Numbered from the stretch's first letter, positions 1-32,000 are shown. The stretch: 32,000 nucleotides of DNA from Candidatus Saccharimonadia bacterium (GCA_039738635.1 JBCLLN010000004.1:15404-47403); one strand, 5' to 3'. A program made the numbers and translations. The notes: generated from the letters alone by a model not told the origin.

Positions 1-156
1 GCTGCTGAAACCAAAAATCCAGACTTGTGTAATGAAATTCATGGAAATTCGTATTATTATGGGCCACGCGATGAAAAAATAAGTATTTCCGAACAAGGGG
101 CGCGTGAGGAATGTCGGTCTAACATCCAGCGAGGAATTACACCTGGCTGGTTCTAA
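1..156 (+). CDS. 3' end of an upstream gene (last 51 codons), product unknown
   Basis: Frame 1 is open from base 1 to TAA at 154-156 (...RGITPGWF*). It is missing from the ORF track because it has no start codon inside the window. Confidence 0.3.
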   Translation, partial: AAETKNPDLCNEIHGNSYYYGPRDEKISISEQGAREECRSNIQRGITPGWF

Positions 157-189
157 CTTCAGTCATGACGCTACACCATAGGCTGTGGG

Positions 190-1131
190 CTATTTAGCAC
201 TAGTTTTAGCAAGCAAGAAGCTCTTAATGGTGCTATAGGCAGTTTCTAGGCTTTTGCTACTGCACTTATCGAGCGTATCTTGACTGGTATGGAAGTACGG
301 ATACTCTAAATCGATTAATAAAATACTAGGCACGCCCACTTTAACTAGCGCGGTGTGGTCGTCCTTGATTTCACTATTAATTTTATTGCTAAAGGCCTTG
401 CCATCTGCCATCTGGCCTATTCTCCACATCATATCTACATCACCTTGAGCGTTTTTTTGTGACAAACCTTCTTTATAGAACCGTAAGTCCTTATCACAGA
501 CTAAATCAGGCACTATCGCTAGCTCGGGCTTTCCGCTAGGGTAGAGGCTGTCTATATTTTGGGCAAAGTAGGTAGAGCCCTTGGCCTGCCAATTATCATA
601 TGGGCCTGGCTCAAACTCCTCTGCATCAAAAAACACCACATCTATGCCTAGCTCATTAAATCTGAAGTCGTTTTTAATATCTTTAGCTAACTCTAAAAGC
701 AATGCCGTGCCAGAGGCAGAGTCATTAGCACCAGGCACAGGCAAGCTAGTATCTTGCTTGTCGTTATCAGCCCTATCCTTACTATCGTAGTGGGTGCCGA
801 GCAAAAACCGCCTTGGGCTGTCTGGATTAATACGACCAATAATATTATTAAGAGTTTTGCCACTAGAATCCACCCATACCTGATTAACGACTTGTATCTG
901 GCTATCTGTGAGGGTCTGGCTAATGTATGCCACTACCTTGCTATGCCCATCTGCGCCAACATACCTGGGGCCAAACTCCAGCTGGTCAGCTATTTTGGCC
1001 ATAATAGCATCGCCTATGGGGTAGTTTTTACTAGATTCCAGATAGCCACGCAATACTATTGCAAATATGACCACCGCCAGCATGGCCAATAATAGTTTGA
1101 TGATAGTTATTTTATTGAGTTTAATATTCAT
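190..1131 (-). CDS. Membrane-anchored M28-family zinc peptidase / glutaminyl-cyclase-like protein
   Basis: ORF 190..1242. Motifs HYDS, GANDSASGTALLLELA and FFDAEE fit the M28 aminopeptidase/QC fold. One N-terminal TM helix. I moved the start to the ATG at 1131 (MNIKLNK...) because the 37 upstream codons read through an intergenic tandem repeat (DFGRSRDFGRS). Confidence 0.75.
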   Translation of the reverse strand: MNIKLNKITIIKLLLAMLAVVIFAIVLRGYLESSKNYPIGDAIMAKIADQLEFGPRYVGADGHSKVVAYISQTLTDSQIQVVNQVWVDSSGKTLNNIIGRINPDSPRRFLLGTHYDSKDRADNDKQDTSLPVPGANDSASGTALLLELAKDIKNDFRFNELGIDVVFFDAEEFEPGPYDNWQAKGSTYFAQNIDSLYPSGKPELAIVPDLVCDKDLRFYKEGLSQKNAQGDVDMMWRIGQMADGKAFSNKINSEIKDDHTALVKVGVPSILLIDLEYPYFHTSQDTLDKCSSKSLETAYSTIKSFLLAKTSAK

Positions 1132-1147
1132 ATAATTATGCCTATTT

Positions 1148-1233
1148 GGCTTGCCAGTCCGAAGCTTTAGCGTAGGATGGCTTGACCGTCCGAAGTCTCT
1201 TGACCGTCCGAAGTCTTGACGTAGGAGGTTGAC
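1148..1233. repeat. Three tandem units of GGCTTG[AC]C[AC]GTCCGAAG followed by GTAGGAGGTTGAC, forming the proximal half of the long intergenic repeat
   Basis: Units at 1148-1164, 1179-1195 and 1199-1215. The same module occurs once each at 8517-8540 and 11196-11232. Confidence 0.8.
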
Positions 1234-1243
1234 GAGATTCATT

Positions 1244-1259
1244 CCAGGGAGACACCCTG
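1244..1259. repeat. Small hairpin motif CCAGGGAGACACCCTG
   Basis: 6-bp stem CCAGGG/CCCTGG with a 5-nt loop. The reverse complement occurs at 9109-9125, and a partial copy GGAAACACCCTGG lies near 7228-7240. Confidence 0.7.
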
Positions 1260-1536
1260 TATCACTGAATCAACTAGACAACCGTCTCATATTTTAGCAC
1301 CTTTCGGGGGTAAAGTGAGACAAATGAAACACCTGCAACCTATACAGGCCGTGTGCCATTTTCTACTAGCTATCAGGGGCGGCGATTATTCCAAGGGGAC
1401 ACCTTGGATCAACGGGTTGTTTTGCAACTCCTCGATTGTAAATATAATAATAACTGTCGTGTTCAAAGTGTTTGATAATATTCCGAGAAGGCATTGCGAA
1501 ATTATATTACACAAAATATCACCTATCAAGGTCGAA

Positions 1537-1632
1537 CCTTGAAAGAAAAGATTGAAAGATGAAAGAAAAAGGAAAGAAAAAGATTGAAAGAAACCTTGAA
1601 AGAATTGAAAGAAAAGATGAAAGATTGAAGGA
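1537..1632 (+). repeat. Purine-rich degenerate tandem array of (T)TGAAAGA
   Basis: TTGAAAGA at 1539, 1552, 1584, 1596 and 1605, plus TGAAAGA at 1617 and TTGAAGGA near 1624. The plus strand here is almost only A, G and T. The array lies about 80-175 nt upstream of the 1714 start codon. Confidence 0.8.
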
Positions 1633-1713
1633 ATAATTTACGCCAGACGCTTTTCATCTTCCCATATGATAGATTACTGATGTATACTTAGCCTGAACAT
1701 TAGTAAACACAAA

Positions 1714-4700
1714 ATGAGCGAACAATACCATCCAATACCTAAAGAGGCTCAGCACCATCTGGAGCAAATCCAGCACGATCCAACTCGTGAACATATAGCA
1801 GAGCATATCCAAAAGCTGCATCTTATAAAAAACTTACAGGAACAGCCGCGAACAGATGAAACTGCACAAGAAGTTGAGTTTGCTCCGGCTTTTGCGGGCG
1901 ATAGTGAACGCGTAAAACATCATATGAGTTCTATAGCTGAGCAGGCATCTGCAGCTCACGCTGAATTGTCATCGGGTCAAGACGCAGAGGTAAGCACCTC
2001 TGATATTTGGAGTCGCGTACTTGAGCGTCAGCTCACTTCTGCCACTGAAGCCAAGCAACGAGGAGATAGTGAAGCCGCAACGAGTTCGCTCGTTGATTAC
2101 TTAATCATTACTGGAATAATCTCATCGTCTCGAGGCGAAAGTTATGGCTATGAAAATTCTTCTGAGGCTCAAAAAGAAAAAGTTTCTAGAGTTTTGGACG
2201 AAATAATAGCTCGTGACTTAGCTCTAGAGTTAGTGGAAGCTGCCCATCAAAGCTACGGCCTGGTACATGTTGAAGCAAGTAGGTCTCAGGATTACGAATT
2301 TGATCTTTCTATGATTAAGTCACCTCCAAAAGTAGAGGTAACAAGCATTGCTCACACTATTGAAACGGTAAAACCACAATTAGAAATCATTACCAATAGA
2401 ACAGTTTCGGTAGATCCTGACGACCCTGCATTGGGTGAAACGCTTGTAGCTGAAGCTGTCCAGGAGCGCATCGAACAGCTTTCGCTAGAAGGTGCAGTAG
2501 CTACAGCAAAAGGTGTAGCTACTGCCGAACAATATGATGCAGAGCGTAAGCCTGACACAATAGACAATCTCACAAAACGAGCTCTTGCTGAGTTCTCCGA
2601 ACAGTCATCGGTGCGTCTCGATATGGCAGAACAACTGGTACGATTAAGTGAAGCAAATCCGTCGTTAAGTGACCCTTCAAAATATCAAAGAGAATTTCGG
2701 GCAATTCGTGCTATGAGAATTGTCAACTCTCATTACAGGGGCAACCAGCAAGAAATAGATCATGTAGATCAGGCTCTGGTTGGATTATGGGAGAGGGGCT
2801 TTAAAGACTTAGCTGGGAGGATACTAACTGCTGGTAACGAGATAGAAGAACGAGATGGCTATCCTGGCGGTGCTATCGGGCATATGGTGGGCTCCAAGCC
2901 AGAGCTAATGCAAGAGATACAGGCAGAAGTTCAACGTCGTCAGCAAGAGTGCCGGCAAAAACTAGCAGCCGTTTTAATTCCTCCCAAAGAGGATGCAGGT
3001 CAATCCTCAGGCTATTCTCATGAGCGTTCCGATGGTGAATCCATTATCCATAAAGTTATTGGAACACAAGACCCCGAAAGAGCCACTGAGATTGTGCTTG
3101 CATGGGCAAAGGATAATAACGCCGAAAAGATACTGTCCACACTGCGCCTAATGGATGACGACCCTAATGAAGGTTCTGGGCTTAATCTGATGCTTATACT
3201 CACAGGCAAAGAAAATCCTCTAATAGACTTAGATGAAGTTAGTAAAGTTATGGAGGCCACAACTGACCTTTCTCTACGCCACCATTTTCCAGAAACTACC
3301 ATACGGGATTCTGCACTGCTAGATAATAGCGAAGAGGGAGCAGACTTACGCGCAAGGGTGACAATGCTTCATGACGAATTTCCTTTAGACCTATTTGACA
3401 GCTACTTCATGCCACAAAAAATAAAATTCTTCGAAAGGGTATTCGAAAATAGCGACCCGCAGTTTGTTGATAATATTAAGCGCCTATTGGAAACTCCAGC
3501 CGTCAGTGGATTGCAGTCAGAGACCTTTACGGGGGCAAAGGATGTTATGTTGAAACTGCTGACTGGCGCTGTAGACGCAGAAGACACAGACCAATTCCTA
3601 GAAGAACAAAGAGGTTATTTACAATCACTTGAGTCAATGATGGCTCATCCACACTATGAGAAGCTAAAGCATCCGGATGAAGGCGAACTATATAATCCTT
3701 TCAACAATTTAGTTCTGAACTCAGTAACCACCGCCAGTAATCCAGCTGAAGGGATTAAAAATGTTGAAATGGTTTTTGATACTGATCTTACGAGGTCATT
3801 AAGAGCTCTCTATGAAGTAGCTCCGTCCGAAGCTGTTAGTGGGTTAGTGGCGGAAATCGCTGGGTCTTCAGATATAGCTACCTTAACCCAAGAATGGCAA
3901 GGACTGAGCGAGCAATTGAAGGCTGTGGCAGAACATCCGCTAATGGACATCTTGCGTCCTGGCGGGATGCTTCACAATATGGCTCCTGCAATTCTTAATG
4001 GCATTTTAGCCAACGAAAACAAAGTTGCTTTTTGCGAAAGCGTCTACAACTCCTTCACTAGACCACAACCTTTATGGAAAAGTCTATCTCGATTTACAGA
4101 ACTCCTGGTTGGCGAAAAGGTTGAGGCGCTTGGTGAAAAACAGCAGCATTTAGTTAAGGTTCTGCCATTTATGAGGCTCAGATTAGGAGTTTCACCTGAT
4201 AATGCTGGCCTGGACCAAATTGAAGGCTTCGAGCCCCATTCATTTTCTCAACTTACAGTAGAACAAAAACGTCTGATGACTACAGATCGGCTTGTTGGCT
4301 TATCAGATGAAGAAGTGACTGGGTTAGAAGCACTAACATTCGACAGACTTACCGACCAAGTCAAGCGAGCCTTATTCGCTTTTCAGCTTCAACAGACAGT
4401 CGAACAAAGTCGTGATAGCACCCAGAAAGAACAAGCCGATTCCCGTAATCAACAACTAGCTAAACAGCAAGTAGCAGTTATTCAGGCAGGCGATTTTCTA
4501 CACGGTACATCATTCGATTCTCTAACATCAATACTCCAAGATGGCAATGTGGCTGGTGAAGCACGTCGGGCTGCTTCAAGAGCCGACTCTTATCCCTACA
4601 ATGTTGACTTCGGCGTAATCAACGGAGCCGAGACCATTCAGGAGAAAATTGAAAGCACCATTAGCTTCCGAGGTTATGGTAAAGGTGGCCCTAAGGGTGA

Positions 4701-5700
4701 GGCTGGACAGATTATGCTGGTGTATAAGCGCAATCCCGATAGCTGGATGGCAGGCCAGGAAACCCAACCGGGCGAGCAACACGCCCTAATTTTTGGTGGT
4801 ATACCATCGACTGAAATAAGTGGTATGGTGCTGACTGATCCTTCAGCTACCCTGTCAGCTGTGAGCAGAACGGTAGTTGAAAATGGCTTTTATATACCTT
4901 TATATGACCGCCAAGGTAATATCCTGTTTAGTCCTGACGAATATAACCACATGAGAGACGATCTTAATATGGGTGTACAAATACCACCAGAAAACATTGT
5001 TGACAGTAGCATCAAGGCTGAAGACCAAAGAGGTATTAGTGAGGGTGGTCTTTACTTATTCCCAACAGAATCTGGCCCAGTTCGGTATTATGTTAAATTT
5101 GCCCAAAATCCTGACCATACATGGACTGAATACGCTGCCGATGAACTTTACAGGACGGCTGGTGTGGCAGTTCCTGACACAAAAGTCGTTATGGTGGAAG
5201 GCCGTTTGGGCAGAGCTTCCAGGTGGGTTGAGGAGGGGTCTGAGCTTCCGCCCGCCGAATCATCAACATTAGAAGATGGTGCAGCGATGGATATGTTACT
5301 AGCCAACTGGGATGTAGTCTTTAATTCTGCTAACACAATGACGGTCAATGGGAAAGTACTACGACCTGATTCGGGTAGTGCGCTTGATATTTGGGCAACG
5401 GGCGTTCCTAAATTAGAAGGAACATGGGTAGATGAGGTTGGAGAACTTAACGTGAGCAGTGATAGGACAAAACTATGGGAAGGCATGAGGCAGGAATATC
5501 CTGATTTAACAGACGAACAGCTTAGAACACAGGTAGGGCATATTCAGGAAAGATTAACTGATGATGTTATTGATAAGGTTTTTGATTCCATAAGACGGCC
5601 CCAACAAGCTCGCGATACTCTAAAGGCTACGCTTAAAGCTCGGCGAGATCACATGATTACAAAAGTCTTGGGGGCTGTACCGCCAACAGTGCTGGCATAA
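1714..5700 (+). CDS. Very large (1328 aa) multidomain protein with no signal peptide or TM helix; tentative ART-like and PI3/4-kinase-like C-terminal modules
   Basis: Uninterrupted 3987-nt ORF, with only short antisense shadow ORFs inside it. The N-terminal ~900 aa are acidic and look helical. FLHGTSFDSLTSILQDG starts at H930 (nt 4501). YYVKF has K1128. LLANWDVVFNSAN has D1200/N1204. RPDSGSAL has D1219. Confidence 0.85.
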   Translation: MSEQYHPIPKEAQHHLEQIQHDPTREHIAEHIQKLHLIKNLQEQPRTDETAQEVEFAPAFAGDSERVKHHMSSIAEQASAAHAELSSGQDAEVSTSDIWSRVLERQLTSATEAKQRGDSEAATSSLVDYLIITGIISSSRGESYGYENSSEAQKEKVSRVLDEIIARDLALELVEAAHQSYGLVHVEASRSQDYEFDLSMIKSPPKVEVTSIAHTIETVKPQLEIITNRTVSVDPDDPALGETLVAEAVQERIEQLSLEGAVATAKGVATAEQYDAERKPDTIDNLTKRALAEFSEQSSVRLDMAEQLVRLSEANPSLSDPSKYQREFRAIRAMRIVNSHYRGNQQEIDHVDQALVGLWERGFKDLAGRILTAGNEIEERDGYPGGAIGHMVGSKPELMQEIQAEVQRRQQECRQKLAAVLIPPKEDAGQSSGYSHERSDGESIIHKVIGTQDPERATEIVLAWAKDNNAEKILSTLRLMDDDPNEGSGLNLMLILTGKENPLIDLDEVSKVMEATTDLSLRHHFPETTIRDSALLDNSEEGADLRARVTMLHDEFPLDLFDSYFMPQKIKFFERVFENSDPQFVDNIKRLLETPAVSGLQSETFTGAKDVMLKLLTGAVDAEDTDQFLEEQRGYLQSLESMMAHPHYEKLKHPDEGELYNPFNNLVLNSVTTASNPAEGIKNVEMVFDTDLTRSLRALYEVAPSEAVSGLVAEIAGSSDIATLTQEWQGLSEQLKAVAEHPLMDILRPGGMLHNMAPAILNGILANENKVAFCESVYNSFTRPQPLWKSLSRFTELLVGEKVEALGEKQQHLVKVLPFMRLRLGVSPDNAGLDQIEGFEPHSFSQLTVEQKRLMTTDRLVGLSDEEVTGLEALTFDRLTDQVKRALFAFQLQQTVEQSRDSTQKEQADSRNQQLAKQQVAVIQAGDFLHGTSFDSLTSILQDGNVAGEARRAASRADSYPYNVDFGVINGAETIQEKIESTISFRGYGKGGPKGEAGQIMLVYKRNPDSWMAGQETQPGEQHALIFGGIPSTEISGMVLTDPSATLSAVSRTVVENGFYIPLYDRQGNILFSPDEYNHMRDDLNMGVQIPPENIVDSSIKAEDQRGISEGGLYLFPTESGPVRYYVKFAQNPDHTWTEYAADELYRTAGVAVPDTKVVMVEGRLGRASRWVEEGSELPPAESSTLEDGAAMDMLLANWDVVFNSANTMTVNGKVLRPDSGSALDIWATGVPKLEGTWVDEVGELNVSSDRTKLWEGMRQEYPDLTDEQLRTQVGHIQERLTDDVIDKVFDSIRRPQQARDTLKATLKARRDHMITKVLGAVPPTVLA

Positions 5701-5808
5701 ACAAATCATAAACTGAAACTAATAATCTCCTAGGCTTAGTAGTTACTCATATAATGCTACAGGCTATTGTAGACAACACTGTCTGTCTAGAATAAGTGGT
5801 ACACACCA

Positions 5809-5816
5809 TGTATAAT
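5809..5816 (+). promoter_or_regulatory. Candidate extended -10 promoter element TGTATAAT for the downstream hydrolase gene
   Basis: TGnTATAAT-type element lies 32 nt upstream of ATG 5848. AAAAGG lies 9 nt before the ATG. A similar TGTATACT at 1681-1688 precedes the giant gene. Confidence 0.3.
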
Positions 5817-5847
5817 GTTAGGTGTAATATGCATAAAAGGAATAAAC

Positions 5848-7212
5848 ATGCCTAAATCAAAAAAAATACAGCGTAACTCTAAGAAGAATCAATCAACCCT
5901 TTTGATAACTAAGCTTAAAAACCTGTCTAAGCTTAGTAGAGGTTTACTATTTGTAGCAATATTTGCGGTCGTTGGTGGTTCCGTAATATTGCTGGCGCAA
6001 GCCCTTAATAACAATAAGTTGCAGCTTTCGTCAGCCAACGCCGCATTATATTTTCACTTAATAAAAGACACCCCCGAATGGGAGAAAAACAGCCTTCCCC
6101 TTATAGGTAAACCACGATTAGTAATAACACGCGCGCAGGGTACAGAGGATGCAGAGCGATTTGCCATAAAAAAAATTCATGAGACCGGCGGTCTGGCTTA
6201 CCGCTATTTGCAATATTTCTGGTTCCCGGACAACAAAGCCGATCCGGATACTGGCCTCAACATCTCACAAAACCCCGACTGGATATATTGCAGGCAAGGC
6301 AACACTCCATTGTTTGGCGTCAGATTTGAAGGAGTCAAGTCGTACTTTCTTGACTTAAACGAACGAGCTGCCCGTGATAATATGATTGCTTTCTATAAAA
6401 AAATTAAAGATTGGGGTTACGACGGCGTATTTGTTGATATCGGACGCGGGGCCAGAAGTGGCAGAACCGACTATCCATTGGCAGACCAACTTATACCCGG
6501 CGAACCCTCAACCTGCACTAAAGATCCAATCGTTGCTAACCGTAGTTTTGCCGATAGCTATATAGAAACAATTACCCAGGCCAAAGCTTTGGGATTAAAA
6601 ACAATTCTTAACTATGACCGGGCTCATGTTCCAGGCAAAAAATTACCTGCTAATTGGTATAATTATTTAGACTGGACACTTGACGAAAGCGTTAATAACA
6701 GCAATATCCCCTGGCAAGAAATATACGACAGCAACAGATACGCCGAGCTTGATGGTCAAGGCAAAACCATTCAGCTAATTAAAGAAGACATAAAAGATGC
6801 CAATGGCAAGCCAATTACAAATAAAGACGACGTTTATTTTCGCTCTAGCCGGGCTCGATTATTTAGTTCTCCAATAGCCGTTAATTCGCTAAATTCCAGA
6901 CTTTACCCAGAACTTACTAGCGCCACACTCAATGGCCCGTTTGTGGCCGGACCTTTTACGATTAGTTGTGATGACACTGCTACAGGCCAATGCTTATGGG
7001 CCAGACGTTACTCGGGCGGATTGGTTATTGTTAATAACACTAACCAAAATAAGTCGACTAAAAATATCTGGCTTGGCACACAAAGCTGCCGAACAGTGAA
7101 AAACCTCTATAGCGGACAGCTCCTAGACGGTGGCGCTTGCATTACATCGCTTGATTTGTCTATTCCCGCTAAATCCGGTCGCATTTTCCTATATAATGTC
7201 CTAAATTTATGA
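5848..7212 (+). CDS. Secreted or membrane-anchored putative glycoside hydrolase, GH114-like TIM barrel (endo-alpha-1,4-polygalactosaminidase-like)
   Basis: ORF 5815..7212, with ATG 5848 preferred (MPKSKK..., purine-rich RBS). N-terminal TM/signal anchor LLFVAIFAVVGGSVILLA. YFLDLNERAARDNMIAFYKKIKDWGYDGVFVDIGRG resembles the GH114/GHL motif ...GFDGVFLD.... Confidence 0.4.
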   Translation: MPKSKKIQRNSKKNQSTLLITKLKNLSKLSRGLLFVAIFAVVGGSVILLAQALNNNKLQLSSANAALYFHLIKDTPEWEKNSLPLIGKPRLVITRAQGTEDAERFAIKKIHETGGLAYRYLQYFWFPDNKADPDTGLNISQNPDWIYCRQGNTPLFGVRFEGVKSYFLDLNERAARDNMIAFYKKIKDWGYDGVFVDIGRGARSGRTDYPLADQLIPGEPSTCTKDPIVANRSFADSYIETITQAKALGLKTILNYDRAHVPGKKLPANWYNYLDWTLDESVNNSNIPWQEIYDSNRYAELDGQGKTIQLIKEDIKDANGKPITNKDDVYFRSSRARLFSSPIAVNSLNSRLYPELTSATLNGPFVAGPFTISCDDTATGQCLWARRYSGGLVIVNNTNQNKSTKNIWLGTQSCRTVKNLYSGQLLDGGACITSLDLSIPAKSGRIFLYNVLNL

Positions 7213-7600
7213 GGACATTGATTCCTTGGAAACACCCTGGCTCAACCCTGGCTCAATATTTTGATGATAGCCTACAATCTCTTTGCAATCCAAACACTTG
7301 GCAGTATACATTCGAAAAAATCCGAACTGATTTCGCCCAAAACTGACTCGGCGAGCAGAATGCCCCCAGACCCCCATTCGGCTGAGCTCACGGCTGAAGC
7401 CATTGCACCCGCCAACAGAAGTGATCCTTTTGGATTGGACGATTTTCCTTCAACTTCGTTCAGGCCTTCGGCTCTGAGGCTCAGGCTCGAAGAGATGATG
7501 AGCGTAATCGAACCACAAGTTTTTCTTTGCTTTGTACTCAGTAGCTTCATGAGGAGGAGGGGCGGCAAATTCAGAAACCTAAAAAAAACTGTACAAATAG

Positions 7601-8185
7601 TTATTTTTTAAGATGATATGTTGCGTTAAAAAATACTATTAAAAAGCGGCTATATCTTGCTTCAACAAGCTTCAATCCGAATTTATTAAATACTGCTCTC
7701 CATTGTTTATCATTTTTATTGGTATGAGGATGACCAATAAATTCTAGATTTACCAAACTATCAAAAAAATAGGTTAAATATTTGTGAAATATGTTTGTAT
7801 AGATATCTTCGATGATGATGATTCTTTTTGATACCCTTCTTGCTTCTCTAATTATTTTCTCAGGATGTGGTGTATGGTGTAGAACCGTCACTATTAAGGC
7901 GAGATCAAATTTATTATCGTTGAAAGGAATTTTATTGCCATCGTATAAAATAGGTTTAATATCATCAACAAAGCTTAAATCTTGAATATCAAGAGGGACA
8001 ATATTATAGCCCTCTCCTAGTAAAATTTCAGAAACATTACAAGTACCCGCGCCGATATCTAAAATGTGATCCTCTTTATTTAAAAATGGTTTAATTTTAC
8101 TAATAAGATCATTAGCTCTTGCTCTTCCAAGTTTGTATATAATGTCCCGAAAAAATTTATTCTTTTGTAAAAATTTTACGAGCAT
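7601..8185 (-). CDS. Class I SAM-dependent methyltransferase (small-molecule type)
   Basis: Motif I ILDIGAGTCNV. Acidic post-I residue in VPLDI. Motif LALIVTVLHH. No DNA-MTase DPPY or PCQ motifs. The gene is visibly AT-rich. Confidence 0.8.
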   Translation of the reverse strand: MLVKFLQKNKFFRDIIYKLGRARANDLISKIKPFLNKEDHILDIGAGTCNVSEILLGEGYNIVPLDIQDLSFVDDIKPILYDGNKIPFNDNKFDLALIVTVLHHTPHPEKIIREARRVSKRIIIIEDIYTNIFHKYLTYFFDSLVNLEFIGHPHTNKNDKQWRAVFNKFGLKLVEARYSRFLIVFFNATYHLKK

Positions 8186-8204
8186 AGTTTTATTTCGATA
8201 ATTC

Positions 8205-8396
8205 CTAAATAGAGGTATTTAATGCTTTGGCTATTTTAGCAATTATGTGTACAGGCGGTTTTGTAACAACACCACTCTCAATTTTTGCAAGGGTAGTGTA
8301 TTTCACACCGGACTTCTGGGCAAAATCTTCTTGCGAAAGCCCTAGCTTATTCCGGTGTCTTTTGGTGTTTTCTACAATGTTATTTCCTGTTGACAT
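8205..8396 (-). CDS. XRE-family helix-turn-helix transcriptional regulator (63 aa)
   Basis: LGLSQEDFAQKSGVKYTTLAKIESG is a canonical HTH_3 pattern. It lies 19 nt upstream of the methyltransferase on the same strand. Confidence 0.8.
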   Translation of the reverse strand: MSTGNNIVENTKRHRNKLGLSQEDFAQKSGVKYTTLAKIESGVVTKPPVHIIAKIAKALNTSI

Positions 8397-8516
8397 ACTT
8401 TCATTAATTAGACTATCAAAAATTATGATTTATTTCAATCTCTTAAAGAAAAGCCCGCTTTTGGCCTTACTGAATCCAAAACGGCTTGAAATTTCCCCAA
8501 AAACAGCGGGCCAGAT

Positions 8517-8629
8517 GGCTTGTCAGTCCGAAGCCTTGACTAGAAACACAAAGAAATAATGGATGAGCTAAAATATGAACTCGCAAATATGTAAAAAGTC
8601 TATCTGGAAAAGGCCAGGCCTTTTAAACT
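8517..8629. repeat. Intergenic repeat copy 1 (long form, most diverged)
   Basis: GGCTTGTCAGTCCGAAGCCTTGAC-TAGAAACACAAAG-AAATA-ATGGATGAGCTAAAATATGAACTCGCAAATATGTAA...GGAAAAGGCCAGGCCTTTTAAAC. Hairpin AAAAGGCC/GGCCTTTT at 8608-8624. It ends 45 nt downstream of the stop of minus-strand gene 8674..9024. Confidence 0.85.
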
Positions 8630-8673
8630 TCCTCTGGATCAATCACTTATCAGCTTATGCTTTAACTTTTTGT

Positions 8674-9024
8674 TTAAGGCTGTGGGCCAACAAATCCTTC
8701 CCACCCACCTTCCGCATCAGCTATATTTGCATGTCTGTCGGCCAGTCTATCGCCTTCAGTCATATGGGCTTTTTCTGTCGTGGGATATAATTCATGAAAT
8801 ACTTCGTTTATGTCACGGGGTTGGTCGCCATAAGCTATTGTTACTAATGCACGCGTGAAGTGGCTACCTACCGTATCTCGCATCATCGCATCCCATTTAT
8901 CGGGCGTATAACCGAGCGAAAGGAGTTTAGCTCTAGCATCGTACGGACTCACCGTAAAGTCATCAGGATTTTCGTGAGGTTCTTGTTCGAAAGACTTGTT
9001 TGTGGGAATGTTAGTCATGGTCAT
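8674..9024 (-). CDS. Hypothetical acidic protein (116 aa)
   Basis: ORF bounded by two repeat copies. I recognise no motif. Confidence 0.5.
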   Translation of the reverse strand: MTMTNIPTNKSFEQEPHENPDDFTVSPYDARAKLLSLGYTPDKWDAMMRDTVGSHFTRALVTIAYGDQPRDINEVFHELYPTTEKAHMTEGDRLADRHANIADAEGGWEGFVGPQP

Positions 9025-9108
9025 TATATTCTAGATTTATATAATACCATTCTTATGCTTGTTTTGTCAGTTCCTGAGTGAATTGTTTTTCCTGTTTTCT
9101 ATGGTTTT

Positions 9109-9125
9109 CCAGGGTGTCTCCCTGG
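9109..9125. repeat. Small hairpin motif CCAGGGTGTCTCCCTGG (inverted copy of 1244-1259)
   Basis: Exact reverse complement of the 1244-1259 motif plus one base. It directly abuts repeat copy 2. Confidence 0.7.
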
Positions 9126-9128
9126 CAT

Positions 9129-9212
9129 GATAATGGATGAACTAAAGTATAAACTAGCAAATCTGTAAAACCGCCATCTGGAAAAGGCCAGGCCTTTTAA
9201 ATCTTTTAAATC
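9129..9212. repeat. Intergenic repeat copy 2 (distal half only)
   Basis: ATAATGGATGAACTAAAGTATAAACTAGCAAATCTGTAAAACCGCCATCTGGAAAAGGCCAGGCCTTTTAAATC. Hairpin at 9182-9198. It ends 42 nt downstream of the stop of 9254..10984. Confidence 0.9.
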
Positions 9213-9253
9213 TCTATTGCTATATGAATGAGAAAGGCAAAGGTCTTTACAGC

Positions 9254-10984
9254 TTAAAACCACCTATTACTGCTTAGAATTCGCATTAAAGTAGGTAGCC
9301 TAATCTCGAACACCTGATTATCGGTTACTGGTAAATCTATTATCATTCTTGGGTCATTTGGTAGCCTATAGTAGTTTACTTCTGTATTCTGGCTTACATT
9401 TATGACTTCTGAATATTGATTATAGCTAATTGGCAACTTTACAGCGCTAGGTTCTTTACAGCTAATATTGAGTCTTAGCAATAGCGTATCAGTAGACGAC
9501 CTAGCATTGTCTATTATCTGACATTTACCTTGCCAGCCATTAGACTTTTCGTAGTCCAAATACAAATTCTCATACTGGAACCATGTCGTTCTGGCGTTAA
9601 CTTGCTTACCATTTTCATACACTCTAGGCAAAAACTCACCATGATAAAGTATCGCGCTACCAAATCCTCTATATCTATCAGTATCTGGTGCACTGCTCAG
9701 CTGTATATCTGACACAAAAGCAATACTAGGCTTATGCCAGACTGGTGCCGCTGCAACGAATGTAGTAACCCAAATAACAAGAAAAATATACAAAGTTGAT
9801 CGGCTTTTTACTCTAGATAGTAAATACGCTAACGAGATAATTGAAAAGGGCACCATAAATGTCATTAGCCGAAAAGGAAACTGAAGATATTCCAGTGGCT
9901 TTATTAAGTGATAAATGGGTAGTGATATTTTTAACTGCAGTACAAAGAATACAATTAACATAGATGCCAGGAATATTACTACCTTTTTACTAAAGAATTG
10001 CGCCCTACTCATAAACATATGCTTCTTTTTCTTAAATACAAAGTAGAGAAGCAAACAGGCTATCGCCGACAACCAAATACCAATGTCAAGCTGAATGTTT
10101 GCTGCTGGAGTAGCGTCATGTAAAGAAAATTTGGGTAAAATATTCCTGACCAAAGGTACAAAATTATTACTAGCTAAAAAGCTTCCCTCTAGAATCTTGC
10201 TAGGATCATAATCAGCTAAAAATAAATACTCAGCAAGCAATAGTGGAGCAAGCAACAACAGTAAAGATACGCCCGACAAGATTACTGGCTTAATTGTTCG
10301 TCGCCACGACTGGTAATCACCTATAGAATATATTAGGTATGCGCCTAACAACGGCACCAGAGACATTAGCCCAATTACATTGTGGCAGTAAACAGTAACC
10401 AGCAAAATCACAACTATACTATAAGAAAACTTTTTATCAATCAACAGCTTAAGACACCACCAAATCACCCAAGGAATCATCATCATTGCCACAAATTCAG
10501 AAAATGCACCACGCCATAACCAATTTATAAAGCTATAGTTAGCCAACAGTAGTAGCTGCGAGCTAGCTAAAATAATACTCTTTTTGTCGGTAAGCTTTTG
10601 CAAACAAAAACGCATGCCATATACCCCCACAGCCATAAAACTTGCTAATCCTACGAATAAAGCTAGCTTCATGCTGCCAAAAAGTATGAAAATAATTGAA
10701 GTAACATAGTAGAAAGCTCTGTGATAAAAAAGCAACATTGGGGTTCCGTAGCCAAAAGCGTCGCCAGATGACCAAACAGGAATTAAATCACCGTACCTAA
10801 TATGGTCAGCGTAAGCTTGGATTTTGTAAGTCACCACTAGCCCATCGTCAGTATTCTCTGGCCATCCCGAATATGCTATTACCCAAAAAAGACAAAAACA
10901 GATAGTTACCGCAGTAACCAATGCAAAAATTGCATTAAACCTACGCCTTAGTAAGTACTGCATTCGCAAGCCATAAATCATCAT
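9254..10984 (-). CDS. Polytopic integral membrane protein (576 aa); a GT-C-type glycosyltransferase (ArnT/PMT/YfhO-like) is a guess
   Basis: More than 10 hydrophobic helices followed by a soluble C-terminal domain. The start overlaps the stop of the peptidase fragment (ATGA). Confidence 0.55.
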   Translation of the reverse strand: MMIYGLRMQYLLRRRFNAIFALVTAVTICFCLFWVIAYSGWPENTDDGLVVTYKIQAYADHIRYGDLIPVWSSGDAFGYGTPMLLFYHRAFYYVTSIIFILFGSMKLALFVGLASFMAVGVYGMRFCLQKLTDKKSIILASSQLLLLANYSFINWLWRGAFSEFVAMMMIPWVIWWCLKLLIDKKFSYSIVVILLVTVYCHNVIGLMSLVPLLGAYLIYSIGDYQSWRRTIKPVILSGVSLLLLLAPLLLAEYLFLADYDPSKILEGSFLASNNFVPLVRNILPKFSLHDATPAANIQLDIGIWLSAIACLLLYFVFKKKKHMFMSRAQFFSKKVVIFLASMLIVFFVLQLKISLPIYHLIKPLEYLQFPFRLMTFMVPFSIISLAYLLSRVKSRSTLYIFLVIWVTTFVAAAPVWHKPSIAFVSDIQLSSAPDTDRYRGFGSAILYHGEFLPRVYENGKQVNARTTWFQYENLYLDYEKSNGWQGKCQIIDNARSSTDTLLLRLNISCKEPSAVKLPISYNQYSEVINVSQNTEVNYYRLPNDPRMIIDLPVTDNQVFEIRLPTLMRILSSNRWF

Positions 10985-11178
10985 CTTGCTGCCCTAAAAG
11001 TGCCAACATACTTGGGGGAAAACTCCAGCTGGGCAGCTATTTTGGCCATAATAGCACTGCCTATAGGGTAATTTTTACTAGATTCCAGATAGCCACGCAA
11101 TACTATAACAAATATGACCACCACCAGAGCAGCCAATAGCATTTTTATGATAATTATTTTATTGAGTTTCATATTCAT
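10981..11178 (-). pseudogene. Truncated paralog of the 5' end (TM anchor, ~65 codons) of the M28 peptidase gene
   Basis: MNMKLNKIIIIKMLLAALVVVIFVIVLRGYLESSKNYPIGSAIMAKIAAQLEFSPKYVG aligns with MNIKLNKITIIKLLLAMLAVVIFAIVLRGYLESSKNYPIGDAIMAKIADQLEFGPRYVG of 190..1131. The catalytic domain is absent. Confidence 0.75.
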
Positions 11179-11195
11179 ATAATTATACCCTACTA

Positions 11196-11322
11196 GGCTT
11201 GCCAGTCCGAAGTCTTGACGAAGGAGGTTGACTAGAAACACAAAGCAATCATTAATGAGCTAAAGTATAAACTAGCAAATCTGTAAAACCGCCATCTGGA
11301 AAAGGCCAGACCTTTTAAATCT
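11196..11322. repeat. Intergenic repeat copy 3 (full-length form)
   Basis: GGCTTGCCAGTCCGAAGTCTTGACGAAGGAGGTTGAC-TAGAAACACAAAG-...ATTAATGAGCTAAAGTATAAACTAGCAAATCTGTAAAACCGCCATCTGGAAAAGGCCAGACCTTTTAAATC. The mini-ORF ATG is lost (ATT AAT) and the hairpin is imperfect. It ends 19 nt downstream of the stop of 11341..12204. Confidence 0.9.
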
Positions 11323-11340
11323 AAGTCTTGATTCGGCTTC

Positions 11341-12204
11341 TTACTTTGCCTCAAAATCAAAGTTAACCGCATCGTTCGGGTCAAGCCAGGCTTCGCTAAT
11401 AGTAGCCACAACAGAAAAAGGTGTCAGCTCCTTATCGCTACGAAGTTCAGTCAGCCAGAATATTACTGCACCTCGTTGACCAAAAATAGCAATCTTCGGC
11501 TCTGGCGATATGCCTGACGGCATGCCAGCGCTCATCATAGTCTCCACGTAGACACGGGCGCCACTATCATCAAGGGCAATTTTAAATTTCTGCGTTACAT
11601 CTATGAGTTGTCCTTTGTTAAGCTGTACTATTTCAACCATTGCTCGCCCATAGTCTATCTGCTGGGCAGGAACTTGAACTTTATCATACTGTGTAGGAGT
11701 ACCATCGTTAAACTGTGCCGTCCAAGACCTCGCCAGATTAAACAGACCGTAATAGCCCGTCTGTTGTAGTTCGCTAAGTGGCAACTCTGCAAACCACATC
11801 AATGCGGACCGACCATCGTATAGCTTCAGGGGTAATTGAGTTAGTTGGCCATTATCAGTTTTAAGCACTTGCGCGCCCGAAAACGAAACACCTTGGCGTG
11901 ATACACCAGTATAATCTGTGAATGTAACCTTCTGTGGATTATTCGCTTCCTCCCACGTCATCTTTTTTGTATCAATAATTGCCGATACACTCGGTTCTTC
12001 TTGGTCGACATTGATCTGCATCAAGTCATCAAATGTGGCTTTTCCATTGTAATGAGCAGCTTGAGGCAACAGCACGTTTCTACTCGCTGTGTAGGGCTCA
12101 ATCGCGTTACCAGCAGCCACAAGCGTGATAATATCGATGGCAGCAACGCCACCATCAAATTTGATAATTGGGTCTTGAAATGAATCCTTTGTTTGATATT
12201 GCAT
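11341..12204 (-). CDS. Hypothetical protein (287 aa), no signal peptide
   Basis: Clean ORF between two repeat copies. I recognise no motif. Confidence 0.6.
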   Translation of the reverse strand: MQYQTKDSFQDPIIKFDGGVAAIDIITLVAAGNAIEPYTASRNVLLPQAAHYNGKATFDDLMQINVDQEEPSVSAIIDTKKMTWEEANNPQKVTFTDYTGVSRQGVSFSGAQVLKTDNGQLTQLPLKLYDGRSALMWFAELPLSELQQTGYYGLFNLARSWTAQFNDGTPTQYDKVQVPAQQIDYGRAMVEIVQLNKGQLIDVTQKFKIALDDSGARVYVETMMSAGMPSGISPEPKIAIFGQRGAVIFWLTELRSDKELTPFSVVATISEAWLDPNDAVNFDFEAK

Positions 12205-12245
12205 ATTTGTATAATACTATAAAGACAAGCTAAATAAAACTTCAA

Positions 12246-12289
12246 GGATGAGGGCATCCATCTGGAAAAGGCCAGGCCTTTTAAACTTC
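12246..12289. repeat. Intergenic repeat copy 4 (short form with internal deletion)
   Basis: GGATGAGGGCATCCATCTGGAAAAGGCCAGGCCTTTTAAACTTC keeps the GGATGAG... start and the CCATCTGG + hairpin end. It ends 3 nt downstream of the doc stop. Confidence 0.8.
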
Positions 12290-12291
12290 AG

Positions 12292-12675
12292 TTAATTGCT
12301 ATGTGCTTCAAGCCATGACGCGATTTCAGAAATATCTAGGTGGTCTGTTGAAACCTTAACGGTGAAATTCTCTAACTCCTTGGGGTTAGCAATTATATTG
12401 ATACCGTTCCTAGATAAAAAAATACTACAAATAGTTAAGGCGGTCCGTTTGTTACCATCAATAAACGGGTGATCCCCAATCAAATTCCTTAAATACACCG
12501 CTGCTTTTTCATATACTGTTACGTATTGTTGCTTTCCTAAGACCTCTTGTTTTGGTGCTTCAACAACTGATTTTAGGCGGCCTTCGTCGCGAACACCATG
12601 TGAGCCACCAAAATCCTCAACAACCTGGAAGTGCAACCGTAATACCTCTTCTATATCCAAGAACCTGACAGTCAT
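12292..12675 (-). CDS. doc: Doc (death-on-curing) Fic-family toxin
   Basis: Fic/Doc motif HPFIDGNKRTAL (HxFx[DN]GNKR). 127 aa. ATGA overlap with the upstream antitoxin. Confidence 0.9.
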   Translation of the reverse strand: MTVRFLDIEEVLRLHFQVVEDFGGSHGVRDEGRLKSVVEAPKQEVLGKQQYVTVYEKAAVYLRNLIGDHPFIDGNKRTALTICSIFLSRNGINIIANPKELENFTVKVSTDHLDISEIASWLEAHSN

Positions 12676-12890
12676 CTACTAGCTAAATTTTTAAGAGTTT
12701 GGCCGTATTTCTCTACAAATTTATCGTATTCTCGTAAAAGTTTTGTGTGGCTTTCGGGTTCATTCACAAGTTCAACTCTTATTTTTAGTGTGTCTCCACG
12801 CTTAGCGCCTAGTCGAGTAAGGTCTTTTTTGGACAATGTTACTCCTTCACTAGAACCAATTTGAATAAGTTTTTGGGTAGTTTCAATCAT
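12672..12890 (-). CDS. AbrB/MazE/SpoVT-fold antitoxin partner of Doc (72 aa)
   Basis: MIETTQKLIQIGSSEGVTLSKKDLTRLGAKRGDTLKIRVEL is a swapped-hairpin AbrB-like pattern. I moved the start from 13043 to ATG 12890, which sits 7 nt after a consensus -10 element. Confidence 0.75.
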   Translation of the reverse strand: MIETTQKLIQIGSSEGVTLSKKDLTRLGAKRGDTLKIRVELVNEPESHTKLLREYDKFVEKYGQTLKNLASR

Positions 12891-12897
12891 ATAATAC

Positions 12898-12925
12898 ATT
12901 ATAAGCATATTATAATATTTGTCAA
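12898..12925 (-). promoter_or_regulatory. Near-consensus sigma70-type promoter for the TA operon, implying a leaderless mRNA
   Basis: The minus strand reads TTGACA-16 nt-TATAAT-7 nt-ATG. The spacer contains the 12-nt palindrome ATATTATAATAT, a candidate operator. Confidence 0.6.
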
Positions 12926-13128
12926 CCCTCTCCCTTCCTCTTCTTGGTATAGTGGAAAGGTGGACGGGTCTAAAAATCATCAATTGGCGGAGAGGTATCC
13001 TGCGTTTATAGAACTTCGGACTACCATTTTCTCCTCGTTCCAACGTACATACTTCACACTTTTTTAAGAGGAGTAGCTCTAGAGAATAATCCGTTAGCGT
13101 GAAGCAGCTACTGACTCAACAAACCAGA

Positions 13129-13210
13129 AATAATGGATGAGCTAAAGTATAAACTAGCAAATCTGTAAAACCGCCATCTGGAAAAGGCCAGGCCTTTGAA
13201 ATCTTTTAAA
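13129..13210. repeat. Intergenic repeat copy 5 (distal half)
   Basis: AATAATGGATGAGCTAAAGTATAAACTAGCAAATCTGTAAAACCGCCATCTGGAAAAGGCCAGGCCTTTGAAATCTTTTAAA. It ends 7 nt downstream of the stop of 13217..13930. Confidence 0.9.
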
Positions 13211-13216
13211 TAATGG

Positions 13217-13930
13217 CTATTTAACAAAAAGTTGAAAAAAAGTTTCAACGAGTTTATTGGCCTCGGGAGATTCGCGTAGTTCACGCTCGGCACGCTCAAT
13301 GTCATTGTTTGAGATATGATACTCTTCGGCGTAATGACGGATACGGAACATGGTGCCGGCTGGATCGAGTTCCGGATGGAAGGTAAGAGCGTAAATAGGT
13401 TCGCCGGGAAAGGTCCAGGCTTGATTAACACTTCGTTCAGATGATGCTAAACGCACGGCACCAAGGGGAAGATCTGTAAAGTGGTCTTTGTGTCCGAGTT
13501 GAGCGTCGAATTGCATTGGTAAAGTAGAAAACAATGGATCCGTAATTCCAGCTTCTGTTTTTGTAATTAAAAAGGTTCCAACTTCGGCACGGTTTTCATC
13601 ATTTACTAGGGTTCCATTAAAAGCTAACGTCATTAATTGCCCGCCAAAACAAATTCCCAACGTTGGAATTTTTCTTTCTCTTGCTTTCTTGAGCACTATA
13701 AATACAGATTGAGCGATTTCTGGAATGTCACCACGAGAAAGTAAATACTCACCAGATCCACCAAGTACTAAAGCCTCAATACCGCTAAGTGCTTCTGTGG
13801 TTAGTGAGGCACGAGTTGTATTTAGGCGAATAAAATTAGAGACTGAAAGCTTAGAGTATTTTACTAGTTGATCAAACTCATTGTCGGCGATTTCTAAATT
13901 TTGTCTGAATTGGAGGAAAAGGATTTTCAT
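13217..13930 (-). CDS. Class I (type 1) glutamine amidotransferase domain protein
   Basis: Nucleophile elbow GICFGGQLM and His-Glu pair in LTFHPELD. 237 aa. Confidence 0.8.
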   Translation of the reverse strand: MKILFLQFRQNLEIADNEFDQLVKYSKLSVSNFIRLNTTRASLTTEALSGIEALVLGGSGEYLLSRGDIPEIAQSVFIVLKKARERKIPTLGICFGGQLMTLAFNGTLVNDENRAEVGTFLITKTEAGITDPLFSTLPMQFDAQLGHKDHFTDLPLGAVRLASSERSVNQAWTFPGEPIYALTFHPELDPAGTMFRIRHYAEEYHISNNDIERAERELRESPEANKLVETFFQLFVK

Positions 13931-13973
13931 GCCGAAATTATAGCATTCTTTAAATAAAAATACCCGCGCCTAG

Positions 13974-14284
13974 TGGAGAGTGAGGGATAGTTCGACAGGC
14001 TCACTATATAAACAGCCCTTCGACTACGCTTCTTCGACTACGCTCAGAACCTTCGCTCAGGGCATTAGCCTCCCTTCTACTCTATGGCTGAAAGCCCTAC
14101 GATATACTCAGGGCTATGGCCATGAGCGAACGAAGTGAGTCGAATGGCGGAGAGGGAGGGATAGTTCGACAAGCTCACTATTTATCCCGCACCCGTCTCT
14201 TCATTGGACTCTCCAGCCTCACGCCAATGGTGAGCCTGTCGAATCCATGGCGGAGAGGGAGGGATGGTTCGACAGGCTCACCAT
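13974..14284 (-). repeat. Three pseudo-copies of the tRNA-Ser 3' end, each fused to TTCGACAGGCTCAC
   Basis: TGGCGGAGAGGGAGGGAT (the genuine tRNA 3' end is at 14616-14633) recurs at 14248 and 14145, and in degenerate form (TGGAGAGTGAGGGAT) at 13974. Each copy continues [AG]GTTCGACA[GA]GCTCAC[CT]AT. Copy C (14229-14282) forms a 15-bp perfect inverted repeat GGTGAGCCTGTCGAA / TTCGACAGGCTCACC. Confidence 0.85.
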
Positions 14285-14315
14285 AATTTTCACACAACAA
14301 CATCCTTCAGCACGC

Positions 14316-14591
14316 TCAGGATTTTGATCGGCTTAACTTTTTGAGGAGCTCAACATCACCAACAATTAATGCCTTTTTCTTAGCTTTTGACCAGCCTTTA
14401 AGCTGTTTTTCCCGCTTTGCAGCATCAACTCGTTTAGTAAACTTTTCAGAATACACTATCTGAACTTCTCCATAGCGTTTAGTATAAGACGATTGATGTT
14501 TTTGATGCTGCAAAAGCCTAGTTTCTAAGTTGGTGGTCAAACCAACGTAGAAAAAGGCATTATCACATTCTAAAATATATATGTTATACAT
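14316..14591 (-). CDS. GIY-YIG nuclease-family protein (UPF0213-like, 91 aa)
   Basis: YILECDNAFFYVGLTTNLETRLLQH matches the GIY-(x10)-YVG...R..H pattern. The track ORF 14316..14699 reads through the tRNA, so I moved the start to ATG 14591. Confidence 0.8.
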   Translation of the reverse strand: MYNIYILECDNAFFYVGLTTNLETRLLQHQKHQSSYTKRYGEVQIVYSEKFTKRVDAAKREKQLKGWSKAKKKALIVGDVELLKKLSRSKS

Positions 14592-14615
14592 AGCAATCCT
14601 GAGCCTGTCGAAGGA

Positions 14616-14705
14616 TGGCGGAGAGGGAGGGATTCGAACCCTCGATGGAGTTGCCCCCATACTACTTTTCGAGAGTAGCGCCTTCAACCACTCGGCCACC
14701 TCTCC
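14616..14705 (-). tRNA. tRNA-Ser (anticodon CGA), 90 nt with encoded CCA
   Basis: The minus strand reads GGAGAGGTGGCCGAGTGGTTGAAGGCGCTACTCTCGAAAAGTAGTATGGGGGCAACTCCATCGAGGGTTCGAATCCCTCCCTCTCCGCCA. 7-bp acceptor stem GGAGAGG/CCTCTCC. Anticodon stem CTACT/AGTAG with loop CTCGAAA. Long variable arm. T-arm GAGGG-TTCGAAT-CCCTC. Confidence 0.92.
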
Positions 14706-14921
14706 TCGTCGAAGCTTTAGCTTAAACTTTCATAAAATAAGAATATTTTAATTGCAGTAAGCGCTGATGCTTCTCCTCTCAATCATCAATCATCTCGCCT
14801 AGGGCTTAATTAGATTAATTATTGGTTAAGGCAATTAAGTAAACACTAATGGCCACTATTATCTTTACTAGCAAATAGCCAGGCCTATGTTAATTTACCT
14901 ACTACCTGTTACAATCTTACC

Positions 14922-16292
14922 ATGACAAATAAATCCCAGCACGCTAGCAAGATCTCCCAGATACTGGCTGAATTCAAATCAATTAAAAATTCTAAGCTCA
15001 AAATATCTACCAATAAAACAACCACTAATCTGTTCCGCGGTAGAAAGCAAGGCACTACCCAACGGCTTAGTATGCGCGAGCTCAATGATGTCGTGAGTAT
15101 CGATGCCAAGTCCAAGACAGCGGTAGTAGAGGGGATGTGTAGCTATGAACGGCTGCTACAGCAGACCCTAGCGCTGGGGCTAATGCCCGCCGTAGTGCCC
15201 CAGCTTAAAACCATCACCCTAGGTGGTGCGGTAACGGGTATTGGTATTGAATCGAGCTCATTTAAGTACGGCTTCCCCCACGAGACAGTTACCCAATTAG
15301 AAATCCTAACAGGACTCGGCAAAGTCATACAGGCCACTCCCACTAATGAGCATCAGGACTTATTCTATGGCTTCCCCAACAGCTATGGAACGCTAGGCTA
15401 TGCTCTATCACTAACCATTAAGCTCGTGCCTACTAAAAGCTTTGTAAAGCTAAAATACATCAAATTCACTACCCCCCGCGAGTACTTTAAGGCCCTCAAG
15501 CTAGCCTGCGATAAATCTAGCTGGGAAGGGGAGAGGCTAGACTTTATAGATGGAGTGATATTTGGGCCAGAAGAAATGTATCTGGTACTAGCTACCATGG
15601 TAGCGAATGCTCCATACACCAGCGATTACACCTATAAAAACATATTCTATCGTTCTATCCAAACGCGTAGCGAGGATTACCTGACCATCAAGGACTATCT
15701 TTGGCGTTGGGATACCGACTGGTTCTGGTGCAGTAAAAGCCTAGGGGCTCAAAACCCCATAATTCGTCGAATCTATGGAGCCAAGCGCTTACATTCGGGG
15801 TTTTATATGAAATTATTTGGGCTAGAAACCAAGTACCACCCTAGAGCCAAGCTCGATAAGCTATTACGCAAGCCCTTACAAGAACCCATTGTTCAAGATG
15901 TTACGGTGCCAATACAATCAGCCGAAGCGTTTTTGAAATTCTTTAATAGCAATATTGGTATTGAGCCCATCTGGAATTGCCCAGTGCGTCAGCTAGATGG
16001 CTCCAAGGTCTGGACTCTCTTTGAGATGAAGCCAAAACAACTCTATCTTAATTTTGGTTTCTGGGATAGCGCCGATGCTAATCCTCACCAGCCCGATGGC
16101 TACCACAACCGTCAGATAGAATCAAAGATCATTAAGCTCAAAGGCCGAAAGTCGTTATATTCGGACTCATTTTATAACGAGGATGCTTTCTGGACTATTT
16201 ATAACCAAGTAGGCTATGATATATTAAAGGCAAAATACGATCCCAGCGCGCGCTTTAAGGATTTATATCAGAAAACAGTATTAAAAGGATAA
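14922..16292 (+). CDS. FAD-binding oxidoreductase (FAD_binding_4 / DHCR24-like; BfaA-like)
   Basis: ITLGGAVTGIGIESSSFKYGFPHE is the PCMH-type FAD-binding signature seen in Delta24-sterol-reductase-like enzymes. 456 aa. It lies 20 nt upstream of the CFA-synthase-like gene. Confidence 0.75.
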   Translation: MTNKSQHASKISQILAEFKSIKNSKLKISTNKTTTNLFRGRKQGTTQRLSMRELNDVVSIDAKSKTAVVEGMCSYERLLQQTLALGLMPAVVPQLKTITLGGAVTGIGIESSSFKYGFPHETVTQLEILTGLGKVIQATPTNEHQDLFYGFPNSYGTLGYALSLTIKLVPTKSFVKLKYIKFTTPREYFKALKLACDKSSWEGERLDFIDGVIFGPEEMYLVLATMVANAPYTSDYTYKNIFYRSIQTRSEDYLTIKDYLWRWDTDWFWCSKSLGAQNPIIRRIYGAKRLHSGFYMKLFGLETKYHPRAKLDKLLRKPLQEPIVQDVTVPIQSAEAFLKFFNSNIGIEPIWNCPVRQLDGSKVWTLFEMKPKQLYLNFGFWDSADANPHQPDGYHNRQIESKIIKLKGRKSLYSDSFYNEDAFWTIYNQVGYDILKAKYDPSARFKDLYQKTVLKG

Positions 16293-16312
16293 TAATTAGA
16301 GAGGATAAGATT

Positions 16313-17455
16313 ATGAGCCAAATCCCAGACACTAAAGAGCTAGCCATCAAACTACTAGCACTAGCGGATATCAAAGTAGGAGGCAGCAGACCCCAGGATA
16401 TTACTATTAACAATGAAGAGTTCCTCAATATCGCTATCACCAAAGGTTCAATAGGAATAGGAGAGGCCTACATGAACGGGGACTGGAAAGCCAATAAGCT
16501 TGATGCGTTTTTTTACAATGTCTTGCGGGCTGGGCTTGATCAAAAGGTTCAGGGTAACCTTAAGGCTCAAATCATTATTAAGGGATTATCAGCTAGACTA
16601 CTTAACGCCCAAATGGGTAAGCGCGCCTATAAAAATGCCCAGGCCCACTATGATATTGGTAATGACCTTTACGGGCCAATGCTTGGTAAGACTATGGCCT
16701 ATACCTGTGCTTATTGGGCCTGGGGAGCCAAAGACCTTGACCAAGCCCAGACCGATAAATTTGACTTGGTATGCAAAAAGCTTGGCCTCAAGCCGGGTAT
16801 GAAAGTTATGGACCCAGGCTGTGGGTGGGGTGGGCTAGCTGTGCATATGGCCAAACACTATGGCTGTGAGGTGGTTTGTTTTACTCCTGCCGTTGAGCAA
16901 ATAAGCTACATCAAGAGCCACACTGGTAAGCTCAAAATTAAAGCCCTCACTACTACCTGGCAGGACTACGCCACTACCACCAAATTTGATCGCATCGCAT
17001 CTATTGGTATGATGGAGCATGTTGGACCCAAGAATTATCGTGGATACCTAGCTAAGATGCAGTCTCTACTTAAAGAAGATGGCCTAATGCTTTTACACAC
17101 CATAGGTGGTAATCAATCCATCCTTCATGGTGACCCGTGGTTTGATCGCTATATTTTCCCGGGCGCAGTATTGCCTAGCGTCAAACAAATAGGAGCAGCT
17201 TTTGAGGGAATATTCACACTTGAGGACTGGCATAGTATGGGCATTAACTACGACAAAACCCTGCTGGCCTGGTATGCGAATTTCAAAAAATCCTACCCCT
17301 CTCTTGACCATAGCAAATACGACAAAAAATTCTACCTAATGTGGGAATACTACCTGCTCTCCTCCGCCGGTGCTTTCAGAGCGCGCAGTAATCAGCTGTG
17401 GCAGGTAGTGCTGTCTAAAAACGGTGTTGAGGGCGGTTATAAATCTATACGCTAA
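16313..17455 (+). CDS. cfa: Cyclopropane-fatty-acyl-phospholipid synthase family SAM methyltransferase (BfaB/Cfa-like)
   Basis: HYDIGNDLY, VMDPGCGWGGLAVHMAKHYGCEV, IASIGMMEHVG and YLLSSAGAFR are classical CFA/mycolic acid cyclopropane synthase motifs. GAGAGGA RBS. Confidence 0.85.
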   Translation: MSQIPDTKELAIKLLALADIKVGGSRPQDITINNEEFLNIAITKGSIGIGEAYMNGDWKANKLDAFFYNVLRAGLDQKVQGNLKAQIIIKGLSARLLNAQMGKRAYKNAQAHYDIGNDLYGPMLGKTMAYTCAYWAWGAKDLDQAQTDKFDLVCKKLGLKPGMKVMDPGCGWGGLAVHMAKHYGCEVVCFTPAVEQISYIKSHTGKLKIKALTTTWQDYATTTKFDRIASIGMMEHVGPKNYRGYLAKMQSLLKEDGLMLLHTIGGNQSILHGDPWFDRYIFPGAVLPSVKQIGAAFEGIFTLEDWHSMGINYDKTLLAWYANFKKSYPSLDHSKYDKKFYLMWEYYLLSSAGAFRARSNQLWQVVLSKNGVEGGYKSIR

Positions 17456-18857
17456 GCTCAAGACTTGGGTAAATATAGATAGCCCCAAATTCAGATACAC
17501 ACTAGCGCTAGCTTTAGTTTTTTTGTGTTTTTTTATAATCTCGTACTATACTATTGACCCTGACTTTGGGTGGCACCTAATGTCAGGTAATTATTTTTTG
17601 CGTTTCGGGATTCCAGCCAAAGATATCTTTTCTTTTACTGGTACTGCTTTTGGGTGGATTAATCATGAGTGGCTGAATGACATAATGATATCTATTATAT
17701 ACTCTGCTGGTGGATATATAACACTTGCTGTGGTATTTAGCTTGCTATGGACACTAGCCTTACTTACTGCCTCTAGGCTAAGAGTAATTTTTATTCTGTT
17801 GCTTTCGGCCTTTGCCATAATGGGCTATGTCGGTATTAGGCCAATGGTATGGACATTACTTTTTGTGGCTATCCTTGAAAAAATCTACGAAAAAGCCAAC
17901 CCTAAATTATATTTCCTAATCCCAGCTATATTCTTGTTGTGGGCTAACTTACACGGAGGCTTTATATTCGGTCTGCTACTTCTGGCTATCTGGCAGGTTT
18001 TTTATACCAGAAGGTTGCCTTGGTTAATATTTATAGCATCATTTATGGTGGTTTTTATCAACCCCTACGGCTGGAGGATATTTACAGAAATATTTGCTAC
18101 CCTGACCGATAGCAGAATTAAATTCTACATAAGTGAGTGGAGAGTAATAGTTTTACCAACGAGTGCCGCTATTTATTTATTAATATTTATTACCTGGCAC
18201 AAGCTATTTAATAAAACCCCGTGGAAAAAACTATTTTCTATACCAGGCCTGACTCTCGTAATGGCACTATCTAGTATTAGGCATCTGCCTATTTTTGTAA
18301 TAGCTAGTATGCGATATTTTGAGCAGTACCATGTTCAGCTCATTAAAAAGTTAGCTATTGGCAAAAAAGTCACGCAGGGCCAGCTAGTTTTTTTGGGGTT
18401 AAGTAGCATATTTATAGTAGCTACTAGCTATTTTACCATTACTAGCATTCAGTCAAGTATGGTAAGTACCAATGATTATCCTCATAACGCCGTTAATTAT
18501 ATTAAATCCCACCCGTGTAATAAGAATATATATAATTCATATAATTTTGGTGGTTACCTTATCAATAATCTCCCCGACTATAAATATTATATTGACGGCC
18601 GAATGGCCATCTGGAAGCTCAAAGACGCCGACTATATGGGCGACTGGATTAAAACAACTGTTGATGATGACTTTCGTAAGCTAGAGTTTGCTAAATACAA
18701 TATTAATTGTGTCATTATAACCAAGGCTGATGAGATAGGAGTCAAGAGCAGGTATAACACCCTTGGGGCCCAGCTTAGCAAAGAGGGATGGCAATATATA
18801 CCCGAAGCGAGTGGGCAAGGGTCCTCAATGTATTTTAAGCCGGATAGCCCAAAATGA
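17424..18857 (+). CDS. Polytopic integral membrane protein (477 aa) with a soluble C-terminal domain; a GT-C-like role is a guess
   Basis: About 11 hydrophobic helices. The GTG start at 17424 overlaps the cfa end by 32 nt, so the start is uncertain. The stop overlaps the next start (ATGA). Confidence 0.55.
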   Translation: MLRAVINLYAKLKTWVNIDSPKFRYTLALALVFLCFFIISYYTIDPDFGWHLMSGNYFLRFGIPAKDIFSFTGTAFGWINHEWLNDIMISIIYSAGGYITLAVVFSLLWTLALLTASRLRVIFILLLSAFAIMGYVGIRPMVWTLLFVAILEKIYEKANPKLYFLIPAIFLLWANLHGGFIFGLLLLAIWQVFYTRRLPWLIFIASFMVVFINPYGWRIFTEIFATLTDSRIKFYISEWRVIVLPTSAAIYLLIFITWHKLFNKTPWKKLFSIPGLTLVMALSSIRHLPIFVIASMRYFEQYHVQLIKKLAIGKKVTQGQLVFLGLSSIFIVATSYFTITSIQSSMVSTNDYPHNAVNYIKSHPCNKNIYNSYNFGGYLINNLPDYKYYIDGRMAIWKLKDADYMGDWIKTTVDDDFRKLEFAKYNINCVIITKADEIGVKSRYNTLGAQLSKEGWQYIPEASGQGSSMYFKPDSPK

Positions 18858-19375
18858 TTATATTACTACTGCTGATAATGATCATATTGCTGGTATTTTA
18901 TGTTATTAAGCTAGTGGATGTAGCAAGCAGTGGTTTGGCGCCATACATCTCTACCCCAGACTCTGCGCTACCCCAGATATTGCGGGCCCTAGACATCCAG
19001 GACAGCGATACCGTCTGGGACCTTGGCTGTGGGGATGCTAGAGTCCTATCGTACTGTGCTAAGGCGCATACTAAAGCCAGCTTTATTGGTATAGAAACCG
19101 GCATACTGCCATTTTTGCAGGCTAAGTGGAAAACCCGAAGCCAAAAGAATATCCAGATAATGTTTGCTAGCCTCAGGAGAATCAACCCAGCCAGTGCCAC
19201 CAAGATGTATTTGTACTTATTGCCCCAAGCACTTAATATAATTAAGCCAGTGATACCCCAAAACTGCCAAGTAGTAAGCGCTGAATTTAAGTTTAGCAAC
19301 ACCAAGCCCATCAAGGTAATCCCACTAAAACATCCCCAAAAGCTCGCGCACAAGCTGTACCTATATAAATTTTAG
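18854..19375 (+). CDS. Membrane-anchored class I SAM-dependent methyltransferase (173 aa)
   Basis: N-terminal TM helix IILLLLIMIILLVFYVI and motif I VWDLGCGDARVL. The antisense 151-aa ORF has no motif. Confidence 0.6.
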   Translation: MIILLLLIMIILLVFYVIKLVDVASSGLAPYISTPDSALPQILRALDIQDSDTVWDLGCGDARVLSYCAKAHTKASFIGIETGILPFLQAKWKTRSQKNIQIMFASLRRINPASATKMYLYLLPQALNIIKPVIPQNCQVVSAEFKFSNTKPIKVIPLKHPQKLAHKLYLYKF

Positions 19376-20038
19376 CTATTTTTTAGCAATTGCTAGAGCC
19401 CAGACAGAGTTAGCGCCAGCATTTTTTAAGACCTTAGCGCACTCGCTGATGGTAGCGCCCGTGGTTACTACATCATCTACTAGTATCACAGCTACATTAG
19501 CAATTGGCCCTTTGGCTAAAAAGTTATTAGTGACATTGGTAAATCTATCTTGGCGGGATCGCCCCACCTGCCTGCTGTGCTTACTTCTCATTAGCAATCC
19601 CACACACTCCATACCATTAAGCCTGGCGTAGTGTTTGGCAAGCAACTCGGCTTGATCATAGCCCCGCTGGCGCCGAGACGCGCCATCACTCGGCACAAAA
19701 CAAACTATCGCACCTGGTGGCCAAACACTACTAGGAAGCAGGGCCGAAAAATACCGAATCACACTGCGCCTTCCTTCGTATTTCATTGCATATATGAGCT
19801 CTTTGATAACTCCGTCGTAACGGTAGGCGATAGTGCTACCGGCTAGCTTGGTCTTGCGCCGACAGTTAGAGCACACCGCACCATTATCACTGAGAGCATT
19901 ACAGAGCACGCAGGCGGGCTTCTTAAGTACTAGGCAAGCCAATGAACACTCCTGGCACAAACAGCTTCCCTCGTGCCCACAGCCAATGCACACATCAGGC
20001 GTAATAAATTCTATAAGTTTTTCAATTATTACTTGCAT
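19376..20038 (-). CDS. comF: ComF-family phosphoribosyltransferase-domain protein (ComFC-like)
   Basis: N-terminal double CxxC zinc-ribbon (CIGCG...CQEC...CVLC...CSNC) and PRTase loop VILVDDVVTTGATISE. I moved the start to ATG 20038 (MQVIIEK...). Confidence 0.8.
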   Translation of the reverse strand: MQVIIEKLIEFITPDVCIGCGHEGSCLCQECSLACLVLKKPACVLCNALSDNGAVCSNCRRKTKLAGSTIAYRYDGVIKELIYAMKYEGRRSVIRYFSALLPSSVWPPGAIVCFVPSDGASRRQRGYDQAELLAKHYARLNGMECVGLLMRSKHSRQVGRSRQDRFTNVTNNFLAKGPIANVAVILVDDVVTTGATISECAKVLKNAGANSVWALAIAKK

Positions 20039-20105
20039 TAGACTCCATCTCTGATTATAATAGATACAAATATGATAATTAAGCAAGGATAAGGAGTTTA
20101 AAAAT

Positions 20106-20540
20106 ATGGGACGAAAAAATGAAGTTGATGAAGAAATCCTAGAAGACGAATTCCTGGATGAAGAACAGCCACAAGCCGAAGAATGGATGAGCGAAGAGGA
20201 GTTTGAAGGTCAGCTAGCGGTCGATGTCTATCAAACCACAGACAAGATTATAGTTAAGGCCCCAATAGCTGGAGTTAAGCCCGAAGATATTGATGTTGCC
20301 ATATCAGAAGATGTAGTGACTATCCGTGGGGATCGCAAGGACGAATTTGCGGTAGAGAAAGACAACTATTATGTCCAGGAGTGTTTCTGGGGTTCATTTA
20401 GCCGGTCGGTAATTCTTCCTACCTCTACGGTAGCCGATAAGGCTGAGGCTAGCCTCAAGGATGGTGTACTAACAATCCAAATCCCCAAGGTAGTCCAAGA
20501 AGACAAAATTAAAAAGATTAAAGTCAAAGCCAGCCTCTAG
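20106..20540 (+). CDS. hsp20: Hsp20/alpha-crystallin small heat-shock protein
   Basis: The alpha-crystallin domain pattern runs from LAVDVYQTTDKIIVKAPIAGVKPEDIDVAI through GSFSRSVILP to ASLKDGVLTIQIPK. AAGGAG RBS. Confidence 0.9.
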   Translation: MGRKNEVDEEILEDEFLDEEQPQAEEWMSEEEFEGQLAVDVYQTTDKIIVKAPIAGVKPEDIDVAISEDVVTIRGDRKDEFAVEKDNYYVQECFWGSFSRSVILPTSTVADKAEASLKDGVLTIQIPKVVQEDKIKKIKVKASL

Positions 20541-20642
20541 TATTTAATAGCTACCTATAGCCAGATAAGCAATCAAATAACAATAGTTTATATTTTATTA
20601 CCTTTTTTAGCTTTTATAAAACTAGACTTCACAAGTTTCAGA

Positions 20643-20676
20643 AAGGAGCCTCCTTATAAGGAGGCTCCTTGTTTTG
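20643..20676 (+). terminator. Rho-independent terminator between hsp20 and the pilin genes
   Basis: Perfect 28-nt palindrome AAGGAGCCTCCTTA/TAAGGAGGCTCCTT followed by GTTTTG. Confidence 0.7.
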
Positions 20677-20724
20677 ATTAGGATTACTGCTGGGATATTG
20701 AGTGCGTACTACCTATTATAACTA

Positions 20725-21147
20725 CTAGCCTAAAATACCGAATCCAACCCCCTTAATTGTAAAGCTAGCAATTCCATAGGACAATATAACTACCACTAAG
20801 CCAATAATCGCATAAAGGATAGTATTCTTAGCGGAGGTAATGCTCTTTTCATTACCCTGGCTTGTGACAAACTTAAGCCCACCGAGAATAAGCATCAGCA
20901 CTCCAATTGCGCCGGCTATAAATAGAAGAGCGTTAATTAAATTAGTAATTATTCCGCCAGGCCCAGTAAGGTTGGGATTTCCTTGCCCGCCAGCACAATT
21001 TATACCACCAGCAACGGTATTATTATCTGTACAGGCTCCCCCCGCTAAGGCGGGGTTGAGGGGAGTAGCTAGAACTAATAACAATAGCCCCGTGAATAGG
21101 GCTATTGTTATTAGTAAAACTCTCTGGCGAATTATATCAAGCATCAC
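20725..21147 (-). CDS. VirB2/TrbC-like T4SS pilin paralog 1 (140 aa)
   Basis: Signal/TM segment, mature N-terminal region with 2 Cys, then two TM helices joined by the conserved loop GGLKFVTSQGNEKSITSAKNTILYAIIG. Confidence 0.7.
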   Translation of the reverse strand: MMLDIIRQRVLLITIALFTGLLLLVLATPLNPALAGGACTDNNTVAGGINCAGGQGNPNLTGPGGIITNLINALLFIAGAIGVLMLILGGLKFVTSQGNEKSITSAKNTILYAIIGLVVVILSYGIASFTIKGVGFGILG

Positions 21148-21171
21148 TTGGTTATATGCCTTAGTAATAGT

Positions 21172-21546
21172 TTATCTTGAAGTTACTCCAGAACCCATAA
21201 TAACAAAGGTGACAATCGACCAGGCCATGATAGCAATAATGATTCCTATGATGGCATATAGAATGGTGTTCTTGGCCGACTCTACTGTCTTTTCGTTACC
21301 AGCACTAAAGACATACCTAAACCCACCCAATACAAGCATTGCCACCGCAAGAAAGCCAATAGTAAAGATAATTAGGTTAAAGACCGTTGTGATTTGGGCG
21401 GTTAAGTTAAAATTGGTGCCGGCGGGAACAACAGAATTAAAGCCAGTTTGCATTCGGTTACCTTGCGCAAAGACCTGAGATGCTACTAATGTTAGTGCTC
21501 CTGCTGAAGCGTAAATTGATTTCTTGATAGTGTTAGTTGTGATCAT
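21172..21546 (-). CDS. VirB2/TrbC-like T4SS pilin paralog 2 (124 aa)
   Basis: Signal peptide ...SQVFAQG. Loop GGFRYVFSAGNEKTVESAKNTILYAIIG between two TM helices. Confidence 0.7.
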   Translation of the reverse strand: MITTNTIKKSIYASAGALTLVASQVFAQGNRMQTGFNSVVPAGTNFNLTAQITTVFNLIIFTIGFLAVAMLVLGGFRYVFSAGNEKTVESAKNTILYAIIGIIIAIMAWSIVTFVIMGSGVTSR

Positions 21547-21648
21547 TATTTTCCTTTGTGATTATTAAATATTATTTGATACCAATTATATTCACTTAAT
21601 AGTACTTATGCAATAGTTTTTTTTATTTTAGTTGGGCTGTTCAAATTA

Positions 21649-21993
21649 CTAGGCGGTAATGGACACATTTACAAAGCTAGCAATGGCGAAAGCGCTTAGT
21701 GCAACTATAATCCCTACTATGGCATATAGAATAGTGTTCTTGGCTGTCGTGATCCTCTGCTCGTTACCCCCGGATGTTATATACATTATTCCACCCGCCA
21801 CTAAGGCAACCACGCTTAGCGCACCCGCTACAAATAACAAAGTACTAACTGTATTGGCTATTAGCTCAGCTGCAGTTGGGCCAGTACTAACAGCAGGCGG
21901 GAGAGTGGCATTATTAATAACCACAACAGCTAACGCCTTTTGTGGAAGTGCGCTTAATGCTATTGCTGTAAGTAGTGTGTATAGTTTCTTCAT
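21649..21993 (-). CDS. VirB2/TrbC-like T4SS pilin paralog 3 (114 aa)
   Basis: Signal peptide ...PQKALA. Loop GGIMYITSGGNEQRITTAKNTILYAIVG. ATGA overlap with the upstream gene. Confidence 0.7.
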   Translation of the reverse strand: MKKLYTLLTAIALSALPQKALAVVVINNATLPPAVSTGPTAAELIANTVSTLLFVAGALSVVALVAGGIMYITSGGNEQRITTAKNTILYAIVGIIVALSAFAIASFVNVSITA

Positions 21994-22694
21994 TTTTGTA
22001 ATTGAGTTTGTATAAAAAATAGTATACCATAAGCCGAGATAGAAATAACTAGCCCAGCTAGCGCGTAGATAATAGTCTTCTTGGCTTTTTTAATGCCTTC
22101 GCCCCCGCCAGAAGTGATGTACTGAATGCCACCTACTATTACAAATATAACTGCTAGTGCGCCACCCAAGAACAACGCAATGCCTATAACATTGTTTATT
22201 AATGTTGGTATGCCAGCGATTCCAAATGAGGCCTCGTTGACTGATACGTTTCGGGTAAATAGCTGCTTAGTGTTAACATCTTCAAATGCCAGATTAACCA
22301 AGAGCATTATAGCCCTAAATGATATTAGCAACACCAGGCCTGTCACTGCCTTAAAGATATTTTCTTTGCCCTTTTTTACTTGCTCTTCTTTGCCACCAGA
22401 CATAGTTATCTGAACAGCCGATACAATAACGATTAGCACTAACACAGCCCCAAAAATACTTGTTAATATTGCGACTACAAAATTTACTAGGGGCTGAGCT
22501 GTACTGGCGGGATCATATGTCGAACTGACGGGATCACCTAGAATCTCGTTACAAATTCTCTGGGGTATGACTATGCAATCAAAGCCTGCATGACTTCCAG
22601 CATTAGCCTTGATGGGTATTAATGCCACCACTCCAGCACCTATTACAACCACCAGCATCAGGCTAGCAAATACTAATTTAGCTTTTATATACAT
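21990..22694 (-). CDS. Fused tandem double pilin-domain protein (234 aa)
   Basis: Two pilin-like modules in one ORF: ...SAVQITMSGGKEEQVKKGKENIFKAVTGLVLL... and ...GGIQYITSGGGEGIKKAKKTIIYALAGLVI.... Each loop is flanked by TM helices. Confidence 0.65.
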   Translation of the reverse strand: MYIKAKLVFASLMLVVVIGAGVVALIPIKANAGSHAGFDCIVIPQRICNEILGDPVSSTYDPASTAQPLVNFVVAILTSIFGAVLVLIVIVSAVQITMSGGKEEQVKKGKENIFKAVTGLVLLISFRAIMLLVNLAFEDVNTKQLFTRNVSVNEASFGIAGIPTLINNVIGIALFLGGALAVIFVIVGGIQYITSGGGEGIKKAKKTIIYALAGLVISISAYGILFFIQTQLQK

Positions 22695-22788
22695 AATAGT
22701 TATACTACCATATTTATTTTTTATTATCTTTTTTCTAAGTTCTCTTTGGAATCCGAACTGGCAAATCAGTAAATCACATTCTCATAAC

Positions 22789-22888
22789 CTGTTAGAGGAC
22801 AGTCCTCTTCCAGATAGAGTTTATGTGATACTGTTATTCCATAAGATATAAGAACTGTCCTCTAACAGCACTTTTGCCACCAAAAGTG
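22789..22888. promoter_or_regulatory. Inverted repeats in the pilin/T4SS divergent control region
   Basis: 15-bp perfect arms CTGTTAGAGGACAGT (22789-22803) and ACTGTCCTCTAACAG (22854-22868). The palindrome CACTTTTG-CCAC-CAAAAGTG (22869-22888) follows immediately. Confidence 0.5.
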
Positions 22889-23337
22889 GATATTATAAAT
22901 AACAATAATATTAATTATTTCATTACTTTTGCAAGCAAGGCATTTGTCACTTTTGATAACCCCTAAAAGTAACCAAAAGAGTTTCCGACTGCTAAACAAT
23001 ACCTTCACAATCAAATAATATTCTTCTTTCTGTTTTTTCTTAAACGAACCTAAAGGTATCGGTCCAGCCGAGCTGGACTTGGCTGAAAATAACCAGATGC
23101 TAATAATTTATTTAATCTTTCTGATTATCCAGATAGTCGAGGGCTTCAATCGCAGCCTGGGCCCTAGAAAATATCCCCCCGACATCGAACATCAGAAAAT
23201 GAGTAGATGTTTTAAGCTCCTTACTTAAGAAGCTGTCTAAAGCATTATGCGATAGCAATAAAGCGAGTTCTTCTTAAGTAAGGAAGTAATACATTTATGA
23301 ATGCTTCTAGATGTAAGCTACCGTCGGGCAGTTTTAT

Positions 23338-23361
23338 ATTACTTTTGCTGTCAAAAGTAAT
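23338..23361. promoter_or_regulatory. 24-nt perfect palindrome ATTACTTTTG-CTGT-CAAAAGTAAT, candidate operator
   Basis: It shares the ACTTTTG-N4-CAAAAGT core with 22869-22888. The half-site ATTACTTTTGC recurs at 22922. It lies 107 nt upstream of ATG 23468. Confidence 0.5.
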
Positions 23362-23467
23362 AACTAAATAAAATAAATAATGATTATTATTTTATTACTT
23401 CAATATAGTGAACCACGACATTAAGTTGTAAATTTTGCAGTTAAGGATTATATTATAGATAGTCCTT

Positions 23468-24394
23468 ATGTATAAAAAGATTTTATTCTCGATAGTCTTT
23501 GCAATTGCCATATTTGGTGGCTTTTTTATTACCAATAGCTCTAACCAAGCCCAAGCCATAGCAGAACCCTGGAGGTGCGTTTGGCGGAATTCCGCTAAGA
23601 TTCAATGTGCAATATTGTGGGACTGGAAGAATGCTCCCTTTGTTAATGATCCAGCGTTTATCATGGCGGTGGTAGCTGGCACACCGACGGAGGAGTTAAA
23701 CAGCTACATAAATAAGATCGGTGAAGATTATGATGATGGAGATTATCCGCATAATACTGGTGATTGGTGGTATCAGCCTGATAAAAGCGCAGCCTATGGC
23801 TACCCAACCTTTTGCAGAGTAAATCGTGAGGATGGAGAAGGACCATCTGGAGGTCCCGCGGGTACCCCACAAAATGGTACTGAACCTAATGGACTTGTAT
23901 ATGGCTGTCTACATCTTATAAACAATAATCCTCTGCTTGCTTACCATGACGGCAATCCAGGCATGCAGTATGGAGGAGGTCTGTATCCTGTGCCTGCTGT
24001 TACTACGAATCCACGCTCCACCCCTAATTATTGGGTAATTGGTAAGGTGGAGAATGCGCTTAAAAAAGCCGATAACGAAGATTGTTCTATCCTAGATACC
24101 CATGACTGTCACCGAGCACACTCGAACGGCCCTGACTACGGTGGTGAAAAAATAAGGGATAATGAGTCCCCTCTGAGAACCCGGATTCAGGCGCTCGTAG
24201 CCTTCGCCGACAATGAGAACTCCTGTGAGAATAGTGTCGAACTAGATTTCATTCTGTGCCCTATATATAATACTGCTATCGATGGTATTGAGTGGCTTCT
24301 AGAAGGGCCGTTGATAGATATGCTGACTATTCAGCTTGATGATGATAATAAGATCATTCCTAGCATGGTGGGGGGGGGTGGTGGTGGTGGCTAA
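23468..24394 (+). CDS. Secreted Cys-rich protein (308 aa), first gene of the T4SS-like operon
   Basis: N-terminal signal/TM segment ILFSIVFAIAIFGGFFI...AQA. Multiple Cys. Gly/Pro-rich stretch. It ends in GGGGGGG*, encoded by the G9 + (GGT)n tract. Confidence 0.6.
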   Translation: MYKKILFSIVFAIAIFGGFFITNSSNQAQAIAEPWRCVWRNSAKIQCAILWDWKNAPFVNDPAFIMAVVAGTPTEELNSYINKIGEDYDDGDYPHNTGDWWYQPDKSAAYGYPTFCRVNREDGEGPSGGPAGTPQNGTEPNGLVYGCLHLINNNPLLAYHDGNPGMQYGGGLYPVPAVTTNPRSTPNYWVIGKVENALKKADNEDCSILDTHDCHRAHSNGPDYGGEKIRDNESPLRTRIQALVAFADNENSCENSVELDFILCPIYNTAIDGIEWLLEGPLIDMLTIQLDDDNKIIPSMVGGGGGGG

Positions 24395-24974
24395 TTTATT
24401 CTATATAGTTGTATTTTTGCTTTTAATATTCTCTAGTGCTCTACCGTTTGGACTAGACAACTACACCATCAAAAAAACTCTCCCCAAATTCATAGGGGCC
24501 GTGATACTAACGCAATTTTCCTTTGTAATTACTGTCGCAATAGTTGATTTCTTTAACCTAATGGGCCGGGTGGTCCCTAATATGATCTTTGGTTTGGGTA
24601 GTGTTGCCGTAGGGGGCGCCTGTAGTGGTAATATGTCAAACATCGGTGGGCTTAATAGCACTCTAGAACTATTGACTGGTGGCTTAATTGCTATTGCGGC
24701 GTTCTTTTTAGTTATCGTACTCGCAGTTGTTTTGTTCTTTGCTATGCTAGTGGCTTTTGTATATATGGCTATGCGATACCTTATAATCTATATTCTTATT
24801 ATTGCTGCACCACTGGCATTTGCCTGCTGGGTACTACCTGGCACCAATAAGCTATGGAGTGCTTGGTGGACTAATTTTATAAAGCTTAATGCAATGATTA
24901 TTGTAATAACAGCAATGCTTTCCTTGTCAGTTGTGCTATCTCAGGTTCTAATAATAACAACTGGAGAATGCTAA
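24336..24974 (+). CDS. VirB6/TrbL-like polytopic membrane protein (about 200 aa as annotated)
   Basis: 5-6 TM helices. Position upstream of the PrgI/VirB4 genes. The start is uncertain: TTG 24336, ATG 24339, or GTG 24378-24387 right after the G tract. It may be fused to the upstream ORF. Confidence 0.5.
   Translation: MMMIIRSFLAWWGGVVVVANLFYIVVFLLLIFSSALPFGLDNYTIKKTLPKFIGAVILTQFSFVITVAIVDFFNLMGRVVPNMIFGLGSVAVGGACSGNMSNIGGLNSTLELLTGGLIAIAAFFLVIVLAVVLFFAMLVAFVYMAMRYLIIYILIIAAPLAFACWVLPGTNKLWSAWWTNFIKLNAMIIVITAMLSLSVVLSQVLIITTGEC
24370..24378 (+). repeat. Homopolymeric G9 tract followed by (GGT)4
   Basis: atggtGGGGGGGGGtggtggtggtggctaa sits exactly where ORF 23468..24394 and the +1-frame ORF 24336..24974 overlap. 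Confidence 0.95.
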
Positions 24975-24977
24975 TAA

Positions 24978-25892
24978 ATGAGCAATATGATACTACAATT
25001 GATGGCGATCATGCTCCCCATCGTAGCGCTTTTGGCCGTCCCCAAGGCGCTTAAATGGACTACTAAGGGTATGAGCGCACTTGCTGGCGGGGCATTGGGG
25101 GCTATAGGTGGCAAGATGGGCGCTGCTGGCAGGGGCATGGGCAAGCAGGCTAAAAAACAAGGCCAAAAGGGCGTCAAATATGGCCAGGAGAAAACCGCTG
25201 AATTTGGCAAAACAAAATTGGCAGAGAAAGGATTTGGCACAAAGAGCTGGAATAATCGACAGAAAAACAAAGCTTCCGAGGCTTCTAGAGCTAAGAGTAG
25301 AGATGAGATTGCTGATCTGAATAAAGAAGACCTAACGACAAGTGCAGAAAGGGCAGCTGTGGCAGCTGCACGCAATCCTACTAGCTATAATCTGGGTGTA
25401 CATAGGGCTCACCTAGACAGGCTAGCTGAGACTAGCAATACAAAAGGTCTAGAAGCCGCAGCGAGACAATATAGGGACGCCGGTAGGGCTGAGGGTATGA
25501 CAGATGATACTATAAATGCTAATTGGCAAAGAGATCTAGGTAAAAACATCCCAGCCATGGCTAAAAAGAATCCTATGCTAAGTGGTCATCTAGAGAATTT
25601 AGGGAGTAGGGCAACAAATCTGGTTGCTGTTACCGGCGGACACGGAGCCGGTGAAGACTATCACCACACTACCCAGGGCGACTATAGCGACCTAGGCGAA
25701 GAAAGACTAAAGTCAATGGATCCAACAGTGCTAAAGGATATTGTGACTTCTATGAGTGCTACTGGTGCTGTAGTAACTAATTTCAAATTTGACAAAGCTA
25801 CCATAGCTCGCGCACTATCTAGTAGAGGGGGGACGGGGTTTGAGGATACTGGAGGAAGAAAAGCCTTAGAGGAAATATATGCTAAGATATAA
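24978..25892 (+). CDS. Membrane-anchored Gly/Lys/Ala-rich hypothetical T4SS-associated protein (304 aa)
   Basis: One N-terminal TM helix, then GGALGAIGGKMGAAGRGMGKQAKKQGQKG and a charged helical region. TAATAAATG junction with the preceding gene. Confidence 0.55.
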   Translation: MSNMILQLMAIMLPIVALLAVPKALKWTTKGMSALAGGALGAIGGKMGAAGRGMGKQAKKQGQKGVKYGQEKTAEFGKTKLAEKGFGTKSWNNRQKNKASEASRAKSRDEIADLNKEDLTTSAERAAVAAARNPTSYNLGVHRAHLDRLAETSNTKGLEAAARQYRDAGRAEGMTDDTINANWQRDLGKNIPAMAKKNPMLSGHLENLGSRATNLVAVTGGHGAGEDYHHTTQGDYSDLGEERLKSMDPTVLKDIVTSMSATGAVVTNFKFDKATIARALSSRGGTGFEDTGGRKALEEIYAKI

Positions 25893-25961
25893 CCCTCACC
25901 ACACCACTAAGAACTATGAAATACCCTCCACCACACCACCACTACCAGGAACAAGTCCCTA

Positions 25962-26786
25962 ATGGGTGAATACAAAGTACCTACAGATGTCGAGGCCGAA
26001 GATAAAATCCTAGGCCCCTTATCCTTGCGTCAAGCAATATATGTCATTATAGGCCTGGCCTGGGGAGCGCTAATGTGGAGGATATTTACTGATAATTATA
26101 TCCCAATGGCCATATCCATTCTACCTGTCACCGGCTTTTTTTTACTGCTGGGCTTTGGTAGGCGCCAGGAGCAAAGCTTTGAACATTATTTTGTGGCTGT
26201 GGTGCAGTATTTTACAATACCCAGAATGAGAATATGGGATAAGGACTTACAGCAAGAGGAGCTAGTAACTTCAGACAAGATAGCTCCGGTAATAGTCAGC
26301 CATAAAAACATAACGCATGGTAGCTTGGAGCAATTAGCACTAGCTCTTGATACTCACGGCGCACAAAAAGACCCTACCATCCAACTACCAGATGAATCTG
26401 GCCAGACAGCAAACCTCAGCCAAAGAATCATTAGTCCAACCCAGCTGGCACCCAACGACACCAAGCCTACAATCACTCACGATGCAACACTCCAAGATGA
26501 TGTCCTTGATACCACTAGTGAGCGTAGCCAGGAAGTTAATGAACTTCTAGAAAATGTTACAGTAGATATCCATCGCCAGGCCCTGCACGACATCACAGCC
26601 CAGCTTAACGATAATAATTCAACCCCCACTAACCCAGCTACTAGTTCCCAGCCTACCATAGATAATGCTATAATTAATAAGGTTATGCTACAAAGCAATA
26701 ACCTATCGGTAGCACAGATAGCCAAAGAAGCTGGGGAGAATATCATTCCAGCTGGGCAATCAATAAACATTACCGCTACTAGCTAG
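25962..26786 (+). CDS. PrgI-family (VirB3-like) membrane protein with a long polar C-terminal extension
   Basis: N-terminus YKVPTDVEAEDKILGPLSLRQAIYVIIGLAWGAL plus a second TM helix is the PrgI/Tn916-Orf17-type pattern. It sits upstream of VirB4, as in Gram-positive conjugation modules. Confidence 0.6.
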   Translation: MGEYKVPTDVEAEDKILGPLSLRQAIYVIIGLAWGALMWRIFTDNYIPMAISILPVTGFFLLLGFGRRQEQSFEHYFVAVVQYFTIPRMRIWDKDLQQEELVTSDKIAPVIVSHKNITHGSLEQLALALDTHGAQKDPTIQLPDESGQTANLSQRIISPTQLAPNDTKPTITHDATLQDDVLDTTSERSQEVNELLENVTVDIHRQALHDITAQLNDNNSTPTNPATSSQPTIDNAIINKVMLQSNNLSVAQIAKEAGENIIPAGQSINITATS

Positions 26787-26792
26787 CTAAAT

Positions 26793-27647
26793 ATGGCAAT
26801 CAATACTCCCAACCAAGCGTATATAGATAGTACAACCCCCCCTAAGAAAAAAGTGATATCCACTCAAAGCACTCAGGGTAATCTTAATTTTGCTGAAATC
26901 CATGATGGCGTAGTAATTATGCGCGATGGTAGCTTACGGGCAATTATAATGTGCTCACCCACCAACTACGACCTCAAAAGCCCCAACGAGAAAGATGCTA
27001 TAGAGTTTGCCTATCAGGGCTTCTTAAACGGCCTGCACTTTCCTATCCAGATATCTATTCAGTCTCGCAAGATAGACCTCAAATCGTATCTAGATATGCT
27101 AGATAAAAAGCTTGGAGAGCAATCCAACCCAATGCTAGCAGGGCTGATGGAGGACTATATATACAATATTAGAGATCTGCTCAACACGGTCAATATTATG
27201 GACAAAAAATTTTTTGTGGTAGTTCCTTTCTTTGTGGCAGAGGCAGCTAAGGGTAGTTTTTTCAAACAGCTAGCTGCCTCGTTTGTGCCGGCTCATGATG
27301 TCAAGCAAAGCACAAAGCAATTTGACCAACGCAAACGAGAGCTGGTGGGGCGTACTAATGCTGTTGCCCAAGGGCTGGCGGCAATTGGAGTCAGGGCAGC
27401 CGTATTAAAAACCCAAGAAATAATAGAGCTGTTTTATGATTCGTATAATCTAGAAGAGGCGCTAGCCGAATCCCTAGTAAACACCCAGGATATGACAACT
27501 CCTATCGTACAAAGGGAGGGGGGTCTGCCCCAGCCATACACGGCCGAGCCTAAAGAAGTAGATCCACCCGATTTATATGATTCGGCTCGTGCTGATGTTA
27601 ATAACGATGTTGCTAGTGGTGCGAATGGTAATGGAGGAAAAGTATAG
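26793..27647 (+). CDS. VirB4 N-terminal-domain-like protein (284 aa), apparently a split-off part of VirB4
   Basis: NFAEIHDGVVIMRDGSLRAIIMCSPTNYDLKSPNEKDAIEFAYQGFLNGLHFPIQISIQSRKIDL resembles the N-terminal region of Gram-positive VirB4/TraE/Orf16 proteins. Its stop TAG overlaps the GTG start of the ATPase ORF (TAGTG). Confidence 0.45.
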   Translation: MAINTPNQAYIDSTTPPKKKVISTQSTQGNLNFAEIHDGVVIMRDGSLRAIIMCSPTNYDLKSPNEKDAIEFAYQGFLNGLHFPIQISIQSRKIDLKSYLDMLDKKLGEQSNPMLAGLMEDYIYNIRDLLNTVNIMDKKFFVVVPFFVAEAAKGSFFKQLAASFVPAHDVKQSTKQFDQRKRELVGRTNAVAQGLAAIGVRAAVLKTQEIIELFYDSYNLEEALAESLVNTQDMTTPIVQREGGLPQPYTAEPKEVDPPDLYDSARADVNNDVASGANGNGGKV

Positions 27648-29479
27648 TGGCCTTTGGTAAGAAAAAACCACCCCCTATTGTGTCTGCTCAAAGCGCACAG
27701 GAACAGCAGGCAACTATCAAATTCCAGCAAGGAGTCGCCACGCTTAGAGACATCATAGCGCCAAGTAGCTTTGAGATACAAAACAACTACATCAAAATAG
27801 GTGGGCGCTATGCTCGCACCTTATTTGTATATGCTTATCCCCGGATGCTTTTTACTGGCTGGCTATCACCCATTATTAATCTAGACGAGGTCATTGATAT
27901 TAGTCTAAATATTGAGCCCGTAGAAAGCGAAATTGTGCTCAAAAACCTTAAAAAGAAGGTGACGCAACTAGAGGCAAGCAACACCATCAACGAAGAGAAG
28001 GGCCAAGTCCGAGACCCAATGCTTGAAGCTCAGATAGTTGATGCCGAGGAGTTGCGCGATAAACTACAAATAGGGGAGGACAGGTTCTTTAGGTTTGGGT
28101 TGTCTATAACTGTCTATGGCAATGACGAAAAACAACTCACCGAGATTGGCAGCAAAATAGAAAGTATATTGGGCTCAACTCTTATTTATAGCAAGATAGC
28201 CAGCCTACAAATGGTCCAAGGCTTTAACACGACCCTACCTATGTGCACCGACCAACTACAAATTAAGCGCAATATGGATACCGGTGCCATTTCCACCAGC
28301 TTCCCCTTTACTACCGCCAATCTTAGCCAAGACAACGGAATACTGTATGGCATTAACCGCCACAATAATGGCCTGGTGCTTTTTGATAGATTTAGCCTAG
28401 AAAACGCCAATATGGTGGTGTTCGCTAAGTCTGGGGCTGGCAAGAGCTTCGCCGTTAAGCTAGAGTGCTTACGCTCGCTTATGATGGGCACCGAGATACT
28501 AGTCATTGATCCTGAAAACGAATATCAATCACTCTGTAACGCAGTGGGTGGGAGCTTTTTGCACTTAAGCCTTGCCAGTGATACGCGCATTAACCCCTTT
28601 GATATTCCAGAAACCATAGACCCAGAAGAAGCCGATAATGCCCTGCGGGCTAATATCATTATGTTGCATGGACTATTAAGGCTAATGACCGGGCAAATGA
28701 ATCCTGCCGAGCAGGCTGATATGGATTTAGCACTCATCAACACTTACGCCGAAAAGGGAATTACTAACGATCCACTAACCCACAAATCCGTGCCTCCAAT
28801 AATGACCGATTTATATAATACCCTTAATGCTATGGCCGGAAATGGCCCAGCATTGGCAGCCAGATTAAGGCGCTATACCGAGGGCACATTTGCTGGTATA
28901 TTCTCCGAACAAAGTAATGTAGATCTAAATAGTAGCTTTGTGGTTTTTAATACCCGCGACCTTGAAGACGAGCTAAGACCAATAGGAATGTATATTACCC
29001 TAAATTACATCTGGAATAAAGTTAAAACCGATAGGCGCAAAAGAATCCTAGTGGTTGATGAGGCTTGGCAATTATTACAGTACGAGGACTCGGCGCAGTT
29101 TATGTTTAGTATTGCCAAGCGGGCTCGTAAATACTACCTAGGTCTGACCACTATCTCCCAAGATGTTGAGGATTTCTTACAAACACGGCTTGGTAGGGCA
29201 ATTGTAAATAACTCAAGCTTACAGCTACTACTCAAGCAGAGCCCATCGGCGGTCAATATCATCACCGAAACTTTTAAGCTAACCGAAGCAGAAAGTATGT
29301 CCCTATCACAATTTCCCATAGGGGAGGGTTTGTTCTTTGCCGGACTAAGCCATGTGATACTACATATTATGGGATCCCCAGCCGAGGAACAGCTTATAAC
29401 AACCGACCCTAAAGCATTGTTAGAGCGCCAAATGGCAGATCAGGCAGCAGCCACTAGCAAAGTAAATAATACTAAATAG
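27647..29479 (+). CDS. virB4: VirB4/TraC/TrsE-family T4SS ATPase (610 aa, lacks the usual N-terminal ~250 aa)
   Basis: Walker A VFAKSGAGKSF and Walker B RILVVDEAWQLL. IAPSSFEIQNNYIKIGGRYARTLFVYAYPRMLFTGWLSPII is a typical VirB4 mid-region. GGAGGA RBS before the GTG start. Confidence 0.9.
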   Translation: MAFGKKKPPPIVSAQSAQEQQATIKFQQGVATLRDIIAPSSFEIQNNYIKIGGRYARTLFVYAYPRMLFTGWLSPIINLDEVIDISLNIEPVESEIVLKNLKKKVTQLEASNTINEEKGQVRDPMLEAQIVDAEELRDKLQIGEDRFFRFGLSITVYGNDEKQLTEIGSKIESILGSTLIYSKIASLQMVQGFNTTLPMCTDQLQIKRNMDTGAISTSFPFTTANLSQDNGILYGINRHNNGLVLFDRFSLENANMVVFAKSGAGKSFAVKLECLRSLMMGTEILVIDPENEYQSLCNAVGGSFLHLSLASDTRINPFDIPETIDPEEADNALRANIIMLHGLLRLMTGQMNPAEQADMDLALINTYAEKGITNDPLTHKSVPPIMTDLYNTLNAMAGNGPALAARLRRYTEGTFAGIFSEQSNVDLNSSFVVFNTRDLEDELRPIGMYITLNYIWNKVKTDRRKRILVVDEAWQLLQYEDSAQFMFSIAKRARKYYLGLTTISQDVEDFLQTRLGRAIVNNSSLQLLLKQSPSAVNIITETFKLTEAESMSLSQFPIGEGLFFAGLSHVILHIMGSPAEEQLITTDPKALLERQMADQAAATSKVNNTK

Positions 29480-29544
29480 CATTAGCACTATCAAAAGCAT
29501 AGCTAGTTTGATACAATCAATATTATAGATTGGGTGAATAATAT

Positions 29545-32000
29545 ATGGCTGGTGGTGCATCAAAACCAAGCAAACCTAGTGGAGGCGGTGGCAAGCCTCA
29601 GTCTTCGGGTAGAGTAAGCCCCACCGATGGTGGTGGCTCCACACCACCACCAGACCAGTCCAACTCTGGTGGTGGGCCCACTAAGAGTTCTCCCGTAAGC
29701 GACGACGCCCAAAAAAAGGCTGGTGATACTGCAGGGAAGGGGCACGAACAACTCAAAGAAAACATCCACGATGCCAAAGAAGTAGCCAAGGCCTTTAAGC
29801 CAGGCTCAAATACTAAGGGAGATATCAAGGAGGTAAAACAAGCTTTCCAGGAAAAGGGCGCCAAGGGCGCAGCTGGGGAAGTAGGCCGCAAAGCTGTGGG
29901 TAAGGGGGTGGAGGCAGGCGTCACAGCAGTCACAGGAGGAGCTGCCAAGCCAATTGCCAAGCCAATTGGAAAAATAGTAGAAAAGGCCCTCAAAAAAGAA
30001 AATCTCAAAAAAATCGCAATTGGTATTATAGCAGTATTAACTATACCCCTACTGCTAATTGGTATAGCTCTATATTTCATTGCTAACCCATGGAAATTGG
30101 TTGAAAAGGTTCTTACTGACGACAAGATGAGGTCTTTTGCAATTCAAGCAGTAAAGCTTGCAGCAAGAGAACTAATTAGTAATGATGAACTATATAAAAA
30201 GTATGGTTTTGTTGAGTATAAGCCCGGCACTGCCCTAGCATCACATGTACCCCCACCCGCACTCGCAGAACACCCCCTCGTCGGATCCTTAGCATATAAA
30301 ATGCTTTTAGTGGACTATAAAAAAGCCCAGTGGCAGACAATTAGGGCGCCGGATTGTCCTTATAGATATACAACGAAGGCATTGATGGGACCTGAGGGGC
30401 AAATCGTTAACGCCATAGATGAGATATATTTGGATACCAGCTTTGGTGCAAATAACACCGAAAATAAAGCCAAAAGGGGTGATTTTTTGGTTGATTATTG
30501 TATTGGCAAATCAATGCCTTTATATAATATGATGGTCCGCACATCCAACACCCGCAAGGTAAATAAATTTAGCAATACCAACCTCATCTACGCCGAGCCT
30601 AAAGACTCGCCAAATATTAAAGGCAAGTCGCCCAAAGAAATCAAAGATTATGTCTATACTAAAACCTACAAGCGTATTACGCCACCAGACGATGATGAGA
30701 TACCCAAAACAGAGATACCAGATGTAGATAACTTCATCAAAGATGTTCGCGCGGCACTAAGGGACAATCTAGACCCTGACAGTCTATCCTATACATTTAC
30801 GGGTATAGATGAACAGTCCAATACCAAAAAGACCCTCTGTGCTTTCTCTAAGGGCTACTTAAAAAAGTCGAATCTAAAGAAAGGCATCTTATCTAGAATA
30901 AATTCTGGGCAACGCTCTGGAATTAAAACCAATACTCTGTCGTCCACGAGGGAGCTGGGATTACTTACCAATGAAGAGCTAAGCCCAACATTTAAACAGC
31001 TCGACGGCTGGGCCAGTAGCCGTGCCTACTCTCAAAATCTCTATGGTTCCCAGAGTGGTGAGGCTATAGACCCCGAAAGGCTCGGAAATACTTCCTATGG
31101 CGGTAACTATACCGAAGTGCTGGCCTTGCTTTACGATATAAGAGAAATATGTGAGGGCGGTGTTATTGATGATGAGCAAGAGATATTAGACGCCGACTAC
31201 GAAGCTCTCCAGAACCTAATAGTAACTCAGTCTAATGGTAAATTTATAAATAGAGATAGCTTTGGGATTGAACAGCTAATGCAAGGTGTAATTCGTATGG
31301 GTGCTGGATCGGCTATATCAGGGCTGGAAGCCACTGGCCAACAAAACTTTAATAACCAATCACAGGGCTATCGGGCTCTATCTAACCAATATATGATGAG
31401 TATTGGGGGGAGGTTCCTCACCAAGGAAGAAGCCAATAAAGCCGATTTGCTAGCCGAGAACACCCGCCGTGAAGTAGAAAATAAAAATGGCATTGCCTAC
31501 CGGCTTTTTGGGGAAGACAATATTCGCTCGCTGGCTAATGTAATGCAATACGAAACTCCCCGAACACTGGGTGAATTTGAGCGTAAGACTAAGCAATTTA
31601 TAGCTAGCATATCTAACCCCATTAAACTTCTCGCCGATTTGCACTCTAGCTTTAGCTATATCGCACTAGGGCAACACAACCAAGCCTTTGCTGCAGGCGC
31701 CACTGGGGATGCTTATATGCGCCTCAACACCGTTGGCCTACCTGCCGAAGACGCTATTGATTCGGAAGGTAGGCCAATTAAGATGATTGAAAACTCCGAC
31801 TATATCCAGGAATTACTCAAGAGTGGCACACCTGGGAGTGGCACACCTGACCAAAAAAGAGTTCTGGGGTATTTTGAAAAATGCTCCAAATCCAACATCC
31901 CCACCAAGGATGTCTTTGCTAGGCTATATGATGTAGAGATTGAATCTGGGGAGGCAGTAATAGATAGGAGTAGAGACAATATGCAGTTTAAGAATGATTA
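29545..32000 (+). CDS. Large membrane-anchored protein, 5' partial view (more than 818 codons, continues past the window)
   Basis: In my manual translation the frame from ATG 29545 has no stop up to base 32000. Gly/Pro/Lys-rich N-terminal region, then a single TM helix IAIGIIAVLTIPLLLIGIALYFIA, then a large domain. It is absent from the ORF track only because it has no stop. Confidence 0.75.
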   Translation, partial: MAGGASKPSKPSGGGGKPQSSGRVSPTDGGGSTPPPDQSNSGGGPTKSSPVSDDAQKKAGDTAGKGHEQLKENIHDAKEVAKAFKPGSNTKGDIKEVKQAFQEKGAKGAAGEVGRKAVGKGVEAGVTAVTGGAAKPIAKPIGKIVEKALKKENLKKIAIGIIAVLTIPLLLIGIALYFIANPWKLVEKVLTDDKMRSFAIQAVKLAARELISNDELYKKYGFVEYKPGTALASHVPPPALAEHPLVGSLAYKMLLVDYKKAQWQTIRAPDCPYRYTTKALMGPEGQIVNAIDEIYLDTSFGANNTENKAKRGDFLVDYCIGKSMPLYNMMVRTSNTRKVNKFSNTNLIYAEPKDSPNIKGKSPKEIKDYVYTKTYKRITPPDDDEIPKTEIPDVDNFIKDVRAALRDNLDPDSLSYTFTGIDEQSNTKKTLCAFSKGYLKKSNLKKGILSRINSGQRSGIKTNTLSSTRELGLLTNEELSPTFKQLDGWASSRAYSQNLYGSQSGEAIDPERLGNTSYGGNYTEVLALLYDIREICEGGVIDDEQEILDADYEALQNLIVTQSNGKFINRDSFGIEQLMQGVIRMGAGSAISGLEATGQQNFNNQSQGYRALSNQYMMSIGGRFLTKEEANKADLLAENTRREVENKNGIAYRLFGEDNIRSLANVMQYETPRTLGEFERKTKQFIASISNPIKLLADLHSSFSYIALGQHNQAFAAGATGDAYMRLNTVGLPAEDAIDSEGRPIKMIENSDYIQELLKSGTPGSGTPDQKRVLGYFEKCSKSNIPTKDVFARLYDVEIESGEAVIDRSRDNMQFKND

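What the first reader, a model, noticed from the sequence alone, without database searches (positions are those of the whole stretch)
8517..13210. Cassette-like array: five consecutive minus-strand transcription units, each followed by a copy of a conserved 45-125 nt repeat carrying a hairpin and a conserved 11-codon mini-ORF
Copies lie at 8517-8629, 9129-9212, 11196-11322, 12246-12289 and 13129-13210. All are in the same orientation. Each ends 3-45 nt after the stop of a minus-strand unit: the 116-aa gene, the 576-aa membrane protein gene, the 287-aa gene, the doc TA pair and the GATase gene.

Each copy contains AAAAGGCC-A-GGCCTTTT. On the minus strand this reads as a terminator-type hairpin followed by TTTTCC.

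On the plus strand three copies encode ATG GAT GAG/GAA CTA AAG/AAA TAT AAA/GAA CTA/CTC GCA AAT CTG/ATG TAA, giving MDELKY[KE]LAN[LM]*. Several differences are synonymous. Copy 3 has lost the ATG, and copy 4 has deleted the ORF body.

Unrelated genes of one orientation, separated by a conserved structured repeat and including a TA module, is the organisation of integron cassette arrays or CALINs and of REP/MITE-punctuated operons. I could not recognise attC R/L boxes by eye, and no integrase is present. The most conservative reading is a family of terminator-bearing intergenic repeats.
Basis: partly seen in the sequence, partly recalled or inferred. Interest (0 to 1): 0.65.

Follow-up and report, generated by a model that had tools for sequence, protein, structure and literature searches.

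The report
Repeat-bounded gene modules beside tRNA-Ser
A short conserved DNA repeat marks the joints between small self-contained gene modules in a strain-variable island next to a serine tRNA gene of a Saccharibacteria-like bacterium; a close relative differs by whole modules cut at these repeats, so the repeat looks like a cassette-style recombination joint, but it is not an integron attC site.

Summary
Five same-orientation copies of a repeat ("H1") lie 3-45 nt after five minus-strand units. Four copies are about 82 nt long; the fifth keeps only a 33-nt core.

H1 is not an attC site: it has no whole-site fold and no R boxes. It is a poor terminator on the gene strand: a 7-bp stem of about -7 kcal/mol with no free U tail. 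The 11-codon ORF has no support (3 synonymous and 4 non-synonymous changes, p=0.17, no ribosome-binding site).

The new result comes from comparison with relatives. In two distant relatives the M28 peptidase gene, tRNA-Ser(CGA) and the FAD oxidoreductase gene are adjacent. The window holds 13.5 kb between the tRNA 3' end and the peptidase gene; a close relative (about 91% identical in core genes) holds 1.9 kb.

That relative has only two H1 copies and lacks three blocks. Four of the six block ends lie in or within 10 nt of the H1 core. The two shared modules are three times less diverged than the flanking core genes.

I conclude that H1 is the joint of a modular, cassette-like island linked to a tRNA gene. 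Whether a site-specific recombinase or RecA acts there is unresolved. No recombinase gene is in the window, and only two genomes carry H1.

The parts
1132..14615 (.). Whole strain-variable island between the M28 peptidase start codon and the 3' end of tRNA-Ser(CGA)
   Evidence: In L006 and L008 the peptidase gene, tRNA-Ser(CGA) and the FAD gene are adjacent. The close relative L005 has 1.9 kb at this place.
8517..8637 (+). H1 copy 1: left extension 8517-8555, mini-ORF 8559-8594, invariant core 8602-8627, palindrome 8608-8624
   Evidence: The right end of window-only block A lies 9 nt past the palindrome.
9126..9212 (+). H1 copy 2: mini-ORF 9133-9168, palindrome 9182-9198. An H2 hairpin abuts it at 9109-9125.
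   Evidence: The left end of window-only block B lies in its core.
11196..11329 (+). H1 copy 3: extension shared with copy 1 and with the peptidase upstream region, degenerate mini-ORF 11251-11286 (no ATG), palindrome 11300-11316 with 1 mismatch
12256..12291 (+). H1 copy 4: core only, palindrome 12266-12282
   Evidence: nhmmer E 2.5e-8. The right end of block B lies in it.
13127..13211 (+). H1 copy 5: mini-ORF 13133-13168, palindrome 13182-13198 (last T changed to G)
   Evidence: The window and the relative diverge immediately after GGCCTTT.
8674..9024 (-). Module: 116-aa protein of unknown function, shared with the relative (97.4% nt)
   Evidence: Promoter-like site at 9070-9041.
9254..11172 (-). 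Module absent from the relative: 63-aa ORF (a duplicate of the peptidase N-terminus, 10981-11172) overlapping the start of the 576-aa membrane protein gene (9254-10984)
   Evidence: (family D2, 188 nt, 88%)
11341..12204 (-). Module absent from the relative: 287-aa protein of unknown function
   Evidence: Homologues at 35-64% identity sit in other contexts without H1.
12292..12893 (-). Module: Doc/Fic toxin (12292-12675) and antitoxin (12672-12893), with a perfect TTGACA-16-TATAAT match at 12925-12898
   Evidence: The same module lies between tRNA-Gln 3'-end repeats in L013.
13217..13930 (-). Module absent from the relative: class-I glutamine amidotransferase
1265..8631 (.). Window-only block A: 1328-aa and 465-aa proteins (+ strand), SAM methyltransferase and XRE-type HTH protein (- strand), ending in H1 copy 1
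13971..14284 (+). Three fragments of the tRNA-Ser 3' end (13971, 14145, 14248), in the orientation of the tRNA gene
   Evidence: (family D6)
14616..14705 (-). tRNA-Ser(CGA). Its 3' end is the right boundary of the island.
1244..1260 (+). H2 hairpin CCAGGGAGACACCCTG at the left end of block A. Other copies lie at 1391, 7224 and 9109(-).

Best explanation
H1 is the joint sequence of a modular genomic island inserted at the 3' end of tRNA-Ser(CGA). Each module is a self-contained unit with its own promoter-like site and one or two genes. All five array modules face the same way as the tRNA gene, and each ends in an H1 copy.

Whole modules are gained, lost or replaced by recombination inside a core of about 27 nt, ATCTGG-AAAAGGCC-A-GGCCTTTT-AAA. 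The left arm of this core is identical in all seven known copies. Close strains therefore differ by entire modules.

Shown: strain-specific blocks end in the core, the shared modules are younger than the flanking core genes, and the locus is a tRNA-linked insertion hotspot.

Inferred: the crossover is made by a recombinase supplied from elsewhere in the genome. I favour a site-specific (tyrosine-type) enzyme acting on the palindromic core. Each incoming circular module would carry its own H1, which would explain why unrelated genes share the same 3' flank. RecA acting on the repeats could produce the same deletions.

The 45-nt 'mini-ORF' segment is probably part of the extended site or of the shared 5' edge of the modules, not a gene.
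For: 1. Block structure. blastn of the window against the close relative L005 gives shared blocks 6-1264, 8632-9205, 12255-13197 and 14615 onward. Window-only blocks are 1265-8631, 9206-12254 and 13198-14614.

2. Junctions. The relative's single copy between the 114-aa and Doc genes has the left flank of copy 2 and the right flank of copy 4. The crossover therefore lies within the shared 28 nt. At copy 5 the two genomes diverge directly after GGCCTTT. Block A ends 9 nt past the palindrome of copy 1. H1 cores cover about 1% of the island, yet four of six block ends lie in or beside them.

3. Age of the shared modules. Four-fold degenerate sites differ at 8/129 (6.2%) in the shared modules and at 91/494 (18.4%) in the flanking core genes (Fisher p=4e-4). 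dS is 0.05-0.09 against 0.20-0.26. This indicates recent exchange.

4. Ancestral state. L006 and L008 have the peptidase gene, tRNA-Ser(CGA) and the FAD gene adjacent. Three tRNA 3'-end fragments lie beside the tRNA gene.

5. Unrelated genes share the same 3' flank. The GATase and 576-aa genes are both followed by ATTTAAAAGATTT(A/C)AAAGGCC, read on the gene strand.

6. Local distribution. A profile nhmmer search finds only the five window copies and two copies in the relative, all inside the island.

7. Independent context for one module. In a third genome the same Doc module, from its promoter to its stop codon, lies between direct repeats of a tRNA-Gln 3' end. It is therefore a discrete unit bracketed by att-like repeats in two settings.

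8. Composition. G+C is lower at 7-11 kb (0.36-0.39) than in the flanks (0.44-0.47).
Against: 1. No recombinase gene was found in the 32-kb window or in the part of the relative that was read.

2. Only two genomes carry H1. An exact 22-mer scan found nothing related in 185,579 species genomes, JGI metagenomes or IMG/VR. The polarity of each event (gain or loss) is therefore unknown.

3. RecA-mediated deletion between direct repeats gives the same junctions B and C.

4. The left end of block A lies in a different hairpin (H2) with only microhomology.

5. The GATase module has H1 on one side only.

6. The relative's contig is a palindromic assembly artefact, so only about 25 kb of it is unique sequence.
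Confidence: 0.5

Rival explanations
1. H1 is an ordinary 3'-end element, such as a weak bidirectional terminator, an insulator or an mRNA-stabilising hairpin. It was copied by local segmental duplication and gene conversion. The differences between strains are RecA-mediated deletions between these direct repeats, plus imports by homologous recombination after DNA uptake. No dedicated recombination system is involved.
For: Every copy lies just after a stop codon. The hairpin scores as terminator-like on the + strand at copies 2 and 5. Copies 2, 3 and 5 are 87-98% identical, as expected from concerted evolution. The duplicated 5' end of the peptidase gene at 11002-11236 shows that segmental duplication does happen here. 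Junctions B and C are what recombination between direct repeats would leave.
Against: On the gene (minus) strand the stem is about -7 kcal/mol, no better than shuffled sequence, and it is followed by CCAGAUGG rather than a U tract. The same genome uses a 12-bp GC-rich stem plus a T run at 20640-20680. Copy 4 shares only 33 nt with the other copies, which is near the lower limit for RecA. Homologous recombination cannot explain how five unrelated genes each acquired the same 3' flank. In L013 the Doc module lacks H1 altogether.
Confidence: 0.3
2. H1 is a REP- or MITE-like selfish repeat that inserts itself into intergenic DNA, mobilised by a RAYT (IS200/IS605-type) or other transposase encoded elsewhere in the genome.
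For: H1 contains a short perfect palindrome with conserved flanks in intergenic DNA. A second palindromic family, H2, occurs in both orientations in both genomes.
Against: All H1 copies have one orientation and lie within 4.7 kb. None was found in the other roughly 46 kb sampled (27 kb of window and about 19 kb of unique relative sequence). H1 has no terminal inverted repeats, no target-site duplications and no inverted doublets. No transposase gene is in the window.
Confidence: 0.08
3. The array is a true integron cassette array without an integrase (a CALIN), and H1 is a divergent attC site.
For: The genes are unrelated, face the same way and are each followed by a conserved 80-125-nt repeat. 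One module is a toxin-antitoxin pair. Gene content varies between strains.
Against: Single-stranded DNA folds of four copies (1, 2, 3 and 5) on both strands show only the local 7-bp hairpin, with z-scores from -0.9 to +0.7. No RYYYAAC or GTTRRRY box is present in any copy on either strand. The modules have their own promoter-like sites. No IntI gene is present.
Confidence: 0.03
4. The conserved 45-nt segment is a functional gene: a translated 11-residue peptide on the + strand, or a small RNA.
For: The ORF is intact in 5 of 7 copies across the two genomes. No change falls on a second codon position.
Against: There are only 7 distinct substitutions: 3 synonymous and 4 non-synonymous, one of which destroys the start codon. 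The expected synonymous fraction is 0.21, giving p=0.17. No Shine-Dalgarno-like sequence lies within 15 nt upstream. There is no Rfam match at gathering or E-value thresholds and no significant fold. Copy 4 lacks the segment entirely.
Confidence: 0.05

Closest known systems
Integron cassette arrays and CALINs (clusters of attC sites lacking an integrase); chromosomal integrons with homogeneous attC repeats such as the Vibrio cholerae repeats (Cury et al. 2016, PMC4889954; attC structure, PMC2727003)
   Same: Unrelated genes face the same way, each is followed by a conserved repeat of about 80-125 nt, a toxin-antitoxin module is included, whole cassettes differ between close strains, and no recombinase gene lies inside the cassettes.
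   Different: H1 has no whole-site imperfect palindrome, no R''/R' boxes and no bulged-hairpin fold. The modules carry their own promoters. The array sits at a tRNA 3' end rather than at an attI/intI platform. Only two genomes are known to carry it.
Acinetobacter pdif (dif) modules moved by XerC/XerD (PMC13141974, PMC6449649)
   Same: Small accessory modules, including toxin-antitoxin pairs, are bounded by short recombination sites. They are deleted, replaced and shuffled between close replicons by a recombinase encoded elsewhere.
   Different: A pdif site is an 11-nt XerC arm, a 6-bp spacer and an 11-nt XerD arm (for example ATTTCGTATAA-CGTGTA-TTATGTTAATT). Modules occur in two configurations, C and D, and the sites are inversely oriented. 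The system is found on plasmids. H1 copies are all direct, have an unrelated sequence (a 17-bp perfect palindrome) and are chromosomal.
tRNA-linked genomic islands built by repeated integration, including arrays of integrase-less cargo such as Prochlorococcus tycheposons (bioRxiv 10.1101/2020.12.28.424599; features recalled from my own knowledge, paper not read here)
   Same: The island is inserted exactly at a tRNA 3' end, partial direct repeats of the tRNA 3' end are present, the cargo varies between strains, and G+C is lower than in the flanks.
   Different: The joints inside the array are H1 copies, not tRNA fragments. No integrase gene was seen. The modules are only 0.6-2 kb long.
REP/BIME and REPIN intergenic palindromes (own knowledge)
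   Same: Short palindromes lie just after stop codons and act as hotspots for rearrangement. The H2 family in this window fits this description better than H1 does.
   Different: H1 is not dispersed, occurs in one orientation only, and carries about 60 nt of conserved non-palindromic flank.

Membership tests
Integron attC / CALIN | The site folds as single-stranded DNA into one long imperfect hairpin that pairs R''-L'' with L'-R' | tested here: not met
   DNA folds of four copies (1, 2, 3 and 5) on both strands show only a local 7-bp stem, with z-scores from -0.9 to +0.7.
Integron attC / CALIN | Conserved R'' (RYYYAAC) and R' (GTTRRRY) boxes at the two ends of the site | tested here: not met
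   Neither motif occurs in any of the five copies on either strand. No paired boxes lie 40-130 nt apart anywhere in 8300-13400.
Integron attC / CALIN | Match to the attC covariance model of IntegronFinder or HattCI | not testable with these tools
   The model is not available here. Rfam searches found nothing.
Integron (complete) | An IntI-type tyrosine recombinase gene and an attI site next to the array | tested here: not met
   No recombinase domain was found in any window ORF with Pfam, NCBIfam or PADLOC. The rest of the genome was not available.
Cassette array in the general sense | Gene content between repeats differs between close strains, with breakpoints at the repeats | tested here: met
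   Blocks 9206-12254 and 13198-14614 are absent from or replaced in L005, and their ends lie in the H1 core.
tRNA-linked genomic island | Insertion at the 3' end of a tRNA gene that is unoccupied in relatives | tested here: met
   L006 and L008 have the peptidase start within about 20 nt of the tRNA-Ser(CGA) 3' end. The window has 13.5 kb at that place.
tRNA-linked genomic island | Direct repeats of the tRNA 3' end | tested here: met
   The 18-mer TGGCGGAGAGGGAGGGAT occurs at 14145 and 14248 exactly and at 13971 with 3 mismatches, in addition to the gene itself. Chance expectation is 0.01.
tRNA-linked genomic island | An integrase gene in the island | tested here: not met
   None was found in the window.
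REP / REPIN / MITE | Many dispersed copies across the genome, often as inverted pairs; terminal inverted repeats and target-site duplications for MITEs | tested here: not met
   The five window copies and two relative copies are all direct and all inside the island. nhmmer finds no others in the window, L005-L009 or L013. This is inconclusive for the unsampled rest of the genome.
Intrinsic (Rho-independent) terminator | A stable GC-rich stem followed by a free U tract on the transcribed strand | tested here: not met
   On the minus strand the fold is -7 to -9 kcal/mol including flanks, z is about 0, and the tail is CCAGAUGG. The consensus scan flags H1 only on the + strand. A canonical terminator for comparison lies at 20640-20680.
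Translated small ORF | A ribosome-binding site and an excess of synonymous change across copies | tested here: inconclusive
   Three synonymous and four non-synonymous changes, p=0.17. No Shine-Dalgarno-like sequence. The start codon is lost in copy 3 and the ORF is absent from copy 4. There are too few copies for a firm test.
Xer/dif-type site (IMEX elements, pdif modules) | A 28-nt site made of an 11-nt XerC arm, a 6-bp spacer and an 11-nt XerD arm of the ...ATAA-N6-TTATG... type | tested here: not met
   The H1 core ATCTGGAAAAGGCCAGGCCTTTTAAATCT lacks the ATAA/TTAT inner arms listed. The dif site of this lineage is unknown, so a divergent Xer site cannot be excluded.

The most novel reading that the evidence does not exclude
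H1 is the attachment site of a previously undescribed cassette-type site-specific recombination system in Saccharibacteria (CPR). It would be functionally analogous to integrons or pdif modules, but with a double-stranded palindromic core instead of a folded attC site. A recombinase encoded elsewhere would stack promoter-bearing single-gene modules at a tRNA-linked platform.
Probability: 0.25. Interest if true: 0.8.

Novelty: new variant of a known kind. Interest (0 to 1): 0.5.

Why it matters
Saccharibacteria and other CPR bacteria have tiny genomes, and how they acquire accessory genes is poorly understood. If a short non-attC site lets them stack and swap single-gene modules at a tRNA gene, that would be a compact gene-capture mechanism in a major uncultured lineage. 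It would also be a second structural solution to the task that integrons perform. If H1 is only a repeated 3'-end element, the locus is still a clean example of a tRNA-linked hotspot where strain differences are produced by recombination at 30-nt repeats. The two readings can be separated with data that already exist: the reads of the source metagenome and the complete genomes of this lineage.

Tried and rejected
1. Exact scans for the 22-nt core ATCTGGAAAAGGCCAGRCCTTT. The scan of GTDB species genomes gave 2 unrelated single hits, in Ferruginibacter and Planctomycetota. JGI metagenomes gave 1 hit inside what looks like coding sequence. IMG/VR gave 0. A mini-ORF pattern in IMG/VR also gave 0.

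2. The source contig (60,262 nt) could not be retrieved. Exact look-ups of window proteins returned nothing.

3. Viral relatives of the 287-aa and 116-aa proteins: none. blastn of 8400-13300 against the plasmid and phage collections: no match.

4. Rfam at gathering threshold and at E<=5: only the tRNA and chance-level hits.

5. A chimeric protein query combined the 116-aa protein, the 287-aa protein and peptides read across the repeat, to catch spurious ORFs called over H1 in other genomes. Only 287-aa homologues came back. The search also missed P0126, which is 97% identical to part of the query, so this negative result carries no weight.

6. Contexts of 287-aa homologues. These have a conserved 152-aa neighbour, IS fragments or a ParE/Phd pair nearby, and no H1. 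L009 has no analogous junction repeat.

7. Walking along the relative's contig for more copies or an integrase showed instead that the contig is a mirror-image artefact.

8. TTCCAGATRG is enriched in the window (10 matches against 0.14 expected). The sites outside H1 lie in coding sequence without hairpins, so I set this aside. A weak H1-like hit at 22755-22822 scores no better than the best of 500 shuffles and is not conserved in the relative.

9. I considered DNA-uptake sequences, an operator for the neighbouring XRE-type HTH protein (the relative keeps H1 but lacks that gene), CRISPR and iterons. I rejected all of them on distribution and spacing.

Full report
**What is there**

The window is a low-G+C (about 0.36-0.48) stretch of a Saccharibacteria-like genome. 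It encodes type IV secretion pilins, PrgI and a VirB4/TraG-type ATPase. The nearest named homologue of its FAD oxidoreductase is from 'Candidatus Saccharibacteria'.

Between 8.5 and 13.2 kb lie five copies of one repeat, which I call H1. Four copies share an 82-nt unit (8556, 9130, 11248, 13130). All five share a 33-nt core; the fifth copy is at 12257. The 18-mer GGAAAAGGCCAGGCCTTT occurs five times on the + strand against 0.02 expected by chance.

All copies point the same way. Each lies 3-45 nt after the stop codon of a minus-strand unit:
- a 116-aa protein of unknown function;
- a 576-aa membrane protein gene preceded by a 63-aa ORF;
- a 287-aa protein of unknown function;
- a Doc/Fic toxin with its antitoxin;
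- a class-I glutamine amidotransferase.

Only three copies carry the perfect palindrome. The 'TTTT' is part of the stem, not a tail.

**What H1 is not**

- *Not an attC site.* Folded as single-stranded DNA on either strand, the units form only the local 7-bp hairpin, and their energies match those of shuffled sequence (z from -0.9 to +0.7). No copy holds an RYYYAAC or GTTRRRY box. Rfam gives nothing.
- *Not a convincing terminator for the genes it follows.* On the minus strand the stem is about -7 kcal/mol and is followed by CCAGAUGG. The consensus scan flags the hairpin only on the + strand. The same genome has a textbook terminator at 20640-20680, with a 12-bp GC-rich stem and a T run.
- *No support for the 11-codon ORF.* Across seven copies in two genomes there are seven distinct substitutions. 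Three are synonymous and four are non-synonymous, including loss of the start codon in copy 3. The expected synonymous fraction is 0.21, giving p=0.17. No ribosome-binding site is present, and copy 4 lacks the ORF entirely.
- *Not dispersed.* A profile nhmmer search of the window and of six related loci finds only the five window copies and two copies in the close relative.

**The comparison that explains the locus**

The window's proteins are in the protein collection, but its own contig could not be fetched. A close relative could: GCA_039738655.1, contig JBCLLM010000001.1 (loci L004, L005 and L012).

blastn gives these shared blocks:
- 6-1264 (91% identical);
- 8632-9205 (97.4%);
- 12255-13197 (97.0%);
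- 14615 onward (about 91%).

The window-only blocks are A (1265-8631), B (9206-12254) and C (13198-14614).

The relative has only two H1 copies. The junctions read as follows:
- *Block B.* The relative's copy between the 114-aa gene and Doc has the left flank of window copy 2 and the right flank of window copy 4. Block B holds the 576-aa operon, copy 3 and the 287-aa gene. It therefore begins and ends inside the shared 28 nt CCATCTGGAAAAGGCCAGGCCTTTTAAA.
- *Block C.* At copy 5 the two genomes are identical up to GGCCTTT and then diverge completely, as far as the tRNA 3' end. The window has 1.4 kb there (GATase, three tRNA fragments and a GIY-YIG gene). The relative has an unrelated 309 nt. This is a replacement, not a simple deletion.
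- *Block A.* It ends 9 nt past the palindrome of copy 1. Its other end lies in a different hairpin, H2.

H1 cores cover about 1% of the island, yet four of six block ends lie in or beside them.

**The setting is a tRNA-linked island**

In two more distant relatives (L006 and L008, 66-68% protein identity) the M28 peptidase gene, tRNA-Ser(CGA) and the FAD gene are adjacent. The peptidase start lies within about 20 nt of the tRNA 3' end.

Everything between 1132 and 14615 in the window (13.5 kb) therefore sits at the classical island insertion point. The close relative has 1.9 kb there. Three fragments of the tRNA 3' end lie beside the gene. G+C is lowest at 7-11 kb.

**The shared modules are younger than their surroundings**

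At four-fold degenerate sites, the 116-aa, Doc and antitoxin genes differ at 8/129 positions. The peptidase, FAD, CMAS and Hsp20 genes differ at 91/494 (Fisher p=4e-4). dS is 0.05-0.09 against 0.20-0.26. The modules, or the tract that holds them, were exchanged after the two lineages split.

**The modules are discrete units**

Each has a promoter-like site between the preceding H1 copy and its own start codon. The Doc pair has a perfect TTGACA-16-TATAAT match.

In a third genome (L013) the Doc module is 84% identical from its -35 box to its stop codon and no further. There it lies between a 27-nt fragment of the tRNA-Gln 3' end and the complete tRNA-Gln gene, with no H1. The same module is thus bracketed by direct repeats in two different settings.

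Homologues of the 287-aa protein lie in other contexts without H1.

The unrelated GATase and 576-aa genes share the same 20-nt flank on the gene side of the hairpin. Four modules share the 45-nt 'mini-ORF' segment on the other side.

**Most likely mechanism**

H1 is the joint at which modules are added, removed or replaced.

Shown:
- the block ends lie at the core;
- the shared modules are younger than the flanks;
- the locus is a tRNA-linked hotspot;
- H1 is confined to the island in the sequence sampled.

Inferred: the enzyme. I favour a site-specific recombinase encoded elsewhere, for four reasons:
- unrelated genes each carry the same flanks, as expected if every incoming circular module brings its own site;
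- copy 4 keeps only the core yet still served as a junction;
- the left arm ATCTGG-AAAAG is invariant in all seven copies, while the outer right arm varies with the neighbouring module;
- the core has the layout of a recombinase core site, with two arms around a central GCCAGGC.

RecA acting on the direct repeats would give the same deletion products and cannot be excluded. No recombinase gene is present in the window.

**Comparison with known systems**

- *Integron cassette arrays.* The organisation resembles them, especially chromosomal integrons with homogeneous attC repeats. The two sequence and structure features that define attC were tested and failed, and the modules are not promoterless.
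- *Acinetobacter pdif modules.* The functional resemblance is small modules, including toxin-antitoxin pairs, that are swapped at short sites by a recombinase encoded elsewhere. H1 has neither the 11-6-11 XerC/XerD layout nor the inversely oriented sites of pdif.
- *tRNA-linked islands built by repeated integration.* The placement and the tRNA fragments match, but the internal joints are not tRNA-derived.

I therefore rate H1 as a new variant of a known kind, not as a member of any of these families.

**Limits**

- Only two genomes carry H1.
- The relative's contig is a mirror-image assembly artefact, so only about 25 kb of it is unique.
- The direction of each event (gain or loss) is not known.
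- One end of block A is an ordinary microhomology junction.

Noticed in passing
window 1244-1260, 1391-1407, 7224-7240, 9109-9125(-); L005 5563, 7803, 8291(-): A second palindromic repeat family, H2, has the form (A)TTCATT-CCAGGGAGACACCCTGG-ATCA(A). It occurs in both orientations. Its RNA hairpin is -10.8 kcal/mol with z=-3.1. One copy lies outside the island in the relative. The left end of window-only block A falls inside an H2 copy. H2 looks more REP-like than H1.
   Followed up: partly
window 13971-14007, 14145-14181, 14248-14284, and 14316-14594(-): Three fragments of the tRNA-Ser 3' end (TGGCGGAGAGGGAGGGAT) are each followed by TTCGACAGGCTCAC. An inverted copy, GAGCCTGTCGAA, precedes fragment 3 and the real tRNA gene. 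A 92-aa GIY-YIG nuclease-domain ORF sits between fragment 3 and the tRNA gene. This could be remnants of serial integration at the tRNA, or a small mobile element that targets the tRNA flank.
   Followed up: partly
window 955-1237 and 11002-11236: The first 63 codons of the M28 peptidase gene and its upstream region are duplicated (88% identical) in front of the 576-aa gene. The duplicate forms a 63-aa ORF that overlaps the start of the 576-aa gene by 4 nt. The 'extension' of H1 copies 1 and 3 (GGCTTGYCAGTCCGAAGYCTTGAC) is the same sequence as the peptidase upstream region.
   Followed up: partly
L012 (contig JBCLLM010000001.1, 50,883 nt): The relative's contig is a perfect inverted duplication about its midpoint (about 25.4 kb), with gene order mirrored on each side. 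This is almost certainly a fold-back assembly artefact in a public MAG.
   Followed up: yes
L013 2709-3468 (GCA_046595225.1): The Doc/antitoxin module (84% nt identity to the window, from promoter to stop codon only) lies between a 27-nt fragment of the tRNA-Gln 3' end and the intact tRNA-Gln gene. It forms a 660-nt 'mini-island' with no integrase.
   Followed up: partly
window 20541-20725 versus L005 15275-16621: A 448-aa solute-binding protein gene lies between Hsp20 and the pilin genes in L005, L006 and L007 but is missing from the window. The window has a strong canonical terminator at 20640-20680 at that place.
   Followed up: no
window 20725-22694(-): Four tandem paralogous type IV secretion pilin genes share a 34-nt repeat (family D5). 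They are far more diverged between the two close genomes (74-84% or not alignable) than the neighbouring genes.
   Followed up: no
window 1539-1636: A purine-rich tandem repeat (TTGAAAGAAAAGAT...) lies upstream of the 1328-aa gene. Several tandem TTGAC-containing direct repeats lie at 1160-1237.
   Followed up: no
window 22755-22822: An intergenic palindrome AGAGGAC-A-GTCCTCT is followed by TCCAGATAG and preceded by AACTGGCAAATCAGTAAA. This weakly resembles H1 (nhmmer E 0.007-0.017), but it scores no better than the best of 500 shuffles and the CCAGAT part is absent from the relative.
   Followed up: yes
(tool behaviour): A concatenated protein query returned homologues of its 287-aa part but not P0126, which is 97% identical to its first 116 residues. 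Negative results from the word-indexed protein search should not be read as absence.
   Followed up: no

What the first reader, a model, noticed from the sequence alone, without database searches (positions are those of the whole stretch)
20725..32000. Chromosomal T4SS-like locus: Gram-positive-type core plus four VirB2-like pilin genes, with no relaxase or coupling protein in view
Seen in sequence:
- a VirB4 ATPase with Walker A AKSGAGKSF and Walker B ILVVDEAW;
- a PrgI/VirB3-like protein directly upstream of it;
- a multi-TM VirB6-like protein;
- a secreted Cys-rich protein;
- a large single-TM protein downstream;
- four divergently transcribed genes carrying the loop G-G-x-x-[YF]-[IV]-x-S-x-G-N-E-x5-A-K-N-T-I-L-Y-A-I-[IV]-G between two TM helices, which is VirB2/TrbC pilin topology.

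The PrgI-then-VirB4 synteny is that of Firmicute/Tn916-type conjugation modules. In the 11 kb visible there is no relaxase, VirD4-type coupling ATPase, integrase or replication gene. The left neighbours are housekeeping genes (hsp20, comF).

Inference: this may not be a conjugative element. It could be a dedicated secretion, attachment or DNA-exchange machine of a host-dependent small-genome bacterium. The 1328-aa ART/kinase-like protein at 1714-5700 is a candidate substrate.
Basis: partly seen in the sequence, partly recalled or inferred. Interest (0 to 1): 0.75.

Follow-up and report, generated by a model that had tools for sequence, protein, structure and literature searches.

The report
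Known Saccharibacteria chromosomal type IV secretion locus

Summary
Window 20725-32000 holds four divergently transcribed T4SS_pilin genes, a VirB6/TrbL-like gene, PrgI/VirB3, a TrsD/TraC-like gene, a VirB4 ATPase of the Firmicute CD1110 type, and the start of a large single-TM protein. In relatives that protein ends in a VanY cell-wall peptidase domain.

No relaxase, coupling protein, integrase or replication gene is in the window or within 10 kb of VirB4 in annotated relatives. In relatives the locus runs into recF-dnaN-dnaA. At least 573 GTDB species carry a VirB4 relative. Of 50 fully flanked loci, all keep PrgI-TrsD-VirB4 and 40 have recF and dnaN within 10 kb. It is a core, origin-proximal locus, not an ICE.

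Corrections:
- PrgI is not directly upstream of VirB4.
- The 'secreted Cys-rich' and 'multi-TM' proteins, and the ORF after them, are three pieces of one VirB6 gene. It is broken by a frameshift in a G9 run and by TAA-TAA-ATG.
- The fourth pilin is a tandem double pilin.
- The substrate proposal has no support.

Side finding: a REP-like palindrome lies in the divergent promoter region.

The parts
20643..20670 (.). Perfect 14+14 palindromic hairpin between the converging 3' ends of hsp20 and pilin 1. It is the probable bidirectional terminator and the left edge of the locus.
   Evidence: I16: 100% complementary arms, followed by a T-rich tail.
20725..21147 (-). Pilin 1 (140 aa): leader, two TM helices, loop GGLKFVTSQGNEKSITSAKNTILYAIIG.
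   Evidence: PF18895 41.5 bits against cutoff 26.6; motif and TM segments.
21172..21546 (-). Pilin 2 (124 aa).
   Evidence: PF18895 44.4 bits; exact motif.
21649..21993 (-). Pilin 3 (114 aa).
   Evidence: PF18895 38 bits and TrbC/VirB2 PF04956 20 bits, below its cutoff. 357 homologs, most with both Pfam families, some named 'pilin' by NCBI. The AlphaFold model is a helical hairpin, helices 41-72 and 78-113.
21990..22694 (-). Pilin 4 (234 aa): tandem double pilin with two PF18895 domains and four TM helices after the leader. It is the first gene of the pilin operon.
   Evidence: PF18895 57 bits in 2 stretches; weak NCBIfam Mbov_0395 pilin-like hit; domain alignment. The same double architecture is in L001, L002 and L084-L086.
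22695..23467 (.). 773-nt divergent intergenic region between the pilin operon and virB6. It contains a REP-like element (22734-22808) ending in the palindrome AGAGGACAGTCCTCT (22794-22808), with an inverted second half-site at 22857-22868.
   Evidence: Relatives have only 84-380 nt here.
23468..24394 (+). virB6/TrbL-like gene, piece 1: signal peptide plus a Cys-rich (8 Cys) extracellular N-terminal domain. The frame is lost inside the G9 run at 24370-24378.
   Evidence: tblastn to the intact 899-aa L084 ortholog, residues 1-326; G9 is the only G/C run of 8 or more in the window; 100% match to P0121, the only fragment-length homolog.
24336..24974 (+). virB6/TrbL-like gene, piece 2: polytopic TM core. 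It ends at TAA TAA (24972-24977).
   Evidence: 53% identical to L084 residues 338-621, read across the stops. Homologs carry precomputed PF19590 TrbL_3. AlphaFold model has pLDDT 81. The top Foldseek PDB hits are TrwI/VirB6 chains but are not significant.
24978..25892 (+). virB6/TrbL-like gene, piece 3: last TM helix plus a hydrophilic C-terminal domain. It starts at an ATG directly after the double stop, with GGAG at 24963-24966, 11 nt upstream.
25962..26786 (+). PrgI/VirB3-like protein (274 aa, two TM helices, long C-terminal tail).
   Evidence: PF12666 45 bits against cutoff 27; present in 50 of 50 fully flanked loci.
26793..27647 (+). TrsD/TraC-like protein (284 aa, soluble). It probably supplies the N-terminal domain that this VirB4 lacks. 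Its stop overlaps the virB4 start by one base.
   Evidence: NCBIfam TrsD E 1.7e-4, below cutoff; orthologs annotated PF26593 TraC-like; present in 50 of 50 loci. VirB4 aligns only from position 182 of the CD1110 profile.
27647..29479 (+). VirB4-type ATPase (610 aa), with Walker A AKSGAGKSF and Walker B ILVVDEAW.
29545..32000 (+). Large single-TM protein (818 aa visible, TM at about 153-183), cut by the window end. It is the ortholog of the 1068-1082-aa proteins of relatives, which end in a VanY peptidase domain.
   Evidence: 52% identity, colinear with L086 residues 9-813. The VanY domain is at L086 residues 964-1077, beyond the window. The visible part has no Pfam hit.

Best explanation
The locus is this genome's copy of the Patescibacteria-clade chromosomal type IV secretion system. 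That system derives from the conjugation machinery of monoderm bacteria (MPF-FATA) and has been repurposed for the epibiotic lifestyle.

Shown here:
- The parts list: VirB4 ATPase, a separate TrsD/TraC-like protein, PrgI/VirB3, a VirB6/TrbL-like polytopic protein with a large Cys-rich extracellular domain, four VirB2-like pilin genes, and the start of a cell-wall hydrolase ortholog.
- The lack of relaxase, T4CP and integrase.
- Conservation of the gene order across Saccharimonadia, next to recF-dnaN-dnaA.

Inferred, from established knowledge of T4SSs and from the cited papers:
- VirB4 hexamers, anchored by PrgI/VirB3 and the VirB6 channel, extract the pilins from the membrane and polymerise them into a tube.
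- The downstream VanY and lysozyme/CHAP enzymes open peptidoglycan.
- The tube acts as a contact-dependent conduit between the epibiont and its host cell.

Because there is no coupling protein or relaxase, the system is not a conjugation device.

My best guess on direction is uptake of host macromolecules, with nucleic acids the leading candidate. The parts list is analogous to the archaeal Ced DNA-import system. Effector export is the main alternative. I put roughly 45% on import, 35% on export and 20% on adhesion or another role. The 0.9 confidence is for the identity of the system, not for the direction.
For: - Family assignments: with VirB4 above NCBIfam's curated cutoff for the CD1110 family.
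- Best solved relative of VirB4 is a Firmicute VirB4.
- Same gene order in relatives at 75-84% VirB4 identity, ending in VanY or M23 and lysozyme/CHAP genes and then recF-dnaN-dnaA, with no relaxase, T4CP or integrase Pfam family.
- At least 573 GTDB species representatives carry a relative.
- Of 50 fully flanked loci, 50 have PrgI, TrsD and VirB4, 48 have the VirB6 core, 41 have pilins, and 40 have recF and dnaN within 10 kb.
- Literature: the cluster SEML1_0006-0019, including its pilins, is essential for epibiotic growth of Southlakia epibionticum and lacks recognizable coupling and relaxase proteins (PMC10633639). A phylum-wide survey reports a distinct VirB4 clade, TrsD, PrgI, VirB6, pilin arrays, rare relaxases and dnaA proximity (PMC12102498). 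comEC is dispensable for growth, and a conduit or uptake role has been proposed (PMC12857230). A cultivated patescibacterium takes up host RNA and shows tubular structures that may be T4SS pili (bioRxiv 10.64898/2026.06.21.733656).
- VirB4 also has a weak CedB hit (E 1.4e-13, far below cutoff).
Against: - The window stops before the hydrolase domains and the origin genes. Those features are inferred from relatives and not seen in this genome, and its own contig could not be fetched.
- The virB6 gene is broken into three ORFs in this assembly. If that is real, the machine might be inactive or altered here.
- Direct hmmscan did not recover TrbL_3 for the window protein or its orthologs. The VirB6 call rests on precomputed Pfam hits, topology, gene position and non-significant Foldseek hits.
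- No significant structural match to a solved VirB2 pilin was found.
- Direction and substrate are unknown. No pilus made of these pilins has been demonstrated.
Confidence: 0.9

Rival explanations
1. The locus is an integrative conjugative element, or the decayed remnant of one, of the Firmicute type. Its relaxase, coupling protein and integrase would lie just outside the window.
For: VirB4 meets the curated cutoff of a conjugation-ATPase family (CD1110). The PrgI-TrsD-VirB4 order matches Gram-positive conjugation modules (PMC12102498). The window ends 2.5 kb after virB4, so its own downstream DNA is unseen. Mobile-element traces are nearby: a REP-like element and a Y1 transposase remnant.
Against: In six annotated relatives the 10 kb downstream holds cell-wall hydrolases and then recF-dnaN-dnaA, with no relaxase, T4CP or integrase. 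Gene order and position are conserved in 40-50 of 50 species-level loci, and at least 573 species carry the system. GC content is not distinct from the flanks. Published surveys find relaxases in only 103 Patescibacteria genomes, and only 15 of the 109 relaxase genes lie close to virB4.
Confidence: 0.03
2. The machine is the same Patescibacteria T4SS, but it works outward. It exports protein effectors or toxins into the host bacterium, as effector-translocating T4SSs do, and the pilus serves as the delivery tube.
For: Wang et al. propose 'DNA or protein delivery' and note the system may export proteins. T4CP-less effector or toxin T4SSs exist, namely Bordetella Ptl and Brucella VirB, as stated in PMC12102498. 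The window encodes large proteins of unknown function, such as the 1328-aa ORF at 1714-5700.
Against: No effector or secretion signal is known. No T4CP is near the locus, and the distant T4CP homolog was not essential in S. epibionticum. The organism's auxotrophies and the RNA-uptake observations point towards import.
Confidence: 0.3
3. The pilins and VirB4 build only an adhesive or sensory surface filament for host attachment. Nothing is translocated through it.
For: Four divergent pilin paralogs (23-42% identity) resemble the variable pilin arrays thought to adapt to host surfaces in Bartonella and Anaplasma. The VirB6 extracellular domain evolves fast: about 30-38% identity where VirB4 is 84%.
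Against: Host adhesion in Saccharibacteria is already attributed to type IV pili. A channel-type VirB6 and dedicated peptidoglycan hydrolases are retained and essential in the model species.
Confidence: 0.12

Closest known systems
T4SS cluster SEML1_0006-0019 of Candidatus Southlakia epibionticum ML1 (Wang et al. 2023, Cell; PMC10633639) and the Patescibacteria-clade T4SS surveyed by Quiñonero-Coronel et al. 2025 (PMC12102498)
   Same: Same class (Saccharimonadia). Same parts: VirB4, TrsD, PrgI/VirB3, VirB6, a VirB2-like pilin array, and peptidase and lysozyme genes downstream of virB4. Same absence of relaxase and nearby T4CP. Same chromosomal position near the origin in relatives.
   Different: Four pilin genes (five pilin domains) here, against six pilins reported for S. 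epibionticum. In this assembly virB6 is split into three ORFs. An SBP_bac_1 gene that lies between hsp20 and the pilins in the closest relatives is absent. A REP-like element sits in the divergent promoter region. I could not align this locus directly with the ML1 genome.
MPF-FATA conjugation modules of Firmicute ICEs and plasmids (CTn2/CD1110-type, pCF10 PrgI, pGO1 TrsD)
   Same: A VirB4 of the CD1110 family above the curated cutoff, a PrgI/VirB3 homolog, a TrsD-like protein upstream of VirB4, a polytopic VirB6-like protein, and large cell-wall hydrolases.
   Different: No relaxase, coupling protein, oriT or integrase. It is chromosomal and core, not mobile. It has VirB2-like pilins, which Gram-positive conjugation systems generally lack.
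Mycoplasma ICE transfer genes (Mbov_0395 pilin-like protein, Mbov_0397 VirB4)
   Same: A wall-less or monoderm lineage pairing a VirB4 ATPase with a small pilin-like two-TM protein. VirB4 hits NF045975 at E 1.6e-83 and pilin 4 hits NF045849 at E 4.7e-7.
   Different: Both hits are below the curated cutoffs. The Mycoplasma genes belong to a mobile ICE.
Ced DNA-import system of Sulfolobales (CedA, CedA1/A2, CedB)
   Same: A minimal set of VirB4-like ATPase, polytopic membrane protein and VirB2-like pilins, with no relaxase or T4CP, which works in import rather than export.
   Different: Only weak sequence similarity: CedB 50 bits against a cutoff of 700. It is an archaeal envelope, and no PrgI or TrsD is described for it. 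This is a functional analogy only.

Membership tests
Patescibacteria-clade chromosomal T4SS (MPF-FATA-derived) | VirB4 ATPase related to monoderm (MPF-FATA) VirB4, with intact Walker motifs | tested here: met
   NF045971 368.7 bits against cutoff 325; PF19044 at E 1.7e-26; 4AG5 at E 4e-51; motifs in the translation; nearest homologs named Saccharibacteria or Patescibacteria. No phylogenetic tree was built.
Patescibacteria-clade chromosomal T4SS (MPF-FATA-derived) | TrsD/TraC-like protein encoded next to virB4 | tested here: met
   26793-27647 hits NCBIfam TrsD at E 1.7e-4, below the curated cutoff. Positional orthologs carry PF26593 TraC-like. Present in 50 of 50 loci.
Patescibacteria-clade chromosomal T4SS (MPF-FATA-derived) | PrgI/VirB3 homolog | tested here: met
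   PF12666 45 bits against cutoff 27.
Patescibacteria-clade chromosomal T4SS (MPF-FATA-derived) | VirB6/TrbL-type polytopic membrane protein | tested here: inconclusive
   Homologs carry precomputed PF19590 TrbL_3 (53 of 55), and topology and gene position fit. Direct hmmscan gave no hit. The Foldseek top hits are TrwI/VirB6 chains at E 2-4 and TM about 0.3. The gene is interrupted in this assembly.
Patescibacteria-clade chromosomal T4SS (MPF-FATA-derived) | Array of VirB2-like pilin genes beside the core genes | tested here: met
   Four genes above the PF18895 gathering score. Paralog identity of 23-42% matches the published range of mean 25% and maximum 54%.
Patescibacteria-clade chromosomal T4SS (MPF-FATA-derived) | No relaxase and no coupling protein in the cluster | tested here: met
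   None among the window ORFs. None within ±10 kb of virB4 in the five annotated relatives that have downstream DNA, L001-L003, L085 and L086; L084 stops 2.4 kb past virB4. This genome's own DNA beyond base 32000 was not seen.
Patescibacteria-clade chromosomal T4SS (MPF-FATA-derived) | Peptidoglycan hydrolases downstream of virB4 | tested here: inconclusive
   The ORF from 29545 is 52% identical to the VanY-domain protein of L086, but the catalytic domain lies beyond the window end. The lysozyme/CHAP gene is seen only in relatives.
Patescibacteria-clade chromosomal T4SS (MPF-FATA-derived) | Core-genome position near dnaA/dnaN | tested here: inconclusive
   Not visible in the window. In relatives recF and dnaN lie within 10 kb in 40 of 50 loci, and dnaA is seen in L086. 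The left flank (CMAS, methyltransferase, comF, hsp20) is shared with L085.
Patescibacteria-clade chromosomal T4SS (MPF-FATA-derived) | Required for epibiotic growth | not testable with these tools
   Shown by Tn-seq only for S. epibionticum ML1 (PMC10633639).
Integrative conjugative element / conjugative T4SS | Relaxase (MOB) and oriT | tested here: not met
   No relaxase family in the window ORFs or in annotated relatives. oriT cannot be searched without a relaxase family.
Integrative conjugative element / conjugative T4SS | VirD4/TcpA-type coupling ATPase | tested here: not met
   The only P-loop T4SS ATPase present is VirB4. None in the relatives' flanks.
Integrative conjugative element / conjugative T4SS | Integrase, attachment sites, patchy strain distribution | tested here: not met
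   No integrase family found. Gene order and neighbours are conserved across species.
VirB2/TrbC pilin superfamily | Sequence membership | tested here: met
   PF18895 is above cutoff for all four genes. PF04956 TrbC is sub-threshold for pilin 3 (20 bits against 27.9). Most homologs carry both families.
VirB2/TrbC pilin superfamily | Leader peptide followed by a two-helix hydrophobic hairpin with a short loop | tested here: met
   Hydropathy segments. The AlphaFold model has helices 41-72 and 78-113 with pLDDT above 90 in the hairpin.
VirB2/TrbC pilin superfamily | Structural match to a solved conjugative pilin | tested here: inconclusive
   Foldseek against PDB gave no hit with E of 0.001 or less. 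An archaeal conjugation pilin (8DFU) appears at rank 28 with E 4.4. A helical hairpin is too generic a fold to discriminate.
VirB2/TrbC pilin superfamily | Assembly into an extracellular pilus | not testable with these tools
   Only suggestive tubular structures have been reported in another patescibacterium.

The most novel reading that the evidence does not exclude
The G9 tract inside virB6 (24370-24378) may be a genuine slipped-strand phase-variation switch, and the TAA-TAA-ATG junction a genuine gene fission. This lineage would then toggle, or remodel, an otherwise essential host-interface T4SS. It might do so by making the fast-evolving Cys-rich extracellular domain as a separate secreted protein, for example between attached and free 'swarmer' states. 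The REP-like element inserted in the divergent pilin/virB6 promoter region could add further lineage-specific regulation.
Probability: 0.08. Interest if true: 0.55.

Novelty: already known. Interest (0 to 1): 0.22.

Why it matters
The system matters. It is the first T4SS shown to be essential for the growth of the bacterium that carries it. It is the only monoderm-type T4SS with VirB2-like pilins. It is also a leading candidate for how ultrasmall epibiotic bacteria draw on their hosts.

This window adds only another copy. Its value is confirmatory: the gene order, the separate TrsD module, the tandem double pilin and the origin-proximal position all hold in one more lineage.

Two small lineage-specific oddities could be followed up if reads or strains are available. 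One is the interrupted virB6 gene. The other is the REP-like element in the promoter region.

Tried and rejected
- Fetching the window's own contig beyond base 32000 failed. Exact-protein look-ups for VirB4, PrgI and P0001 found nothing on record. The cluster look-up gave no accession. The genome scan returned relatives only, at 73% identity or less.
- Direct Pfam scans did not recover TrbL_3 for the repaired VirB6 protein or its orthologs, although precomputed hits exist (against 16, 38).
- PDB sequence searches with the pilin and VirB6 profiles gave only spurious TM or coiled-coil hits. TrsD gave none.
- Foldseek on the pilin model was uninformative.
- I first read the conserved 75-nt element upstream of the pilin operon as a T4SS operator or leader RNA. 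I rejected that. It is absent from the other 85 T4SS loci. In metagenomes the palindrome lies next to unrelated genes, with no pilin or T4SS gene nearby. In three contigs it lies next to RAYT-like Y1 transposases.
- I considered a DNA-uptake-sequence reading and rejected it: there are only two copies of the 12-mer in 32 kb.
- The first metagenome pattern found nothing.
- Rfam found only a tRNA-Ser.
- Promoter-like sites were not enriched over shuffles.
- The 1328-aa 'substrate' candidate has no Pfam, NCBIfam or PDB hit, and at over 1200 aa it is too long for the structure tool.

Full report
WHAT IS IN THE WINDOW

On the minus strand there are four small genes at 20725-21147, 21172-21546, 21649-21993 and 21990-22694. 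Each passes Pfam's gathering score for PF18895 T4SS_pilin.

On the plus strand, transcribed divergently, there are:
- three ORFs at 23468-25892;
- a PrgI-family gene (25962-26786; PF12666, 45 bits against 27);
- a 284-aa gene (26793-27647);
- a 610-aa ATPase (27647-29479) matching P-loop_TraG, AAA_10 and DUF87;
- an ORF that starts at 29545 and runs off the window after 818 residues, with one TM helix.

The ATPase passes NCBIfam's curated cutoff for NF045971, 'VirB4-like conjugal transfer ATPase, CD1110 family' (368.7 bits against 325). Its best solved relative is the VirB4 C-terminal domain of Thermoanaerobacter, 4AG5 (E 4e-51).

The left neighbours are a comF-like phosphoribosyltransferase gene and a 144-aa gene whose positional orthologs are annotated HSP20. 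A perfect 14+14 hairpin at 20643-20670 separates hsp20 from the last pilin gene.

CORRECTIONS TO THE OBSERVATION

1. PrgI is not directly upstream of VirB4. The 284-aa gene between them is a TrsD/TraC-like protein. It gives a weak NCBIfam TrsD hit (E 1.7e-4), and its orthologs are annotated PF26593 TraC-like. VirB4 aligns to the CD1110 profile only from position 182. The N-terminal part of a canonical VirB4 is therefore missing and is plausibly supplied by this separate protein. The published survey reports the same.

2. The 'secreted Cys-rich protein', the 'multi-TM VirB6-like protein' and the ORF after them are three colinear pieces of one gene. The closest relative (L084; VirB4 84% identical) has a single 899-aa TrbL_3 protein here. 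tblastn aligns its residues 1-326 to 23468-24334 in one frame and residues 338-621 to 24372-25226 in another, reading across two stop codons.
- The frame change lies in a run of nine G's at 24370-24378. This is the only G or C homopolymer of 8 or more in the 32 kb. Removing one G gives ...SMVGGVVVVANLFY, which matches the relative's VGGIVAVANLFY.
- The second break is TAA-TAA followed directly by ATG, with GGAG 11 nt upstream.
- Among 55 database homologs, every one except this genome's own 308-aa fragment and a short 342-aa partial hit is a single protein of 600-870 aa.
- I cannot tell whether this is an assembly error, a pseudogene, phase variation or a gene fission.

3. The fourth gene is a tandem double pilin with two degenerate copies of the motif. 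That architecture is conserved in relatives.

WHAT THE ORGANISM AND THE CONTEXT SAY

VirB4 homologs at 73-84% identity are abundant and, where named, come from Candidatus Saccharibacteria or Patescibacteria.

I could not fetch the window's own contig, so I used relatives. Two at about 82% VirB4 identity (L085, 337 kb; L086, 193 kb) share the window's left flank. Their order is: CMAS, methyltransferase, comF, HSP20, four pilins, one TrbL_3 gene, PrgI, TraC-like, VirB4, a 1068-1082-aa VanY-domain protein, an unknown gene of about 320 aa, a lysozyme/CHAP protein, and then recF, dnaN and dnaA. More distant relatives (L001-L003) have the same plan, with M23 and VanY hydrolases. No relaxase, coupling ATPase or integrase family is annotated in any of these flanks.

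The window's truncated last ORF is 52% identical and colinear with the L086 VanY protein. That protein's catalytic domain (residues 964-1077) would lie just past the window end.

Across the 50 loci with full 10-kb flanks:
- PrgI, TrsD and VirB4 are present in all 50;
- the VirB6 core is present in 48;
- pilins are present in 41;
- recF and dnaN lie within 10 kb downstream in 40.

This is a core-genome, origin-proximal locus, not a mobile one.

INDEPENDENT STRUCTURAL CHECKS

An AlphaFold model of pilin 3, built from 83 homologs, gives a confident two-helix hairpin after a disordered leader. That is the VirB2 topology, but it is too generic for Foldseek to discriminate.

A model of the VirB6 TM core has pLDDT 81. 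The TrwI/VirB6 chains of the R388 T4SS are its four best PDB matches, but at non-significant scores. I treat both results as consistent with the assignments but inconclusive.

HOW IT MOST LIKELY WORKS

Shown: the parts list, the absence of DNA-processing genes, and the conservation.

Inferred from established T4SS biology and the cited papers: VirB4, with its TrsD module, is anchored by PrgI/VirB3 and the VirB6 channel. It extracts the pilins from the membrane and polymerises them. The VanY and lysozyme/CHAP enzymes open peptidoglycan. The resulting tube links the epibiont and its host.

Direction is unknown. I lean towards uptake of host macromolecules, for four reasons:
- no coupling protein is associated with the cluster;
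- comEC-dependent competence is dispensable for growth in the model species;
- the lineage cannot make nucleotides;
- a cultivated patescibacterium has been reported to take up host RNA and to show tubular structures that may be T4SS pili.

Effector export and pure adhesion remain open. The parts list resembles the archaeal Ced import system in function only (weak CedB hit).

COMPARISON WITH WHAT IS KNOWN

Wang et al. 2023 described this cluster in Southlakia epibionticum (SEML1_0006-0019). They call it closest to Gram-positive conjugative T4SSs, with essential pilins and no recognizable coupling or relaxase protein, and suggest that it may not move DNA.

Quiñonero-Coronel et al. 2025 surveyed the phylum. 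They report a distinct VirB4 clade next to MPF-FATA; TrsD, PrgI, VirB6 and VirB2 arrays of 2-11 genes, abundant in Saccharimonadia; rare relaxases; and proximity to dnaA.

A 2025 FEMS review presents it as a new T4SS type.

The 'Tn916-type' label is loose. The suggestion that the 1328-aa protein at 1714-5700 is a substrate has no support.

SIDE FINDING

The divergent intergenic region is 773 nt here, against 84-380 nt in relatives. It contains a 75-nt element (22734-22808) that is 93-95% identical to two tandem copies at the same place in L084. That is far more conserved than the flanking genes.

The element ends in the palindrome AGAGGAC-N-GTCCTCT, with an inverted second half-site 44 nt away. 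It is absent from the other 85 T4SS loci.

In metagenomes the palindrome occurs in 28 stretches, usually as TCACAWWW at a fixed 15-nt offset from CTGTTAGAGGAC-N-GTCCTCT(AACAG). It is almost always intergenic, and no T4SS genes are nearby.

In three contigs it lies within about 50 nt of a 204-205-aa IS200-like Y1 transposase gene. In one of these it flanks the gene on both sides, which is the arrangement of REP elements and their RAYT transposases. The window itself holds a 28-aa N-terminal remnant of such a transposase at 1411-1494 on the minus strand.

I read the element as a REP-like mobile palindrome that landed in the pilin/virB6 promoter region of this lineage. I do not read it as a T4SS regulator, although it could affect expression.

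VERDICT

The novelty class is 'already known'. Interest is low, because the window adds another copy of a published system plus two minor lineage-specific oddities.

Noticed in passing
window 24370-24378 and 24972-24980: virB6 is interrupted twice. There is a +1 frameshift inside a G9 run, the only G/C homopolymer of 8 or more in the 32 kb. There is also a TAA-TAA-ATG junction with an upstream GGAG. Every full-length homolog found is a single 600-870-aa protein. The cause could be an assembly error, a pseudogene, phase variation or a gene fission.
   Followed up: partly
window 22734-22868; L084 5259-5333 and 5380-5454; L087-L114: A REP-like element lies in the divergent pilin/virB6 intergenic region, with a TCACA box at a fixed 15-nt offset from the palindrome CTGTTAGAGGAC-N-GTCCTCT. 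It is 93-95% identical to two tandem copies in the closest relative. In metagenomes the palindrome is intergenic, multi-copy, and in three contigs adjacent to RAYT-like Y1 (IS200-type) transposase genes.
   Followed up: partly
window 1411-1494 (-): A 28-aa remnant (MPSRNIIKHFEHDSYYYIYNRGVAKQPV) of the N-terminus of the same Y1 transposase family, followed by stop codons. It is probably a decayed RAYT gene.
   Followed up: partly
window 21990-22694 (-); L001, L002, L084-L086: The pilin gene nearest the divergent promoter is a tandem fusion of two pilin domains (188-241 aa). The fusion is conserved in relatives down to 75% VirB4 identity. I did not find this fusion mentioned in the passages I read.
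   Followed up: partly
window 20540-20725 compared with L084 1922-3268, L085 2607-3953 and L086 2391-3731: The closest relatives carry a 446-448-aa SBP_bac_1 solute-binding protein gene between hsp20 and the pilin array. This genome lacks it and has only 184 nt with a strong hairpin.
   Followed up: no
window 1540-1640: A purine-rich, imperfect tandem repeat of TTGAAAGA(A)-like units lies just upstream of the 1328-aa ORF.
   Followed up: no
window 1714-5700 (+): A 1328-aa acidic protein with no signal peptide or TM helix apparent in its translation and no Pfam, NCBIfam or PDB sequence hit.
   Followed up: partly
window 12292-13043 (-): A Fic/DOC-family gene (127 aa, PF02661) has a 123-aa ORF overlapping its start. 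This is a possible toxin-antitoxin pair.
   Followed up: no
window 14316-14705 (-): A GIY-YIG nuclease-domain ORF whose listed 5' end overlaps a tRNA-Ser(CGA) gene at 14616-14705. The true start is probably downstream of the tRNA.
   Followed up: no
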